Translations under genes and position numbers: made by a program
Shown: piece by piece, positions 1-52,535 of the stretch
How the letters are laid out: each line of letters begins with the position of its first letter
Position numbering within the stretch: the first letter of the stretch is position 1
From: a virus
Taxonomy: Duplodnaviria > Caudoviricetes
Direction: 5' to 3' (one strand)
DNA length: 52,535 nucleotides
IMG/VR virus record: IMGVR_UViG_3300044858_001628
Coordinates: 1 to 52,535 of that record
The notes under the pieces: generated by a model
Databases searched by the model: none
Seen by the model: only the letters and a program-made list of their open reading frames with translations
What the model was told of the DNA's origin: nothing

Positions 1-145
1 CACTTTTGAATTTTCAATGTTCATTGCGTAAGTGGTAAATACATCATTAAGCGCACCAGCAATTACGCCAACCATTTCAGCGCTAGGCTGAACGATTGAA
101 GAATTTACGAAAGCGTTACTAATAATTACGCCTGATGTTTCAGCT
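1..145. repeat. Terminal direct repeat, left copy (circular assembly overlap)
   Basis: 1-145 equals 52391-52535 except T127 vs C52517 (synonymous Val GTA/GTG on minus strand); lies inside a coding region. Confidence 0.97.
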
Positions 146-1125
146 ATTACTTGTATGATATTGGCAGTAACGCCATTCTCACTATCAATAATCGCATCAA
201 CGTCATTCATCGCGCTACTTAGCTCTGCGCTTACAATGTAACCTGTTGCTATACTGCTTGATACGCTACTTGATGGTGGTGTGGCAAATCCTTCCGTAAC
301 GGCTTGAAAGGCGCAATTTACTGTGTTTAATGGGGCGTTAATCTCGCCTGTAACTAAGCTTCCATGACTGTAGTCAATAGCGACTGTAGATATTGGCATT
401 GTTGCTTCGCCAAATGTGCTACCTGCAACGCCACTTACAGTTGCCAATGGCATTGATAAATCACCAAAGGTTAATGCTGAAAACTGCGAATCAACTGTAG
501 CTATTGGATTAGTAGCTGTTCCAGTGATTACATTTTCCTGCTCATGGTCTGCAATTGCCGTTTGTATTGGGCTTGTAAGCGATGCTGATAACATTTCACC
601 AGTTACAATAGTTGATTCAGAGCTTACAGAAGGTTGCACTAGGATTGGCGTTAGCGCTTCACCTGTTATTAAATTAACATCAATCAACGCGATGGGGTGT
701 TCAAGAGAAGCGAAAATAGCACCAAATTCAGAGATAGAGCCGCTAAACATTGGTGATGGAATTGTTAATTCTGAATCAATGATGCCCCCACTCAATACCT
801 CTGCTGTTTGTTCTGACGCTATATTGTCAACAACACAATTTGCAACTTCACCGCATATTGTCGATGCCTCTGCTGTAGGCAATTCTTGAAGCAAGGCTGA
901 ATCTAAAATAAACCCTGTAATAATGTCAGAATTAACGTCTGATATTGTAGAAATGACATTTACATCTAACGAATCGCCATAAATAGTTTCAGCTTCAACA
1001 AGCGCAATAGGCATTACAGCAACACCTTCTGTTGCACCAACGCCAACATTAAGTGTAATGGAATCGCCAGATGGGGGCGAGTAGCCAGCTACTATATCTA
1101 ATAAAACATTAGAGCCACTTGGCAT
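1..1125 (-). CDS. 5' part of a ~510-aa acidic virion/tail protein crossing the origin (join 1125..1 + 52390..51983); missed by the ORF track
   Basis: ATG at 1125 after AGGA SD; reads MPSGSNVLLDIVAGYSPP...; frame at position 1 matches the frame of ORF 51983..52519 through the repeat. Confidence 0.85.
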   Translation of the reverse strand, partial: MPSGSNVLLDIVAGYSPPSGDSITLNVGVGATEGVAVMPIALVEAETIYGDSLDVNVISTISDVNSDIITGFILDSALLQELPTAEASTICGEVANCVVDNIASEQTAEVLSGGIIDSELTIPSPMFSGSISEFGAIFASLEHPIALIDVNLITGEALTPILVQPSVSSESTIVTGEMLSASLTSPIQTAIADHEQENVITGTATNPIATVDSQFSALTFGDLSMPLATVSGVAGSTFGEATMPISTVAIDYSHGSLVTGEINAPLNTVNCAFQAVTEGFATPPSSSVSSSIATGYIVSAELSSAMNDVDAIIDSENGVTANIIQVIAETSGVIISNAFVNSSIVQPSAEMVGVIAGALNDVFTTYAMNIENSKV

Positions 1126-1134
1126 AGTTAATTC

Positions 1135-1566
1135 CTATACAGGTATTGGAATAATTAAATCTACGATTGAAGCATTATCAGTGCCATCTGAATCATAACC
1201 AATTACTGTAAATTGTTGACCTGCGCGAGAGTAAAGCGTGATATTAAAATAACCTACTGCATCACTTCTAGTTTCAGCATAAGGAATTCCTGTTTCTCTA
1301 TCTAAAATACGCACAAGCATATTTCCTATTGTTATACCAAAGCGCTTTGTTACACCTGCTATTGTTTTTTTAGTTACTGTTGCAGTAGAACCTACAAGCA
1401 CCTCATTTGAGAGAATAGTGACCTTGTTGTAAGCGCTGGCATCTAGCGGAATCACGTTTGCAGAAAACGACCTTTGAATCAAAACGGCGTAGTTGTATAG
1501 GCTTGCCGTGTTACCGTTAATCCTGCTAGCGCCCTTTTTGATTGCAATAACGCCTAAATCTGCCAT
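1135..1566 (-). CDS. Putative tail-associated protein with C-terminal beta-sandwich (Ig/carboxypeptidase-regulatory-like)
   Basis: VRILDRETG...TRSDAVGYF...FTVIGYD pattern; follows the tail-fibre paralogues. Confidence 0.55.
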   Translation of the reverse strand: MADLGVIAIKKGASRINGNTASLYNYAVLIQRSFSANVIPLDASAYNKVTILSNEVLVGSTATVTKKTIAGVTKRFGITIGNMLVRILDRETGIPYAETRSDAVGYFNITLYSRAGQQFTVIGYDSDGTDNASIVDLIIPIPV

Positions 1567-1572
1567 GATGAA

Positions 1573-2499
1573 TTACCACGCACTTGTTTGGATAAAATAG
1601 AACTGATAAGGATAAAGTGAAAAAGCGCCATCAGGAATAGCAATCGGTAAAAATGTTTTGCCAGCATCAGAGCCAGAACCATTGATTGAATTGACCACCT
1701 TGAACAGAAAATCAAGGTATTGTCTTTCGTTCATGGCTTGTCTAATTCCGCGAAGCGTACCGTAAGGCGTATCTTTTGGGTATGTTTCGCTCACAATCTG
1801 AACCTTAGTGGTAACAATACCCTTGCCTAAAAAGCCGTCAATATGAAAATCGTTTGTTGACATTGCATACGTTTCTGCAAATGTTTGAACAACATTGGTT
1901 TCATAGCCAGAACCGATTTTAATATTAAAGTTTGTTTTTGGGCTTGAATACTGGGTAAGAAGCGGCGCATTTGAGCTTGAATAAGGAGTATTACCCTCAG
2001 ACAATGATGACTGTGGCATAATCAAGCATCTGTTTGGGTTTGACGTATCATAAGAATCAATATCGCCAAAGTAAAAAATATTCCAAACATCACCATTATT
2101 AATACGCTTGGTTAGAATATATGCGCCTTTTTCATCACCTATTACCATCCAATGCAAAGGCGCAATGCCTGATGAATCTGGCTTAACTATGTAGCCACCA
2201 GTCCCCCACACCGATGCGTAATCTGTCATACTGGTTGCATTTGATAGCGCTCTCAACTCTGTCGTGTTAATTGGGTGGCCATCATCAATTTTCAACAACT
2301 GCATTGAGCCGCCACCCATTTTATAGATAGCTTTATTAAGCGCAGCAAACTCTTTCGTCCAGCCCAGAGGCGCTTTTGTGTTGCCACCAGTACCGTAACC
2401 ATTCACCAAACAGGCATCAAGCACTGTAATGAGTGAGCCTCCGATTGATGCCATTTGTGGCGCATCAATATCTGTTGATTTAAATACATTAAACGCCAT
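1573..2499 (-). CDS. Putative tail fibre/receptor-binding protein, paralogue B
   Basis: Shares N-terminal STD.AP...L..VL.ACLVNGYG...GWTK.F with 2509..3504; Trp C-terminus; tail module position. Confidence 0.65.
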   Translation of the reverse strand: MAFNVFKSTDIDAPQMASIGGSLITVLDACLVNGYGTGGNTKAPLGWTKEFAALNKAIYKMGGGSMQLLKIDDGHPINTTELRALSNATSMTDYASVWGTGGYIVKPDSSGIAPLHWMVIGDEKGAYILTKRINNGDVWNIFYFGDIDSYDTSNPNRCLIMPQSSLSEGNTPYSSSNAPLLTQYSSPKTNFNIKIGSGYETNVVQTFAETYAMSTNDFHIDGFLGKGIVTTKVQIVSETYPKDTPYGTLRGIRQAMNERQYLDFLFKVVNSINGSGSDAGKTFLPIAIPDGAFSLYPYQFYFIQTSAW

Positions 2500-2508
2500 A
2501 ATTTAGCC

Positions 2509-3504
2509 CTACCAAGTATCTGATGTTTCAATAATAAGTTGACCGCCAGCCGCCATATTAAAGGCTTCAAACGTCTTGCCAGCGTATGCGCCGCTACCAG
2601 AAAACGTGTCATTGTTTGCTAGCGGTCTATTGTGTAATGGCGACCATACGCCGCGCATCGTACCAATAGGCACGATAGAGCCAGTTGTCACGTAAAGCTG
2701 GTTTTTTGCCATCAAAATACCACCGCCAAGCGCAGGATAGCCAGCACCTTGTGCGCCGCTTCTGGTTTGGGAGGAATTGGTAGAGAAATCTTCCGCTAAA
2801 CGACCAACGAAAGGCGATTGCAAGGCGGAAATAGGATGCTCGGCAATATGAATATGAGAATTGCTGTTTTGTGTGGTTGAATATGCATAACCTTGTTGCT
2901 GTCCGAATTCCTCTAGCGCAAGCGCAGGCACAGTTGCAGTTAAAGGCGAAGCTGAATTTGATGATAGTGCTTGTGAATCACTGGCAACATATCTAGCAGA
3001 TAGCCCAAAGATAGCGCTACCTGTAATTGAATCAATATCGCCTGCGTAAGTTCCGCACCATTCGTTAGCTACTTCACCAGTTTTAATCATCAATATAAAT
3101 GTTCTATCATCTGCGATTAAAACCCATTCACGAACTATCGCATCTGTAGCAGTTGACTTGCAAATAGCACAACCTGTTGTACTGCTTGCAACTGTAACTT
3201 GTGATGGAAACTGCATACCAAGAGTATCAATCCCTGTGGCTGTTTTAGCACCACGAATACGCGCCCATCGTTTGTGTGTCAAAATTTCATCACGCACCCA
3301 CAAATACTGGCCTGAGCCAGTAGTGGGATTGTTGCGATAAACTACACGCGAGCCTATGGCTTCAAAGGCTTTAGTCCATCCAGCCGCAGGCTTTGTACCA
3401 TAACCATTTACAAGGCAAGCGTTTAAAACTGAAAGCAATGCGCCATCAATCGCGGTAAGTGGCGGCGCGCTTGCGTCCGTACTTCTGTAAACTGTAACTG
3501 TCAT
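2509..3504 (-). CDS. Putative tail fibre/receptor-binding protein, paralogue A
   Basis: As above; ends GRVWSP-like segment and IETSDTW. Confidence 0.65.
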   Translation of the reverse strand: MTVTVYRSTDASAPPLTAIDGALLSVLNACLVNGYGTKPAAGWTKAFEAIGSRVVYRNNPTTGSGQYLWVRDEILTHKRWARIRGAKTATGIDTLGMQFPSQVTVASSTTGCAICKSTATDAIVREWVLIADDRTFILMIKTGEVANEWCGTYAGDIDSITGSAIFGLSARYVASDSQALSSNSASPLTATVPALALEEFGQQQGYAYSTTQNSNSHIHIAEHPISALQSPFVGRLAEDFSTNSSQTRSGAQGAGYPALGGGILMAKNQLYVTTGSIVPIGTMRGVWSPLHNRPLANNDTFSGSGAYAGKTFEAFNMAAGGQLIIETSDTW

Positions 3505-3518
3505 GGTAAGCCTCTAAA

Positions 3519-4379
3519 TTAAGCCGCAGGTTGAGTGTAAGTGAAGCTTGATACTGTTTGCACCGCGCTTAAAGCGATTGTAGTGCTTGTCATGTTGATT
3601 TGAGCGCCAGTAGTTGCCACAGCACCATCAAAACGAGCATTTGTCGTTGATGCAGTAGCAGGGTCGTCACCTTCTTCATAGCAACGAAACCAGCCAGCCG
3701 TACCAGCCGCAACCGCAGTACCAGCCCAATTGTCACCACTTGGTTTAGTTGCCGCCCCAGCACTTGCAGGATTCCACTCAAGACCTGTTACACCATCACC
3801 GCCTTTAGTTACTGTAAACAATAATGTGCCAGTAGCAACATCATTAGCAGTAGTTGGTTGAGCGCCAGAGTAAACATTGATTTTGCAACCACGCATGATT
3901 TCAGTAAAACCATCTAAGATTTCTTCAATCACTACATCATCAAACAAGACTGTTTCACCTGTTACAGCACTGTCATTGTTTAGTGTGAAGCGTGTTGTTG
4001 TTGCAGAAGCTACGAAAGCGACTTGTTTTTGAGTTAATGTTGCATCAGTTTCAGTTGCACCATCAAAGATTGATTTAGGTGCGGCTGTTGTACCAACATC
4101 AATTGAACCGCCAGCCGCAGTACCTTTTTTGAACTTAACTTTCGCCAAGTAAACGCGACCAATGCGAGTTGTTAAATCAATGTAAGCAGAGCCAGCAGAA
4201 GCGCCAGAGTTTGCAATTTCCAAGCCAGTGGTTGAGCTTGAACCGCCAGCCGCCACAGCAAGCGTAGCGCCTGATGCTGTCCAGCCAGTAGTGTTTGCAT
4301 CGAAAGTGCCATTAGTTACCAAGTTAGCTTTAGCGCCAATTAACTTGTCACGTAAGCCAGTAGAAAGACGTAGAGCCAT
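3519..4379 (-). CDS. Virion structural protein with inserted carbohydrate-binding-like (CBM4/9-type) domain
   Basis: MALRLSTGLR N-terminus and YSGAQP...GTAGWFR...DGAV C-terminus flank an NLVTNGTFD..TTGW...LFDDVVI jelly-roll segment. Confidence 0.6.
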   Translation of the reverse strand: MALRLSTGLRDKLIGAKANLVTNGTFDANTTGWTASGATLAVAAGGSSSTTGLEIANSGASAGSAYIDLTTRIGRVYLAKVKFKKGTAAGGSIDVGTTAAPKSIFDGATETDATLTQKQVAFVASATTTRFTLNNDSAVTGETVLFDDVVIEEILDGFTEIMRGCKINVYSGAQPTTANDVATGTLLFTVTKGGDGVTGLEWNPASAGAATKPSGDNWAGTAVAAGTAGWFRCYEEGDDPATASTTNARFDGAVATTGAQINMTSTTIALSAVQTVSSFTYTQPAA

Positions 4380-4404
4380 TTTAGTACCCCTTATAAAATA
4401 TTAT

Positions 4405-5721
4405 TTATAGATTCTCGGCATCTACATTCATTGGGACTGATTCAATAGAGGCATTTAAAAGCTCACCTACTGAAACTAGCCCTCCAATGTCTGCAGGTGG
4501 AGAATCAATGTTTGATAGCATAATTATTCTTCGTGCGTTGTAAGGCACTGTTTCGGAATTGAATGAGATAACGATGTGATTCTGACCATTTTGCTCTCGG
4601 TAAAGACCGCTTGCACTTCCAGCCTCACCAAAAGAAAAAACGCCATCTGTCATATTGACTACCTGACCGCCATCAAATCCAGCAATAGCCCCTTTGTTAG
4701 AAGCCCACAACATACCATTTGGCTTGTCACCTATTTTCTGTATGCTTACTGGAGAGCCTTGAATAGCGCCATAATTTAGCACGGTCGATAGAGTAAAGTC
4801 TTGTGAGTTACTCCCTGATAAGAAGTATGTATTTTCCTTAGTGGCGACATAGATTCCATCATTCACTTCCGCGCACATGAGAATATCGCCATCAAACGCT
4901 ACAAAATCTTGTGAATAATTGATTAGCTCAAAGTTAAATGGCAGGCTTTCCCATAAGACATTGCCATGAGCGTAGTACATTCGACCTCTGTAATAGCACG
5001 CTGTTTGGAAAGCTACAGGCTTATCACAAAACTGGTTTGTAATCGCAATACCAAAGTTTAACGTATCGCCTGTATAGTCAATGCTTATAAGGCTTGCGAC
5101 TGATATTGCTACACTTCTTGCGAGGTATAGAACGTCACCATTAACGGTTGATAGATATAGGTTGATATGACTTGCATCGTCAGGGATGTTGCTTGGTGTA
5201 TTAACGTGAATACCACCATTATTGATAGTTGCTTGCCCTGACAATCCAGCGCCAGATTCAAGCCCATCATTTCTGGTATAAGTGATTGCATATAGGTAAC
5301 TGCCCTGTGGCATTAACCCTACAATCTGCGAATAACTAGGTGTAATTGGTGTGCTAATACCCAATTTTCTTGATGAATTATTTTCAATGACACCAGAATC
5401 AATGCCATTACTCCAATAAATCTTATTGTTTATTTCGGTTGAATGTAACCAATTTGCTGTAAATAGATTGCTATCAACCAATATTCCACCGCTTAAATCA
5501 CTCACCTTAAATAAATCTGAACCTGATTGATAGAGTAATGCGCTTTTTGTTGCACTTGCCACATCAATACTGGTTGTTATCAGCCGTTTTCTACCTTTCC
5601 TAGTAGATAGCTTGTTGTTACGACTTATATCGACATTCTCTGCAACTTGCAGGCGTTTAAGTCCGTACTCTGTCGGGCTGTTCTGGTTGTCTAATCCACC
5701 AAACTCTTTGATTGTAGGCAT
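4405..5721 (-). CDS. Putative tail tubular / head-stabilisation protein (beta-propeller-like)
   Basis: FGGLDN N-terminus, beta-rich, directly downstream of adaptor gene as in podoviruses. Confidence 0.55.
   Translation of the reverse strand: MPTIKEFGGLDNQNSPTEYGLKRLQVAENVDISRNNKLSTRKGRKRLITTSIDVASATKSALLYQSGSDLFKVSDLSGGILVDSNLFTANWLHSTEINNKIYWSNGIDSGVIENNSSRKLGISTPITPSYSQIVGLMPQGSYLYAITYTRNDGLESGAGLSGQATINNGGIHVNTPSNIPDDASHINLYLSTVNGDVLYLARSVAISVASLISIDYTGDTLNFGIAITNQFCDKPVAFQTACYYRGRMYYAHGNVLWESLPFNFELINYSQDFVAFDGDILMCAEVNDGIYVATKENTYFLSGSNSQDFTLSTVLNYGAIQGSPVSIQKIGDKPNGMLWASNKGAIAGFDGGQVVNMTDGVFSFGEAGSASGLYREQNGQNHIVISFNSETVPYNARRIIMLSNIDSPPADIGGLVSVGELLNASIESVPMNVDAENL
4517..4542 (-). promoter_or_regulatory. 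Late-promoter motif copy 1 (TACAACGCA-N11-TATGCT)
   Basis: Motif 4534-4542, -10 box 4517-4522; upstream of gene 3519..4379. Confidence 0.7.
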
Positions 5722-6380
5722 TAGAAACTTCCATCTAGGCTATCGTAAGGCAGGTTGTTTAAGTCAAATTCGATGTTGTACGCTGGTCTAGCTTCGCCAA
5801 ACTCTCGCGCAAACAGTGTTAAAGCCTCAATGCTTGCATTTTTATCAAGCGTATCAGCGTCTTTCTTTAGGTAAGCTCTATGCTTAATCCAGTGAATTAG
5901 CGCCATGTGGTAACGAGATTTAATCTCTGGCTTATCTTGTAAGCCGACCATGTTGTTTAGCTGTGTACGTACTACGCGCAATCTGACTACGCCATCAATG
6001 CGAGGTGTAGGGTATAGGCGCAATTTATCAGTTTCAAAGTCTGTGATAACTGCCTTTGGTGTACCTGTTGAATTTCGCCAGCCTGATACATTCTCATTCA
6101 TCCAGCCAACCGTTGCGCCTGTAATGACTGAACCTTCTGCATCAACTACATCTTTAATCGCTAAAATTCGTTCATCAAGGCTGTATAGCGCTGTGTTTGC
6201 AACAATAGCAATCTCACAAACCTCAACTGTTGATGAATCAATGATTAGGCGAGAACGCCTGCAAGCTTGTTCTTGCGCTTCGTTTGCATAAGCAATTAGC
6301 TCTGAATCACTCCAAAGATAATCTGCCTCTGTATCGTCTAACTCAAGCCTTGCCTGCGTTAATATCTCGCCTAGATTCAT
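5721..6380 (-). CDS. Head-tail adaptor (DUF6682-like)
   Basis: AR.ELDD...LWSDSELIAYANEAQ and LRLYPTP...YH.AL..W..HRAY.K.DADT motifs; position after capsid. Confidence 0.7.
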   Translation of the reverse strand: MNLGEILTQARLELDDTEADYLWSDSELIAYANEAQEQACRRSRLIIDSSTVEVCEIAIVANTALYSLDERILAIKDVVDAEGSVITGATVGWMNENVSGWRNSTGTPKAVITDFETDKLRLYPTPRIDGVVRLRVVRTQLNNMVGLQDKPEIKSRYHMALIHWIKHRAYLKKDADTLDKNASIEALTLFAREFGEARPAYNIEFDLNNLPYDSLDGSF

Positions 6381-6640
6381 TACTCACCGCCTAATTGTGC
6401 CGCAAGTTGTGGGTCTGTTTCAGTTGTAGCAACAGCATTTGGAATAGCTGGTTCAGCAGGTTTAGCACCACCTTTACCGCCTTTACCACCGCCAGCAGGC
6501 TTACCACCAGCTAAAGCATTACCTTCACCATCAAGCAACTCACCGCTTGCATCAAAGTAATTACCATCTTGCTCAAAGCGTGCGATACCAAAAAAACCAC
6601 CGATGATGCCGAAGTCTTTTGACTTGTCTAATTTAGCCAT
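6380..6640 (-). CDS. Small virion-associated hypothetical protein
   Basis: Coupled start/stop with neighbours; ARFEQDGNYFDASG segment. Confidence 0.7.
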   Translation of the reverse strand: MAKLDKSKDFGIIGGFFGIARFEQDGNYFDASGELLDGEGNALAGGKPAGGGKGGKGGAKPAEPAIPNAVATTETDPQLAAQLGGE

Positions 6641-6849
6641 CAGTCGCCATCCTTGTCAGTGTCTTTACCAAAATCTGAATCATTGTCGTTATCTAAACGA
6701 CCAATGCCAGCGCGACTACCGTAGCCAACATCTAAGCCACCACCGTATGTATCACTAACGCCAGTATTTACGCCTTTATCGGGTGCATTACCTACTGCTT
6801 CCTCTTGGCATTTCTCTGTGTTGTGATTATTAAAAATGTCTTTTGCCAT
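6640..6849 (-). CDS. Hypothetical protein (G/D-rich)
   Basis: GGAG SD; coupled to downstream gene. Confidence 0.7.
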   Translation of the reverse strand: MAKDIFNNHNTEKCQEEAVGNAPDKGVNTGVSDTYGGGLDVGYGSRAGIGRLDNDNDSDFGKDTDKDGD

Positions 6850-6871
6850 TTTAATTACTCCTAATCGGTTA

Positions 6872-6905
6872 AAAAGAGAAAGCCCACCGAAGCAGGCTTT
6901 CTTTT
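6872..6905 (-). terminator. Rho-independent terminator after the major capsid gene
   Basis: GAAAGCC/GGCTTTC stem flanked by A and T tracts just after the capsid stop codon. Confidence 0.7.
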
Positions 6906-6916
6906 AGGTGTTTCTA

Positions 6917-7855
6917 CTAAGAAGCAGAACCCCATTTAACGATACGCGCTTGCGTAGCATCGCTGTGAACTAAGCCGAAGCCGCCCAAGTAATACCAAGC
7001 AACACCCATTGAGCGACCATAATCGCTAGGGATTTTACCGCGCACTTCTTCTGGGATTGCAATACCTTCTGCAACTCGGTCAGCACCCATGAAGTGAACT
7101 TGGCTTGATTTGCCGTTAGACCAAGCTTCTGCCGCGATATTGGTTTGCTCAACAAAGCGCACGCCTTCATAACGACCAATTTCACCAGCTAGAATCATGG
7201 TAAAGCCATCATTCGTGTATTGGTGCAATGCTTCTAAGTCGTTTTTCAACTGACGAAACGCTGTAGGGCGACCTACTGCAACATAGTCATTACCCATGTA
7301 TGTAGGAATGTTACGTTCTTTCATCACATCAACGATTGCTTTTACATGGTCTTTACCTAAAGCCACGTTGTTGATGATAGTAGGCGTACCGTTTGTCACC
7401 AATGTAATTGCACTTGTTGAAGTACCGCCAGTAGGTGAAACAACCAATGGCGTTGCATTGAATTGAGCGTAAGCCGCATCATCCAATGTTTCAGACGCAT
7501 CTGTTTTCATCACGTTTTGGATGATTGATTTAACTGGCAACTCTGATAAGTTGTCCAATTTGCCAGAAAATGGCACGCTGTTACCGTACTCGGTGATAAC
7601 CAACTCGCCTTGTGTAATCACAAAGTTTGTTTCTGGAATCGCTGTGCCTTCTGTTAATGCCGCGCCCTTAGTTGCCGCGCGAGAGAACACATCCCAATGG
7701 AATTTGTTACCCTTATTTTTGCCAACCGCATCTTCTGGTTGTGTTAATTGACGAAACTTGGTCATCGGTTTAACCGCATGACGCAAAACTTTTGATAACT
7801 TTGCTGATGATAAGAAACCACCTAAGTTATTTGTACCCCATAATTGTCCAGCCAT
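6917..7855 (-). CDS. Major capsid protein (N4-gp56-like, HK97 fold)
   Basis: LTEG..IPET...EYGNSV, GEIGRYEGVRFVE and DYGRSMGVAWY motifs; follows scaffold; strong GGAG SD. Confidence 0.9.
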   Translation of the reverse strand: MAGQLWGTNNLGGFLSSAKLSKVLRHAVKPMTKFRQLTQPEDAVGKNKGNKFHWDVFSRAATKGAALTEGTAIPETNFVITQGELVITEYGNSVPFSGKLDNLSELPVKSIIQNVMKTDASETLDDAAYAQFNATPLVVSPTGGTSTSAITLVTNGTPTIINNVALGKDHVKAIVDVMKERNIPTYMGNDYVAVGRPTAFRQLKNDLEALHQYTNDGFTMILAGEIGRYEGVRFVEQTNIAAEAWSNGKSSQVHFMGADRVAEGIAIPEEVRGKIPSDYGRSMGVAWYYLGGFGLVHSDATQARIVKWGSAS

Positions 7856-7885
7856 GATAAATACTCCTAATAAACGTAAGATAAA

Positions 7886-8785
7886 TTACGCGATTAGCCC
7901 TCTTGCCTTCCTCATTTCGGCAATAATGTCCGAAGCTGATTCTAAAGGCTCTTCTTGGCTTGCCGCGCTTGCACTATTGGATGGCACTTGTTCCATGCCA
8001 GCCTTTTTAGCAACTCTGTCGTTACGAATGGTTGAGCTTTGGTTGCCTGTCGTTCCACCTGTTAAATCAGTTATCCAGCCTCGCGCTCTATTACCTGCGG
8101 CTACCAGTGCGTCATATTGTGTTGCATGACCGCCTGATTGCATTTCCTCTGCGAGAAAACCGTTAGTAATACTTGCAAGGTGTGGGTCGCTGACTACATC
8201 GGCATATTCGCCAGAAAACTTTGTCAATGCACTGTCCACATCAAGTTGTTGCTTTACTTTTGCCGCTACATCATCCGTATCAAACGATTGGGTAGAGTTT
8301 CCTCGCCCTGTCGCTAACATCGCCAATGACTGTGCCGCACCTTCTTCATCACCATTTAACAGCGCTTCAATCGCTGATTTGGCAATGTTTGTTGCATCCT
8401 CACCCACTTCTGGGCTTGATTCGTTTGCTGGCGAGGTCTTAGCCTTCGCCAAATATTCTTCTGCTTCTCGTAGCTTTGCGCTTGCCTCATTCAGCCTGCG
8501 ACTTGCTACAGCATCTTTTTGATAGGATTTAATAACCTCTGATAGCGGAACTTCTTGCTCTACGCCATCAAGCTTAACTTTAACTAAACCACCATCTGCG
8601 CCTGTTGCCGCTTCAATTTGCGTATCAAATGACTGCTCTTGCTCACCTTCTTGAGCTAAACGTGCTTTTTCAGCCAATTGCTCATATATATCTAGGTATT
8701 CATCTGCCACTGTTCTTACATTGTTTGTATCTACTGCATTTTCATCACTTACTGCATTAACATTAGCGTCTTGATTGATAGCCAT
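7886..8785 (-). CDS. Capsid scaffolding protein
   Basis: Acidic, helical; VKVKLDGVEQEVPLSEVIKSYQK motif; basic C-terminus; between portal and capsid. Confidence 0.75.
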   Translation of the reverse strand: MAINQDANVNAVSDENAVDTNNVRTVADEYLDIYEQLAEKARLAQEGEQEQSFDTQIEAATGADGGLVKVKLDGVEQEVPLSEVIKSYQKDAVASRRLNEASAKLREAEEYLAKAKTSPANESSPEVGEDATNIAKSAIEALLNGDEEGAAQSLAMLATGRGNSTQSFDTDDVAAKVKQQLDVDSALTKFSGEYADVVSDPHLASITNGFLAEEMQSGGHATQYDALVAAGNRARGWITDLTGGTTGNQSSTIRNDRVAKKAGMEQVPSNSASAASQEEPLESASDIIAEMRKARGLIA

Positions 8786-8789
8786 TGTT

Positions 8790-9065
8790 TTATCCTTGAT
8801 TATTTAAAATATGCTCTGCCCCTGCCGCCTGCGCCATCGCTTCACTTAGCCATAAAAACATACACTCTGCTACTGCGATTTGTTGTTGCACTGCCTGTAT
8901 CGCCTTAAAATCGTGTGCATCTATCGTTTTAAGCTTAACCAAGCAATCTTCAACCTCTGTAACTGCACGCTCTTGGATGTATTGCCCCAAGCCTGTATTT
9001 AAAAACCGTTGAGCATCTAAGCCTAATTCAACTTTCGCTAGTAACTCATTCTGTTCTTTACTCAA
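8790..9065 (-). CDS. Small conserved head-module protein
   Basis: Helical 91-aa ORF overlapping the portal stop, typical portal-scaffold spacer gene. Confidence 0.7.
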   Translation of the reverse strand: MSKEQNELLAKVELGLDAQRFLNTGLGQYIQERAVTEVEDCLVKLKTIDAHDFKAIQAVQQQIAVAECMFLWLSEAMAQAAGAEHILNNQG

Positions 9066-11128
9066 ACTTGCGCCCCATCATTCGGTTTAAATGTTTCAAT
9101 TCCTTGCATAGAACTTTGTGGAACTGGTGGCTCTAGTGGCGAGGTGTTTTGCGTAACTGTATTTATATCCCCATTTGCCTGCGTTGTAGGTGCGTTAGTT
9201 ATTGGAATGTTAGGGTCTTGCCCTCCATTTGGTCTTTGATAACCGCTTGCTTCCATTACTTTGTCACCCACTGGCGCGATTAAAGGGTTTTGCGCGATAC
9301 TTGCGCCTGTCTGCATGGCTGAATAAACAGCCTCTACACCAACTTTAACCGCTTGCGCCTTGCTTAAAGTAGTCTTGGCGTTAATGTCACTAATCTTAGC
9401 CGCTACCATTTCTGGGTTTTCTTTCTGTGCCAGCATTGATTTCAATTGCTCTATTTGGCTGATTAAATCATCGACCTCTGGGTTATCACCCTCTTCAATA
9501 TAGAAGCGCCCACCATCTTTATAGCCAATCTTGCCGAATATCTCTTTGATAACCTCGCCAGATTTCAAGCGACTGAACGCGCTCTCACCAAGTAATGCCT
9601 GTATTTCACGTAAGCCATAGACAAAACGCTCAAGCTGATTGAACGTATTGGTTGAACCTGTACCAACATTCACACTTAATGTGACTTCTTGCATCAATAA
9701 TTCGTCTGTGACAACATCCATACCGAAGCGCTGATACAACTTAGCCTTGTCGCCAGCCAGCGCCAGTATCATTTCGTCTGTTTCGTAGGTTTGTTCCATC
9801 AGTATCATTTGACGCAATACAGGCTCTACCCATGTTTCAGTGAATACCTTTAAATCGTACTCACCAATCTGGTTAGCATTGTTTGATAGCATCTGCATAC
9901 CGCCAACCGTTTCATTCAGCTTGCGGTTACTTGCCACGCTTGAACCACTGAACGCGCCTGCAATGTCGTCAAAGTCACTGTTTAATCGGTCTTGCTCTGC
10001 ATACGCACTGCTTGTCACATCATTTGTTTCAACAATACGAACATCCGTATCAATGTTATCCATCAGCGTTACACCACTTGGCACATTACGAACCAATGAA
10101 CGAATATCTACATTACGGTTACGATTAACAAAATAGCGCTTATTCATGGCAAATTTGACGTTATCAATACGCTGGTTAGCCACTTCGTTGATTTCAGCTT
10201 GAATATCTCGGCTCATGCTTGTCTTACTTGTGCTGTAAATCTTGTGTGCCTCAAGCGTACCCTTGCCCATCACTACAGGTCTATCACCGTTTCTTAGGTG
10301 TGGGAAAGCATCTTTAGTAAGCTTTGGCTCTGATAAAAGCTCTTGGTCTGCCAGTGTGTAGAAGCAATAGTCCTTGCCACCCTGTCGAATGAAGTTTAAA
10401 TGCACCCATACGATGCTGAACTCGTTGATTTCGCTGGTCTGCTCTTTACTGTCTGTCATGCCATTTTCGCGCTGTAGGCGAATAGAATCACTTGTTCTGC
10501 TTCCAGCCGCACGAATCTTTGCTCGGTCTAACTTAATCCAATCTTTACGCGCTTCAATCTCATACACGTACATCGGCAATAGAATAATGACGTAAGGCGA
10601 ACTATTAACAGGGTCAGTCCAGTTAGCCGCAGGGTCAATACGCACGTTTTCTGGTGGTATTAACTGCACATCTGGCTTATCAATGCCATTTTCTTCATCG
10701 TATTTCCATGTTTGCAATGACGCAACCACGCCAACTGTGTGCGCTTCCTGATATGCACCGACTAGGATTTGAAACCAATTGACTGATTTTGATAGGCGAT
10801 AATTGAGTAATTGCTGATTGATTGCCGCGCTTGCCGCCTGCATATCATTCTTTTCATCTTCTGCCGATATTGAAACAATGTCTTGCGTACTGAAAAAAGC
10901 AGAAGCACACGTAGCCTCTGCCTGCCTCAATGCTGTGCGTGTCTTTGGTCTGAATAGCTTTGAACGACCTTTGTAATGGTCTGAATAATACTTAGAACCG
11001 CTAGGGTGTAAGCCTTGCACTTGTCTAATGTCACGTTCCATCGTATTACGAACGCTATTATTGAAGTAAGTATCGCTTGTACTAAAAGCATTTTTGGCGA
11101 GTGATAACGCCTTTTCTTTATCCAGCAT
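9062..11128 (-). CDS. Portal protein
   Basis: 688 aa between terminase and scaffold; SKLFRPKTR, QAEINEVANQRIDNV and ETVGGMQML motifs of P22/933W-like portals. Confidence 0.88.
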   Translation of the reverse strand: MLDKEKALSLAKNAFSTSDTYFNNSVRNTMERDIRQVQGLHPSGSKYYSDHYKGRSKLFRPKTRTALRQAEATCASAFFSTQDIVSISAEDEKNDMQAASAAINQQLLNYRLSKSVNWFQILVGAYQEAHTVGVVASLQTWKYDEENGIDKPDVQLIPPENVRIDPAANWTDPVNSSPYVIILLPMYVYEIEARKDWIKLDRAKIRAAGSRTSDSIRLQRENGMTDSKEQTSEINEFSIVWVHLNFIRQGGKDYCFYTLADQELLSEPKLTKDAFPHLRNGDRPVVMGKGTLEAHKIYSTSKTSMSRDIQAEINEVANQRIDNVKFAMNKRYFVNRNRNVDIRSLVRNVPSGVTLMDNIDTDVRIVETNDVTSSAYAEQDRLNSDFDDIAGAFSGSSVASNRKLNETVGGMQMLSNNANQIGEYDLKVFTETWVEPVLRQMILMEQTYETDEMILALAGDKAKLYQRFGMDVVTDELLMQEVTLSVNVGTGSTNTFNQLERFVYGLREIQALLGESAFSRLKSGEVIKEIFGKIGYKDGGRFYIEEGDNPEVDDLISQIEQLKSMLAQKENPEMVAAKISDINAKTTLSKAQAVKVGVEAVYSAMQTGASIAQNPLIAPVGDKVMEASGYQRPNGGQDPNIPITNAPTTQANGDINTVTQNTSPLEPPVPQSSMQGIETFKPNDGAQV
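9162..9188 (-). promoter_or_regulatory. Late-promoter motif copy 2 (TACAACGCA-N12-TATAAA)
   Basis: Exact 9-mer at 9180-9188 near portal 3' end, upstream of scaffold/capsid; spacing one base longer. Confidence 0.55.
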
Positions 11129-11483
11129 ATTGCGCCCCTGTTGTGTCCACGATTGCGCGACCTGCGAAGTCTTGAGCTAAATCATCAACTTGATTATGTT
11201 TAATCATTCCTCTACGCACCCTGTAACGCTCTAAAATCTCACCGCCAGCATCACGAATCAATTTACCGCTTACATCTTCTTGAACTTTTGTCATGTGAAG
11301 GTTGAAGCCCCAATCGCCTGATAGACTTAAATTGCGGATTTGCACCATACCTGTTTGACTGTCGGCATTAACCGCCCACATATAACCTGAATAATGTTTA
11401 TTAAGCACATCAGCCACATTCTTTGCTACGGCAAAATCCATCGTGTCTGTTGATTTGGCAATGATTAACTCATTCTGTGACAT
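11118..11483 (-). CDS. Conserved hypothetical protein of packaging module
   Basis: AKNVADVLNKHYSGYMWAV...AGGEILERY; GGAG SD. Confidence 0.75.
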   Translation of the reverse strand: MSQNELIIAKSTDTMDFAVAKNVADVLNKHYSGYMWAVNADSQTGMVQIRNLSLSGDWGFNLHMTKVQEDVSGKLIRDAGGEILERYRVRRGMIKHNQVDDLAQDFAGRAIVDTTGAQYAG

Positions 11484-11631
11484 CTGGTTCGCACTCCGAC
11501 TGTAAAATACGTTTCTTCTCTACTGCGCTCAACCACAAATACTGTTTAAGCGTGTATCTAGCCTTTATTGGCTCTGGTAAAGAATCGTACTCACTTGGCG
11601 TGCGTTGTAATTCGCTACTTGCTAGGCTCAT
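11470..11631 (-). CDS. Small hypothetical protein (53 aa, MSLASSELQRTP...), below track cutoff
   Basis: GAGGA SD; overlaps both neighbours. Confidence 0.7.
   Translation of the reverse strand: MSLASSELQRTPSEYDSLPEPIKARYTLKQYLWLSAVEKKRILQSECEPDVTE
11584..11609 (-). promoter_or_regulatory. Late-promoter motif copy 3 (TACAACGCA-N11-TACGAT)
   Basis: Motif 11601-11609, -10 box 11584-11589. Confidence 0.65.
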
Positions 11632-11782
11632 AAGGCTTATCCTCACGGAACGTGCGACCTTTGAACTCGTAAACTGCCTGTGGTTTGTTTAAATCTGGCT
11701 CTGCCTCACGTACTTCATCAGAAAATAACTTGCTTCTGTACGTTGGCGTAGGTGTTTGGAATGATTCTGGTTGTTGTGCCAT
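11615..11782 (-). CDS. Small hypothetical protein (55 aa, MAQQPESFQTP...), below track cutoff
   Basis: AGGGG SD; directly downstream of a late-promoter motif. Confidence 0.7.
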   Translation of the reverse strand: MAQQPESFQTPTPTYRSKLFSDEVREAEPDLNKPQAVYEFKGRTFREDKPYEPSK

Positions 11783-11806
11783 GATGATTACCCCTTTGTT
11801 TTGAGT

Positions 11807-11832
11807 AATATAGGCGTTTTGCTTGCGTTGTT
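11807..11832 (-). promoter_or_regulatory. Late-promoter motif copy 4 (AACAACGCA-N11-TATATT)
   Basis: One-mismatch motif 11824-11832, intergenic after terL. Confidence 0.7.
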
Positions 11833-11834
11833 AG

Positions 11835-13481
11835 TTAAGAACCATCAACGTACTCAATAGGCTCGAATGAACCACCATCAATAATCATTGGTGCGACTAT
11901 TTCCATGTCATAGATACGGCTCACGCAATCAATGAAGTCATCTTTACTGCTGAATGGGAATGTTAAATACTCTTCTAACAGCCTTTTGTTGAGTGTGTAG
12001 GTATTGCCAGCTTCATCAACTCGCTTTACAGGCTGGTAAATACGATACAACTCGCCTTGCGCTCTCATTTTCAACTGTGCAGGGCTTTCTTCCTCTAGGA
12101 TTGCAGGCAACATGAACTTACCTTGCGAGAAGTCAGGATAAAGCCTCTGCACTCGGTCTGTCTTGGATTGCCCACCCTCTTTAGTCCAATTAACCTCTTT
12201 AATATCCCACACATCTTTAGCAATAAGCATCTTTTCTTGGAAGTGTTCAATGTCCGATTGCATACCGTACTTCTCATAGCCGACCTCTACGCGCTGAACA
12301 CCTGTCATGTTTAGCCATCTTTTGCGTAATCCACTCAATGCTGTCCAGCGCTCTGCAAGGTTCATCCTGTGACAATAACCATCTAACAGCCACTTGTTCA
12401 TGCGACTATCTACGCCAATTACTGCCATTGCCGTACGGTCACTGCCTTTCTTCTTGCTTGATGCAGGGTCACATATCACATAAACATTAAGAATTGAGGG
12501 TCTAATGTCCATAAACCTCAAGTGTTCTTTGCGGAACATGGCTTGACTACCTGCCAATGGGTTCTGTAACTGCTGACAAGCAATGTCACTCTCAACTTGC
12601 GTCTTGAGTTTGTGTTGCCAAATGTCGTTTGATAGATAAACTGGCGTGCCTGTTATCGTTGCATCGTCTGTCGCAGGGTAAATGCGCGGCTTTAATATCT
12701 TTTTCTCTAAGATATGCTGATAAGTGTCTGCGAAACTGTAGCGAGTACCAATATGCCAGCGCCTCATTACCTCTTTTCCACTCGGCAAACGTGTCACCGC
12801 ACCCAAGTTATCAGATAACGACCAAGCATCTGTGGTCTTTTTAATTTGCTCTGGTGTCGATACGCTCTCTGGTGTCACCACATCATCATAAATTCGTAAG
12901 CGAAAGTGTGCGCCTGTTGGCATACCATCGACTAAACCACTCGCGGCAAGTGTCGGCTCTTTCGGATTGCTCTTGCGTCTAACAACTAAGCCTGCTTCCT
13001 CACTCCACTTTGATGCGTCTTTGCGTGGATTCTCGTAAAGCACATCAGTATATAAGCGTTTAAGCTCGTAATTGTCCTCTAGCTCTTGCTTAATCTGTCG
13101 TAGGAATTTTAAAGCGTTGCCTTTGGTGTGACTGAATATGCAGATTGTCACATCTGGGTCTTTGATAATCTCTTGTATCGTGCCTGCATAAGTAATCACC
13201 GTTGATTTACCATGCTCACGCGCCCATAAGTCTAGGTTATCGTCTGGGTCTGCCTCGACCTCTCTGCATCGTTTATATATCCACTCATGCCACATATAAT
13301 CCGCATTAAGTAAGATACACAAAAGATAATAGCGGTCATTGCGACCTAACCATCTGCGACCTTCATCACCATAATCATGCTCAACTGCTTCCCACCATTC
13401 CACTAAATCATAAAAATTAGCCGCATGAATGTCTGCGCGTAATTCTTCGTTTAATGGTGGTCTAGGGTCAATTTGGGTCAA
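11835..13481 (-). CDS. terL: Terminase large subunit
   Basis: Walker A WAREHGKST, Walker B RIYDDVV, nuclease CDPASS...DRTA and FPFSSKDDFIDC. Confidence 0.93.
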   Translation of the reverse strand: MTQIDPRPPLNEELRADIHAANFYDLVEWWEAVEHDYGDEGRRWLGRNDRYYLLCILLNADYMWHEWIYKRCREVEADPDDNLDLWAREHGKSTVITYAGTIQEIIKDPDVTICIFSHTKGNALKFLRQIKQELEDNYELKRLYTDVLYENPRKDASKWSEEAGLVVRRKSNPKEPTLAASGLVDGMPTGAHFRLRIYDDVVTPESVSTPEQIKKTTDAWSLSDNLGAVTRLPSGKEVMRRWHIGTRYSFADTYQHILEKKILKPRIYPATDDATITGTPVYLSNDIWQHKLKTQVESDIACQQLQNPLAGSQAMFRKEHLRFMDIRPSILNVYVICDPASSKKKGSDRTAMAVIGVDSRMNKWLLDGYCHRMNLAERWTALSGLRKRWLNMTGVQRVEVGYEKYGMQSDIEHFQEKMLIAKDVWDIKEVNWTKEGGQSKTDRVQRLYPDFSQGKFMLPAILEEESPAQLKMRAQGELYRIYQPVKRVDEAGNTYTLNKRLLEEYLTFPFSSKDDFIDCVSRIYDMEIVAPMIIDGGSFEPIEYVDGS

Positions 13482-13521
13482 TTTTGATTAAATTCGGCTG
13501 ATTTTAACGCGATTAGAGCGA

Positions 13522-14061
13522 TTATTTTTGATTGACTAATACCGTAGCATTGCCAATTTGTCGCATTTCTGACGTTTTTTGCTTAACTTTTGATAATGCT
13601 GAAACGGTCATTGATACTTCCATCTGTTGAGGTGCGCCATCTTTTCCTGTGATTTCTTGCTTATCAGTAAACATTTTCTTGTATTTACCTAGCAATTCCA
13701 ATGCACCTTTTGCACCAGATGATTCAAAAACTCTTTGAGTAACCTCTGTCGGTAATGATGCACCTTCACTATCACGCAATAGAACTGTTTGAGTTACTGG
13801 AACTCTGCCCATGCACATATCGCGCAACTCTTCTAAGTCTGCGAGTATCTTTTCTACCGTGATTTCAGCCTTTGATGTGAGTTTATCCATGCGTAATTTG
13901 ATGGCATCAGCAATATTAGGTTTTCTTAAGTTTTCATGCCCGATTACTTCTGCTGTTTTCTTACTATATCCAGCCCTAATTGCGGCCTGTGTAGCGTTAA
14001 AGTCAATAACATACTCTTCAATGAATCTGCTTTGCTTTGCGGTGAGTTTAACTTCGGTCAT
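13522..14061 (-). CDS. terS: Terminase small subunit
   Basis: LTAKQSRFIEEY..DFNATQAAIRAGYS..TA..IGHENLRKP; ALELLGK; probable start MTEVK at 14061. Confidence 0.93.
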   Translation of the reverse strand: MTEVKLTAKQSRFIEEYVIDFNATQAAIRAGYSKKTAEVIGHENLRKPNIADAIKLRMDKLTSKAEITVEKILADLEELRDMCMGRVPVTQTVLLRDSEGASLPTEVTQRVFESSGAKGALELLGKYKKMFTDKQEITGKDGAPQQMEVSMTVSALSKVKQKTSEMRQIGNATVLVNQK

Positions 14062-14063
14062 GC

Positions 14064-14249
14064 TTATTCTTTCCAGCAATCAATAGCAACTGAATCTGCC
14101 GATGTAGCCAATGCACATTCGATACCTTGCTTTGGCGTTACTGTAACAACTGGTGTTGTTGTTGAGCTTAACAACTTCATTCCGTAGAGCATTGCGACCA
14201 CTATCGCAATTGTTGATATAAAGATTGCCACGACTTTAAATGTGTTCAC
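14064..14249 (-). CDS. Small membrane protein
   Basis: N-terminal hydrophobic helix; AGGGA SD; first gene after late-promoter copy 5. Confidence 0.65.
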   Translation of the reverse strand: MNTFKVVAIFISTIAIVVAMLYGMKLLSSTTTPVVTVTPKQGIECALATSADSVAIDCWKE

Positions 14250-14288
14250 TGTGTTTCCCTTGATTGATGGCTAAAAGCGTCAATACCA

Positions 14289-14314
14289 ATCCTATCCAAT
14301 TCCCATGCGTTGTA
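14289..14314 (-). promoter_or_regulatory. Late-promoter motif copy 5 (TACAACGCA-N11-TAGGAT) heading the packaging operon
   Basis: Motif 14306-14314, -10 box 14289-14294, intergenic. Confidence 0.72.
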
Positions 14315-14338
14315 ATTCTTTTAATTTATTTTATATTA

Positions 14339-14382
14339 TTTTGATTTAGGGTATTGCATTTATCAAAACATATCATTAGAAT
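14339..14382 (+). promoter_or_regulatory. Sigma70 promoter of the small-gene island with flanking inverted repeat
   Basis: TTGCAT (14354-14359)-N17-TAGAAT (14377-14382), AT-rich upstream tract; TTTTGAT (14339-14345)/ATCAAAA (14362-14368) inverted repeat brackets the -35. Confidence 0.75.
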
Positions 14383-14427
14383 GAAGTCTAGTAGTTCATT
14401 TATGTTAATTAGAAAGGTAGGTTGGAT

Positions 14428-14637
14428 ATGAAACTTGTTTATAAAGATTCTGGTGCTGTGGTTAATGTTGGCGATGTATGCCTTATTGATGGCGAGGGTT
14501 ATACGGTTGTTTTCTTTAGAGAACCACATAAACCATCATCAAGCGGAAAGGTGTCTGTTGCTGATGCGTCAGACTTCACACGCGAACTTTATGTAAGTGT
14601 TATTGGTGCAGAATGGATTGAAAGGGATGACAGATAA
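14428..14637 (+). CDS. Small hypothetical protein
   Basis: AAGGTAGG SD before ATG 14428; PHKPSSSGKV...YVSVIGAEW. Confidence 0.75.
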   Translation: MKLVYKDSGAVVNVGDVCLIDGEGYTVVFFREPHKPSSSGKVSVADASDFTRELYVSVIGAEWIERDDR

Positions 14638-14789
14638 TGTTTAACAATCTTAAAGTAGGTGACTTAGTTCTATGTAATGGCTATCAAGGCTCTGTTACGG
14701 CTCTATGCCAGTGGTCTGACAGCATGATTGAAGTGCGTTTAGGCTCTGGTCTTGTGTGTGTTGATTCTTTTGATGTTAAGAAAGTTTAA
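14637..14789 (+). CDS. Small SH3/KOW-like hypothetical protein (50 aa, MFNNLKVGDLVLCNGYQGSV...), below track cutoff
   Basis: TAATG coupling to previous gene, AGGGA SD. Confidence 0.75.
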   Translation: MFNNLKVGDLVLCNGYQGSVTALCQWSDSMIEVRLGSGLVCVDSFDVKKV

Positions 14790-14800
14790 GGGGAATTATT

Positions 14801-15085
14801 ATGGCTTACGCAATTATTTATACTACTTGTAATGAAGATACTGGCAGTTGTTCTAGTTGGCAGGATTCAACTACCTATGAAACTAAAGGCTTGGCTGAAT
14901 ATATAGCCAATCATGCCCACTATGAGTATTGGACTGAAGTAGTTGTAGCTGATAACTCTGTTTACATCAAAGAACAGGTTAAGGCTGAACGTATCGACCA
15001 ACGTGATGACTTTTACTATGGCTCACCTACACATCAAATGTTTGGCGATGCTTGGTTGTATGCTGATTGTGAAGGGGCATGGTAA
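14801..15085 (+). CDS. Small acidic hypothetical protein
   Basis: AAGGGG SD; D/E/Y-rich. Confidence 0.75.
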   Translation: MAYAIIYTTCNEDTGSCSSWQDSTTYETKGLAEYIANHAHYEYWTEVVVADNSVYIKEQVKAERIDQRDDFYYGSPTHQMFGDAWLYADCEGAW

Positions 15086-15423
15086 TGAAACTATCTAACG
15101 GTTTACCTAGTAAGTGGGCTATCTGCGAATGTTGTGGTGGCTCTGGTCATGTTGAGAACCCTGCTTTCTCTAACGGATTTACCTATGACGAGTTTAACGA
15201 AACTTTTGATGATGAAGAATCGCGTGAAGATTACTTTGCTGGTGCTTACGATGTTGCGTGTGATGCCTGCGAAAGCTCTGGCAAGGTGCAAGTAATAGAT
15301 GTTGCAAGCTGTACTTTTGCTCAAAAACGTGTAGCTGTTATGGCACGTAAAGAAGCAAGAGAAGAGGCTCAAGACGCACGTGAGAGTGCGGCTCTGTATC
15401 GCGCTGAAATGGGCTTTTTTTAA
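15079..15423 (+). CDS. DnaJ-type zinc-finger-like acidic protein
   Basis: CECCGGSG and CDACESSG repeats. Confidence 0.75.
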   Translation: MVMKLSNGLPSKWAICECCGGSGHVENPAFSNGFTYDEFNETFDDEESREDYFAGAYDVACDACESSGKVQVIDVASCTFAQKRVAVMARKEAREEAQDARESAALYRAEMGFF

Positions 15424-15433
15424 TTAACTACTA

Positions 15434-15829
15434 ATGGAGAATACAATGAAATACTTATCTAACTACGTTGAAGCTAAACAATCAGCGCTATTCGCTAAAA
15501 CTGGCACTTACTTTGCCTTTAGCCAAAAACAATATGATGAAGGCAAGAAAGAAGGCATTAACTATGTATCGCTTGGCGCTGGTATTATCTGCCCTAAAGA
15601 AAATTTTACAGAACTAACAGAAGGCTTGGAAACTATCCAGCAAGCTGGCATGGCTCAAGACTTAGCCGAGAATGGCAAAGATGCCATCATTCTGCGCGAA
15701 TTGCATAATCACGAATCTTTTTACTGTGGTGACATTGAAGATACTGTGTATGCGCTCGAAGATTACGGCATTACACGCACTGAAATTATCGCAGTGTATG
15801 ACCGTGTTGCACCAACTATTGATTACTAA
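15434..15829 (+). CDS. Acidic hypothetical phage protein (probable start 15446)
   Basis: YFAFSQKQYDEG and ILRELHNHE motifs; GGAG SD before MKYLS. Confidence 0.75.
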   Translation: MENTMKYLSNYVEAKQSALFAKTGTYFAFSQKQYDEGKKEGINYVSLGAGIICPKENFTELTEGLETIQQAGMAQDLAENGKDAIILRELHNHESFYCGDIEDTVYALEDYGITRTEIIAVYDRVAPTIDY

Positions 15830-15839
15830 GGGGAACAAA

Positions 15840-16178
15840 ATGCACATTATCAACGCATACAAAAAACTAACTCACAAGTATAACCCTGCTTGGTCTGAGC
15901 TTGATGATGATGAATACATGGGCTTTGACCTAAAGGTTGTTTATGGTAAGGCTCGTTACAGTGATGATGGCGAAAGTGTTAAAACAATCGCCTATGCCAC
16001 TACATCAAAACCAGTGACAGAAACGCAAATGTATCAAATGCTTCACGCCTTTGACCGTTCATGCAGATGTGAGCATGATTGCTGTGGACACTTTAACGGT
16101 GGCGCACGCACTCCAAAACAGCTAAGTCGCAATGGTCGCAAGTGGGCTATTACTCTTAGCTACTATGCTAACGTATAA
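15840..16178 (+). CDS. Hypothetical protein with CxCxHDCCG motif (112 aa)
   Basis: AAGGGG SD before ATG 15840; track start at 15672 overlaps the previous gene. Confidence 0.75.
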   Translation: MHIINAYKKLTHKYNPAWSELDDDEYMGFDLKVVYGKARYSDDGESVKTIAYATTSKPVTETQMYQMLHAFDRSCRCEHDCCGHFNGGARTPKQLSRNGRKWAITLSYYANV

Positions 16179-16236
16179 TGGTCTAAATTTTTAAAGAACA
16201 GCTGTTAAATCAAAAACTTACAAAGGAAATTATACC

Positions 16237-16569
16237 ATGAAAATGACAGTAAATGAAATGGAAAATGGCATTGCAAACAAGATTATTGATGATGCTTTAG
16301 CCTCTGGTTACACAGTGAGCGTGTACGATGGTGAAGAGTGGCCTGTTAAGCGTTCAAGTAACAAAGATGAAATCATCAGCGCTCTTAACTCTACTGGCAT
16401 TGACCAGCTTAAATTCCGCGATTCATCTGGTGAGTATGTTGGCGTATGTGCGCTTATCTGGGGCGAGTGTGGATATGACTTGGTAAACGACTACACAGTT
16501 AGCGATGCTATGGAAAAGCTCATGAAGGGCGCGAGTGACTTAGCCGACACTTATCAAGACGCGCTTTAG
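16237..16569 (+). CDS. Acidic hypothetical phage protein
   Basis: AAGGA SD; VSVYDGEEW motif. Confidence 0.75.
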   Translation: MKMTVNEMENGIANKIIDDALASGYTVSVYDGEEWPVKRSSNKDEIISALNSTGIDQLKFRDSSGEYVGVCALIWGECGYDLVNDYTVSDAMEKLMKGASDLADTYQDAL

Positions 16570-16638
16570 TGCAATTTAAGCCCATTCTAGCGAGTGGGTT
16601 TAGGTGGCAATAATGCCAGTAACGAAAAAGGAAATTGA

Positions 16639-17016
16639 ATGGATATTCGTGACCACTTCGCAGGGTTGGCAATGCAAGGGATATTAGTTAATGCTGGTCA
16701 AGATTATGTGCGAGAAGGTATCGCAATCATGGCTTATCAAATGGCAGACGCAATGATTGACGAGCGAAATCTTACATTAAACAAAGAAAGTCTTACCAAT
16801 AAGTTGATAGATAATAAATGCGGATTAACAATACGCACAGTAAATGTACTGCTTGCCGAAGGGATTACTAATTATTATAGGTTAATTAACACTTCTGCAA
16901 AAAAGTTAATTAGAGCGCCTAATTTTGGAAGGAAATCTTTAAATGAAGTCATTACACATCTTGAAGCTATTGGATTTACTCTTAAAGATGCAGATAATCC
17001 TTACGAACCAATCTAA
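16639..17016 (+). CDS. Fusion of RDHFAGLAMQG-type phage domain and RNA polymerase alpha-subunit CTD-like domain
   Basis: LTIRTVNVLLAEGI...LIRAPNFGRKSLNEV...L...GFTL aligns by eye with RpoA CTD LTVRSANCLKAEAI...LLKTPNLGKKSLTEI...L...GLSL. Confidence 0.85.
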   Translation: MDIRDHFAGLAMQGILVNAGQDYVREGIAIMAYQMADAMIDERNLTLNKESLTNKLIDNKCGLTIRTVNVLLAEGITNYYRLINTSAKKLIRAPNFGRKSLNEVITHLEAIGFTLKDADNPYEPI

Positions 17017-17018
17017 AC

Positions 17019-17513
17019 ATGGAATTTACAATGATAAATAAAGATGATGTTGCTAGTTTTTTAAGCTCGGCTACACTTGCAGGCAATGAAAAATCAATAA
17101 ATGCTTTTAAAGCTGAAATGCAATCATTCGTTGATGCGGCTGATGAAGCAATTAAGTCTATACATAAATTAAACGATGTGTATGCAGGGCGACTTACCCC
17201 AAACTACAAAAGGGCTGTGTATTGGGAGTTTAAAGAAGCGTGCTATCTATTAGCTGGCGTTATCCCTGATGAAAACGATGAATTAAAGCCAACTACAAAC
17301 AGGCATATTGTTACCGCTCAAGACTTGCATATTGACTACATGAACGCCCAAACAAAAGACATTAAAACGGTAACAAGAAACGATAAATACAAAGTTGGTG
17401 GCAAAGAAGTAAAGATAAGCATGACCTTTGTAAAAGCAAAAGACTTTGTTGCTTGGGCAAAGTTTACAGGCTACGAAATACCAGAAGCGATTGAAAGAGG
17501 GCTATTAAAGTGA
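17019..17513 (+). CDS. Hypothetical protein
   Basis: W..KEACYLLAG..P and FVAWAK..GYEIP motifs. Confidence 0.65.
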   Translation: MEFTMINKDDVASFLSSATLAGNEKSINAFKAEMQSFVDAADEAIKSIHKLNDVYAGRLTPNYKRAVYWEFKEACYLLAGVIPDENDELKPTTNRHIVTAQDLHIDYMNAQTKDIKTVTRNDKYKVGGKEVKISMTFVKAKDFVAWAKFTGYEIPEAIERGLLK

Positions 17514-17683
17514 GTGACGTTAAAGAAAATCGTGGTGGCTCTCGCGCTGGCTCTGGTCGCCCTAAAGTGGCTGAACCTGTAAAACATCGTACAGTGCGCC
17601 TAAGTGATGCGGATTGGATGAAGTTTAAATCGCTTGGTGGCGCTCACTGGTTGCGCTCTGTACTAAATGCTACTGGCCAGTAG
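17510..17683 (+). CDS. Small DNA-binding protein (57 aa; AT-hook-like RGGSRAGSGRP plus RHH-like TVRLSDADW...LGGAHWLR), below track cutoff
   Basis: GTGA overlap with previous stop, GAGGG SD; last gene of the plus-strand island. Confidence 0.75.
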   Translation: MSDVKENRGGSRAGSGRPKVAEPVKHRTVRLSDADWMKFKSLGGAHWLRSVLNATGQ

Positions 17684-18104
17684 TGCGCCTATCTTCCTTA
17701 TGCTCAAGAATCTTGAATAGTTTTTCTATTTGAGATTCTATCTTTTCAACTGTGCGTGTGAATTGCTCTGCATTTTTTTCTGTGACAATCGTAAGTGAAG
17801 CTTTGGTTGCGTAAAATTCAGCTACGTGAGTTTTGTAGTTTGCAAAATCGAGCTTCACTTGCATTAACTCTTCTGCCTGCTTCGAGCTACCCTTTGTTTT
17901 CTCATTGATAAGCTTAAACTCACTGTCCATGCTGGCTTTAATTGAATCAAAGCGTTCATCTAGCCTTTTTTCGTATTGATATGCGGCTATCTTTAATAGT
18001 AGCCAGCCTCCACCAATCATCGACCCACCAAAAGCTAAAAGTTCACCAAGTTCAACCTGCATATCAAGTCCAATTATTTTATTTATCTTTTTTGTGAAAT
18101 TCAA
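17670..18104 (-). CDS. Membrane-anchored coiled-coil protein downstream of lysis cassette
   Basis: N-terminal hydrophobic helix then heptad-like region; start probably at MQVEL. Confidence 0.65.
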   Translation of the reverse strand: MNFTKKINKIIGLDMQVELGELLAFGGSMIGGGWLLLKIAAYQYEKRLDERFDSIKASMDSEFKLINEKTKGSSKQAEELMQVKLDFANYKTHVAEFYATKASLTIVTEKNAEQFTRTVEKIESQIEKLFKILEHKEDRRTTGQ

Positions 18105-18540
18105 TGAGCGCTAAAAGTTGCGTTCTACAATCTTTATACTGCTCAAAATTGGCAACTGCGTTCTTTAGTGTTTCTCTGTCCGTAAAAGTATCGGCTCTGG
18201 CGGTGTCTTGAGAAGTTCCTGTGGCGGCTGTGGGCAAACCAGTGAGCGCGTTATCCCACAACCTGCCAGCATCAGAACTAAGGCACAAAGTATTAGTCGT
18301 TGCATTATCAATTCCCCTGTTAATCTCACGGTAAACAATTTTTGTCTTGGCTTGCTCTTCTTGTACGCGCTTAACTAATGCACGCGCCAAAAGCTCATAA
18401 TTCTCTTTATCCTCTAGCGCCTGCTCTGCCTGCTCTTTTAAGTCTGCATCGTAGCGCCAGCCGTTTACCTTCCAGCCTGCGCCAAATGAGGCAAACATAA
18501 TGAGTAATGCCACTGCTAATTTAATCTGTGCTGGTGTCAT
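18079..18540 (-). CDS. Rz-like inner-membrane spanin
   Basis: N-terminal TM helix, GWKVNGWR, coiled coil; after endolysin and holin; contains embedded lipoprotein gene. Confidence 0.8.
   Translation of the reverse strand: MTPAQIKLAVALLIMFASFGAGWKVNGWRYDADLKEQAEQALEDKENYELLARALVKRVQEEQAKTKIVYREINRGIDNATTNTLCLSSDAGRLWDNALTGLPTAATGTSQDTARADTFTDRETLKNAVANFEQYKDCRTQLLALIEFHKKDK
18165..18305 (-). CDS. Rz1-like outer-membrane spanin embedded in the +1 frame of Rz (46 aa)
   Basis: MQRLILCALVLMLAGC lipobox then Pro-rich CPQPPQELLKTPPEP; GGGGA SD. Confidence 0.8.
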   Translation of the reverse strand: MQRLILCALVLMLAGCGITRSLVCPQPPQELLKTPPEPILLRTEKH

Positions 18541-18721
18541 TGGATTTTCTACCTGCAAATTTATCTGCTGAATGACCTGCTACTAGAGCAATCACGTTGA
18601 AATTTAGAATTGAAGCAAAGTCTGGGCTGGTAAGTTTGCCGAACCACAACAAAACTGCTGAACCTACTGATAGTCCAACGGCAAATAAAAAGCGCCTACC
18701 GCCTAGCGTGTTGAAGTTCAT
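18521..18721 (-). CDS. Putative holin (two TM helices)
   Basis: 66 aa, two hydrophobic segments, between endolysin and spanin. Confidence 0.65.
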   Translation of the reverse strand: MNFNTLGGRRFLFAVGLSVGSAVLLWFGKLTSPDFASILNFNVIALVAGHSADKFAGRKSNDTSTD

Positions 18722-19266
18722 AGCAATGCACTCTCAACTGGCATCATCCCACCCTTAAACCATGTAGCTACATCAAAATTAGGGCAATCTTTTATAAACT
18801 CATTGCGCGTAATCTGTCCATCACCGTTTAAATCTGGCGAGCAGTCACGATGACCTTTGATATTTACTTTAATATCTTTAAGCGTATTGGCGGTTGATTC
18901 TGCCGTGAGAATAGTACGACCTGATATTGCTGATGTTAAGTTGATAACGCATTGACGTAATGATAGCCACTGCGCTTGTGTGAATTTGTCAGTTCCAACC
19001 ATGCAAATGCCGACTGATTTAGAGTTATTCCCCTGCACATGAGCGCCACTCTCATCCAATCCGCGACCAGTTTCAACTGTGCCATCAATGTTAATTACAA
19101 AATGATAGCCAATGTGCTTTAGCATCGGGTTAAAGTTTCGTACTGGCTGGCTGTCGCGCTTAAATCCACGCGCCTTGTGCATCAAGTCTAAGTCGTATGC
19201 TTTAAAGTTCTTACCATTAGGCGTTGCCGCGCAATGGATTATGATGTGGGTTATTGTACGTTTCAT
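18718..19266 (-). CDS. Endolysin, N-acetylmuramoyl-L-alanine amidase (T7-lysozyme/Amidase_2 type)
   Basis: IIHCAAT, IGYHFVI, GAHVQG.N..S.GIC, GHRD.SPDLNGDG and K.CP.FDV Zn-ligand motifs. Confidence 0.93.
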   Translation of the reverse strand: MKRTITHIIIHCAATPNGKNFKAYDLDLMHKARGFKRDSQPVRNFNPMLKHIGYHFVINIDGTVETGRGLDESGAHVQGNNSKSVGICMVGTDKFTQAQWLSLRQCVINLTSAISGRTILTAESTANTLKDIKVNIKGHRDCSPDLNGDGQITRNEFIKDCPNFDVATWFKGGMMPVESALL

Positions 19267-19408
19267 AACCGAATTTAACTATACCGCGCTTGCGTTGTAG
19301 TAACTTATCAGCAATATAAATAGCGGTTGCCATCATACTGCACCCAAAAACAAAATGCGGTTGCAGTGTAGCCACGAAAACAATAAATGCCATGTGAATG
19401 TATTTCAT
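19217..19408 (-). CDS. Small hydrophobic hypothetical protein
   Basis: ATGA-coupled to upstream gene; hydrophobic N-half; overlaps endolysin start. Confidence 0.5.
   Translation of the reverse strand: MKYIHMAFIVFVATLQPHFVFGCSMMATAIYIADKLLQRKRGIVKFGYETYNNPHHNPLRGNA
19272..19299 (-). promoter_or_regulatory. Late-promoter motif copy 6 in front of endolysin (non-canonical spacing)
   Basis: Exact 9-mer at 19291-19299; TATAGT at N7 or TAAATT at N13. Confidence 0.5.
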
Positions 19409-19800
19409 TTTCTATCATCCATGTTAATTACGCGAATATTCGCCTGACAATATGGCGCTTGCGCCCTTCCTACCCCCAAAATTGAGTTAAGTAGAGCTAT
19501 GTTGTCGCTAAAGTCTTTGGGTCGATGCTCTTCAAGGCTTGAATAAATATCTTGATGGCGGTTTATTCCGCACTTCAAGCTAGATAGCTTTCTACCAATC
19601 GTGAATACTTTATTTTCTTGCTTCAATTGCGCGACCAGTGGCGCTATATTCTGCTCACTGATATGCGGAAACATTAGGTACAGCTCGTTTATCGTCATTG
19701 GCGTTCTTAGTGCAACGCGCATCATTTTCTTTTGTGACAACTGCTCTTCGCTAAAAAACGCCACACAGTTCCCTACCTTTGATTCAACCTCGCCTATCAA
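19405..19800 (-). CDS. Putative winged-helix DNA-binding protein
   Basis: PMTINEL...ISEQNIAPLVAQLKQENKV helix-turn-helix and wing pattern; TTG start after GAGG. Confidence 0.5.
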   Translation of the reverse strand: MIGEVESKVGNCVAFFSEEQLSQKKMMRVALRTPMTINELYLMFPHISEQNIAPLVAQLKQENKVFTIGRKLSSLKCGINRHQDIYSSLEEHRPKDFSDNIALLNSILGVGRAQAPYCQANIRVINMDDRK

Positions 19801-19919
19801 TTTGGTAGCGCCTCTTTAAATGCCAATCCAGCGCAAACGAACATCAATATATAGTCGTTGAAGTAACAAGCTAGTAGGTAGCCTGCTAAAAAAAACCCTG
19901 TCGTAATAACTTCTTTCAT
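19797..19919 (-). CDS. Small hydrophobic protein (40 aa), below track cutoff
   Basis: ATGA coupling to VRR-NUC gene, GGAG SD; MKEVITTGFFLAGYLLACY... Confidence 0.55.
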   Translation of the reverse strand: MKEVITTGFFLAGYLLACYFNDYILMFVCAGLAFKEALPN

Positions 19920-20281
19920 TTTAAATACTCCGCTATCATTTGCTTGGCATCTTCAAACCCAAAACAAGCTACAGATAAATAACCCATCATCTGCGCCCTC
20001 CCTAAAAACTTTACTTGGGCATCTGATAGCACGCCTTTCGTAGCCTTCATTTCTATAAAAAGCCCATGCCAGCCATCTTTAGGAATCATTAAGAATAGGT
20101 CGGCAACCCCATTCATAAACCCTTCTGCCTTCATCTTTTTAATTTTTATAGCACGCACTCGCGCGTCACCAGCTAAGTGAGCGCCATTAGGAATAGCAAA
20201 TAAATGTCCATCGTATTTTTTATACTGTAATTTGAACCATTGCATGAGCAATACCTGTTCTTGGTGTTCGCTTAATTTCAT
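19916..20281 (-). CDS. VRR-NUC domain nuclease
   Basis: EH.EQ, FAIPNG, G..NGVADL, GLFIEMK, LS..Q motifs. Confidence 0.9.
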   Translation of the reverse strand: MKLSEHQEQVLLMQWFKLQYKKYDGHLFAIPNGAHLAGDARVRAIKIKKMKAEGFMNGVADLFLMIPKDGWHGLFIEMKATKGVLSDAQVKFLGRAQMMGYLSVACFGFEDAKQMIAEYLK

Positions 20282-20742
20282 ACCATACCCATGCTAGAAC
20301 CAATACCTCTGCTCTCAAACTTACGAGTTGAGGCAACGTGACGCTCTTTAATGTTGCGTATGTGCGATGGCGCTTCTTCTTTCTTAATAATTTCCAAAGG
20401 AATAATGCGCCTTACTGTTTTAGTGCCATTTGCGACCATTGTCGCTTTGATTTTTAATGTAATTGGCACAATACTGTTAATGCAGTATTCTTTTTTTAAG
20501 GCACTGTAGAAAGTTGTTGGTTGCCCATTCCACGCTGACATACCTTTTGTTGTACTTAAATAACCCTCGTACTTTAGAAAAGCGCAATGATTCCTGATTG
20601 TGGGTAACGTGACATTGTTATCAATTGATATATCAGTAGCAGTGCAAGGTTTTTCATTGCATAACTCAAGAATTTTAACGAAGCTTTCATACCTTTTTTT
20701 ATCTCTTGGCGCTAACTTAATCACTTTGTTTTCCATTACCAC
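20278..20742 (-). CDS. Putative winged-helix DNA-binding protein
   Basis: TATDIS...VTLPTIRNHCAFLKYEGYL pattern. Confidence 0.55.
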   Translation of the reverse strand: MVMENKVIKLAPRDKKRYESFVKILELCNEKPCTATDISIDNNVTLPTIRNHCAFLKYEGYLSTTKGMSAWNGQPTTFYSALKKEYCINSIVPITLKIKATMVANGTKTVRRIIPLEIIKKEEAPSHIRNIKERHVASTRKFESRGIGSSMGMV

Positions 20743-21026
20743 TCCACTCCTACAGGTTCTTCTTGATATAACATTGCTCTAACTTTCTGCAATAACTCTT
20801 CTTCCGTTCCAAACTTTTCTTCAAATGCCTTTTGTCCAGCGTGTATTGCTGTGCCGTAACCGCCATTTCTGTGGTGGTCTGGGCAAAGTGGTATGGCATC
20901 AAAATGACTGCTCTTCATCGCTATGCCAGCGCCTTTTCTTAGGTGGTGAATCTCTGCTGGTCTGCGACAAATAATGCAACCCAAAGATGCAACATTATCT
21001 AAATGCTGTTTTTCTGCTTTGGTCAT
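20736..21026 (-). CDS. Ref/DUF968-like HNH nuclease
   Basis: LGCIIC..PAEIHH...IPLCPDHHR...FEEKFGTE. Confidence 0.82.
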   Translation of the reverse strand: MTKAEKQHLDNVASLGCIICRRPAEIHHLRKGAGIAMKSSHFDAIPLCPDHHRNGGYGTAIHAGQKAFEEKFGTEEELLQKVRAMLYQEEPVGVEW

Positions 21027-21502
21027 GCCGCAATACCGCCTTTGTAGTAATTTCCACTACGAATATGGTTGTCACGTTTTTTTAAAAAACTTAACACCTC
21101 TGCGCCAGTAACATTTTTTAATTGCTCTTCGTGCAACGCAATAACAAATTTAATTGCACTTAATCCCTCACCATCTAATCCGAGTTTTTTAGTGCGTATA
21201 TATCTCTCGCGGCATCTAATGAGAGCATCACGCGCAAGGTTTACCCCATGCTTAACGCTATCAGGCGCATCAAATAGGTTTGCATTAAACATCATGCTTA
21301 AATCAACTGTTGAAGCTAACGTGTCAAAGTGTGATTTTTCAGCATTGCCACTTGTAAATGCTTTAAGCGATGTATGTATGCCAATTGCTAAACGGTCTTG
21401 TCGCTCTGCGTCTATTGGTTTTGATAGATTGATTGCATCAAATAAAGCGTTTGCGCTTGCTTGATTTTTGTTCGGGTTATATTTCTTGTTACGTTTTTTC
21501 AT
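21023..21502 (-). CDS. Conserved hypothetical phage protein
   Basis: Basic N-terminus; ALIRCRER...GLDGEGL; coupled to neighbours. Confidence 0.7.
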   Translation of the reverse strand: MKKRNKKYNPNKNQASANALFDAINLSKPIDAERQDRLAIGIHTSLKAFTSGNAEKSHFDTLASTVDLSMMFNANLFDAPDSVKHGVNLARDALIRCRERYIRTKKLGLDGEGLSAIKFVIALHEEQLKNVTGAEVLSFLKKRDNHIRSGNYYKGGIAA

Positions 21503-21936
21503 TGTTCGCTTTCTGGGTAAATGAGCGCCACTCCGCGCTCTAAAAAATGCGACTGCATTGTGTCTAAATAATTATTAAACTGTGGTTTGGTCATAATTGA
21601 TGTAACAGGTAAATACTTCATTGCCTGTAACTTCTGCTCATAACTTAACCCTTTAAGTGAACCATCATAAAAAGCCTTAAACCCTTCATCTTCCGCGCGT
21701 AGAATCGGTATGCCAAAATGCAACTTGCAAAAGCAGTTCCACCCCAAAACGTCATCATCTTTAATCTCACGCGCAACTTGCTCATACCAAACATGACTAA
21801 TTGCGTTCTGGTCTAAACTTCTTGCTTTGCCAGTTTTCGCGCTAACTTTCAAGTATTTGTGTTTACCAAAAAGCTCTCGCATATCGCCAACAAGAGATTG
21901 CAGTGCGCTTTCGCTGTTAATAACCCAAGTAGCCAT
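21499..21936 (-). CDS. NinB-like recombination protein
   Basis: RSLDQNA..H.WY..VA and TS.MTK.QF..YL motifs. Confidence 0.7.
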   Translation of the reverse strand: MATWVINSESALQSLVGDMRELFGKHKYLKVSAKTGKARSLDQNAISHVWYEQVAREIKDDDVLGWNCFCKLHFGIPILRAEDEGFKAFYDGSLKGLSYEQKLQAMKYLPVTSIMTKPQFNNYLDTMQSHFLERGVALIYPESEQ

Positions 21937-22021
21937 TCAATTTCCAATCTTATGCGTGTATAACTTACCGCTATATCTGTAAGAGCCATCTGCCTGCCTG
22001 TTCTCTGGCGTTATCATTGTG

Positions 22022-22198
22022 TTACTTGCTCTCAAACTTTGGGCAATCAATAGCAATCCAAAAATCTTTGTAGTTGATTTTGTAGCCTGCTGGTAAAAAC
22101 CTTTTGCAGTTTTCTCTGTGCTGGCAAATGTGTGTTGCTTGTGGGCTTTCGCCCTTACAAAATTCATAAGTGTTGAATGGTGCTGGCTTGTTACTCAT
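22022..22198 (-). CDS. Small Cys-rich protein (58 aa, MSNKPAPFNTYEFCKG...CQHRENCKRF...CPKF), below track cutoff
   Basis: ATGA overlap with 22195..22527 stop, AAGGA SD; four Cys. Confidence 0.7.
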   Translation of the reverse strand: MSNKPAPFNTYEFCKGESPQATHICQHRENCKRFLPAGYKINYKDFWIAIDCPKFESK

Positions 22199-22527
22199 GC
22201 CGCTTCCTTGAATAAATTTGATTTATAAATGCCAACGCTCTTGCCGTGACTGAATCTGCTTGTTGATTTTTGCTCACCAACTTTCGTCATGTAGCCTTTT
22301 GCAATCAAAGCTCTGCAAGATGCACCCCATACTTTGTCGCTGTGAGGCATAGGCAGGTTATTTTTAACGAAATGATGCAACATATCACCACCTAACAAAT
22401 AATCGCCTGCGCGTAGCAAGGTGACAGCCTCACGCTCATATAAATCACTCCAATGCACCGTTTCTGCGTCTAAAGTTTGATTCATACCCTCTGTTGCTAA
22501 AAATAAACCTGCTTGTTGTCCGTTCAT
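22195..22527 (-). CDS. Conserved hypothetical phage protein (winged-helix-like)
   Basis: PHS.KVWGA..RAL...G...SHG motif; GGAGG SD. Confidence 0.7.
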   Translation of the reverse strand: MNGQQAGLFLATEGMNQTLDAETVHWSDLYEREAVTLLRAGDYLLGGDMLHHFVKNNLPMPHSDKVWGASCRALIAKGYMTKVGEQKSTSRFSHGKSVGIYKSNLFKEAA

Positions 22528-22757
22528 TTAATTACCCCTCCGTAGTTGTTGCTAACATCTTGCTCAAACCTAAAGCCTTCCATCGTGAATTTAACGTAGC
22601 TTTCATCAATGAATGGCGCTGAAAATTCACCATCAACTTGCAATGAGAAGCAATCTAAATCCTCTCTGCCTTTATAAAGTTCATCAATTCTTACTAAGGT
22701 TTCGTTGACTGGAATTACTCTATTCCAGTATGAAATCCAGTTGAAACTGTGGTTCAT
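22524..22757 (-). CDS. Hypothetical protein
   Basis: Coupled overlaps on both sides. Confidence 0.6.
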   Translation of the reverse strand: MNHSFNWISYWNRVIPVNETLVRIDELYKGREDLDCFSLQVDGEFSAPFIDESYVKFTMEGFRFEQDVSNNYGGVIK

Positions 22758-22924
22758 TTAGATACTTCCTGATGTTTCTGTTTAGCTTCATCTGCTGTTT
22801 TAAAGAACCCAATCGTGTTGCTTTTATGGTGCAATCCGTAAGGCAGAATTGAGCCGACTGAATGAGATTTGGTGATGGTGTATTCTCCGTTTTGCATGAA
22901 GTAATTGTTTTTCTTAACCCACAT
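22754..22924 (-). CDS. Small hypothetical protein (56 aa, MWVKKNNYFMQNGEY...), below track cutoff
   Basis: Fills the gap between P-like gene and 22524..22757 with overlaps at both ends. Confidence 0.65.
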   Translation of the reverse strand: MWVKKNNYFMQNGEYTITKSHSVGSILPYGLHHKSNTIGFFKTADEAKQKHQEVSK

Positions 22925-23381
22925 TCATTGCCAACTTTGCCGCCACTAAACTTTCAGATGGGAACTTCTCTGGATTAGCCACGATACGTTTAGCCCAAGC
23001 GTGATAGTCTGTTTTATTAACCGTGTGAGCCGCTACAAACTGCACTACGTTATCCGCATAAGCTTTGTTTGCCACTCGGTCTATTGGCGCAGGTAGCGCC
23101 TTGTAATCCTCAACCTGCTTGCGTATGTAGCAGTTCGCCTTAAAGTCATCACAGCTAGGCGCATATTCGTAATTTGCCTCTAGTGCCGCTTTAATTCGCT
23201 CTGGTGAAGTTCCTGATAACTCTTCACTCCAAACAACTTTTGCGTTCTCAATGCCAATGTCCTGACCTTGCGCGTTCAAAGTTCCGATACGGTACTTGTC
23301 AAAAAAAGTGTTACCAAAACGACCATGCAGGCGCATGAATATTCTGTTAATCCACTCAAGTGGTAATGGCTGTTTGTTCAT
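22914..23381 (-). CDS. Lambda P-like replication protein (helicase loader)
   Basis: RIF.RLHGRFG..F..KY...W.EEL...P..D.F...C pattern; directly after initiator. Confidence 0.65.
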   Translation of the reverse strand: MNKQPLPLEWINRIFMRLHGRFGNTFFDKYRIGTLNAQGQDIGIENAKVVWSEELSGTSPERIKAALEANYEYAPSCDDFKANCYIRKQVEDYKALPAPIDRVANKAYADNVVQFVAAHTVNKTDYHAWAKRIVANPEKFPSESLVAAKLAMNVG

Positions 23382-24180
23382 GCTCGACCTCGATTACTTT
23401 TAAATTATTGCCTTGCAGATGTTGTGTGTTCTCTGGGGTGAAGATTGACGATGCGGCAATCTGGCGACCTAATTCACGCTCATTTCTGAATAAGCCGTTA
23501 GTTTGTTTTTTAATTGGGTATAGGTCTTTCCAGCTAGACCGTATGGATTGCAAAACAACTTCGTCAGCATCAAACCCTTCTGCAACAAGTTTTTTCAATT
23601 GCGTTATCAGGGCTTTCATTGCTTGAATTGTGTTTTTAGCTTTAAGCCCTTTTCTCACTTCAATAAACGCTTTCCAGTTTTCAATATCAACAAAATCAGG
23701 AATTGGTAGATTTTCTGTCAAGGCTTTAGCCGATGATGGTTTTTGGTCTGATGTATTTAATAATGGTTTATGGTTATTGGTTAATGGTTTATGGTTAGGT
23801 GGCGCTTCGTTTACGTCTTGTTCACGATTCGTACCTTCTTTTGCACGCTTCGTGTTATTTTCTTTACGCTTCGTTTCTCTCTCTATTGCAATGCGTTTAT
23901 TTGTTTCAGCTTTGCCGTGATATTCAGCAATCTCTTCTTGTATGCGTTTTTGCACATAAACACCGTTTTCCAATGTGAAAAACTTGCGTAAAACAAACGT
24001 AACAGCTTCAACCTCTTCTGTTGTACTCGCCCAAGTCCATTCGATTGCTTCTTCTAACGTGGGGAATTGTTCACGGTCATAGCACGAATCTATCAATAGC
24101 GTGTACGAACCGTGCTGTAACATTGACAAGCGACCTGCTTTCTTTGCATAGTCGCCAAGATTGCGCTTGTAGTAGTGCAT
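23356..24180 (-). CDS. Replication initiator (DUF1376/YdaU N-terminus, lambda O analogue)
   Basis: MHYYKRNLGDY.KKAGRLS.LQHG.Y.LL.D..YD.E; internal iterons; W..F...RK C-domain. Confidence 0.85.
   Translation of the reverse strand: MHYYKRNLGDYAKKAGRLSMLQHGSYTLLIDSCYDREQFPTLEEAIEWTWASTTEEVEAVTFVLRKFFTLENGVYVQKRIQEEIAEYHGKAETNKRIAIERETKRKENNTKRAKEGTNREQDVNEAPPNHKPLTNNHKPLLNTSDQKPSSAKALTENLPIPDFVDIENWKAFIEVRKGLKAKNTIQAMKALITQLKKLVAEGFDADEVVLQSIRSSWKDLYPIKKQTNGLFRNERELGRQIAASSIFTPENTQHLQGNNLKVIEVEHEQTAITT
23761..23874. repeat. Putative replication origin inside the initiator gene
   Basis: Four CG(C/A)TTCGT iterons ending 23810, 23832, 23853, 23874 beside five TWWTGGT heptamers at 23761-23795. Confidence 0.75.
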
Positions 24181-24449
24181 TAAAGTTCTGCCTTTACCAA
24201 TAAAGCTAACGTCTTAATAAGGCTGTGCATATCGTGTGTAGGTTGTGGTGTATCTACTTCATCACTTGAAGCGGATAATTGATTCTGTGCTAATAACCTA
24301 CGGTCATTGTTTAAAAGTAAACGCAGATAAGCAGAAGCCGATATTCCGCGAGATAAAGCTTCATCACGCGCAAATAAATACTCGTCTGCTGTCAGTAAAA
24401 CTTGCACTCGTTCATCGTGTGTATTATTACGTGAGAAAGTTTGTGCCAT
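24180..24449 (-). CDS. CII-position regulator (ribbon-helix-helix-like)
   Basis: RVQVLLT.DEY....DEA..RGIS.SAYLR; directly after cro. Confidence 0.6.
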   Translation of the reverse strand: MAQTFSRNNTHDERVQVLLTADEYLFARDEALSRGISASAYLRLLLNNDRRLLAQNQLSASSDEVDTPQPTHDMHSLIKTLALLVKAEL

Positions 24450-24451
24450 TT

Positions 24452-24649
24452 TTAATTAGCCTGATTACTGCAATGAGTAACGTGAAGAGCGTCAACCATT
24501 CTTCCACCTCGCTCAATGCCCATATCTTTTTGCTTACCAGTAAAAAGGTCGGATATAACCGCTTGAGATACCCCGATAGTTTCACCGAGTTTTTTTTGAG
24601 TAAAGCCGCTTGCAAGCAAGTCGCGGATTTTTTCATTTATGTTTTTCAT
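24452..24649 (-). CDS. cro: Cro-like HTH repressor (65 aa, probably leaderless)
   Basis: FTQKKLGETIGVSQAVISDL HTH; divergent from cI; ATG 7 nt after the PR -10 box. Confidence 0.85.
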   Translation of the reverse strand: MKNINEKIRDLLASGFTQKKLGETIGVSQAVISDLFTGKQKDMGIERGGRMVDALHVTHCSNQAN

Positions 24650-24656
24650 AAGCGTA

Positions 24657-24716
24657 AGCATAGGGGTAACTATGTATGTTGTCAATAGGCAAAACTATCT
24701 ATTTGATAGGTATAGT
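24657..24716. promoter_or_regulatory. OR region: PR (minus, TTGACA-N17-TATGCT), PRM -10 TATAGT and two operators
   Basis: -35 at 24680-24685, -10 at 24657-24662; operators ATAGGGGTAACTAT 24660-24673 and ATAGGCAAAACTAT 24685-24698; PRM -10 at 24711-24716. Confidence 0.8.
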
Positions 24717-24722
24717 TCGCAC

Positions 24723-25421
24723 ATGAGTACATTTGGCGAAAGATTGCGCGAGGCGAGAAAAGACAAAGGGCTTTCACAAGGCAACTTGGCTAAAATCGTT
24801 GGCGTAAAGCAACCAACAATTGCAGAGCTTGAGGCAGAAGGTAAGGGTAGCAGTAAAGCTTCTTTAATCGCCAAAGCGCTAAATGTTAGTCCACTGTGGC
24901 TATCAGAAGGCAGGGGTGATAAGCATGATAACAACATCATTGCCGACATTGAATCGTCAGCCGCGCAAGCAATGGGCGAAATTGCATCACCATCAAACAT
25001 CATTAAAATCCCATTGCTAAACATTACCGCAAGCGTGGGTTACGGTAGCGAAAATACCGAAGAAGTACCAATTGCATATATAACTATAAATGCTGATTGG
25101 GCGAAGGTTGCGCTAAGACCGTTAAGCGATACATCTAACTTAGCTTTCATTCACGCAGTTGGTGATTCGATGTTTCCGACATTTACCGATGGCGACATTT
25201 TACTTGTGGACACTTGGAACAAATCAGTCACGGCAGATAAAATTTATGTGATTGAAGCTCACGATAGATTGTTTATAAAAAGAGTGCGCCAACGTCTTGA
25301 TGGTGCATTTGAAGTGAGTAGCGATAATCCAGCCGTGAAAACTGTTGATGTACTTAATGGCGATAGCGAAGTTAGAGTAAAAGGTCATGTCATCTGGGTA
25401 TGGAACGGTAAGAAAATATAA
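24723..25421 (+). CDS. cI: CI-like repressor (HTH plus S24 autoproteolytic domain), leaderless start
   Basis: MSTFGERLREARK..GLSQ..LAK..GVKQPTIAELE; GDSMFP and FIKR S24 motifs. Confidence 0.93.
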   Translation: MSTFGERLREARKDKGLSQGNLAKIVGVKQPTIAELEAEGKGSSKASLIAKALNVSPLWLSEGRGDKHDNNIIADIESSAAQAMGEIASPSNIIKIPLLNITASVGYGSENTEEVPIAYITINADWAKVALRPLSDTSNLAFIHAVGDSMFPTFTDGDILLVDTWNKSVTADKIYVIEAHDRLFIKRVRQRLDGAFEVSSDNPAVKTVDVLNGDSEVRVKGHVIWVWNGKKI

Positions 25422-25455
25422 ATAATTCTGACTTTTAACACTCGTTGAACCCAAT

Positions 25456-25481
25456 AAACCAGCCACTCGCTGGTTTTTTTT
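25456..25481 (+). terminator. Rho-independent terminator after cI
   Basis: AAACCAGC-CACTC-GCTGGTTT followed by T run. Confidence 0.85.
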
Positions 25482-25499
25482 CGTCTATATTAAAAAATA

Positions 25500-25541
25500 A
25501 CAGGATTTCCTATTGCATTTATAAATAGGATAGCCTATTAT
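25500..25541 (+). promoter_or_regulatory. OL region: PL promoter with two operators
   Basis: TTGCAT (25513-25518)-N17-TATTAT (25536-25541); ACAGGATTTCCTAT 25500-25513 and ATAGGATAGCCTAT 25525-25538. Confidence 0.8.
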
Positions 25542-25666
25542 GAACACATCGCAGTAAATAATGAATTAAAGAAAAGTGCATAGCACCTCCGTTACTGGCA
25601 AATAAGACTAACTGTGCAAAAGCATAAGACCAGTTAAGTTAGTCGATGATTTTTTAAGGGTAAAAA

Positions 25667-25867
25667 ATGGAAGATTTAGAATTAACCACAGTATCAATCA
25701 ATAACAAGTTGCTTGATGTTTACTACTCAATTTTTGATGTAACTGAAATAAAGATTGAAGCGGTTAAAGATGCGTCTGGCAATACTAATATTTTTGAGTT
25801 CTTAAATGATTTAACTAAGCGGGCGCTGTATGTGGAAGTTAAAAGTTTGCACATGGAGGTTGTATGA
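25667..25867 (+). CDS. Small hypothetical protein, first gene of PL operon
   Basis: AAGGG SD. Confidence 0.7.
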   Translation: MEDLELTTVSINNKLLDVYYSIFDVTEIKIEAVKDASGNTNIFEFLNDLTKRALYVEVKSLHMEVV

Positions 25868-25950
25868 ATAAGGAAGATATTTATTTTGCTGTAATCGTGG
25901 CTTTTTTCGCTGTGACGCTTTTAATCATTTGCTCATTCTTGCCAGCTTAA
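25864..25950 (+). CDS. Single-TM micropeptide (28 aa)
   Basis: GGAGG SD, ATGA overlap; MNKEDIYFAVIVAFFAVTLLIICSFLPA. Confidence 0.6.
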   Translation: MNKEDIYFAVIVAFFAVTLLIICSFLPA

Positions 25951-25965
25951 ACCGAGTATCAAACA

Positions 25966-26109
25966 ATGGAGTACGAAATGATTATGCAAGATTTTAAGAA
26001 TATTAAAACCAATAACAAGCCATCAAATTTAGAGCGCGTTATTGGAAGTTTATTTGTTATTGGTGCTGTTGTATGTGTTTTTGGTTTGTACTTTTTGGTG
26101 AGGTCTTAA
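25966..26109 (+). CDS. Single-TM micropeptide (up to 47 aa)
   Basis: C-terminal VIGSLFVIGAVVCVFGLYFLV; GGAG SD before an internal Met. Confidence 0.55.
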   Translation: MEYEMIMQDFKNIKTNNKPSNLERVIGSLFVIGAVVCVFGLYFLVRS

Positions 26110-26229
26110 ATGGTTTATGCAATTTGGATTTCGTTAGGAATTGTATTTGGGATTGGCTTATTGGCTATTTTTGGCGATGTAATGATTGAGCCGATTGATG
26201 AAATTAACGATGAAGATTTTAGTGTTTAA
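26110..26229 (+). CDS. Single-TM micropeptide with acidic tail (39 aa)
   Basis: GAGG SD; MVYAIWISLGIVFGIGLLAIFG... Confidence 0.6.
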   Translation: MVYAIWISLGIVFGIGLLAIFGDVMIEPIDEINDEDFSV

Positions 26230-26240
26230 GGATAAATAAA

Positions 26241-27104
26241 ATGAGCGAAATTATTGAGCAGGTAAGCAGTAGCGCGTCATCGCTGGCGCTAATCACAAGC
26301 GATGGCAACATGAATCGTGTGATGAAGATGGCTGAAATGATGGCTAGTAGTCGCGTAACAGTGCCAAAGCACTTGCAAGGCAGTGTTGGGGATTGTGCGG
26401 CAATCGTCATTCAAGCAACTAATTGGGGTATGAATCCTTTTGCAGTAGCGCAAAAAACGCACTTGGTTAATGGCGTATTGGGTTATGAGGCGCAGTTAGT
26501 TAATGCGGCTATTAAAGCTAGTAACGCCATTAAAAGCGCTTTCAGCTATGAGTATAAAGATGAAGGTGGCTCTGGCGCTAATGCGTTTATATCGTGTCGT
26601 GTTGGCGCTGTATTGAATGGTCAGCAAGATATTACATGGGGCGAGTGGTTGGCAAGCGCCAGCGTCACCACTAAGAATAGTCCACTGTGGAAAACCAATG
26701 TGAAACAGCAGATGGGCTACTTACAGGTTAAGAACTGGTCGCGTTTATATTGTCCAGAGGCAATATTAGGCGTAATGACTAAGGAAGAGCTTGAGGATAT
26801 GCCACAAGAAGAGAAGGATATTACGCCAGTAGCAGAGCCTCAACCTACAGTTACGCCAACGCTTGATGACGCGACATTTAAAACAATCGCTGATAAATAC
26901 CGTGAATCAGTAGCGCAGGGTAAAAAAACGATTGAAGGATTTATCTCATGGGTAGAAGGTAAAGGCGCTTTGATGACAGATGCACAAAAAGCAGAAGTAG
27001 CATCATGGGTAGCTAAACAGCCAGAGGTTATTGAAGGTGAAGCGGTAGAAGTAAAAGATGACTTTTTAAACTCTTATGAAGCAGAAGAAAGCGAGAGTAA
27101 ATAA
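26241..27104 (+). CDS. recT: RecT-family single-strand annealing protein
   Basis: VPKHLQG..GDC.A...QA..WGMNPFAVAQKTH.VNG.LGYEAQL; NSPLWK...QQ..Y...W.RLYCPE.ILG. Confidence 0.9.
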   Translation: MSEIIEQVSSSASSLALITSDGNMNRVMKMAEMMASSRVTVPKHLQGSVGDCAAIVIQATNWGMNPFAVAQKTHLVNGVLGYEAQLVNAAIKASNAIKSAFSYEYKDEGGSGANAFISCRVGAVLNGQQDITWGEWLASASVTTKNSPLWKTNVKQQMGYLQVKNWSRLYCPEAILGVMTKEELEDMPQEEKDITPVAEPQPTVTPTLDDATFKTIADKYRESVAQGKKTIEGFISWVEGKGALMTDAQKAEVASWVAKQPEVIEGEAVEVKDDFLNSYEAEESESK

Positions 27105-28642
27105 TGAACCGCACACAAGAAAAGTTACAACAAGGCTCTCAAGAGTGGCACGCATTTAGACTAACGCACTTTGGCGCAAGTGAGGCTGGTGCAATGATGG
27201 GATTGTCACCATACAAGACACGCGACCAACTTTTGACTGAAAAGAAAACTGGTTTAACTCCAGAGGTTGACGCTTTCACACAAAAGATTTTCGATAAAGG
27301 TCATGCGGTAGAGGCTTTAGCAAGACCAATTGTTGAAAAGATGATTGGTGAAGAGCTATCAGCCGTAACCTACTCTTTCGGCAAGCTGTCTGCTTCATGT
27401 GATGGTATCTCTTACATGGGCGATGTTGCATGGGAAAACAAACAATTTAACGCAGAGCTATTTGAGCAAGTTAAAAATGGCGAGTTGCCCGCAATCCATA
27501 TTTGGCAATGTCAGCAAGTATTGTACGTTACTGGTGCTGGAAAGCTGTTTTTCACTATATCAGATGGCACAGAAGAGCGCACAGCAGGCGTTTGGGTTGT
27601 GCCAGATAGAGAAGTAATTAGTAAGATTATTAACGGCTGGAATCAGTTTGAAATTGATTTGGAAAACCATGTTCCACCAGTGCAGGTTGAAAAAGTAGAG
27701 GCTGAAACAATCCAATCTCTACCAGTTCCTAGTGTTGTTGTACGTGGTGAAATCACAACAAGCAATCTTAATGAAATCACGCCATTGTTTGACAAGTATT
27801 TAGGTGGCATCAAAACAGAATTAAGCACAGACCAAGACTTTGCAGACGCAGAGGCCAATGCTAAAAATTGCCGTGAAACTGCAAAACGTATTCAATCGCT
27901 ACGCACTAACATTATCGCGCAAATGGTTGATGTTAATGCGGTTGATGGTGTGCTGGCAAATTACGAAGAGGCATTTAACAAGGTTGGCCTACGCTTAGAG
28001 AAAGCAGTTAAAGAGCAGAAAGAAATGCTTAAAACTTCTGCAATCACAAAAGCACAAGCCCAATTTCTTGGGTTTGTAAATGCTCTTAGCAAGGAATTAC
28101 TAATACAGTTGTTTGACAGGATAGCAACGCCTGATTTTGCAGGCGCAATCAAAGGTGTTAAGACCATTGAAAGTATGCAATCACGTATCAACGATGCTTT
28201 AGCTAACGGTAAAGCAGAGGCCACAGCGCTTGCTAACGATGTTAAAACAAAGCTTGCCTACATTAACGAATCAATCAAAGGCTATGAGCATTTATTCGCA
28301 GTACATGACTTGGTATTTAATGATATTGAGTTTATTAAGCTAAAAATTCAATCGGAAAAAGATGATGAAGATAAGCGCAAAGCAGAGCATGAATTAGCAA
28401 TTAAGGCTAAAGCGGAAGCGGAAATACGCTTAAAGATAGAGAGCGAGGCCGTTGCTTCGCCAAAAGAAGTTGTTGCAATGCCTTCACCTACAGCTTTGCG
28501 TGAGGCAGTAGTTTCACATCAAGACGAAATAGCAACATTCTTGAAATCTCGCAATTTAAGTGACGCGAAATATAACGAATACCGCGCTGTTTTAGTTGAG
28601 TTTGTAAAGCATCAATCTTTAAGAGAGAAGTTAGCCGCTTAA
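27104..28642 (+). CDS. YqaJ-like (lambda exonuclease family) nuclease with long helical C-terminus
   Basis: QGS.EWH..R...FGASEA, GH..E..AR, SAS.DG, WE.K, Q.QQ.L.V motifs. Confidence 0.9.
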   Translation: MNRTQEKLQQGSQEWHAFRLTHFGASEAGAMMGLSPYKTRDQLLTEKKTGLTPEVDAFTQKIFDKGHAVEALARPIVEKMIGEELSAVTYSFGKLSASCDGISYMGDVAWENKQFNAELFEQVKNGELPAIHIWQCQQVLYVTGAGKLFFTISDGTEERTAGVWVVPDREVISKIINGWNQFEIDLENHVPPVQVEKVEAETIQSLPVPSVVVRGEITTSNLNEITPLFDKYLGGIKTELSTDQDFADAEANAKNCRETAKRIQSLRTNIIAQMVDVNAVDGVLANYEEAFNKVGLRLEKAVKEQKEMLKTSAITKAQAQFLGFVNALSKELLIQLFDRIATPDFAGAIKGVKTIESMQSRINDALANGKAEATALANDVKTKLAYINESIKGYEHLFAVHDLVFNDIEFIKLKIQSEKDDEDKRKAEHELAIKAKAEAEIRLKIESEAVASPKEVVAMPSPTALREAVVSHQDEIATFLKSRNLSDAKYNEYRAVLVEFVKHQSLREKLAA

Positions 28643-28942
28643 ATTTTAACTCAAAGCCAAGCTACGAGTGGCGCTAATAACAGTAGCAGTATCAGGATTG
28701 CACTCCTTTCGATAAATAATGTGCGGTTTGATGATGCCGAATGACTGACGTAAACAGTCACTACAAAAATGGCGATTGATAGCAGATTATTAGCACTCTA
28801 AAGACGAAAACCTAAAGATTAAGTCGCTATTTTTGTGGTGCAAGCAGTACCGTTTAACAGAGAGGTTAATCATGGCAAAGACAAGTAAAAGAAGCATTAA
28901 AAAATCTCGCAGACAGAAAGACCAAGACAAGTGGAAGTTTCT

Positions 28943-29098
28943 ATGAACAAGCAATTCACAGTATTAGATGGGAGCGGCAAGTCAAAAGAAGTTAGCGGCT
29001 ATCAGCAAGCCAGCCAGTTAGCCGCAAAGTACGCGCAGAGTGGCGATGTTGCAGTAATAGTTATTAGGGTTACGAAAGATGCGTTAGATGCTACTTAA
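28943..29098 (+). CDS. Small hypothetical protein (51 aa, MNKQFTVLDGSG...)
   Basis: Part of a chain of coupled short ORFs at 28872-29361. Confidence 0.55.
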   Translation: MNKQFTVLDGSGKSKEVSGYQQASQLAAKYAQSGDVAVIVIRVTKDALDAT

Positions 29099-29181
29099 AG
29101 TTTACTTCTATATAGCCTGTTATTGGCAAGCGTTTTCCGTTGGTGCGCTGAGTATGTTTGTATTGATGAAATGGAAAGAAA

Positions 29182-29361
29182 ATGAACGAGCTTAAAACAA
29201 ATGAAGTTGATATTTCTAACTTTGATTTAGACGAACTTTGCACAGCAACAAAAATAGACAAAATGTTTTCTATTGATATGAAATCAGTTCAAGGCTTTAT
29301 TGCAAAGTACAAAGTTACCGTTGATAAAAGAGAAGATATAAAAACTGGCAAAGGAAATTAA
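29182..29361 (+). CDS. Small hypothetical protein (59 aa, MNELKTNEVD...)
   Basis: GGA SD; stop abuts xis start. Confidence 0.55.
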   Translation: MNELKTNEVDISNFDLDELCTATKIDKMFSIDMKSVQGFIAKYKVTVDKREDIKTGKGN

Positions 29362-29631
29362 ATGAAAACTTACTCATTAGTAGAAGCGGCAAAGATACTG
29401 CAAACAAGCGAAACAACACTTGGAACATTGCTTAATACAGCAGTGATTCCAGCCGCCAAGATTGGTCAGCTTTGGGTTATCTGTGAAGATAACCTAGACG
29501 CTTATTTAAAGGCAGAAGTTGAGCGCCAGACGCTTGAGCGTATCGAATTTATTAAACGTGGTGAAAAGCCTAGAGTGGCAACTGGTAGCAGAAGAACTGT
29601 TAAGCCAGACTTGGATAAGATTGCGGCATGA
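29362..29631 (+). CDS. xis: Excisionase-like HTH protein
   Basis: YSL.EAAKIL.TS...L.......IPAAKIG..WVI....L..YL; adjacent to integrase. Confidence 0.8.
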   Translation: MKTYSLVEAAKILQTSETTLGTLLNTAVIPAAKIGQLWVICEDNLDAYLKAEVERQTLERIEFIKRGEKPRVATGSRRTVKPDLDKIAA

Positions 29632-30690
29632 TTACCATAATTTTGATGATAAATCTGAACCGCGAAGGTTTGAATATCTCAAAGCCATTTTTAAACTTTT
29701 CCAGCCAAGTATTTTAGCTATTTGTAAGTCTGTTAATGTTGTGCGTTCATAAAACCTGCTTGTTGCCTCATGGCGCAAGCAATGAAATGTGAAACCTTCA
29801 CATTTAGCATGGTCAAATATGCGTGAGAATGTCTGCGATAGCCTTGAGCTTATATCATTGCGATTACCTTTAAATGAAAATAAGCGCTCGGTATTGATTG
29901 ATTTTGCATAAACCTTGAGCTTGTCTAATATGGTGGAAGTCATAGGAACTTGCCTTTTATCACCATTTTTAGTTTTATCTAAAAAGATAGTGCGAGATTC
30001 AAAGTCTATCTGTGATTTTTCAAGTGTGTAGATTTCAGACAATCGCATACCTGTTTCAAGTGCAATATCAAACAGCGCTAATATCTCGTAAGGATTATCA
30101 AACTCAAATCCACGCTCTTTATTATCAACCTTGCCGCCTAAAATAATTCGCCTTACCTCTTTCTCTTCTGATTCAGTTAGTCGCCTATCACGCTCAACCT
30201 CTTCTTTATGACCACTGGCATAGCGCTTTGGTAGCTCTCTTAATGGATTACTTACCAATAAAGCGTCACCTCTACGCTTCACCCAATCCAAACAACGCGC
30301 CAGAGCGCCTACATGGTGACGTATAGTTGATGGCGACAGGTTGTTATGCTTCATATCAACAACATAATTGTCTGCAAACTCGTAATTCAATGATGCAATT
30401 TTCTTAACGCCAACACGCCTTCTAGCAATGCCTAATAGCTTATGGTCACTATCAGGAACATCAACGCCTAGCAGGTATTGGTCTATTGCGTCAGCAATTG
30501 TAAGAATTGCACCCTTTTTAGCCAAATATTCGGTAGGAACTTTTCCAACCTTGAGTAAAGATTCAAGCTTTGCAGTGTACTCGTCACCTTCTGCTTCATC
30601 GTCAAAGGTCAAGTAAACCCTACCGTTAGGTAGTGATTTGCTTGATACTGTGTAGTAATACTTACCGTTACGAACTCTTTTGTTTGCCAT
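29632..30690 (-). CDS. int: Tyrosine recombinase (integrase)
   Basis: TGMRLSE (R), KTKNG (K), FHCLRHEA (HxxR), LGW, RY catalytic set. Confidence 0.95.
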   Translation of the reverse strand: MANKRVRNGKYYYTVSSKSLPNGRVYLTFDDEAEGDEYTAKLESLLKVGKVPTEYLAKKGAILTIADAIDQYLLGVDVPDSDHKLLGIARRRVGVKKIASLNYEFADNYVVDMKHNNLSPSTIRHHVGALARCLDWVKRRGDALLVSNPLRELPKRYASGHKEEVERDRRLTESEEKEVRRIILGGKVDNKERGFEFDNPYEILALFDIALETGMRLSEIYTLEKSQIDFESRTIFLDKTKNGDKRQVPMTSTILDKLKVYAKSINTERLFSFKGNRNDISSRLSQTFSRIFDHAKCEGFTFHCLRHEATSRFYERTTLTDLQIAKILGWKSLKMALRYSNLRGSDLSSKLW

Positions 30691-30724
30691 AACTCGCCTA
30701 AACAGCCAACACGACTAATCAATG

Positions 30725-30932
30725 TGCGTCAGTGACGCAATTTTAGTGCGTAAAAGTGGGATTTTATAGCGTTTTGTAGTGTTTGTGCAACTTATTTGGC
30801 TTGATTATTTAGCTGGAAAGTTGCGTAAGTCGTTGATTTTTTTGGAGGCGCGAACCAGAGTCGAACTGGTCTAAACGGCTTTGCAGGGCGTTTATGTAGT
30901 TGTGTTTATGCGGAGATTAAAGGCGTGACGCA
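30725..30932. promoter_or_regulatory. attP region with candidate arm-type and IHF sites
   Basis: TGCGTC-AGT-GACGCA at 30725-30739; GTGACGCA again at 30925-30932 across the core; minus-strand AATCAACGACTTA (IHF consensus WATCAAN4TTR) at 30826-30838. Confidence 0.7.
30843..30886 (-). other. attP core: 3' half of tRNA-Cys(GCA)
   Basis: Minus strand CTGCAAAGCCGTTTAGACCAGTTCGACTCTGGTTCGCGCCTCCA gives anticodon loop GCA, T arm, acceptor strand and CCA; 5' half absent. Confidence 0.9.
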
Positions 30933-31045
30933 GTTGTAAATTTAAACATTATAGCCACCCAATATGCTACTCTATTTTATGATTTCTAAAATACTTGTAT
31001 TTATTGGATGGCTATTTTTGTCATTTGCCGCAATCTACTATTTCA

Positions 31046-34000
31046 TTAAACTGCTTTCCCTTCTTTGATTGAGGTTACATTGTCATTCAAGCGTTTCATT
31101 ATTTGAGTGATTCTTTCGTCAATAACTTTTACAGCCTCACGATTGTCACCACCAGCTTCTTTAATTGCACGTTGCTGTTTGCGTAAGTTTTGAACTTGGC
31201 GCAAGGCTAAGTCTGAAACTCTGGCTAATCTTGCCTCTGGGTGAGATTCCATGAATTTAGCAATATCACCACCTTCTTTAGCGATACCTTTCATTTCATT
31301 TTGATACTCATTCATAATGCGTACATTCGTGTAAAAAGCGTCACCTTGTGAAGCTTGCCCTGTTACATCACCATAAAAGCGACCTACCAGTGGAACTTTA
31401 TAAGTCGGCAACTCTTCACCAGTAAACAAACTATCTGCTGTTGTGCCTGCCTTGATAATCTCACGACCTACGCCACCAGTGAACTGTCCAGCTAAATACT
31501 CTAACTGGTCTGCTGTAGGGCTAATAGCACCTTGCTTGTAGTCATTACCGCCTGTCATGTAGTTTATCGCTTGTGCAATAGCCACGCTTAAATCCCATGC
31601 CTTGTCGCGTGAGCGAGTGAAGCCTGCTGTCGGGTTAAGTGAGTTAAAGTCCTCGCGTGCAATTGGTCTGCCAGTGAAGTCTTTATTTTCAGCAAGTGCC
31701 GCCAGTGGGTCAATAACAGTTGGCGTGATTGTTTGAATTGATAATCCAGCGTTACCTATTGGGTTTGTTACGTTCAGTATCATATCCATGATATGCACTA
31801 ATCGTTTTTGAGTATCTTCACCGCCAGATAAAGCCCATTCAGTCACAATTCGACCAAGTGAAGGAATCGCATTGAAACCTAATGGCATTGGCACTGTAAT
31901 GTAACTATCGCCTAGTGGAATAACTAAGCTACGGTCACGCACAAACTCTGGTGGCTCGTCATCACCATATCCAGCCGCAGAAAGTAACAGCGCTTGCATT
32001 GCACCTAACAGCAAGCCACCTTGCACGATACGCTTGCCCATTGCGCTTAGTTTAACCTTGCCGTTAGCATCTTTCTCTAACATCGTTTCACCGATACGCG
32101 CAGTGCCTTGAACAGAAGCGTTAAAGAAGGCATATAGTGAACCAATCTGTCTGCCCATTTCACCCTTACGGTTGAAGTTTACAGAGATATTTTTAGCCAT
32201 TGATGCCGCTTGTTGCTTGCTGTGTCCATTATCTAGTGCAACCTTATACACTGATAAGCGAACTGCGTTTTCAAGCGCTGTGTTGTAGTCAGAAAGCCAA
32301 TCAAAAATAGGCTTGATTGCTTTGTCGTACATCCACTGCTCTGGTTTTGCTAACAGTCCATTTGCACTGATTAACTTACCAATCTTGCTGTTTTGCCACC
32401 ACAATGGGTCTAGTGCATTTTGTAGTGATTCGCCACGCTCTTTCGCATTTGCGTACATATCACGGAATCCAGTTTGACCACCTTCGTTTTGGTAATCTTC
32501 AAACAGTTGTGACCACTGGCTATTACCAGCTACGCCATTTTTACGCTCACTGCGTAAGTCTTTATAAATTCCAAGTAATGCGCTAGGTGTATTTTTCAAT
32601 ACATCAGACTTCTTGTTGGCAATTGGCGTTGTGCTTAGGTTTAATAGTGCGCCTTGAACGTCACGCACGATATTGACTACACCAAAGATAGGGTTATATT
32701 GAGTGTTGATAGAAGCAAAGTAGCGTGTAAAGCTAGAAGCCGCGCCTAATAACTCGCCAATTTGGTCTTGGTCTAAGTTCTTAACACTTGCCGCCATACG
32801 CATGGAGCGTTCATCGTACTTATTAAATACAACCGCACGTTCTACGATGTCACCTTTTTCAGTTTTAAATCTGGCAACAACAACATTGTCAAGGTTTTTG
32901 TAGTTTGGGTCTGTTACTTCTTGCACGCTGTCTGGTTTTTTTACGGTATTAATGGTGTAGCCATTCTTCCCTTCAAACTGAATTAGCTTATTGGCTTCTG
33001 CGAGATTGGTAAACTCTTGAACCTTAGAACCGTGATACAAGACTTCATAAACAGTAGCGCCTTTTACCACCGTTTTAATTTTAGGTGGGCTATCAACTTT
33101 CCAAAACTCTTTATTAGGGTTTAGTTTAGCCAATCCAATAAGCGCTTTAGACACGCGATTTTTCTCACCACGAATCACATTCTTTTCAAACTGTTGCGCC
33201 ATGTTAGCGATAATATCAACCACTGCACGATTTGAACCTGTTGCGCGTTTGCTTGCATTACCTTTAACACTAAATCCTTGACCAGTGCCGTTGCCAAAAC
33301 CATTGTCCATATCTTCACGCATCAATGGAACGTAGTTTTTGTATGCGCCCTGCCATGCTTCAATAGTCTTTTCTGATTCTAGGCCATAATCAATAAGCGT
33401 TTGGCGTGATTTGCGATTGATAGCATCAATACGTTTAGCCAGCTCTGTGTAATTAGCTTTCTGCTCTGCTGTGAGGTTTGATAAGTAGTCGCGTGCATCT
33501 TGCGTGTCCATACCAGAGCCGCCATCAGGCATATCAGGATTAACTTTAGCAATTTGGATATTACGCTCTTCTGCATGACGCGCCCATAGATATTCTTCAA
33601 AGTCAGCCATTGCTACGCCACGCGCACGCATATCTTCAATGAGTGGGTCTAAGTCGTGTTTAATAAAGTCTTGAGTACGTTTAGCCGTTCTGCCGTGATA
33701 AAGCTCTTCTTGCAGGTAAGCATTGAATTGGTCTGCAATATCCGCGCCAGCTTTCTTGATTGAATCAGTAACACGCTTCAAGTCAATGTGCTTATCTTGT
33801 AATGCGTAAATCACACTATCAAGTTTGCTTGGCTCTGGATTGTTCCATGATGAATTGCTACGGCTAAAACGAATATCATTGTTATTAGCATCAAAGTTAC
33901 CGTTGTTACCTGTAGCTGATTTGATTTGTGTAGGTGAGAAAACAGCGTAAGATATTTCTGGCGTTTTACTCGCTGATGATGCGTAGTTCTTCTCTAATAA

Positions 34001-37000
34001 CTTAACACCATCATATCCTTGCGACTTTAAATAAGACACAAATCTTTCATCATCTAAAAATTGCCATAGATTTATTCTACTTGTATCAGCTATTTCTTCT
34101 TTTGAATAACCTGCTTTCTTTAAGTCACTTACTACAGATTTACTCTTTAGAGTTAAGTCATAAGGATTATTTATGCTCAAATACGTTGCATAAACGTAAT
34201 CATTCATTGATGACTTTCCACTATCATCTGCTTTGGCTCTTCCAAACTCTCTAGCTAGTTGCTTGTTTGGAGTAAAGAAAAAAGCTTGTGATGTAACTTC
34301 TTTTTCCGCACCTAAAAAACCTAATGACCTTTTACCAACTTTTGGCTCAAATGTATTAAATTTATCCTTCGTTTCATACCTAGCTTCATCCCTATTGTAT
34401 GTATATTTGAAGGCAGTACCATGATAAACAACCAAAGGCTTACCATCGGCATCAACTACTTTGCTGTCACCGAACCAAGATTTGAATTGAGGTGTTTCTG
34501 TTTGCGCTTGATTAGCGCGTGAGTAGAATATCTCGTTAAGTTGAGTATTTTCTAAAGATTGATATGCGAGCTTGCCAACGAGTTCCAGTAGGCGTTGCCG
34601 CTTCTCTCCGCTTTTTTCGCGTAAGAAGGTATGTGCGATAACTGCTCTTTTAAGCGTTGTGCTACCTGCGTGAGTGGCTCTTGCTTCCCGTGATTCTGCA
34701 AGAACTCTAAACTCTTTGTCGGTGTAAGGTTTTCCACTTGATAGCTCGATAAACTGTTGTTTATCAAAATCATAGACTAAATCATCCAGTTTAGCAACGC
34801 CTAAAGCATTTGGTGACTTGTAGGTAACTTCATATCCGTTACGTTTTTCTGTCACGTAAATACCATTGCGAATAGCTTTATAAGAAGCTTTTAACAATTC
34901 AGCGATGTTATTCTCTGTGTCACCTTTAATCCAGTTAATACCAAGCTCGCGCTCTTGGTCTTGATGTGGTGCAATATGGTCTGTTGTGCCAAATTTAAGC
35001 GCCATCGAAACCATGTTTTCAAGCCTACGAAGTTTTCCAGTTGATGTGATTCCATCCCTATCTCCTGCAAATACCTTACCGTTATTGTAAGCCCAATTCG
35101 CAACAGCAGAGTAAACGCCAGAGCCTCCGTAGCCTTCATCCCATGCGGCAACATTTATCTCTACATTTCCGTCAGGATAAACGCTGATTGTCCCTTCTTG
35201 ATTAAGAAGAGCTTTTCCTTTTGTATCTCTTGGGTAAATAGCATACTGCTCTTCAACACCATCTTTTGCGATTGCAACATCAACTCTAACAAGTTGAGGA
35301 ACTACGTCATCGAATACTTTTTGCATATCGGTAGCTGATGATTTCGTGTACTTGAACATATCATCATTGAGTGTAAGCTCTTTGAATAACTGCGCGTCAT
35401 TTACAGAATAGTCGCGTGATAATTTAACACCGCCACCACCGCCACCACCGCCACCATTAACAACGAACCTACGAGCAGGCAATAAGTAATTAACGATAAT
35501 GTCATTATCAGAAAACTCAAGATTTACACCGATTGAGCGTAAGAAGTTACGAATAGCCGCAATAGCGCGTTTAACAAAGCCTGCGCTTGGTGCTGTTTGA
35601 GCCATTTCAGCCAATACTTCTTCTGCAACAATACGTCTATCGCTAACTTTATTTAAGTCTAAGCCATACTGTTTAGCCTTTTTAGCCATATCGTTTTTAC
35701 GCAACATTGCTACTTGGTCTAATATCGCGCCTAACTCTTTACCATACAATCCACGCAATCCGTAGTGACCTAATGTTTCATGGAACACAACGCGAATAAC
35801 GTCTTTTGGCGAGTTCATTTCGCTGGCTAATATGTAAACCTTACCATCATCGTAAAAGCCTTCTGGATGACCTTTAGCGCCTTGCGATAACTGTCTTTGA
35901 TTCTCGTCACGCACAGCTTTACGAATTGCAGGGTCGTTCATATCGTCAACAACAATAATCTCTGGTGCATTTTTCCATCCAGAGCGTAATTTGTTTACAG
36001 CAATTTGTACTGAAACTTTAGGCAAGCCTTTGTTTTCAGATTTTGAACGGCTAAATGTTGGGGTGTCTGTACTTTTTTCTACGCTTGCAGAGCCAGATTT
36101 TTCACCAGAATAATAACGCTTTGCAATATCTCTCGCATAATCAACTGCGCTTTCAGTAGCAGAAAGATTTGTAAATCTATACACCAAGTCTATTAACGCT
36201 TTAACTTTTAATGGGTCTGAAATGCCATTGCTTTGTGCGTAAGATTCATTTCTTCTCTTTGACAAGTCGCCTATTAAAGCAACAAGCGCTTTAGATTTGA
36301 ATAATTTAGGATGAATTTTCGTATCAACAGAAAATTTAACCTCGCCAGAATATCTATCAATATAGATTAAAATTGCTTTTTTTGAATCTGTCATTACATT
36401 GCCATATCTAAGCTCTTCACCAAGCTCTTCTGATACAGCGCTGTTTATTTTTAACATACCATCAATTTGCGTAACTCTGTCTTTGTAAAATTCGTAATCG
36501 GTAGATTCGTATTTTTTATTATTAAAATACTTCATTAAGCTTAACAAGTATTCAGAAGCGGCATCTTTGCTTCTGAATGAAAATCCAGACTTAACGCCAG
36601 CATCAAGTTTGTACTTCTCTGGCATTAAAATTCCGCTTTCAATCATTGGATTTTCTGGCGTATGACCGTCAAGCGTAAATTTGATAATGTCGCCTTCTGG
36701 GTGGTGCGTTCTAAACCTTACCAAGTTTCCAGTGATGATGTAGCGATTTTCCTTGCCACCATTTACGCTACGCAATCTAAACATATCTTCTAGGTAGAAG
36801 TATGTGTTTGCCTGATTTGGAACTGATATTCCAGAGCCACTTTCTATTTTTGAAAGAGGTATTGAGATTCTACCGTTAGGCACATTGCGCTGAATGTGAA
36901 CAATAATGTTTGAAGGTGAAAATGGATTCCCTGCTTTTGAGGTTGATTTGCCAATAGAATATCCAACAACAACACCTTCCGATTCAATGTCATTCACGAT

Positions 37001-40000
37001 AACAGAATTATAGCCACCACCAATAGGCGCTCTATATTTAAGGGCGTTAATTGTTTGCTCACGCCTTGTAGCAAACCCATCCATAATTGTTTTAATTGAA
37101 GCAAGCCTGTCATCAATAGCCTTTTTCTCTGATTCAGTGGCCTTCTCGTCTAGGCGCTCTTCATTTAATGTGCTTTGTCTTAAAACCAACTGGTTATATG
37201 CCTCGTCATAACGCATTTTTAACGATTCAACTAAATCATCAACTACTTCACTAGAAGTTCTACCGCCTAACGCGCTGTCGATAGCAGTTTGCACTTTTTC
37301 TGGCGTAGGAATGTCACCAATTACATTGATTGCATACTTAGTTGCAAATACGCTTTCTGTAAATGGGTTTGATTCATCCATGCCCTCTTCAATCATAGTT
37401 GTTTCTAGTGCGCTTGCTTGGTAGTCGTACTCTTTCATTTCAAGAGTATTAGTGCCAGTAGCATTACGCATTTCAATTTCTTGATTAAAGCGCTCTTCGA
37501 CTGTATTGAAGAAGTCGTTTTGTTCGCTCACAGATAACAATGAAGCTCTGCCAGATGCAGTTAATGCAATGTCTGTACCCTCTGGCTCACTGCTTATATC
37601 AACTGACAAGAAGCCTGCAACATCATCATTTTCTGATAAGTATTCAGCAACAATCTTATCGCCATATATATTAAGGAAATCAACCGCATCAATTTCTGTA
37701 GAGCCTTTTCCTGATGACGTGTTAGAAAATAAAGACTTCATTTTCTTTTTAAGAACAGCAAGTATTCTGCGCTCTGCTGGTATTCCTGTCGCCAATACTG
37801 TAAATGTAGGCCATTCAACCTGACCAGTTCTATGAATACGACCTATAGTTTGCTTAAACACAGCAATATCAGGGTTTGGTTGTAAGAAAATCATGTGGCG
37901 TGGGCGTTGGTCTTTAAACTTCTCTGACGCATGAAGTGAAATGCCAGTAGCGCCAGATGAATTTAATATAACAGTATCAATAGAGCCGTTTGCGTAACCC
38001 CTGATAATATCAACATTGTCAGGGTCTTTTCTCTTAACAAGTGTTGGAACTTCTGTGCTGTAATCAACAGCTTTATCTCGCCCTGTAATCTCAGATATAT
38101 TTAATGGTCTTACATTAGCGCCTTTAGGTGGTGTTTTTGTTGCGTATTGCGTTCCATCATCATTTGTCACTATTGAGTATTGGCTCATTTTGAAGCGAAT
38201 CATATCAATAGGGGATGCTGGCAATGATGATTTGAAACTTTCAATCAACTCTTCGCCACGCTGAAATTCTCTAGCTATCTCGTATGGCAACATATTCATT
38301 GGAACAATAACGCGAACTGTGTCTGATTTGTTGCCAGTAGGTGACTTAAATGCCAATCGTCTAGCGCTTGTTAAACCGCGAGTTAATATGGTTTGCCAGC
38401 CAAAGTTTTTTAATTCATCGCCTACGTTGATTCCAGCAATAGAGGTGTAATCATCTAGCGCTGAACCCATTGTGTTCTGTAAGGCAAATACAGCCTTCTC
38501 ACCTCTGTTGATGGCTTCAATTGCATAATTAACTGCCGAATCAACTTTTGTTGAAAGCAATAATTGAGAAACATAGTTATGCACAACAGAAGTAAACAAA
38601 CCATGCGACATTGCCGTGTCTAACTTACCGTTCTTATCGTATGATTCATACCCTTTTGGCATAAGGGTTGCGAGAGTTTTTCTTCCATCTTCTGATTCAG
38701 CCCATGCCGCGAACTCTCTATCAGCCCTTACAATAGAACGAAGTACATTGGTTACTTCATCAACTAATCTTTCGTCACGCTCTGCATTTTTTTCATCAGT
38801 AATAAACCCAAACTTAACCCCCTCATAAGAGCGCTCACGTCTAATCATTGAGCCAGATTTAACCAACATTTCAGAAGCAATCTGTTGTAATACATCACCA
38901 CCGCCAGAGAACGCAGAAATTAACTCTTCGATAGAATCTGCCGCTTTCGCCAAATGAGTTCTCATGTAAACAGGCATATTTGTCGGGCGTTTAGCAAAAG
39001 TTGCTGATAGATAGGTAACTGCTGGTGGAGTAAAGTCATCAGGTGGCGCTACATCAACCCCATCAATATCAACGCCAAATAAGTTATTTCCTGTGATTAA
39101 GTTACGTATAAACTCGCCTGTCTGAGATTCGCCAGCCGCATTATGAGCTTCATCCATGATGATTACAGCTTTTTCAGAGCGAACTAAAGTTGCAACAGCA
39201 TCTCTTCTCATTGCAGAAAGTTTCGGGTTGTTAAATTGACTATATGTTGTGAATAGCGCTTGCGCCCCATCTGGCAACTCACCTGTTTTAATGATGTGAG
39301 CATAAAGCGCTTTTGCTGATTGTGGCGTTGATTTTAGAACAACGCGACCTTTTGAATCTTTAATCTCTTCTTTGCTGTTTGTAATGGCAATCTTAATATC
39401 GCCCTTACCAATATCCTGCAAATCTTCATACATTGCAGTGTAAAGGTCAGGTTTTATTGTCATAAATACTGGGATTTTCCCACTCTTCACCGCCCACGCC
39501 ATCAATCCAGCCGCAGTTCTTCCCTTGCCAACGCCAGTGTCATCACCAATAATGAAACCATTGCCGTTTTTATTTGCTGATATTGCTAGAGCCAATGCGT
39601 CAATCTGATACCCACCAAGCGCTTTATACATGGCTTCTTTTGAATCATAGCCAAGCTCTTCCATGACAAATTCATCCAAGTCGCCATTCTCTGCCTCAAC
39701 CAAATCAAGTGCAGAATAAAGAGCATCAGCCTGTTTTCGTGGAACATAAATACCACCGCTATCGCCATTGCTTCTGCCGCGATAAACAACTTGAGATTCG
39801 TTATCAACTGGGTCTGGAATGATTGGTTTTTTGCTAGAAGGTGTGTTTTCTTGCTCTTGCTTAATGTCGCTTACAAAGCGCATTGCGTAAGCTTTGATTC
39901 CTGCACCGTATCTTGCAAGAACAGCATTTGCAAAAGCCTTGATTTGCTCTTTTATGTCGCTGTACTTCTTACGCATTACTTCCATTATGCGTTTAAAGAA

Positions 40001-43000
40001 AGGTTTATATTCTTCGTAATTACTTAATTCTTCTTCATTACTGCTACGTGAAAACATTGTTTTATTTTCAGAAGCATCAGAGCTTTCTTGTTGAGTTGAT
40101 TTACCATCAACAACCTCGTCAAGCTCTGCAAAAATTGCATCAAGCTCTTTGTCGCCAGTTGATTTCTTATTTACAACAGGATTATTGCCAAATACCTTAC
40201 CTTTTGATTCTTTTTTCTCTTGGATTAGCTCTGGTAAAGTTCTTTTACCTTTTGATTTAGATTTTTTCTGTGCAACACTATCGAAAACCTCACCAAAGAT
40301 GTTCTCGATATCATTGTCGCTTAATTCAGAAAGTCCTCCAGCGTCAGTTGGGCTTGCGCCTGTACCGCTTGTTTTGCCACTTCCAGAGTTGCCGATTCCA
40401 CCCTGTCTGGGTCGCCCTGTCTTATCATTTCCCCTACGTCTGTTCTGTCCATCAGCATCATCGCTAGGTGTTCCGCGCTCTGTGGTTTTTCCATTCGTAT
40501 CGCTTCCGCTTCCTCTAGGGTCATTCTCGCTATTGCTGTCGCTTCCTTCAGCCCCTCCATTTCTATCAGAGTTTCCAGCTTGTTCTTGATTGCCATTCGG
40601 TAATTGTCCGCTTCCAGAATTTGTACTGCTAAAGCCTCTGGATGCCTTGCTGGAATCCACCAAGATTCGTTCTGAATTTTTGTGAGCCTCAACATATCTA
40701 CTCCATAATTGTTCATAATTAAAAACGCGCTCTACTTCATTGTTCATATCATACGCTGATTCTGTTTGATTTCTACCAGCGATAACAAGAACTCTAAGAG
40801 GCCATGCCGCGCCTTGTCGAGCATACATACTTCCATCTACCTCAAAGTGGTCTGCCACGTTGTAGTTAGCGTACAACCAATTCAAGAACACTTTGTCATT
40901 TGAGTTTACAGCACCAACTTTCTTATTAGCGCCAAGTATGATTACAGCGCGACCTTTATCTGCGAGTGTGCGTAGTGATTTAGCGGCAATAAGATGGTCA
41001 ATCTTACCCATCATGTAGTTTCTGCCATCCCATGAAGGAACGCCAACAGGTGATGCCAAGCTTCCGAATGGTGGGTTTGTTAATATAACATCTGCGGCTT
41101 GGTCGTTGATGGTATCAATTTGCTTAACAGCATCACCATCAATAACTTTACCAAACTCCATGAGCTTCATATTTAATGCTCTATGTTTTTCAAGTTCAAT
41201 CGTGGTGATGTTTTTTGGATTTGCGTTAATTAAAAGTAATCCATTCCCACCTGACGGGTCTATTACTTTTGAGTTGGCATTAACTCTTCCTAACTGTCCA
41301 GCAATAAATGATATTGGCAATGGTGTAGAGTAAGCCTGATTTGATGCACTTGTTGATGTTCTAACATCTAAGTTTGGCTGTTTGTTATACAGAGATAATA
41401 ATTCATCAAAGATGGCCTTTTCATCAGAGCCAGCAAGACGCATATCAACAATCTTTTGTCCTGCAAATTTAGCAAGTGCCGCCTCAAAATCCTCTTGCCC
41501 TTGTTTAAGTTTTAGTAAATCAACGTCTGCTGGTTTGATTCTGTAAGCTTTAGCCACATAATCTTTAATAGCCCTATTATCTTCTGGAAACCAACCTTGT
41601 TTAAGATGAAAAAACATTGATTCAGCCATTGAGCCGTTTTTAAGCTCTGGAAACTTAACAATGTTCATTTCCTCCATGATTTTGTCTAAGTTCTGCACAA
41701 AATCAATGATTACCTTGTTTGCATCTGCAACTTGCTTTGTTTGTGGGTCTAGTATGCGCTCAGTGCCTTTTATTTTATCAGCGTCAGCCTGTGCTATTTC
41801 TTTAGTGCTAAACCAATTGATAGTTCCTGCAAGTGAATCTCTGCTGTAAAGAAACTTCGTGCCAACATTGTGCTGGTCTATAACACCAAACCCTAAACCT
41901 TCAACCTCGACAATTCTTGGCTCTACTTTGTATGTTTTGAATTTAAGTGTCTTACCATCAATTAGCGCAAAGAAGTTCTCATAAACGCTGGCAATATAAG
42001 CACGCTCTTCACCTGTTGGGTATGGAGTGCCTGCGTAACCATTCTTTTTAGTCATGTAACCATCAGCGCGTGATTTACCGACCAAGTAAGGGCTACCGCC
42101 TTTTGTTTTATCGAAAAGGAATGATTCAAAACCACGCGCAAGCATTTCAACTTTAGTACCCCAATAAGCTTTGCTTTTACCTCTATCTAAGTTATCGGCT
42201 TCTTTTTTGAATTGCGTCTGCTCTTTTACATACTCATGTACTGGCGTTGCATAACTTCCTTGCTGGTTTATTTTTGCAAATACAGCATCCTTTGGCGGTG
42301 TGCTTCTATTTTTTTCATTATTAGCATCACGCAATACACCTCTCAAGTAAGCATCAAGTCTGTCGCTATGTATTCTGCTTGAAAGTGTATTTGAAAGTAA
42401 GTTAATTACCCCCCTGTATTTTGTCGCGTTAATGCTATCTTCTGCACCAGTTTCTATGTTGTGGTCTAAGCCATGAAACCACTCATGCCCAACCGTACCA
42501 TTGCCATTTGTTTTTGTAAGATTGATTACATTTGATGTTGGCTCAAAGTGCGCGGCCGCACGAGTGTTTTTACTTCCGCGAGAGCCAATCGCCAATCCAA
42601 GTTTTCCAGCAACAGAAACGATGTTTGCATCAATTCCAGTGATAGAAGATAAGTCGTAAAGTGAATCATAAGCTAAGTTTAAATTCTGCTGACGTTCAAT
42701 CTGATTTACCCACTCACCGAACTCAAGGCCAGAGAATCCAAAAGCACTTGTAAACGCATCTGTATCAATATCTTTTCCACCACGATGGTCTTTCATTCCA
42801 ACGCGAGTGATGTTATCTAGGCGAGGTGGAACGTCAGGGTCTTTTTTAACCAATCTGTTAGTCTGGTCGGTTGAATTTTCATCTTTACCAAATGTGTTTG
42901 CATAGCTATTAACAAGATTGCTTATGCCAGTTGCAGGCCTCCAGCTTGAAGTGTCAAAAATAGATGCGGCTGGCTTACCCTCTTCTGTTAGAGTTAAATT

Positions 43001-46000
43001 GCCACCCTCTTCTTTAAGGTATCGTTGAACAAAGGCGCTTCTAGCCGATTCAACAGTTGAAGCAGAATGGAATGTTGCCTGCAAATCATTCAAGAACTTC
43101 ACATAATTGCCAGCAATAACATTGGCTTTTTCTGACATTTCAACATCAGCAAGAGAACTTGTTACTATTGACTTGTCTGTGGCCTTGTAACTGTACGAAT
43201 AGTACGCTTTTAACTGACTTGCAATATATTCAAGAGGCATCCTTATATGCTCAAAAATTGCTTCTTTAAACATCATTGTGCCAAAAGTCTGCTCTTCATT
43301 AGAGAATTGGTCTAAGTAGTTCTTTTTATGTAAAGCATCAAGCCACTTTTCAGCTTCTTTTAATAGTTTCTTTTCATCACTTCCAACATCAGGCTTTTGT
43401 GGCGCTTGTCCTTTAATCTTTCCACCAAGCTCATTACCTGCATCATCAACGCCAGAAGCCTTGCTTATCATTGCAGATACAACAACAACCTCTGATTCGG
43501 CAGTTTCTTGAAGCTTATCTGTAACTCGGAATTTAAGGCGTTTTAGATTTTTAAGCACACCATCAGTAACGTCAGAATTGTTAAGCGGTAGTGATATTCT
43601 GATTAAGTAGTCATCAGGGAATACAGTTGGCATAGCAGATGGTTGTAATGATTCAACCTCTAGCACGCCTTTGTATAATTCAGATGTAAGCCAAGCAATA
43701 TCACCAGATTCAACGGCTGATAACACAGTAGTTTCCTGCTCTACTGGCTCGGCTTTCTTTTCCTTAACTGGTTTTTCAGCAGGTTTTTCAACTGGCTTTT
43801 CTTCGCTATCAACAACCTCAACCTTTGGCTTTTCAACTTTAGGATTAACTTCTTTTGGCGCTTTCTCTTTCTTAGGCTCTTTTGGATTATCAGAGATTGT
43901 GCCACCTGTTGCGCCACCTGTTGTGCCAACATCATTAGGCTCTTCTTTTACATTTCCTGCTTCTGTAGGTTTTTGTTTAGAAGTAATGATGCTGTTTATT
44001 TTCTCAACAAGCTTATCTTTATCAAGCCACTCTTCTACAAACTCACCTTCATTTGCTACGCCTGCGTCAATCAAACGCTTCGCATAAGTACGAGCTTTAA
44101 TTAAATGATTTTCCCATCCATCAGGTGCAACAACATTAACATTTTCAGTTTCATTAGCATCAACCTGTACGTCTTTTGGTGTTTCATCGACACTTATTTC
44201 AGTTGTGTCGCCAGCATCGACATTCTCAACGCTAGGCTGATAGTCTTTGTTGTAGGTAATGATTTGTTTATTAAACTGACCAGAAGCCTTAACTGCCGCC
44301 TTAATTTCATCAAGCGTAGCTGTTTTCTTTACGGTAACAGGGTCGCCTTCATAATCAAGCAACTCGTCACCGTTATGCAATACATTAAAGTTATCACCAT
44401 TAGGCTTTAAGCTAATTACTTGGTTTGCGCCCTTGCTACCAATATGCGCGATTTGAATGTTTGCGTTTTCTGGCGTAGTAGCTTCTTCAACAACTGGATT
44501 ATCTTGAGTAGTCAGGGATTCCTTGACAGGTGCAAATTCTTGAGCAGGCGATACAGTAGATTTCAACACTCCATCTACTTTTGCAGGAATAGTAGTATCA
44601 CCAATCTGGTCAATTAAAAATGTTCTATGGTGTCCATCCTGCAAGTGAAAAGTTCCATCTGGTAAGGTATTCACTTCAATTGGATTTGATTTATTAAATT
44701 CACGAAGTTTATTTTGAGCTTCTTTATCAGCTTTAAATAAATCAACCATTTCACGCATGGTAGCGCCATCTTTAATATCCATTCCTGCGCCATGCTTTAG
44801 CACGCCAGCAACCTGTTCCTGCGTAACCCCCTGTGTTCCAATAGCGCCATTCTTACGTTTAACATTTGATATATTAAAGCCAGTAGTGCTATCAGGTAAG
44901 GTAGTCGTTCCAGCATCAACTGTTGCAGGTTTAAGCCCACGCAACGTCATTTCAGCCTCAATACGACCTTTAATTGTAGTGTCATCAGTAAGCTTTAACA
45001 GGCGACCTAATAAGTCATCAGACGCGCTTTCAAAAGGTCTAGCCTCTACTGCATCACCCCCTGTGGTGTCATTTCCAGTAGCCACATTCGTTCCGATGCT
45101 GGATGGAGGTGTGGCGGTAGCGTCACCCATTCCTGTTCCATTTGGCTGTATAGGTAAATCTGCCACGCTTCCTTGAGCGTTATTACCTGTAGATTCACTG
45201 GTGTTTGTAGCCATTGTGGTAGAGGCATCATTGTTACGGTTAGCATTGCTTACACCTTCATTAAATCTACTATCAAAGGAATTATTTACGCCAAGAGTTG
45301 TTCTAAAATCATTGAGTGCAGTTTTAGTATCAGCCGCACGACCTTGACTATCAACTGTTATTGTTGGCGCTGGTAACGCTAAAGTAGGTTGTTGTTTTGG
45401 AGTTGTACCTGTACGCGCTTGAAATGCCGCTAACTCTTCTGCCGTAAATCGCTTTTCCGCTTCGGCTCTTGTCATCGTACTACCATCAGGGAATACAACT
45501 AAATCATTGTTTTCAAATGTTGGTGCAGGTAGCGCTAATACTTGGTCTGACGCGCCACCTAATACCGCAGTTTGAGCCGCACCTGTAATAGCACCGCCAC
45601 TTCCAGTTTGAGCAAGTGTAGTAGCTAATTGTTTGCGAGAGTTTATTACATACTCTGCCGCGCCAAGACCACCGCCTAGAGGTGCGGCCGCTAAACCTTC
45701 AAGAGTAGCGTTACCAGCTACACCTTGCCATGTATCTACATCAAAACCATCACGCGCTTGAGCTACGTTTGTAGCAACTCGCTCTTGACCGCCTTGAATT
45801 GCCTCTGGGATTGCCTCTTTACTTGCATCTGATAGCGTTTTCTTGAGTAGGTCTTTTGCTATGAACTGACCAGCTTCCTGACCAATTTCTTTAGCGCCTA
45901 GTCGTGCCGCAATACTTTCAACCCCTGTACCGCCAGCTAAAGCACCAAGTCCAGCACCTAAAGCAATCTGGTCTGCATTTTTACCTGTGTAAGATTGTGC

Positions 46001-46546
46001 TTCTGTCGCTAAAGCGTCAGCCTCTTGTTCTGTTTTTCCAGCGTCAATGTGAGCCTTTTTAACAGCATCGTAAACTTCACCCTTGATAGCACCAGCACCC
46101 ATAGCAGTGCCTACGCCAGTTGAAATAGCTGATTTAGTTGCCGCGCCAGCACCTAACTTCTGTGCCGCAAGCGCTGGAACGATTGTACCTGCGCCTTGAG
46201 CTATCGTATCTAGTGGTGATTGTGAAAAGTTTTTAAGTGCCGCGCCTACTTCTGCAAACCCACCTTTTTGCTCTGCGTTAGCCATACGTGCAGAGTTAAT
46301 AATGTCTTGGTCTTTTGCGCCTTGAGAGCGAAGGCTATCTAAACCTTCAATGCCTGATTGAATTACGTTTGATACTGGATTGTTTGCAGTAACAGCATCA
46401 CTTAGCATCTTACCGCCAAGTAGCGTGCCTTTAAGTAGATTTACCCCTAAGTCACCTACACCTCTTGCTATACCTGTTGTTGGATTTAAGTTAGGGGTAG
46501 AATTAAAAGCATCAACTTCTGCTTGGGATAATTTTATTTTTGCCAT
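31046..46546 (-). CDS. Giant polyvalent (DarB-like) protein, ~5,166 aa
   Basis: DGHHR (ParB-like, ~44.6 kb); GHEWFH and EMLARGFE (LPD1/zincin, ~42.0-42.8 kb); DPSGGNG and NPPF (N6-MTase, ~40.7-41.4 kb); GDDTGVGKG, DEAH, SAT, GRIHRTGQ (SF2 helicase, ~37.5-39.8 kb); HETLGH and EEVLAE (zincin, ~35.5-36.0 kb); VVYHGT...QIKSATGN (ART, ~33.9-34.5 kb); LPD38-like C-terminus. Confidence 0.92.
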   Translation of the reverse strand: MAKIKLSQAEVDAFNSTPNLNPTTGIARGVGDLGVNLLKGTLLGGKMLSDAVTANNPVSNVIQSGIEGLDSLRSQGAKDQDIINSARMANAEQKGGFAEVGAALKNFSQSPLDTIAQGAGTIVPALAAQKLGAGAATKSAISTGVGTAMGAGAIKGEVYDAVKKAHIDAGKTEQEADALATEAQSYTGKNADQIALGAGLGALAGGTGVESIAARLGAKEIGQEAGQFIAKDLLKKTLSDASKEAIPEAIQGGQERVATNVAQARDGFDVDTWQGVAGNATLEGLAAAPLGGGLGAAEYVINSRKQLATTLAQTGSGGAITGAAQTAVLGGASDQVLALPAPTFENNDLVVFPDGSTMTRAEAEKRFTAEELAAFQARTGTTPKQQPTLALPAPTITVDSQGRAADTKTALNDFRTTLGVNNSFDSRFNEGVSNANRNNDASTTMATNTSESTGNNAQGSVADLPIQPNGTGMGDATATPPSSIGTNVATGNDTTGGDAVEARPFESASDDLLGRLLKLTDDTTIKGRIEAEMTLRGLKPATVDAGTTTLPDSTTGFNISNVKRKNGAIGTQGVTQEQVAGVLKHGAGMDIKDGATMREMVDLFKADKEAQNKLREFNKSNPIEVNTLPDGTFHLQDGHHRTFLIDQIGDTTIPAKVDGVLKSTVSPAQEFAPVKESLTTQDNPVVEEATTPENANIQIAHIGSKGANQVISLKPNGDNFNVLHNGDELLDYEGDPVTVKKTATLDEIKAAVKASGQFNKQIITYNKDYQPSVENVDAGDTTEISVDETPKDVQVDANETENVNVVAPDGWENHLIKARTYAKRLIDAGVANEGEFVEEWLDKDKLVEKINSIITSKQKPTEAGNVKEEPNDVGTTGGATGGTISDNPKEPKKEKAPKEVNPKVEKPKVEVVDSEEKPVEKPAEKPVKEKKAEPVEQETTVLSAVESGDIAWLTSELYKGVLEVESLQPSAMPTVFPDDYLIRISLPLNNSDVTDGVLKNLKRLKFRVTDKLQETAESEVVVVSAMISKASGVDDAGNELGGKIKGQAPQKPDVGSDEKKLLKEAEKWLDALHKKNYLDQFSNEEQTFGTMMFKEAIFEHIRMPLEYIASQLKAYYSYSYKATDKSIVTSSLADVEMSEKANVIAGNYVKFLNDLQATFHSASTVESARSAFVQRYLKEEGGNLTLTEEGKPAASIFDTSSWRPATGISNLVNSYANTFGKDENSTDQTNRLVKKDPDVPPRLDNITRVGMKDHRGGKDIDTDAFTSAFGFSGLEFGEWVNQIERQQNLNLAYDSLYDLSSITGIDANIVSVAGKLGLAIGSRGSKNTRAAAHFEPTSNVINLTKTNGNGTVGHEWFHGLDHNIETGAEDSINATKYRGVINLLSNTLSSRIHSDRLDAYLRGVLRDANNEKNRSTPPKDAVFAKINQQGSYATPVHEYVKEQTQFKKEADNLDRGKSKAYWGTKVEMLARGFESFLFDKTKGGSPYLVGKSRADGYMTKKNGYAGTPYPTGEERAYIASVYENFFALIDGKTLKFKTYKVEPRIVEVEGLGFGVIDQHNVGTKFLYSRDSLAGTINWFSTKEIAQADADKIKGTERILDPQTKQVADANKVIIDFVQNLDKIMEEMNIVKFPELKNGSMAESMFFHLKQGWFPEDNRAIKDYVAKAYRIKPADVDLLKLKQGQEDFEAALAKFAGQKIVDMRLAGSDEKAIFDELLSLYNKQPNLDVRTSTSASNQAYSTPLPISFIAGQLGRVNANSKVIDPSGGNGLLLINANPKNITTIELEKHRALNMKLMEFGKVIDGDAVKQIDTINDQAADVILTNPPFGSLASPVGVPSWDGRNYMMGKIDHLIAAKSLRTLADKGRAVIILGANKKVGAVNSNDKVFLNWLYANYNVADHFEVDGSMYARQGAAWPLRVLVIAGRNQTESAYDMNNEVERVFNYEQLWSRYVEAHKNSERILVDSSKASRGFSSTNSGSGQLPNGNQEQAGNSDRNGGAEGSDSNSENDPRGSGSDTNGKTTERGTPSDDADGQNRRRGNDKTGRPRQGGIGNSGSGKTSGTGASPTDAGGLSELSDNDIENIFGEVFDSVAQKKSKSKGKRTLPELIQEKKESKGKVFGNNPVVNKKSTGDKELDAIFAELDEVVDGKSTQQESSDASENKTMFSRSSNEEELSNYEEYKPFFKRIMEVMRKKYSDIKEQIKAFANAVLARYGAGIKAYAMRFVSDIKQEQENTPSSKKPIIPDPVDNESQVVYRGRSNGDSGGIYVPRKQADALYSALDLVEAENGDLDEFVMEELGYDSKEAMYKALGGYQIDALALAISANKNGNGFIIGDDTGVGKGRTAAGLMAWAVKSGKIPVFMTIKPDLYTAMYEDLQDIGKGDIKIAITNSKEEIKDSKGRVVLKSTPQSAKALYAHIIKTGELPDGAQALFTTYSQFNNPKLSAMRRDAVATLVRSEKAVIIMDEAHNAAGESQTGEFIRNLITGNNLFGVDIDGVDVAPPDDFTPPAVTYLSATFAKRPTNMPVYMRTHLAKAADSIEELISAFSGGGDVLQQIASEMLVKSGSMIRRERSYEGVKFGFITDEKNAERDERLVDEVTNVLRSIVRADREFAAWAESEDGRKTLATLMPKGYESYDKNGKLDTAMSHGLFTSVVHNYVSQLLLSTKVDSAVNYAIEAINRGEKAVFALQNTMGSALDDYTSIAGINVGDELKNFGWQTILTRGLTSARRLAFKSPTGNKSDTVRVIVPMNMLPYEIAREFQRGEELIESFKSSLPASPIDMIRFKMSQYSIVTNDDGTQYATKTPPKGANVRPLNISEITGRDKAVDYSTEVPTLVKRKDPDNVDIIRGYANGSIDTVILNSSGATGISLHASEKFKDQRPRHMIFLQPNPDIAVFKQTIGRIHRTGQVEWPTFTVLATGIPAERRILAVLKKKMKSLFSNTSSGKGSTEIDAVDFLNIYGDKIVAEYLSENDDVAGFLSVDISSEPEGTDIALTASGRASLLSVSEQNDFFNTVEERFNQEIEMRNATGTNTLEMKEYDYQASALETTMIEEGMDESNPFTESVFATKYAINVIGDIPTPEKVQTAIDSALGGRTSSEVVDDLVESLKMRYDEAYNQLVLRQSTLNEERLDEKATESEKKAIDDRLASIKTIMDGFATRREQTINALKYRAPIGGGYNSVIVNDIESEGVVVGYSIGKSTSKAGNPFSPSNIIVHIQRNVPNGRISIPLSKIESGSGISVPNQANTYFYLEDMFRLRSVNGGKENRYIITGNLVRFRTHHPEGDIIKFTLDGHTPENPMIESGILMPEKYKLDAGVKSGFSFRSKDAASEYLLSLMKYFNNKKYESTDYEFYKDRVTQIDGMLKINSAVSEELGEELRYGNVMTDSKKAILIYIDRYSGEVKFSVDTKIHPKLFKSKALVALIGDLSKRRNESYAQSNGISDPLKVKALIDLVYRFTNLSATESAVDYARDIAKRYYSGEKSGSASVEKSTDTPTFSRSKSENKGLPKVSVQIAVNKLRSGWKNAPEIIVVDDMNDPAIRKAVRDENQRQLSQGAKGHPEGFYDDGKVYILASEMNSPKDVIRVVFHETLGHYGLRGLYGKELGAILDQVAMLRKNDMAKKAKQYGLDLNKVSDRRIVAEEVLAEMAQTAPSAGFVKRAIAAIRNFLRSIGVNLEFSDNDIIVNYLLPARRFVVNGGGGGGGGGVKLSRDYSVNDAQLFKELTLNDDMFKYTKSSATDMQKVFDDVVPQLVRVDVAIAKDGVEEQYAIYPRDTKGKALLNQEGTISVYPDGNVEINVAAWDEGYGGSGVYSAVANWAYNNGKVFAGDRDGITSTGKLRRLENMVSMALKFGTTDHIAPHQDQERELGINWIKGDTENNIAELLKASYKAIRNGIYVTEKRNGYEVTYKSPNALGVAKLDDLVYDFDKQQFIELSSGKPYTDKEFRVLAESREARATHAGSTTLKRAVIAHTFLREKSGEKRQRLLELVGKLAYQSLENTQLNEIFYSRANQAQTETPQFKSWFGDSKVVDADGKPLVVYHGTAFKYTYNRDEARYETKDKFNTFEPKVGKRSLGFLGAEKEVTSQAFFFTPNKQLAREFGRAKADDSGKSSMNDYVYATYLSINNPYDLTLKSKSVVSDLKKAGYSKEEIADTSRINLWQFLDDERFVSYLKSQGYDGVKLLEKNYASSASKTPEISYAVFSPTQIKSATGNNGNFDANNNDIRFSRSNSSWNNPEPSKLDSVIYALQDKHIDLKRVTDSIKKAGADIADQFNAYLQEELYHGRTAKRTQDFIKHDLDPLIEDMRARGVAMADFEEYLWARHAEERNIQIAKVNPDMPDGGSGMDTQDARDYLSNLTAEQKANYTELAKRIDAINRKSRQTLIDYGLESEKTIEAWQGAYKNYVPLMREDMDNGFGNGTGQGFSVKGNASKRATGSNRAVVDIIANMAQQFEKNVIRGEKNRVSKALIGLAKLNPNKEFWKVDSPPKIKTVVKGATVYEVLYHGSKVQEFTNLAEANKLIQFEGKNGYTINTVKKPDSVQEVTDPNYKNLDNVVVARFKTEKGDIVERAVVFNKYDERSMRMAASVKNLDQDQIGELLGAASSFTRYFASINTQYNPIFGVVNIVRDVQGALLNLSTTPIANKKSDVLKNTPSALLGIYKDLRSERKNGVAGNSQWSQLFEDYQNEGGQTGFRDMYANAKERGESLQNALDPLWWQNSKIGKLISANGLLAKPEQWMYDKAIKPIFDWLSDYNTALENAVRLSVYKVALDNGHSKQQAASMAKNISVNFNRKGEMGRQIGSLYAFFNASVQGTARIGETMLEKDANGKVKLSAMGKRIVQGGLLLGAMQALLLSAAGYGDDEPPEFVRDRSLVIPLGDSYITVPMPLGFNAIPSLGRIVTEWALSGGEDTQKRLVHIMDMILNVTNPIGNAGLSIQTITPTVIDPLAALAENKDFTGRPIAREDFNSLNPTAGFTRSRDKAWDLSVAIAQAINYMTGGNDYKQGAISPTADQLEYLAGQFTGGVGREIIKAGTTADSLFTGEELPTYKVPLVGRFYGDVTGQASQGDAFYTNVRIMNEYQNEMKGIAKEGGDIAKFMESHPEARLARVSDLALRQVQNLRKQQRAIKEAGGDNREAVKVIDERITQIMKRLNDNVTSIKEGKAV
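40321..40695 (-). CDS. Candidate nested +1-frame gene (124 aa) in the methyltransferase-helicase linker
   Basis: GGAG-N5-ATG; helical-looking product; host frame here is low-complexity G/S/N/D/R. Confidence 0.6.
   Translation of the reverse strand: MLRLTKIQNESWWIPARHPEALAVQILEADNYRMAIKNKLETLIEMEGLKEATAIARMTLEEAEAIRMEKPQSAEHLAMMLMDRTDVGEMIRQGDPDRVESATLEVAKQAVQAQAQLTLEDFLN
45046..45246 (-). CDS. Candidate nested +1-frame gene (66 aa) in the N-terminal linker of the giant gene
   Basis: AAGGTG-N6-ATG; W/P/L-rich product; host frame here is low-complexity T/N/G/S/D. Confidence 0.6.
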   Translation of the reverse strand: MLTVTMMPLPQWLQTPVNLQVITLKEAWQIYLYSQMEQEWVTLPPHLHPASERMWLLEMTPQGVMQ

Positions 46547-46578
46547 TTGCACAATTCCAAAGGTTTAGACGTTTCATA

Positions 46579-46604
46579 ATTCTGCCCCTTTGGTGTGCGT
46601 TGTA
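46579..46604 (-). promoter_or_regulatory. Late-promoter motif copy 7 (TACAACGCA-N11-CAGAAT) in front of the giant gene
   Basis: Motif 46596-46604, intergenic. Confidence 0.7.
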
Positions 46605-46606
46605 AG

Positions 46607-48343
46607 CTATACGTTCTCTATTAAGTCGCCATTATCATTATGCCAACCTGTTCCATCTGCGCTAGTTCTGTACTCGTAATTTTTACCAGCAACATTTTTT
46701 ATATCGCCCATTTTAGGTTTAGTTTGAGTAGTTGTTTCGCCTGCCTCGCCACCACCTACATCATAAACAGGCTTACCAGTTGATTTATCAAATACTACAG
46801 TACGTTTAGGTAATGGCAATCCTGTCACGGGGCTTATTCCACCGCCTACCTCTAGCATTTGATAGTTGTCTTTAGGCTCTTTCCCTAGCATTGTTAGGAT
46901 TGTTTCCTGCAACACCTTACGCTTATCGCCTTTAGGGTCTGTTGTATCATCAAGCGTGCCTAGTTTTGTCATAGCGTCATTCAAGCGCTTAGATTGGTCT
47001 AGCTTGATTTTACCTTCTTGAATGTCTTGTCCAGTTTTCTCGCGCGACAAGTCTGAATTTTTGAGCGTGTTACTAAGCTCTACCATGCTCTTATCAAAAT
47101 CAAGGCTTCCTTTTTTGCGGTCAAATTCTGAATTTTTAAGCTTGTCATCAAGCTCAATTTTTTTATTCTTACTTTCCTCTTCACCTTGTTTTCGATTGAA
47201 CGCTGAATTTTTAAGTGAGTTATCTAGCTCAACTACGCCAGCTTGTTTTTGTGCATTTTCAAGCAATGATTTTGCGCTGTCTTTTGCAATCTTATTGTCC
47301 ACTGCATATTTATTAACCTGTCCAGCTACATTCTGCAATTGCATTACTGCCGCAAATGGATTGTTTGAGTAATCCTGTAACTGAACTTGGTTTTCCTGTT
47401 GTAATGGATTTACGATGCTATCTTGCGCCTCTTGCGCTTGAGCTATGGTGTTGCGTATTTTAGCCAATGGGTCAGCCTCGCTTACATTAACGACCTCTGC
47501 CTGCGGTTGCTGTGGTGGTGTCGCTGTAGGCTCTTGCTGTAAGAGTGTATTTTTAATGCCTGCCAATGGGTCTGCTTGCGCTACGCTACCTTGCGCTGGA
47601 ACACTTAACCCTACATTGCCTTGCGCTGGTTGCTTACTCAAGCTTTCAAGCATCTTAATGGCATCTTCTTCTGATATTTCACCTCTAGCCGCGCGAGATT
47701 TAATACTAAGCTCTTCTGGTGAGCCTGTTAATCCACCATAATCAATCTCTTTTTCAACTGGTGTGCGGTCATCAGGTTTGCCAGTTAAGTCTTTTCCTGC
47801 ATCGTTTTGTGGCAATTTTGGCGAGGCTTTATTCGCGGCTTCAACAACCTTTTGCGCTTGACCATTAAGCATCTTCCTCATGGTCATTAAGCTTGTATCT
47901 CCACCACCTTGCAACCATGAAGCCAACTGTGTAACAGGTCTAAAGTCGGTTAAGCTGTTACCTAAAGCAACGCCTCCTTTAGTGATTGCGCTTTTCTTGC
48001 CAGCAGAAAACCTATCGGCTAAAAACCCAGCCGAAACATTACCCAAAGCTTCAAGCCCCCCGCCTATTTTCGTTGCCATGTCTGCATTTGATGCAAACGT
48101 CATCCCCAAATCATCCCCAGCCGCTATCGCTGTCGGAACTGTATTTAGGTTATCAATCAATCCAGAGCCAAAGCTTTTTACTACTTTTGCTGGCTTGGAA
48201 CTCCCTACGGTATTTAATTTTGCCAAAACTTTTGACGCATAAGGCTTTGCAGATGCCACTACATTACCTACAGATTTGCCCGTTGATTTTATATCGTCTG
48301 TCAAGTTGCTTAACGTACTCTTAAACATATCTGTAACTGCCAT
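46607..48343 (-). CDS. Putative internal virion (ejection) protein
   Basis: G/A-rich N-terminus, Q-rich and coiled-coil middle; directly before giant gene. Confidence 0.55.
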   Translation of the reverse strand: MAVTDMFKSTLSNLTDDIKSTGKSVGNVVASAKPYASKVLAKLNTVGSSKPAKVVKSFGSGLIDNLNTVPTAIAAGDDLGMTFASNADMATKIGGGLEALGNVSAGFLADRFSAGKKSAITKGGVALGNSLTDFRPVTQLASWLQGGGDTSLMTMRKMLNGQAQKVVEAANKASPKLPQNDAGKDLTGKPDDRTPVEKEIDYGGLTGSPEELSIKSRAARGEISEEDAIKMLESLSKQPAQGNVGLSVPAQGSVAQADPLAGIKNTLLQQEPTATPPQQPQAEVVNVSEADPLAKIRNTIAQAQEAQDSIVNPLQQENQVQLQDYSNNPFAAVMQLQNVAGQVNKYAVDNKIAKDSAKSLLENAQKQAGVVELDNSLKNSAFNRKQGEEESKNKKIELDDKLKNSEFDRKKGSLDFDKSMVELSNTLKNSDLSREKTGQDIQEGKIKLDQSKRLNDAMTKLGTLDDTTDPKGDKRKVLQETILTMLGKEPKDNYQMLEVGGGISPVTGLPLPKRTVVFDKSTGKPVYDVGGGEAGETTTQTKPKMGDIKNVAGKNYEYRTSADGTGWHNDNGDLIENV

Positions 48344-48352
48344 GATAATCCC

Positions 48353-49270
48353 TTAATTTGCTAATGTTTGAATTGCGCTTACCGCGTTGTTTGCCGATGT
48401 AATCACCGATTTGTAGGTATCAAGCGCTGTGCTAGATGCGCTTACGCCTAAAGCGGCTACCTTCATATTTGAATCAACGATAGAATTAACTTCACTAAGT
48501 TGAGTTTTTGCTATTTGCAAGAAAGCGTCAGTTTGTTTTGCCCACTTATCAAGCGCAAATTCGGCATCTTTAATCGCCTGACCTTTTTCAGTTTCCCATA
48601 CTTTCACATCAAATCCAGCTTTTTCAATACGCATCCTTAGTGCGTTTAATGTGCGCTCTGAAAAGCTTGAGTGGTAATTTGCCATAAACTGCTCGGCATT
48701 AACACCGTTTGTAATTGTAAACTGACGCGCCTGCACGTACATATCTGCACGCTTGATACTTACATCACGGTTGAGTGTTGAAATCGCGCCACGCGCTTGC
48801 TGTTGTACTTTCTGTAAGCCTGCTAACATTGCGCCAGAAGGCATTGAGAACCCTCTTGCCGCAATAGAGCGCTGAAAGTCTTGGATTGAATTGTCTGCGT
48901 TTTGAGATTCACGGTCTTTTGCACGTTCCCATAAAGCCTGTTCATCGCGTGGGTCTAATCCATAACCGCCATTTACAAGGTCGAATAGGATTATTTTCTT
49001 TGCTTCATCTAGGATTGGCGTTTGATACAGCTCTTCTTCCCAGAATATTGCAGGAATGGATGGTGTTGGTAGCGATACATTTTCAAGAGCGATAGTGTCG
49101 TTACTGGTTATTCTTGATAAGTTAATATCGCCTTGTGACCAATTACCATACCAGTTAGTAGCTGACTTCAATTCATCAATAAATACCTTAGATTCTTGAA
49201 CGGCTTTTGCAACCTGTTCGCTTGCCGCCTTAATTGAATCATCAATAGTTGCCATGCCAATACCCCTCAA
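48353..49270 (-). CDS. Putative virion/ejection protein (probable start MATIDD)
   Basis: GGYGL.P..EQALWERA.DRE...AARGFSMPSG motif; helical. Confidence 0.6.
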   Translation of the reverse strand: MRGIGMATIDDSIKAASEQVAKAVQESKVFIDELKSATNWYGNWSQGDINLSRITSNDTIALENVSLPTPSIPAIFWEEELYQTPILDEAKKIILFDLVNGGYGLDPRDEQALWERAKDRESQNADNSIQDFQRSIAARGFSMPSGAMLAGLQKVQQQARGAISTLNRDVSIKRADMYVQARQFTITNGVNAEQFMANYHSSFSERTLNALRMRIEKAGFDVKVWETEKGQAIKDAEFALDKWAKQTDAFLQIAKTQLSEVNSIVDSNMKVAALGVSASSTALDTYKSVITSANNAVSAIQTLAN

Positions 49271-49280
49271 TTTTTATGAA

Positions 49281-49306
49281 AGATTACTAGATTGGCGTGC
49301 GTTGTA
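49281..49306 (-). promoter_or_regulatory. Late-promoter motif copy 8 (TACAACGCA-N11-TAATCT)
   Basis: Motif 49298-49306, intergenic. Confidence 0.7.
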
Positions 49307-51982
49307 TTAAAGTTGCGGTTTGCACCAATCGTACAAGCCTTTGAGCGTTATTTTTCCAGCATCAATATCCTTTTCGTACTGCCCGATAATGCTAACAGTT
49401 GAATCTTCTGGTTTGCTAGAGTTCTGCTTCTTGCGAGTTTCTAAAACGTCATCAAAAGATGTGCTGTTAGCAATAACAACAACATTTGAACCGCCTAGCA
49501 ATGTAGTTCCAACGTAAGGATGCTCTGTGTAAGGCGTTATCTCATTGCCTTCATCGTCTAGTGTTGGGGTGTTGAATAATGATGCAAATTCAAATCCACC
49601 ATCACCATCATAATTAAATTTATACCCTGTATAAATGCGGATAGCTATAAGTCGTGCAACATCATACGATTGTGGAAACATTCCACACTCAATGATATTA
49701 CCTTCGTCATCTTCCATCACATACTCAATCGGGTATAGCGTTATTGATTCGTCTTTAGATAATCCCTTGCCTATCCAAAACTTGGTTGATGTTGCTGATT
49801 TTTCGCTGGATTCAATAACGCCATCTTTATCAGTATCAATGTCATACCGCAACGTGTCTTTAGGTATATTTCCATCATTGTCAGAAAGTGGCGTTAAATC
49901 AATGTCAGTAAATGTAATGTCTGTTAAATCTGGTGGAGGCACTAACGCTATCTTTGATGTTGAGTAAGCTTGAGCCTGAGAATCTGTAACACCAGAAGCT
50001 AAAGTGTCATAAGTGCCATTGATAGAAACTACTGTATAAGGCTCACCGTTGCAATCACTAGGATTGATAGGTAAGTATTCTGGATAAGTTAGATTGTAAG
50101 TGCCATTAAGATAGCTGGTAATCGCTATAGGTTTTAACGCGACAAAGTTATCAAATGTGTATTTAAACTGACTAAATCCAGTGGTATTGATAGTTTCAAC
50201 TGCACATTCACCAGATAGCAACTCAACTTCTGAACCATCTTCTTTTAGTGCAAATAGTGTTCTAGTGTAAGTAACAACTGCGCCAACACCAGAGCCTACC
50301 GTACTTGATGTTTGCGTTACCCTATATCCATCCCACCTGTAACCAATACCAACACATAAGGAATATGGTGCGCCATTCATCACAGCAATTGCCATATTTT
50401 TAGGCATCACTTTAGCGTCTAAGTCAGCATAAATTAAATCTGTTTTAGTGTTTCGCCATGCTCTATGACGTATAACGTGGTTTTCGTAGCCTGCGTAAGC
50501 GGCAGGAGTTGGTATAGTTAATGTTGATTGAGAAATGCCATCAGGAATAACAGCCTCGCCAGTGTATCTGTATGTTCCGCTTGTTGTGGTTAAAATACCA
50601 GACTCATTTACAAGAGATACATTATCTAAAATTGCTTTTTCAAAATAAAGAATGGTGATGTCAGGCGCTTGAAGGTTTGTTTTATTTAAGTCGAAAGCTA
50701 ATGGAGAAAATCCAAACTCAAGTAACACTGCATAAAAATAAAAATCATTCCAATGTAATAGTTTAATAGCGTCAAATCTTTTTGTAAGTGTGATTTTTCC
50801 ACTTGGAACGTAATAAGAAAAAACTCCACCAACATACAAATTTCTTCCAGAAATAAATATATCCCTTGAGTAATTTCCGCTTGCATCCAATACAGTTTCC
50901 CCCAGCGTAATAACTGCATAGTCTGAAGTTACTGTGTTTGATATAACAGGAGGAAGTCTTGGAGTTGCATCATCAGGATAGTAAACATCTGCATATCCAT
51001 AAATTTGTAACCCATTGTGTATAACATCACCATCATTGAGTTGAGCTATTCTTCTTCCATCAAATTCAGCTAAATAAGCCGACTTTTCAGAAAGGTACTG
51101 CGAATATGCTAATAACCTAGCATCTTCTTGAGAATCCCAATTTTCCTTGCACGCAAGCCATATTTCATACGCAGGGTTTAACTTTCCTTGTACCTGACCA
51201 GTTTGTGCTGTTGTATCGTTGTATTTAACCTCTCCGTCACCTCCGTTATAAATGGATTCTTCCTTGCTATATAACGTACCGCTTTTTAGATTGTAATATG
51301 GAGGTGCTATTTCTGGTGGTAAATATAAAGTTCTTGAATCGGAACTATTATCATCATAAGATGTTGCACCTGAATAATTAGATAGCACATGAATGAATGG
51401 GTCTTGGTATCTGTCTGATGTGTGGATGCTTCCGTTTACTGATTCAACGTATGCCGTACCACCTGAAGCAGAGCCGCCACTATCAAAAACAAGTGTAACG
51501 GAGTAATCAATCCTACGTTTTTTTATTTGATTACCATCAATATCATCACCAACAACTAGATATTGATGAACAATAGTGGTAGAAATTGTAACTCCATCGA
51601 ACATTGGAGGACTTTTTATAGGATATGACTTCTTTCCTCCTGTATCGTTTGATGTGCCTATTGCGCCACAAGATGTTGTCGCTGGATATGTGAACGGAGG
51701 ATAGCTATAAGCTTTTCCTTTGTAATGAAATGCAGTTCTTGGGTCTTGTGGGATTCGGCAATTAACGCCAAAATAACCGCTAGGCTGTCCAACTTCAAGT
51801 AAATCAGCCCTACCATCATCCCTTATTTTACCTACGAAGTTTTCACCTACGGCAATTGCGCCTTTTAAGCCTAGCATCATGCGTCTTTTGGCTTGGTAAT
51901 AAAGCAGGTCTGATTCGTTTTTTAACTTACTTCCGACAAGGTATTTAGAATCATCGTAGAGCTTACGAATCTTTCCAAACAT
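49307..51982 (-). CDS. Large beta-rich hypothetical virion protein (891 aa)
   Basis: Long ORF in the structural operon; Y/T/G/S/D-rich. Confidence 0.7.
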   Translation of the reverse strand: MFGKIRKLYDDSKYLVGSKLKNESDLLYYQAKRRMMLGLKGAIAVGENFVGKIRDDGRADLLEVGQPSGYFGVNCRIPQDPRTAFHYKGKAYSYPPFTYPATTSCGAIGTSNDTGGKKSYPIKSPPMFDGVTISTTIVHQYLVVGDDIDGNQIKKRRIDYSVTLVFDSGGSASGGTAYVESVNGSIHTSDRYQDPFIHVLSNYSGATSYDDNSSDSRTLYLPPEIAPPYYNLKSGTLYSKEESIYNGGDGEVKYNDTTAQTGQVQGKLNPAYEIWLACKENWDSQEDARLLAYSQYLSEKSAYLAEFDGRRIAQLNDGDVIHNGLQIYGYADVYYPDDATPRLPPVISNTVTSDYAVITLGETVLDASGNYSRDIFISGRNLYVGGVFSYYVPSGKITLTKRFDAIKLLHWNDFYFYAVLLEFGFSPLAFDLNKTNLQAPDITILYFEKAILDNVSLVNESGILTTTSGTYRYTGEAVIPDGISQSTLTIPTPAAYAGYENHVIRHRAWRNTKTDLIYADLDAKVMPKNMAIAVMNGAPYSLCVGIGYRWDGYRVTQTSSTVGSGVGAVVTYTRTLFALKEDGSEVELLSGECAVETINTTGFSQFKYTFDNFVALKPIAITSYLNGTYNLTYPEYLPINPSDCNGEPYTVVSINGTYDTLASGVTDSQAQAYSTSKIALVPPPDLTDITFTDIDLTPLSDNDGNIPKDTLRYDIDTDKDGVIESSEKSATSTKFWIGKGLSKDESITLYPIEYVMEDDEGNIIECGMFPQSYDVARLIAIRIYTGYKFNYDGDGGFEFASLFNTPTLDDEGNEITPYTEHPYVGTTLLGGSNVVVIANSTSFDDVLETRKKQNSSKPEDSTVSIIGQYEKDIDAGKITLKGLYDWCKPQL

Positions 51983-52390
51983 TTAAGCCACCTTGCGAGA
52001 TAAAACTTCTGCTTCTAAGCTGACACTATCCAACTCAAAGCTGTTTCCTGTGATTTCTGGTTGCCAGTAGCGTGACTTAGTGCCTTTACCTAGCTTGATT
52101 CTGCGTGTGCCAATACCATTGCCTTGATGTGTTGCATCGTGGTTATCAGCTTCATTGTCGCTATCTGTCAGCATACGCAATCCAACTGTGCCTTTTGAGC
52201 CGACATAAGCATATTGCACGCGCTTCTGATACTCTGAACCCATATCATCCATACCAAAGCGAACACGCGCATCAATTACATTGCCATTATCAGTATCACC
52301 ATCCATGAGATAGATGCCATCTTTAGCAATGGACAAGTAAACGCCACCTATTTTAGCCATAGCAAGCGAATCAAAGTTTGTGTACTGCGT
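51983..52390 (-). CDS. 3' part of the origin-spanning ~510-aa virion protein
   Basis: In frame with 1..1125; TQYTNF...DGIY...GDTDNG...RIKLGKG..SRYWQ domain. Confidence 0.85.
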   Translation of the reverse strand, partial: TQYTNFDSLAMAKIGGVYLSIAKDGIYLMDGDTDNGNVIDARVRFGMDDMGSEYQKRVQYAYVGSKGTVGLRMLTDSDNEADNHDATHQGNGIGTRRIKLGKGTKSRYWQPEITGNSFELDSVSLEAEVLSRKVA

Positions 52391-52535
52391 CACTTTTGAA
52401 TTTTCAATGTTCATTGCGTAAGTGGTAAATACATCATTAAGCGCACCAGCAATTACGCCAACCATTTCAGCGCTAGGCTGAACGATTGAAGAATTTACGA
52501 AAGCGTTACTAATAATCACGCCTGATGTTTCAGCT
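52391..52535. repeat. Terminal direct repeat, right copy
   Basis: 144/145 identical to 1-145. Confidence 0.97.

Follow-up and report, generated by a model that had tools for sequence, protein, structure and literature searches.

Aca-type regulators are the main handle by which new anti-defence genes are found. In acr-aca operons a promoter with an inverted repeat is followed by short cargo genes that vary and, last in the operon, by a conserved gene for a small DNA-binding protein, and the regulator is kept while the cargo turns over between elements; to our knowledge, all Aca families known before 2026 are helix-turn-helix proteins. In the immI region of the temperate phage P22 (Arc, Mnt, Ant), Arc, a 53-aa RHH repressor, autoregulates a strong promoter in the late region, with the repressor gene placed first and the operator between the −35 and −10 elements. 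A 66-aa RHH regulator, Aca14, occurs in anti-defence operons of Pasteurella multocida (Feussner et al., NAR 2026, PMC13551039). EMSA and reporter assays are described in which Aca14 binds an AT-rich promoter inverted repeat and represses, and the account places that repeat over the −10 element and gives the protein a long helical extension (PMC13551039). Conjugative plasmids carry ArdC and other anti-defence genes in a leading region that is described as entering the recipient first (Samuel et al. 2024, cited in 10.1101/2024.10.15.618418).

We analyzed a 52,535-nt stretch of DNA, hereafter the window, from a temperate lambdoid phage from lake water that carries integrase and CI-like repressor genes. 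Ten co-oriented, closely spaced ORFs (o1 to o10) occupy 14,428–17,683 of the plus strand, between the lysis genes (amidase, Rz-like spanin and further genes, 17,670–19,266, minus strand) and terS (13,522–14,079), which like terL lies on the minus strand. A preliminary description of this DNA had noted ten small, mostly acidic genes counter-oriented to lysis and terminase genes on either side, and gene annotation agrees: the ORFs are real and 50–164 aa long, with a pI below 7 in eight of ten and below 5 in six (o6 and o10 are basic), and they adjoin by overlaps of 1–4 nt or gaps of 2–11 nt, save for wider gaps of 58 nt before o7 and 69 nt before o8. The last gene is o10, whose start overlaps the o9 stop. 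GC skew becomes positive across 14–18 kb, and strain-level divergence is limited to 14,404–15,649. RNA-library contigs are found over late genes as well as over the cassette, and they carry no timing information.

The first three proteins belong to no family: o1 (14,428–14,637; 69 aa, pI 4.7), o2 (14,637–14,789; 50 aa, pI 4.8), which has a weak SH3-like match below the cut-off, and o3 (14,801–15,085; 94 aa, pI 4.3). Two CxxC pairs and a weak match to DnaJ CXXCXGXG (16.7 bits, below the cut-off) mark o4 (15,085–15,423; 112 aa, pI 4.4), while o5 (15,434–15,829; 131 aa, pI 4.5) matches DUF7659 (PF24692, E 1.4e-30) and phrog_37583, and o6 (15,840–16,178; 112 aa, pI 8.3), with a Cys/His-rich C-terminus, matches phrog_20892 (E 5.9e-9). 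A phage-only family of unknown function, whose Atlas neighbours are all unnamed viral clusters, includes o7 (16,237–16,569; 110 aa, pI 4.1; phrog_5680, 1.4e-18; phrog_22565, 7e-17). The product of o8 (16,639–17,016; 125 aa) joins a phrog_2201-like N-terminal phage domain to a homologue of the RNA polymerase alpha-CTD (PF03118, 2.2e-10); NCBIfam rpoA models match it by C-terminal parts only, and it matches 49 PDB alpha-subunit sequences, the best at 3e-6. For o9 (17,019–17,513; 164 aa), which belongs to no family, the structure model is unusable (pLDDT 42), and a weak structural lead to Bro-N/AntA/KilAC folds stays below TM 0.5 (0.33–0.44). A P22 immI-type Arc/Ant module was considered and rejected, the regulator here being last, not first, and the antirepressor lead of o9 reaching no higher than these values. 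Searches of o5, o7 and o9 against PDB sequences found no relative. Among o1–o9, Pfam and NCBIfam revealed no known anti-CRISPR, anti-restriction or other anti-defence family and PADLOC matched no defence model, DUF7659 (o5) and the alpha-CTD (o8) being the only family matches in the three collections; the preliminary description had likewise recognised no Acr.

Upstream of o1, on the plus strand, a promoter-like −35 hexamer TTGCAT (14,354–14,359) is followed after 17 nt by a predicted −10 hexamer TAGAAT (14,377–14,382). To call this promoter near-consensus, as had been done, is an overstatement: it agrees at 8 of 12 consensus positions, a consensus promoter scan does not include it among the sites listed, and promoter-like sites in the region are not in excess (15 found, 13.8 expected). 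The 7-bp inverted repeat reported around the −35 is present as a putative operator (14,339–14,368), with arms TTTTGAT (14,339–14,345) and ATCAAAA (14,362–14,368) 16 nt apart; with an assumed transcription start 7 nt past TAGAAT, they occupy roughly −48 to −44 and −27 to −23, either side of the −35. An AT-rich, TAATTTATT-like stretch just 5′ of the operator (14,316–14,338) may act as an UP element, and in the promoter alignment a AATTTATT-type stretch stands at equal offset in the window and in the loci L004 and L005 of other phages. Judged from the window alone, a repeat of this kind could arise by chance: a 251-nt AT-rich stretch holds 18 inverted-repeat pairs of at least 6 nt, and TTTGA-N18-TCAAA, found once against 0.22 expected, occurs at least once in 21 of 100 shuffles. 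Only its conservation among other phages makes the repeat significant. The operator of CI type, ATAG-N6-CTAT, is absent from the cassette promoter, as previously noted, and its three copies in the window (24,660, 24,685 and 25,525) are all near the CI-like gene.

Two hairpins are predicted on the plus strand. One, in the gap between o7 and o8 (16,574–16,605; 14-bp stem, −26.5 kcal/mol, z −3.2), is a possible attenuator or processing site; in one sample, RNA-library contigs stop at 16,546–16,575 where the DNA contig continues, a weak hint regarding this hairpin. The other is terminator-like (17,707–17,739; 14 pairs followed by a T-rich tail, −23.1 kcal/mol, z −4.05) and lies 23 nt past the o10 stop, within the 3′ end of a convergent 144-aa gene.

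Comparison with the loci of other uncultured phages (L-numbers) yields a composite motif, TTGA-N8-10-[−35 TTGCAT/TTGACA/TTGCAA]-N3-4-TCAA. In 484,015 bases searched on both strands, the strict pattern TTGA-N8-10-TTG[AC][AC][AT]-N3-4-TCAA has eight matches, against 0.7 ± 0.8 expected from 20 Markov shuffles. Five of these (the window, L002, L004, L005 and L021) lie upstream of operons that end in an o10 homologue, and the other three (L041, L043 and L044) have the same sequence and offset inside a gene and apparently come from one phage. A relaxed pattern adds L011, and the same layout with TTAGAT arms can be seen by eye in L019 and L022; in L022 the arms are altered jointly, to TTAGAT/ATCTAA, so that symmetry is kept. 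L003 and L163 contain o10 homologues and no clean copy of the motif. In the reverse search, the promoter pattern chose 113 viral contig stretches (1.05 Mb), and an o10 HMM then found two homologues among them, both downstream on the promoter's strand, one in L137, which has the same genes as L021, and a new one in L071. In every aligned case the −35 hexamer of the cassette itself stands at the centre of the motif, and the window's TAGAAT aligns with TATTAT/CATAAT-type hexamers of other cassettes. The alignment further shows conservation of both arms, of the −35 and of the spacing among them, but not of the sequence between arms and hexamers; the flanks of the motif are also somewhat similar between phages.

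The genes between promoter and regulator differ from phage to phage. All-against-all BLASTP (E ≤ 1e-3) with 62 cargo proteins, taken from 12 loci, detected no relationships across loci beyond five pairs within the L011/L019/L022 group and one between o8 and an L029 protein, so that, as far as such comparison can tell, the cargo is unrelated between phages and the regulator conserved. Neighbourhood analysis of homologues of the 57-aa o10 protein finds the same promoter-operator and an o10 homologue bracketing unrelated cargo elsewhere. The acr/aca-like architecture suggested in the preliminary description gains from these comparative data, which show a repeat around the −35, variable cargo and a terminal gene of DNA-binding type.

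That terminal gene, o10 (17,510–17,683, plus strand; GTG start, pI 11.0), encodes a Gly/Arg-rich N-terminal arm and an RHH-like core. Its family is unnamed, has 199 representatives with the consensus GGxRxGAGRP...RTIRLTDxxWxKFKxLGGxKWLR, and is without a Pfam, PHROG or NCBIfam model; a search of 50,697 GenBank phage records gave no match, the family being seen only in uncultured phages. The predicted structure (pLDDT 84) consists of the arm and two short helices (residues 33–42 and 45–55) preceded by an extended, conserved RTVRLSD segment. Against 48,161 PDB chains the model has 24 matches at Z ≥ 2, all below 3 with the best at 2.8, and these are dominated by RHH proteins (NikR, Arc, CdbA, ParG, NikA, AmrZ and DinJ), Arc being among the best (Z 2.7). 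Foldseek returned no match to the model at E ≤ 0.001, and o10 itself has no significant match to Pfam RHH families. When 50 family members were compared with Pfam at E ≤ 0.1, weak matches to BrnA appeared in three, to MobC_2 in one and to a NikA-like family in one, and the L071 homologue (o10-HMM E 2.8e-16) scores 31.3 bits against the Pfam NikA-like RHH model, above the 27-bit cut-off. The preliminary description had called o10 an unannotated AT-hook/RHH-like gene; its predicted fold looks RHH-like, at Z of at most 2.8, and we regard the protein as a putative autoregulator.

Homologues of o10 also occur in other settings. The L015 homologue forms one protein with a UmuD/S24 peptidase domain (phrog_811, 5.6e-42), a layout that resembles LexA and CI with the homologue in the place of the DNA-binding domain, and a perfect 10-bp inverted repeat, its core again TTGA/TCAA, stands ahead of the fusion gene. 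In L031 and the L036–L049 group the homologue holds the Cro position of a divergent switch region, and further homologues are found at the ends of replication operons or in mid-operon. The family is a general-purpose regulator, and because of its presence in replication operons, mid-operon and Cro positions, its occurrence is not specific for anti-defence. The sole link to anti-defence comes from ArdC-type anti-restriction domains, which are found in the cargo of two related lineages and not in the window: the first gene of the L071 cassette encodes ArdcN and an MPTase-PolyVal zincin domain, and the first genes of L011 and L019 encode ArdcN with a weak DnaJ-domain match below the Pfam cut-off.

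We propose, with a probability of roughly 0.55, that the region is a self-contained, autoregulated accessory cassette, probably devoted to counter-defence or host takeover, with o10 as its autorepressor and a position at the first-ejected end of the phage DNA. The unit would consist of a sigma70-type promoter, nine cargo genes, the terminal o10 and the terminator-like hairpin. As a dimeric RHH-type DNA-binding protein with a Gly/Arg-rich N-terminal arm, o10 would bind the TTGAT/ATCAA half-sites that flank the −35 element and, once accumulated, shut down its own promoter. Naked phage DNA entering a cell would then give a burst of cargo expression followed by a low maintenance level, and the prophage repressor would not silence the promoter, because there is no CI-type operator there; the immediate-early, self-repressing anti-defence role suggested in the preliminary description would fit such a scheme. 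The cargo most likely comprises counter-defence or host-takeover proteins, and the alpha-CTD copy in o8 probably interferes with host transcription. Given a conserved position beside terS, which nearly all of these cassettes adjoin, and a promoter facing the packaging genes, the cassette may lie on the last-packaged DNA and would therefore be ejected first. The half-sites are 21–22 bp apart, which speaks against o10 as their reader; sites of Arc, MetJ and CopG are typically adjacent, with a narrower spacing. Another reader of the repeat, or conservation through shared ancestry of the promoter module, might be at work.

On this reading the cassette is an acr/aca-like module with a new regulator family, its autoregulation suggested by the conserved arrangement of genes and operator. 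It differs from acr-aca operons in that no cargo gene is a known Acr, the regulator is RHH-like, not helix-turn-helix, and there are ten genes in a conserved place beside terS. With Aca14, as described, it has in common a small regulator gene, whose product here is RHH-like in its predicted fold, and a promoter that contains an AT-rich inverted repeat, but here the repeat flanks the −35 and does not cover the −10, and the o10 model comprises two short helices and a Gly/Arg arm with no long extension described. Its likeness to P22 immI lies in Arc, one of the closest structural matches to the o10 model, and in the weak antirepressor-fold lead of o9; it differs in that the regulator comes last and half-sites flank the −35. 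ArdC-type domains in related cassettes recall the plasmid leading region as described, although here the element is a phage, entry is double-stranded and first entry is deduced from the terS position. More tentatively, and as a possibility we would hold with some doubt, o10 and its operator may form a portable "expression shell", closed on one side by the promoter-operator and on the other by the regulator, for fast-evolving counter-defence or host-takeover genes on the first-entering end in several lineages, a proposed phage counterpart of the leading region.

The same anatomy could belong to a moron cassette for lysogenic conversion, expressed from the prophage independently of CI and changing host physiology or excluding other phages, with o10 setting the level. 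A textbook moron is located between lysis and packaging genes, runs in the opposite direction and has a promoter and a terminator to itself, and lambda bor sits between Rz and cos. Here the cassette is set between conserved late genes with a predicted promoter and terminator of its own, the phage is temperate, the promoter has no CI-type operator, and the cassettes of the L011 group and L163 adjoin CI-like repressor genes. However, the cargo matches no PADLOC defence model and, judged by eye, resembles small acidic soluble rather than envelope proteins; L003, whose available 8.1 kb includes no lysogeny gene, has a similar cassette beside a family A DNA polymerase gene, and the ArdC-type cargo of related cassettes favours counter-defence. 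We consider a moron unlikely, if still worth keeping in mind. The two readings are compatible, for autorepression, too, would keep expression in a lysogen low.

It is quite improbable, we think, that o10 binds elsewhere or has a different role and that the repeat, instead of being its site, is part of an inherited promoter module or is read by another factor, of host or phage. Its chance-level frequency in the window and the extra similarity of promoter flanks, which suggests common ancestry, speak for this explanation. The FNR half-site consensus equals TTGAT/ATCAA, so that host readers of CRP/FNR type are conceivable, but FNR sites are spaced by N4 and these arms by N16–N18. Conservation of arms, −35 and distances amid varying intervening sequence, the joint change of the L022 arms and a co-occurrence of motif and o10 homologue far above chance all argue against it. 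A service to the packaging or late operon, with o10 regulating a divergent terS-side promoter or acting as a pac/cos accessory and the small genes as passengers, would account for the position: eight lineages (the window, L002, L003, L004, L005, L021, L071 and the L011 group) have terS or terL no more than about 2.5 kb from the cassette, the homologue immediately precedes terS, in the same orientation, in L002 and L027, and on the minus strand a promoter-like TTGATA-17-CAAAAT (14,366 to 14,338) falls on the arms of the repeat. Yet many family members are far from terS (in the Cro position, at replication operon ends or in the UmuD fusion), the motif always centres on the cassette's own −35, and in L002 it is found not at terS but where the homologue's operon begins, 2.3 kb before the homologue itself. 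We judge this role very unlikely.

The autoregulated accessory cassette that we favour would bear on how counter-defence genes are found. With o10, a second RHH-type regulator family of this kind has apparently come to light, set apart from Aca14 by its description, and the conserved bracket with unrelated cargo is a likely handle for new counter-defence genes. If binding and repression are confirmed, a search for regulator and operator together would yield a list of candidate counter-defence or host-takeover genes from freshwater and other environmental phages. The placement beside terS would also offer a testable rule for where such genes are located. Should the expression-shell reading hold, the o10 family and the TTGAT-[−35]-TCAA motif would be a new anchor for guilt by association, exposing dozens of unknown anti-defence proteins, among them one with a copy of the RNA polymerase alpha-CTD that would serve as a decoy.

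The cassette is real as a feature. Its ten + strand ORFs, o1–o10 (14428–17683; 50–164 aa), are flanked on the left by a − strand 61-aa gene starting at 14249 and on the right by a − strand 144-aa gene ending at 17670, which bears out the preliminary description of ten small co-oriented genes between lysis and terminase genes. Successive ORFs overlap by 1–4 nt or are 2–11 nt apart, except for 58 nt before o7 and 69 nt before o8. The pI is below 5 in six of the ten proteins (o6 and o10 are basic), in keeping with the mostly acidic 50–165-aa products described before. On the basis of family matches, at least o5 (DUF7659, 1.4e-30), o6, o7, and o8 are real genes; these matches, the codon-based gene calls, and a GC skew that changes sign across the region led us to reject chance ORFs.

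Upstream of o1, the promoter-like site TTGCAT-17 nt-TAGAAT (14354–14382) matches 8 of 12 positions, and so falls short of the near-consensus sigma70 promoter first proposed. The 7-bp inverted repeat reported around its −35, TTTTGAT/ATCAAAA (14339–14345 and 14362–14368), is present but, within the window alone, does not exceed chance. Apart from these two corrections, to promoter strength and repeat significance, the earlier account is accurate, including the absence at this promoter of a CI-type operator (ATAG-N6-CTAT pattern). No stable fold is seen in the 5′ UTR (z +0.75). At the other end, 23 nt past the o10 stop, lies a hairpin of 14 pairs followed by a T-rich tail (17707–17739; z −4.05). 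An Rfam scan of 13400–18800 returned no RNA family at E ≤ 0.1. Another stable hairpin (14 pairs, z −3.2) occupies the o7–o8 gap at 16574–16605; RNA-library contigs from one sample end at 16546–16575, and a DNA contig runs past. In addition, o8 and o9 are more AT-rich (35–37% GC) than o1–o7, and two modules may therefore be joined in the cassette.

We collected 48 viral loci with members of the o10 family, calling genes with a codon-usage script. The architecture of the window recurs repeatedly in the subfamily nearest o10. L003 (nine genes), L004 (four), L005 (two), and L021 (seven) each have a series of small ORFs, most of them acidic, that points away from the terS operon and has the homolog at its end. 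The related phages L011, L019, and L022 have three to four cargo genes (50–236 aa) before the homolog and one further gene after it, and L002 has a four-gene operon with the homolog last, just upstream of terS. The L002 cargo (3106–4880) comprises a PAPS-reductase/DUF3440 protein and then a ParB_N-domain protein ahead of the homolog.

An alignment of the cassette promoters reveals a common layout: TTGAT, 8–9 nt, a −35 hexamer (TTGCAT, TTGACA, or TTGCAA), 3–4 nt, TCAA(A/T), and a −10-like hexamer. Searched for as a regular expression, the layout matches eight times in 484 kb, both strands included, versus 0.7 ± 0.8 in shuffled sequence. Five of the eight matches are at cassette promoters with an o10 homolog (the window, L002, L004, L005, and L021); the other three (L041, L043, and L044) fall inside a gene, with the same sequence at the same offset, and apparently represent one phage. 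A relaxed half-site pattern adds L011, and by eye L019 and L022 share the layout, both arms in L022 having changed together to TTAGAT/ATCTAA. The reverse search, from promoter pattern to viral contigs, returned at least 113 stretches, mostly chance matches, in line with the 15 bases that the pattern specifies. Searching those 1.05 Mb with an o10 HMM recovered two homologs, each on the strand of the motif and downstream of it: one in L137, which has the same genes as L021, and one in the new locus L071.

The terminal protein o10 belongs to no Pfam, PHROG, or NCBIfam family, as its earlier listing as unannotated implied. At E ≤ 1e-3, exhaustive searching with phmmer yielded 199 cluster representatives, mostly of 50–70 aa. 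The 10 that were looked up all come from metagenomes, and ‘hypothetical protein’ is the name of the only four cluster members that have one. Word-index searches found only two near-identical relatives for o10, and likewise two for o9. A single-sequence scan of viral contigs and a first scan of genome contigs found nothing, a second scan of genome contigs found one locus in a metagenome-assembled genome (L163), and o10 and two homologs had no tblastn match in the GenBank phage collection. In the family consensus, RTIRLTDxxWxKFKxLGGxKWLR is preceded by a Gly/Arg arm, either GGxRxGAGRP or MPRPKPPEP. The L163 locus also encodes a second small protein (985–1164) with the arm GRGGWRGGGRPK on a different C-terminal part, so the arm may be a separable module.

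The AF2 model of o10 (pLDDT 84) has an extended conserved segment and then two helices. Compared with 48,161 PDB chains, it matches 24 at Z ≥ 2, with ribbon-helix-helix (RHH) proteins dominant (NikR, Arc, CdbA, VapB, ParG, NikA, AmrZ, DinJ, and SvtR); the top Z of 2.8, over about 36 aligned residues, is as expected for that length. Of the AT-hook/RHH-like character first ascribed to o10, the RHH-like part fits these matches, all at Z ≤ 2.8. Foldseek found nothing in the PDB at E ≤ 0.001, and the family profile gave only chance-level rows against PDB sequences (E ≥ 0.35). A two-copy dimer prediction with the family alignment scored 0.33 against a mark of 0.42, which counts neither for nor against.

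Three independent lines point to the o10-type module as a putative DNA-binding regulator, a reading drawn from relatives in other phages. The L071 homolog scores above the Pfam cut-off for a NikA-like RHH family. The L015 protein (5935–6603) joins an o10-like domain at its N-terminus to a UmuD/S24 peptidase domain, the LexA/CI architecture, and just upstream of its gene is a perfect 10-bp inverted repeat, TTTTGAAATA-N7-TATTTCAAAA; the fusion resembles a self-cleaving regulator of the LexA kind that uses an o10-type DNA-binding module. A UmuC-like polymerase gene comes next. Finally, in one phage group (L031 and L036–L049) the homolog opens the rightward operon of a divergent switch. Replication genes run in that direction and Sak, exonuclease, and SSB genes run to the left, placing the homolog in the Cro position.

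We take the cassette to be an acr/aca-like, putatively autoregulated unit with a previously unnamed family of RHH-like regulators and a conserved operator-promoter. The same anatomy fits a moron expressed from the prophage, a reading that can coexist with the acr/aca-like one. Alternatively, o10 could serve the packaging operon, or some other factor could recognize the inverted repeat; the wide spacing of the half-sites leaves room for both, as do L003 and L163, where only partial motifs are found.

The cargo, o1–o9 in the window, is unrelated between lineages: in an all-against-all BLASTP of 62 proteins, cross-locus matches are confined to the L011/L019/L022 group and a domain shared by o8 and one L029 protein. 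None of o1–o9 matches a known anti-defence or defence protein, in line with the first impression that no named Acr is present, and no PADLOC defence model matched. The cassette may plausibly serve in anti-defence; its sole direct link to counter-defence is the ArdC-type cargo of related cassettes. The first gene of L071 encodes a full ArdC-type protein (ArdcN plus zincin domain), and that of L011 and L019 encodes ArdcN plus a weak DnaJ-domain match below the Pfam cut-off. A literature search found no paper containing ‘DUF7659’.

The most informative cargo protein is o8. Residues 61–124 align with solved C-terminal domains of the RNA polymerase alpha subunit (best E 3e-6), retaining the R, N, and G-x-K-S positions that we take to be the UP-element DNA contacts R265, N268, G296, K298, and S299 (E. 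coli numbering). Because these positions are retained, o8 may act as a decoy in transcription: competition of a free alpha-CTD for UP elements or activators is conceivable, which we infer would amount to takeover of host transcription. The first 45 residues of o8 match the C-terminal parts of phrog_2201, and two members of that family also precede the o10 homolog of L029 directly. Among the papers listed by a literature search, none concerned phage-encoded alpha-CTD homologs. For o9, whose AF2 model from three sequences has a pLDDT of 42, too low for use, an Atlas match to an antirepressor fold is only a lead.

One lake sample, represented by three RNA libraries and one DNA library, yielded contigs whose differences from the window fall mainly in o2–o5 (14404–15649). 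The divergence amounts to 25 substitutions and 13 gaps over 14404–14795 and to 40 over 15031–15649; these contigs pass into unlike sequence at 14632–14635 and 14795, and are identical to the window from 15620 through 18840. RNA-library contigs also include a joint from 15089 to 15500, by which o4 would be lost. The cargo nearest the promoter appears to be a strain-level hot spot. Contigs from three metatranscriptome runs of one sample cover the cassette, terS, and lysis genes alike, carrying no strand, level, or timing information and possibly reflecting DNA carry-over.

The window record is linear (52.5 kb, estimated 73% complete), and the public runs containing the stretch are lake or freshwater metagenomes. 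Its genes are ordered as in a temperate lambdoid phage: an integrase (29632–30690); + strand genes for a CI-like repressor and RecT/RecE-like proteins; − strand genes for an O-like replication protein, NinB, and a resolvase-like protein; and then, also on the − strand, amidase, Rz-like spanin, terS (13522–14079), terL, portal, head, and tail genes. The phage lies far from cultured phages. Among 50,697 GenBank phage records the cassette has no near-identity DNA match, and tblastn with terL found nothing at E ≤ 1e-20. When the cassette DNA was compared with GenBank phages at both near and distant settings, the sole match was 62 nt inside o7, to Pseudomonas phages. Three ATAG-N6-CTAT sites flank the CI-like gene (24660–24698 and 25525–25538); two lie inside the 5′ end of its longest ORF (24639–25421), so the true start is probably further downstream. 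Out of frame within the Rz-like gene (18079–18558) is a − strand 57-aa ORF (18165–18338) whose lipobox-like LAGC is as expected for a putative Rz1-type o-spanin. A single − strand ORF of 5168 aa (31046–46552), exceptionally long given the phage size, lies between the integrase gene and the tail/virion genes.

We propose that host RNA polymerase would start at the cassette promoter, which has no CI-type operator, once the DNA is inside the cell. Made last, o10 would build up and bind both half-sites, which are centered near −36 on the same DNA face, 21–22 bp apart, occluding the −35 element; the hairpin after o10 would halt transcription before an antisense run into the lysis genes. Experiments have established the same autorepression logic for Aca proteins, the RHH protein Aca14 among them (PMC13551039). 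As described there, Aca14 has its operator at −10, whereas that of the o10 cassette would be at −35, and has a long helical extension that o10 lacks (PMC13551039). Cassettes stand beside terS in eight lineages. Phage DNA packaged last is ejected first, and this conserved position suggests that the last-packaged, first-ejected end carries the cassette. If so, it would resemble the leading regions of plasmids, where anti-defence genes sit on the first-entering DNA (bioRxiv 10.1101/2024.10.15.618418).

Follow-up and report, generated by a model that had tools for sequence, protein, structure and literature searches.

A giant gene in viral record IMGVR_UViG_3300044858_001628 very probably contains a second protein-coding gene with an independent start, lying wholly inside it in the +1 frame at 40695-40321 on the minus strand of the window (by which we mean the entire 52,535-nt stretch that was analyzed). 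One mRNA would serve both genes. Some ribosomes would translate the main frame without interruption, and the G/S/N/D/R spacer that they make from purine-rich (RNN) codons would connect the methyltransferase part of the giant protein to its SNF2-type helicase part. Others would initiate at GGAG-N5-ATG to produce an acidic protein of 124 amino acids (pI 4.8). Polyvalent/DarB-like proteins are viewed as giant single polypeptides whose linkers are passive. In this phage, a linker of that kind appears to encode a conserved protein of a new family with a predicted fold, an unannotated component that would have to be counted in when these anti-restriction modules are dissected.

The nested frame and its host gene

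The host gene is an ORF of 5168 aa (31046..46552, minus strand). Its product matches the Pfam domains LPD1 at aa 1455-1531 (E 7e-12), AAA_34 (E 4e-20) and ResIII at aa 2315-2586, and Helicase_C_4 at aa 2818-2965 (E 4e-16), and it carries an NPPF methyltransferase motif at approximately aa 1826-1829, which we take to be MTase motif IV. With several unrelated enzymatic and LPD domains predicted in one polypeptide, it can be classed as a polyvalent protein. The phage also encodes TerL, a portal protein, an integrase and RecE/RecT, and a tblastn homologue of the giant gene in Acinetobacter phage MD-2021a is annotated as an 'N-6 DNA Methylase'.

At the junction between the methyltransferase and helicase parts, the main frame runs for 126 residues (40319..40696, minus strand) through a spacer dominated by G (24), S (21), N (12), R (10) and D (10), which has a dN/dS of about 1 yet is free of stops. 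An alignment of the segment delimits main-frame motif A (GLSELSDNDIENIF; 40295..40336, minus strand), whose start overlaps the last codons of the nested gene. A second conserved acidic amphipathic motif, motif B (KELDAIFAELDEVV; 40109..40150, minus strand), lies 3' of a basic K/P-rich stretch.

The first-pass annotation had reported a same-strand +1 ORF preceded by GGAG-TAGAT-ATG at this place. We recovered it exactly, with the product sequence as quoted: the nested ORF (40321..40695, minus strand; ATG at 40695-40693, TAA at 40323-40321) encodes 124 aa with a mass of 14.1 kDa. It lies wholly inside 46552..31046 on the same strand, and (46552-40695) mod 3 = 1 places it in the +1 frame. Its Shine-Dalgarno (SD) sequence GGAG (40701..40704, minus strand), separated from the ATG by the 5-nt spacer TAGAT, is read in the main frame as the codons TGG-AGT (W-S). 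An upstream in-frame ATG (40714..40716, minus strand) would give a protein of 131 aa, but it is probably not the start, since it lacks an SD sequence and the closest relative, L001, has ACG in its place.

The +1 frame is open for 136 codons from stop to stop. No other +1 gap in the giant gene is as long: its 284 +1 stops leave a mean gap of 17 codons, and the second-longest gap is 94. An open +1 frame is expected here from composition, since a +1 stop requires T at main-frame codon position 2 and T occupies that position in 8% of linker codons versus 25% gene-wide. Conditional on the amino acids of the main frame and on the gene's codon usage, the probability that the +1 frame is open is 0.16, and the nested stretch is the part of the giant gene likeliest to be open (best window elsewhere, P = 0.007). 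We therefore rejected openness as proof of a gene, and the case for the nested gene rests on the comparative data. The earlier inference of dual coding is supported, and the argument from the open frame by itself was weak. An antisense ORF of 146 aa is also open over the same bases. Promoter-like sites upstream of the nested gene are weak (4 found versus 1.8 +/- 1.4 in shuffles), and initiation at the nested start would thus compete with ribosomes elongating on the main frame.

Selection on the two frames

Over the linker, the +1 frame is the main target of selection; all that is required of the main frame is that it stay open and hydrophilic. Between the window and L001 (76% amino-acid identity), substitutions at main-frame codon positions 1/2/3 number 41/26/129 and 65/41/163 in the two flanks and 43/24/29 in the linker. 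By the NG86 method, the main frame has a dN/dS of 0.10 and 0.16 in the flanks (dS 1.06 and 0.89) and of 1.04 in the linker (dS 0.30), where the +1 frame has a dN/dS of 0.285 (dS 0.79). Over the linker, the +1-frame products share 66% of their amino acids and the main-frame products 57%. When the 96 substitutions that separate the two sequences were re-placed at random with the main frame held open (n = 5000), 63.9 +/- 3.5 of the 124 residues remained identical in the +1 frame, compared with 82 observed, a value reached in none of the 5000 permutations, and 89% of the permuted sequences gained a +1 stop. Main-frame identity was near random (71 versus 66.7, P = 0.14).

A clade of 15 relatives at greater distance shows the same shift in constraint. 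Third positions of the main frame have a diversity of about 0.45 in the flanks and of only about 0.12 over the nested ORF; for positions 1/2/3, the values are.150/.073/.429 in the upstream flank,.277/.178/.122 within the ORF and.254/.190/.464 in the downstream flank. The drop starts at the nested SD and ends at the nested stop, with third-position diversity in this clade of 0.16 at -31..-1 and 0.00 at -1..+29. In a 7.8-kb scan across 12 relatives, the nested region forms the sole run of windows in which position 3 varies less than position 1, the one exception being an isolated noisy window by the variable 5' end. Seven of nine pairs of sequences show a main-frame dN/dS of 1.05-2.1 and a +1-frame dN/dS of 0.22-0.44. 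The two deepest pairs within family 1, the family of the window's nested protein, are without this asymmetry: L023-L008 gives 0.51 in the main frame versus 0.82 in the +1 frame, and the window paired with L008 gives 1.11 versus 0.49 with saturated flank dS.

These patterns bear on a trivial explanation, namely that the ORF is a by-product of a hydrophilic linker poor in T at codon position 2, and that its conservation reflects codon bias or a nucleic-acid (RNA or DNA) element. The probability of an open frame would allow it (0.16 in the window, and 0.04 for the nested frame of Bacteroides phage BS-TP4 given its main-frame sequence; see below), as would the antisense ORF, a sign of permissive composition. 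Against it, the constraint has the codon periodicity of the +1 frame, with diversity lowest at position 2, intermediate at position 1 and highest at position 3; it is bounded by the SD and the stop; substitutions placed at random never (0 of 5000) left the +1 protein as intact as it is; and the family described below keeps invariant residues at 24-72% identity and yields a high-confidence fold from its alignment. The third positions of the antisense ORF coincide, as a matter of arithmetic, with the least variable class of sites, which also speaks against a by-product. We consider this explanation highly improbable, as it is already contradicted by the comparative data. The proposal that the linker is dual-coding, its G/S/N/D/R string being a gene read out of frame, is supported by the frame-specific dN/dS and the third-position conservation.

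The main frame bears a constraint of its own. When the nested protein was resampled with synonymous codons, the main frame was open in none of 20,000 sequences (mean 10.8 stops), and the same resampling in four relatives left it open in 0/5000 each. With about 11 stops expected under random synonymous choice, the main frame must be actively kept open. Because it is kept open and hydrophilic, the nested gene must avoid T at its third codon positions, where T occurs in 11 of 124 codons versus 36% at the third positions of the giant gene.

Conservation and protein families

Relatives were collected through main-frame motifs far upstream of the linker. The set comprises 22 distinct homologous sequences, one of them the window. 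Every one keeps GGAG followed by 5-7 nt and ATG, and 21 hold a complete nested ORF, the remaining one ending at a contig edge. The prediction thus withstood a comparison in which +1 stops or loss of the SD/ATG would have counted against it. The SD/ATG is kept though the main-frame residues over it vary (LWSRYV versus LESRDD/LESRND). The first-pass annotation had also raised the question of whether homologues recur in other linkers, and they do: each relative spanning the linker gives a full-length match to the family HMM, always in the +1 frame, with E-values of 1e-16 to 1e-22 (2e-39 for L030). Of 30 loci, 27 had a +1-frame match; among the 27 are the window's own entry (L002), a partial match in L003 (E 0.03) and some contigs that were retrieved more than once. 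The loci without a match are L029, which stops short of the linker, and two from other lineages, L006 and L007. In L007, the Acinetobacter phage MD-2021a, stops abound in the +1 frame of the linker, and the linker itself is acidic and contains hydrophobic residues; the nested arrangement is therefore not universal.

A DNA search found no close relatives among GenBank phages. A tblastn search with the nested protein returned only noise (E-values of at least 4), and one with 900 aa of the host protein returned three records at approximately 30% identity. The family was found in 1 of 401 sampled Pseudomonadota genomes, namely the genome that holds L030.

Instead of starting independently, the nested frame could be entered by ribosomes that undergo a programmed +1 frameshift while reading the main frame, in which case the product would be a truncated, N-terminal piece of the polyvalent protein with the 124-aa domain at its end. 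In prfB, +1 shifting is known to be stimulated by an SD-like GGAG that precedes the shift site, and the library proteins P0017 and P0013 are products of longer ORFs in which the domain forms the C-terminal portion. Such a shift would have little room to occur: few +1 codons are open upstream of the ATG, with +1 stops 13 codons upstream of it in both the window and L001, and in the 42% clade the HMM match begins at residue 10 of the stop-to-stop ORF, leaving 9 open codons. In addition, the ATG is kept in 22/22 sequences while the main-frame residues over it vary (Y-V, D-D, N-D), and we saw no conserved slippery or hungry-codon site across clades (codons AGA-TAT versus CGC-GAT). Frameshifting is accordingly a very unlikely source of the nested product, and we favor initiation at its own ATG.

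A profile search over 1.84 billion representatives recovered 42 cluster representatives of the family at E<=1e-3 and 23 at E<=1e-10, most of them 119-126 aa long and matched over their full length; the library members that we looked up are mostly single sequences from short contigs. In an alignment of 41 sequences that are only 24-72% identical, W13, P15, A35 and K39 are invariant. AF2 run with this alignment predicted a fold with confidence (pLDDT 96.0, pTM 0.88), as had been anticipated for a real gene; with a 3-sequence alignment the prediction was unconfident (pLDDT 51.1). The predicted fold consists of a short N-terminal beta-hairpin with the invariant W-W-x-P, followed by seven helices.

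The nested product matches no described family or fold in Pfam, PHROGs, the PDB or BFVD. Pfam gave no match for the window's protein and two marginal single-member matches among the 41 sequences (E 0.005 and 0.01), the best PHROG hit of the family had an E of 0.19, the PDB sequence search returned nothing with E below 0.1, and structural searches of the PDB and BFVD with the predicted fold returned nothing with E below 1. The ESM Atlas gave no lead (best score 0.80; recognition 1851, below the mark). All 41 members are acidic, with a median pI of 4.44 (range 4.05-5.08; 4.78 for the window's protein) and a median net charge of -11.

Some database proteins carry the domain in frame with sequences resembling those next to the nested gene. 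In P0015 and P0036 it stands ahead of motif-A/B-like sequence, and in P0013, P0017 and P0027 after it; sequence of the motif A type is in frame with the domain in P0015, P0013, P0017 and P0027. These in-frame fusions, known as database proteins alone and in the case of P0027 apparently rearranged, would weakly tie the nested product to the giant protein. P0015 itself had no match in phages, plasmids or IMG/VR that would give its DNA context, and a scan of IMG/VR with an 8-sequence alignment returned only the 11 contigs already known. Larger proteins, of 386-2000 aa, with the domain in frame were looked for and none was found, which is weak evidence.

In Bacteroides phage BS-TP4, an isolated, culturable phage, and in 25 other distinct sequences, the corresponding position and frame hold a second nested family (family 2). 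All 19 members examined are acidic (median pI 4.42, median net charge -14). Homology between the two families was considered and is not detectable by sequence: the family-1 HMM scored 0.9 bits on the BS-TP4 ORF, and hhalign of the two alignments gave a probability of 1.6%.

Possible function and relation to known systems

It is plausible, though tentative, that the small protein works with the polyvalent protein, either serving it as a chaperone in assembly or packaging or regulating the DarB-like methyltransferase-helicase module. We infer this from the presence of the nested gene at this junction in every locus examined and from the in-frame fusions to adjacent motifs in some relatives. The acidic character of the family (median pI 4.4) suits a free-standing effector of the DNA-mimic type as well as a chaperone. 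The product might accordingly act on the host instead, as a small acidic anti-defense effector such as a DNA-mimic-type inhibitor of restriction or another nuclease, with its gene residing inside a DarB-like gene for co-expression only. The acidity of every member examined in both families and the DarB-type methyltransferase-plus-helicase pair of the host gene are consistent with this possibility, as is the description of polyvalent proteins as conflict weaponry in PMC5512222. Ocr and ArdA, the DNA-mimic anti-restriction proteins, are likewise small, strongly acidic and found in an anti-restriction context, but we detected no similarity to them in sequence or fold, and the resemblance is one of charge only. 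A host-directed role thus seems possible but less than likely, and a function together with the polyvalent protein is the reading that we carry forward.

Small genes lying wholly inside larger ones in the +1 frame with their own start are familiar from the Rz/Rz1 embedded spanin genes of tailed phages, in which Rz is about 150 aa long and the products of Rz and Rz1 form one lysis complex. The phage studied here has such a pair of its own, as the first-pass annotation had pointed out: an ORF at 18558..18079 (minus strand), presumably Rz, contains a 57-aa ORF at 18338..18165 with an LAGC lipobox, presumably Rz1. The nested gene shares this same-strand arrangement and differs from it in that its host gene encodes 5168 aa, it fills an interdomain spacer, and the host frame has a dN/dS of about 1 over the overlap. 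Its product is predicted to be a soluble acidic helical protein, whereas Rz1 is a lipoprotein.

In the usual account of overprinting, the younger, overprinting frame tends to be disordered. Here, in contrast, the embedded frame is predicted to be well folded (pLDDT 96) and is strongly selected, and it is the long host frame that is disordered and unconstrained, and the giant ORF may have grown over a pre-existing small gene. The locus thus provides a natural case of a long unconstrained host frame (dN/dS about 1) over a selected embedded one, with a bearing on the origin of overlapping genes and on the growth of giant ORFs. Otherwise, the asymmetric constraint and the reduced synonymous variability of the host frame are those of viral overprinted genes, in which one DNA stretch encodes two proteins under asymmetric constraint and which are detected by lost host-frame synonymous variability, as set out in PMC8227390, PMC3494269 and PMC11044054.

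A more far-reaching possibility, which we regard as doubtful, sees the 'linker' in this class of DarB-like polyvalent proteins as what an old small gene looks like when read out of frame. Giant ORFs would have been built by reading through the resident gene in its -1 frame, fusing the flanking genes; the small acidic protein would be an obligatory partner, either keeping the module in an inactive or unfolded state for packaging or joining it in acting against restriction; and families 1 and 2, from proteobacterial-type and Bacteroides phages respectively, would be structural homologues. If true, the nested protein would be an unannotated and widespread component of DarB-like modules.

The combination of LPD1, methyltransferase and SNF2-type helicase in one giant polypeptide resembles the polyvalent/DarB-like proteins described by Iyer et al. 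(2017; PMC5512222). The main text of that paper contains 'overlap' and 'frameshift' zero times, and its single passage on a 'reading frame' concerns neighboring small ORFs, not nested ones. Our literature search found no report of a nested gene inside polyvalent/DarB-like proteins. The low-complexity 'linkers' of giant phage proteins merit frame-aware re-examination. Gene callers normally suppress nested same-strand ORFs, and the public annotation of BS-TP4 lists the giant CDS only.

An open +1 frame in the linker of the giant gene

The 52,535 bp of the window form a complete IMG/VR virus record. Its source is a temperate tailed phage that encodes a large terminase, a portal protein, an integrase, RecE/RecT and a CI-like repressor. 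Its largest gene (31046..46552, - strand; 5168 aa) carries the Pfam domains LPD1, AAA_34/ResIII and Helicase_C_4, and upstream of the nested ORF an NPPF that we take to be a methyltransferase motif. As neighbours at its 3' end the giant gene has the genes for the CI-like repressor (24639..25421, +), the RecT/RecE pair (26241..28642, +) and the integrase (29632..30690, -).

The 124-aa ORF noticed in the first-pass annotation was confirmed in the +1 frame of this gene and on the same strand, with its ATG at 40695 and a TAA at 40323-40321 (- strand); a Shine-Dalgarno GGAG (40704-40701, -) and the spacer TAGAT precede the ATG. From stop to stop the +1 opening spans 136 codons, the longest in the giant gene (runner-up 94), which has 284 +1 stops at a mean gap of 17 codons. 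The main frame over the ORF is indeed a G/S/N/D/R string (G 24, S 21, N 12, R 10 and D 10 of 126 residues). A +1 stop needs a T at main-frame codon position 2, and hence a hydrophobic main-frame residue; T stands there in 8% of linker codons vs 25% gene-wide. The main-frame protein and the codon usage of the giant gene together give a probability of 0.16 for an open +1 frame, the linker being the most permissive stretch of the gene (best other window P=0.007). An open +1 frame is by itself not surprising, and an argument from the nested ORF alone is therefore insufficient.

Conservation and selection in the two frames

Relatives were sought through the main-frame motifs DKIME and SMAESMF, about 1 kb upstream of the nested ORF, and are thus unselected for the +1 frame; these searches yielded 2 metagenome loci, 22 IMG/VR loci and 1 MAG locus. 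The nested product recurs in the linkers of related genes: an HMM built from the +1 products and run on every ORF of 30 loci matched in 27, in each case in the +1 frame of the giant ORF, a count that includes the window itself (L002), a partial locus (L003, E 0.03) and contigs represented more than once. Matches in linker-spanning relatives were full-length (E 1e-16 to 1e-22; 2e-39 in L030). The three loci without a match were L029, which ends before the linker, and two from other lineages (L006 and L007).

Removal of duplicates left 22 distinct sequences of this family (family 1), window included, and none had lost the start signal or gained a stop in the +1 frame. All 22 have an ATG preceded by GGAG, at 5 nt in 20 of them; in the other two (L004, L030) GGAGAG or GGAGAA plus 5 nt precedes a start 14 codons further upstream. 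The ORF is complete in 21 (124-142 aa) and is ended by the contig end in L022. Shine-Dalgarno and ATG are kept while the overlying main-frame residues go from L-W-S-R-Y-V to L-E-S-R-D/N-D. The small protein would be made from its own Shine-Dalgarno and ATG on the giant-gene mRNA, the main frame yielding a disordered spacer. Frameshifting from the main frame is an unlikely route into the +1 frame, as the latter has stops 9-13 codons before the nested ATG and the clades share no shift site.

The closest relative, a single IMG/VR contig (L001), encodes a host protein 76% identical to that of the window and a 125-aa +1 ORF in the same place. Substitutions between the two at main-frame positions 1/2/3 number 41/26/129 and 65/41/163 in the flanks and 43/24/29 in the linker. 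By the Nei-Gojobori method, main-frame dN/dS is 0.10 and 0.16 in the flanks (dS 1.06 and 0.89) and 1.04 in the linker, where dS is only 0.30; the +1 frame of the linker gives 0.285 (dS 0.79), or 0.22 with an alignment guided by the +1 protein. Identity is 66% for the +1 protein and 57% for the main-frame stretch. We then moved the 96 observed linker substitutions to random sites with the same base, under the condition that the main frame stay open. The 82 of 124 identical +1 residues observed compare with 63.9 +/- 3.5 after permutation and were reached in 0 of 5000 trials; 89% of permuted sequences gained a +1 stop. Main-frame identity (71/125) was not above random (66.7 +/- 3.5, P=0.14). With codon positions retained, the +1 frame still exceeded every permutation (71.4 +/- 2.8), and some main-frame constraint was seen too (P=0.002).

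Frame-specific dN/dS, a check proposed in the first-pass annotation, favours the +1 frame more widely: 7 of 9 family-1 pairs have main-frame values of 1.05-2.1 and +1-frame values of 0.22-0.44, the two deepest pairs being saturated and without asymmetry (main vs +1: L023-L008 0.51 vs 0.82; window-L008 1.11 vs 0.49). A clade of 15 sequences (66-94% nucleotide identity among members, ~42% amino-acid identity to the window) has diversities at main-frame positions 1/2/3 of.150/.073/.429 upstream,.277/.178/.122 over the nested ORF and.254/.190/.464 downstream. Read in +1, the ORF shows the ordinary coding order, with position 2 below position 1 and position 1 below position 3. At 10-codon resolution, main-frame third-position diversity falls from 0.41 (-61..-31) to 0.16 (-31..-1) and 0.00 (-1..+29), stays at 0.07-0.21 through the ORF and is 0.41 at +389..+419, the nested stop lying at +375. 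A 7.8 kb scan of the giant gene (12 relatives, 20-codon windows) found a single run with position 3 below position 1, at 3540-3960, where the nested ORF occupies 3568-3946; one other window flagged was noisy and gappy, at the variable 5' end.

The main frame is also held open. Random synonymous codons for the nested protein create 10.8 main-frame stops on average in the window, and the frame was open in 0 of 20,000 such trials (0 of 5000 in each of four relatives). The nested gene pays for this: T occupies 11 of its 124 third positions vs 36% of third positions in the giant gene, and this scarcity makes the main frame read as RNN codons (G, S, N, D, R, T). Both frames are kept; a main frame maintained against so many expected stops is probably translated through, its amino-acid sequence being essentially free.

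In the 15-sequence clade, third positions of the main frame already vary less some 60-150 nt before the nested ATG (diversity 0.20-0.31 vs about 0.5), in a stretch homologous to window ~40755-40845 (-), after which diversity returns to 0.41 at -61..-31. A conserved nucleotide element, for instance an internal promoter, could explain this, as could codon bias in a highly conserved part of the methyltransferase; promoter-like matches in the window are weak only (40820-40791 and 40775-40748, -). A long antisense ORF is open across the bases of the nested ORF (window 40149..40589, +, 146 aa; L001 4020..4559, -, 179 aa) and looks like a by-product of composition, because its codons have their third positions at nested-codon position 2, where variation is lowest.

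A second lineage and an exception

In Bacteroides phage BS-TP4 (PQ571277.1) a homologue of the host gene (about 32% identity) holds, in its methyltransferase-helicase linker, a 119-aa ORF in the +1 frame of the giant gene (L006:2321-2677), over which the phage's GenBank record annotates only the giant CDS. This linker too is low in complexity (G/S/T/R/E-rich), and its +1 frame would be open with a probability of 0.04 given the main frame. With 31 IMG/VR relatives (L043-L073), this family 2 comprises 26 distinct sequences including BS-TP4, all 26 with an intact +1 ORF (103-144 aa) and with conserved M-[EA]-Q-K-[YF]-Y, HPG.LTE.DI..NL.RM and a terminal EWD. Main-frame stops occur in two loci, solely upstream of nt 979, far from the nested ORF. 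In 5 of the 6 windows of 20 codons that span the ORF, third positions of the main frame have a diversity of 0.19-0.33, down from 0.40-0.55; the remaining window is gappy and stays at 0.47. All six windows vary most at position 1. Of 8 pairs, 6 combine a main-frame dN/dS of 0.83-2.11 with a +1-frame dN/dS of 0.14-0.32, and the two deepest are saturated. Homology between the families was undetectable by the family-1 HMM (0.9 bits on the BS-TP4 ORF) or hhalign (probability 1.6%).

Acinetobacter phage MD-2021a (L007, CAKLQH020000019.1) has no such ORF in its homologous methyltransferase-helicase gene: its linker (locus nt ~2190-2760) is acidic and D/E/N/L-rich, and stops abound in the +1 frame. 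Not every gene of this class, then, has the nested arrangement.

The nested product and its possible role

Nested +1 genes are a known arrangement in phages. The first-pass annotation had pointed to an Rz/Rz1 pair in the window, and this pair does likewise place a +1 gene inside a larger one: a 57-aa Rz1-like ORF with an LAGC lipobox (18165..18338, -) is embedded in a 159-aa Rz-like gene with an N-terminal membrane segment (18079..18558, -). The Rz-like gene adjoins genes for an amidase/endolysin (18718..19266) and a small membrane protein (18521..18721). Nesting in a polyvalent-protein linker, which that annotation had thought undescribed, was found in none of our literature searches, nor by a term search of Iyer et al. 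(2017; PMC5512222).

At E<=1e-3 a profile search of 1.84 billion representatives returned 42, of which 23 reached E<=1e-10 and 2 reached E<=1e-30; most are 119-126 aa long and match end to end. Eight of ten clusters inspected were singletons and two had two members; names, where present, were 'hypothetical protein'. The longest contig was 534-8871 bp for nine clusters, and P0015 occurred on 18 contigs (longest 144,583 bp). Nothing significant was found in Pfam, PHROGs or the PDB by sequence profile. Among 41 aligned sequences W13, P15, A35 and K39 are invariant and W12, A23, V24, Y32, L43, P96 and Q114 nearly so. With this alignment AF2 predicts a confident fold (pLDDT 96.0, pTM 0.88; pLDDT 51.1 with three sequences), a beta-hairpin (residues 5-13) followed by seven helices.

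For the nested ORF, then, the start signal is conserved, the +1 protein is under purifying selection, the main frame is kept open and the predicted fold is confident. Dual coding of the linker, for which the first-pass annotation had argued too weakly from the ORF itself, is supported by these sequence comparisons.

All 22 DNA contexts place the nested gene at the same junction, and some library proteins carry its domain in frame with the acidic main-frame motifs that follow the linker; for these reasons we lean, tentatively and at somewhat less than even odds, towards a role tied to the giant protein. A free-standing anti-defence role, suggested by the acidic charge of the protein (family 1 uniformly acidic, median pI 4.44; family 2 also acidic, median pI 4.42) and by the anti-restriction setting, is a rather improbable alternative. 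In the library proteins the motifs are of the LSDxDLDDIF and LLDELDxAL types, main-frame in the window. The family-1 domain precedes them in P0015 and P0036 and follows them in P0013, P0017 and P0027, the last of which looks permuted, with the main-frame downstream segment and then the nested ORF. Other genomic arrangements, or rearranged contigs, therefore exist.
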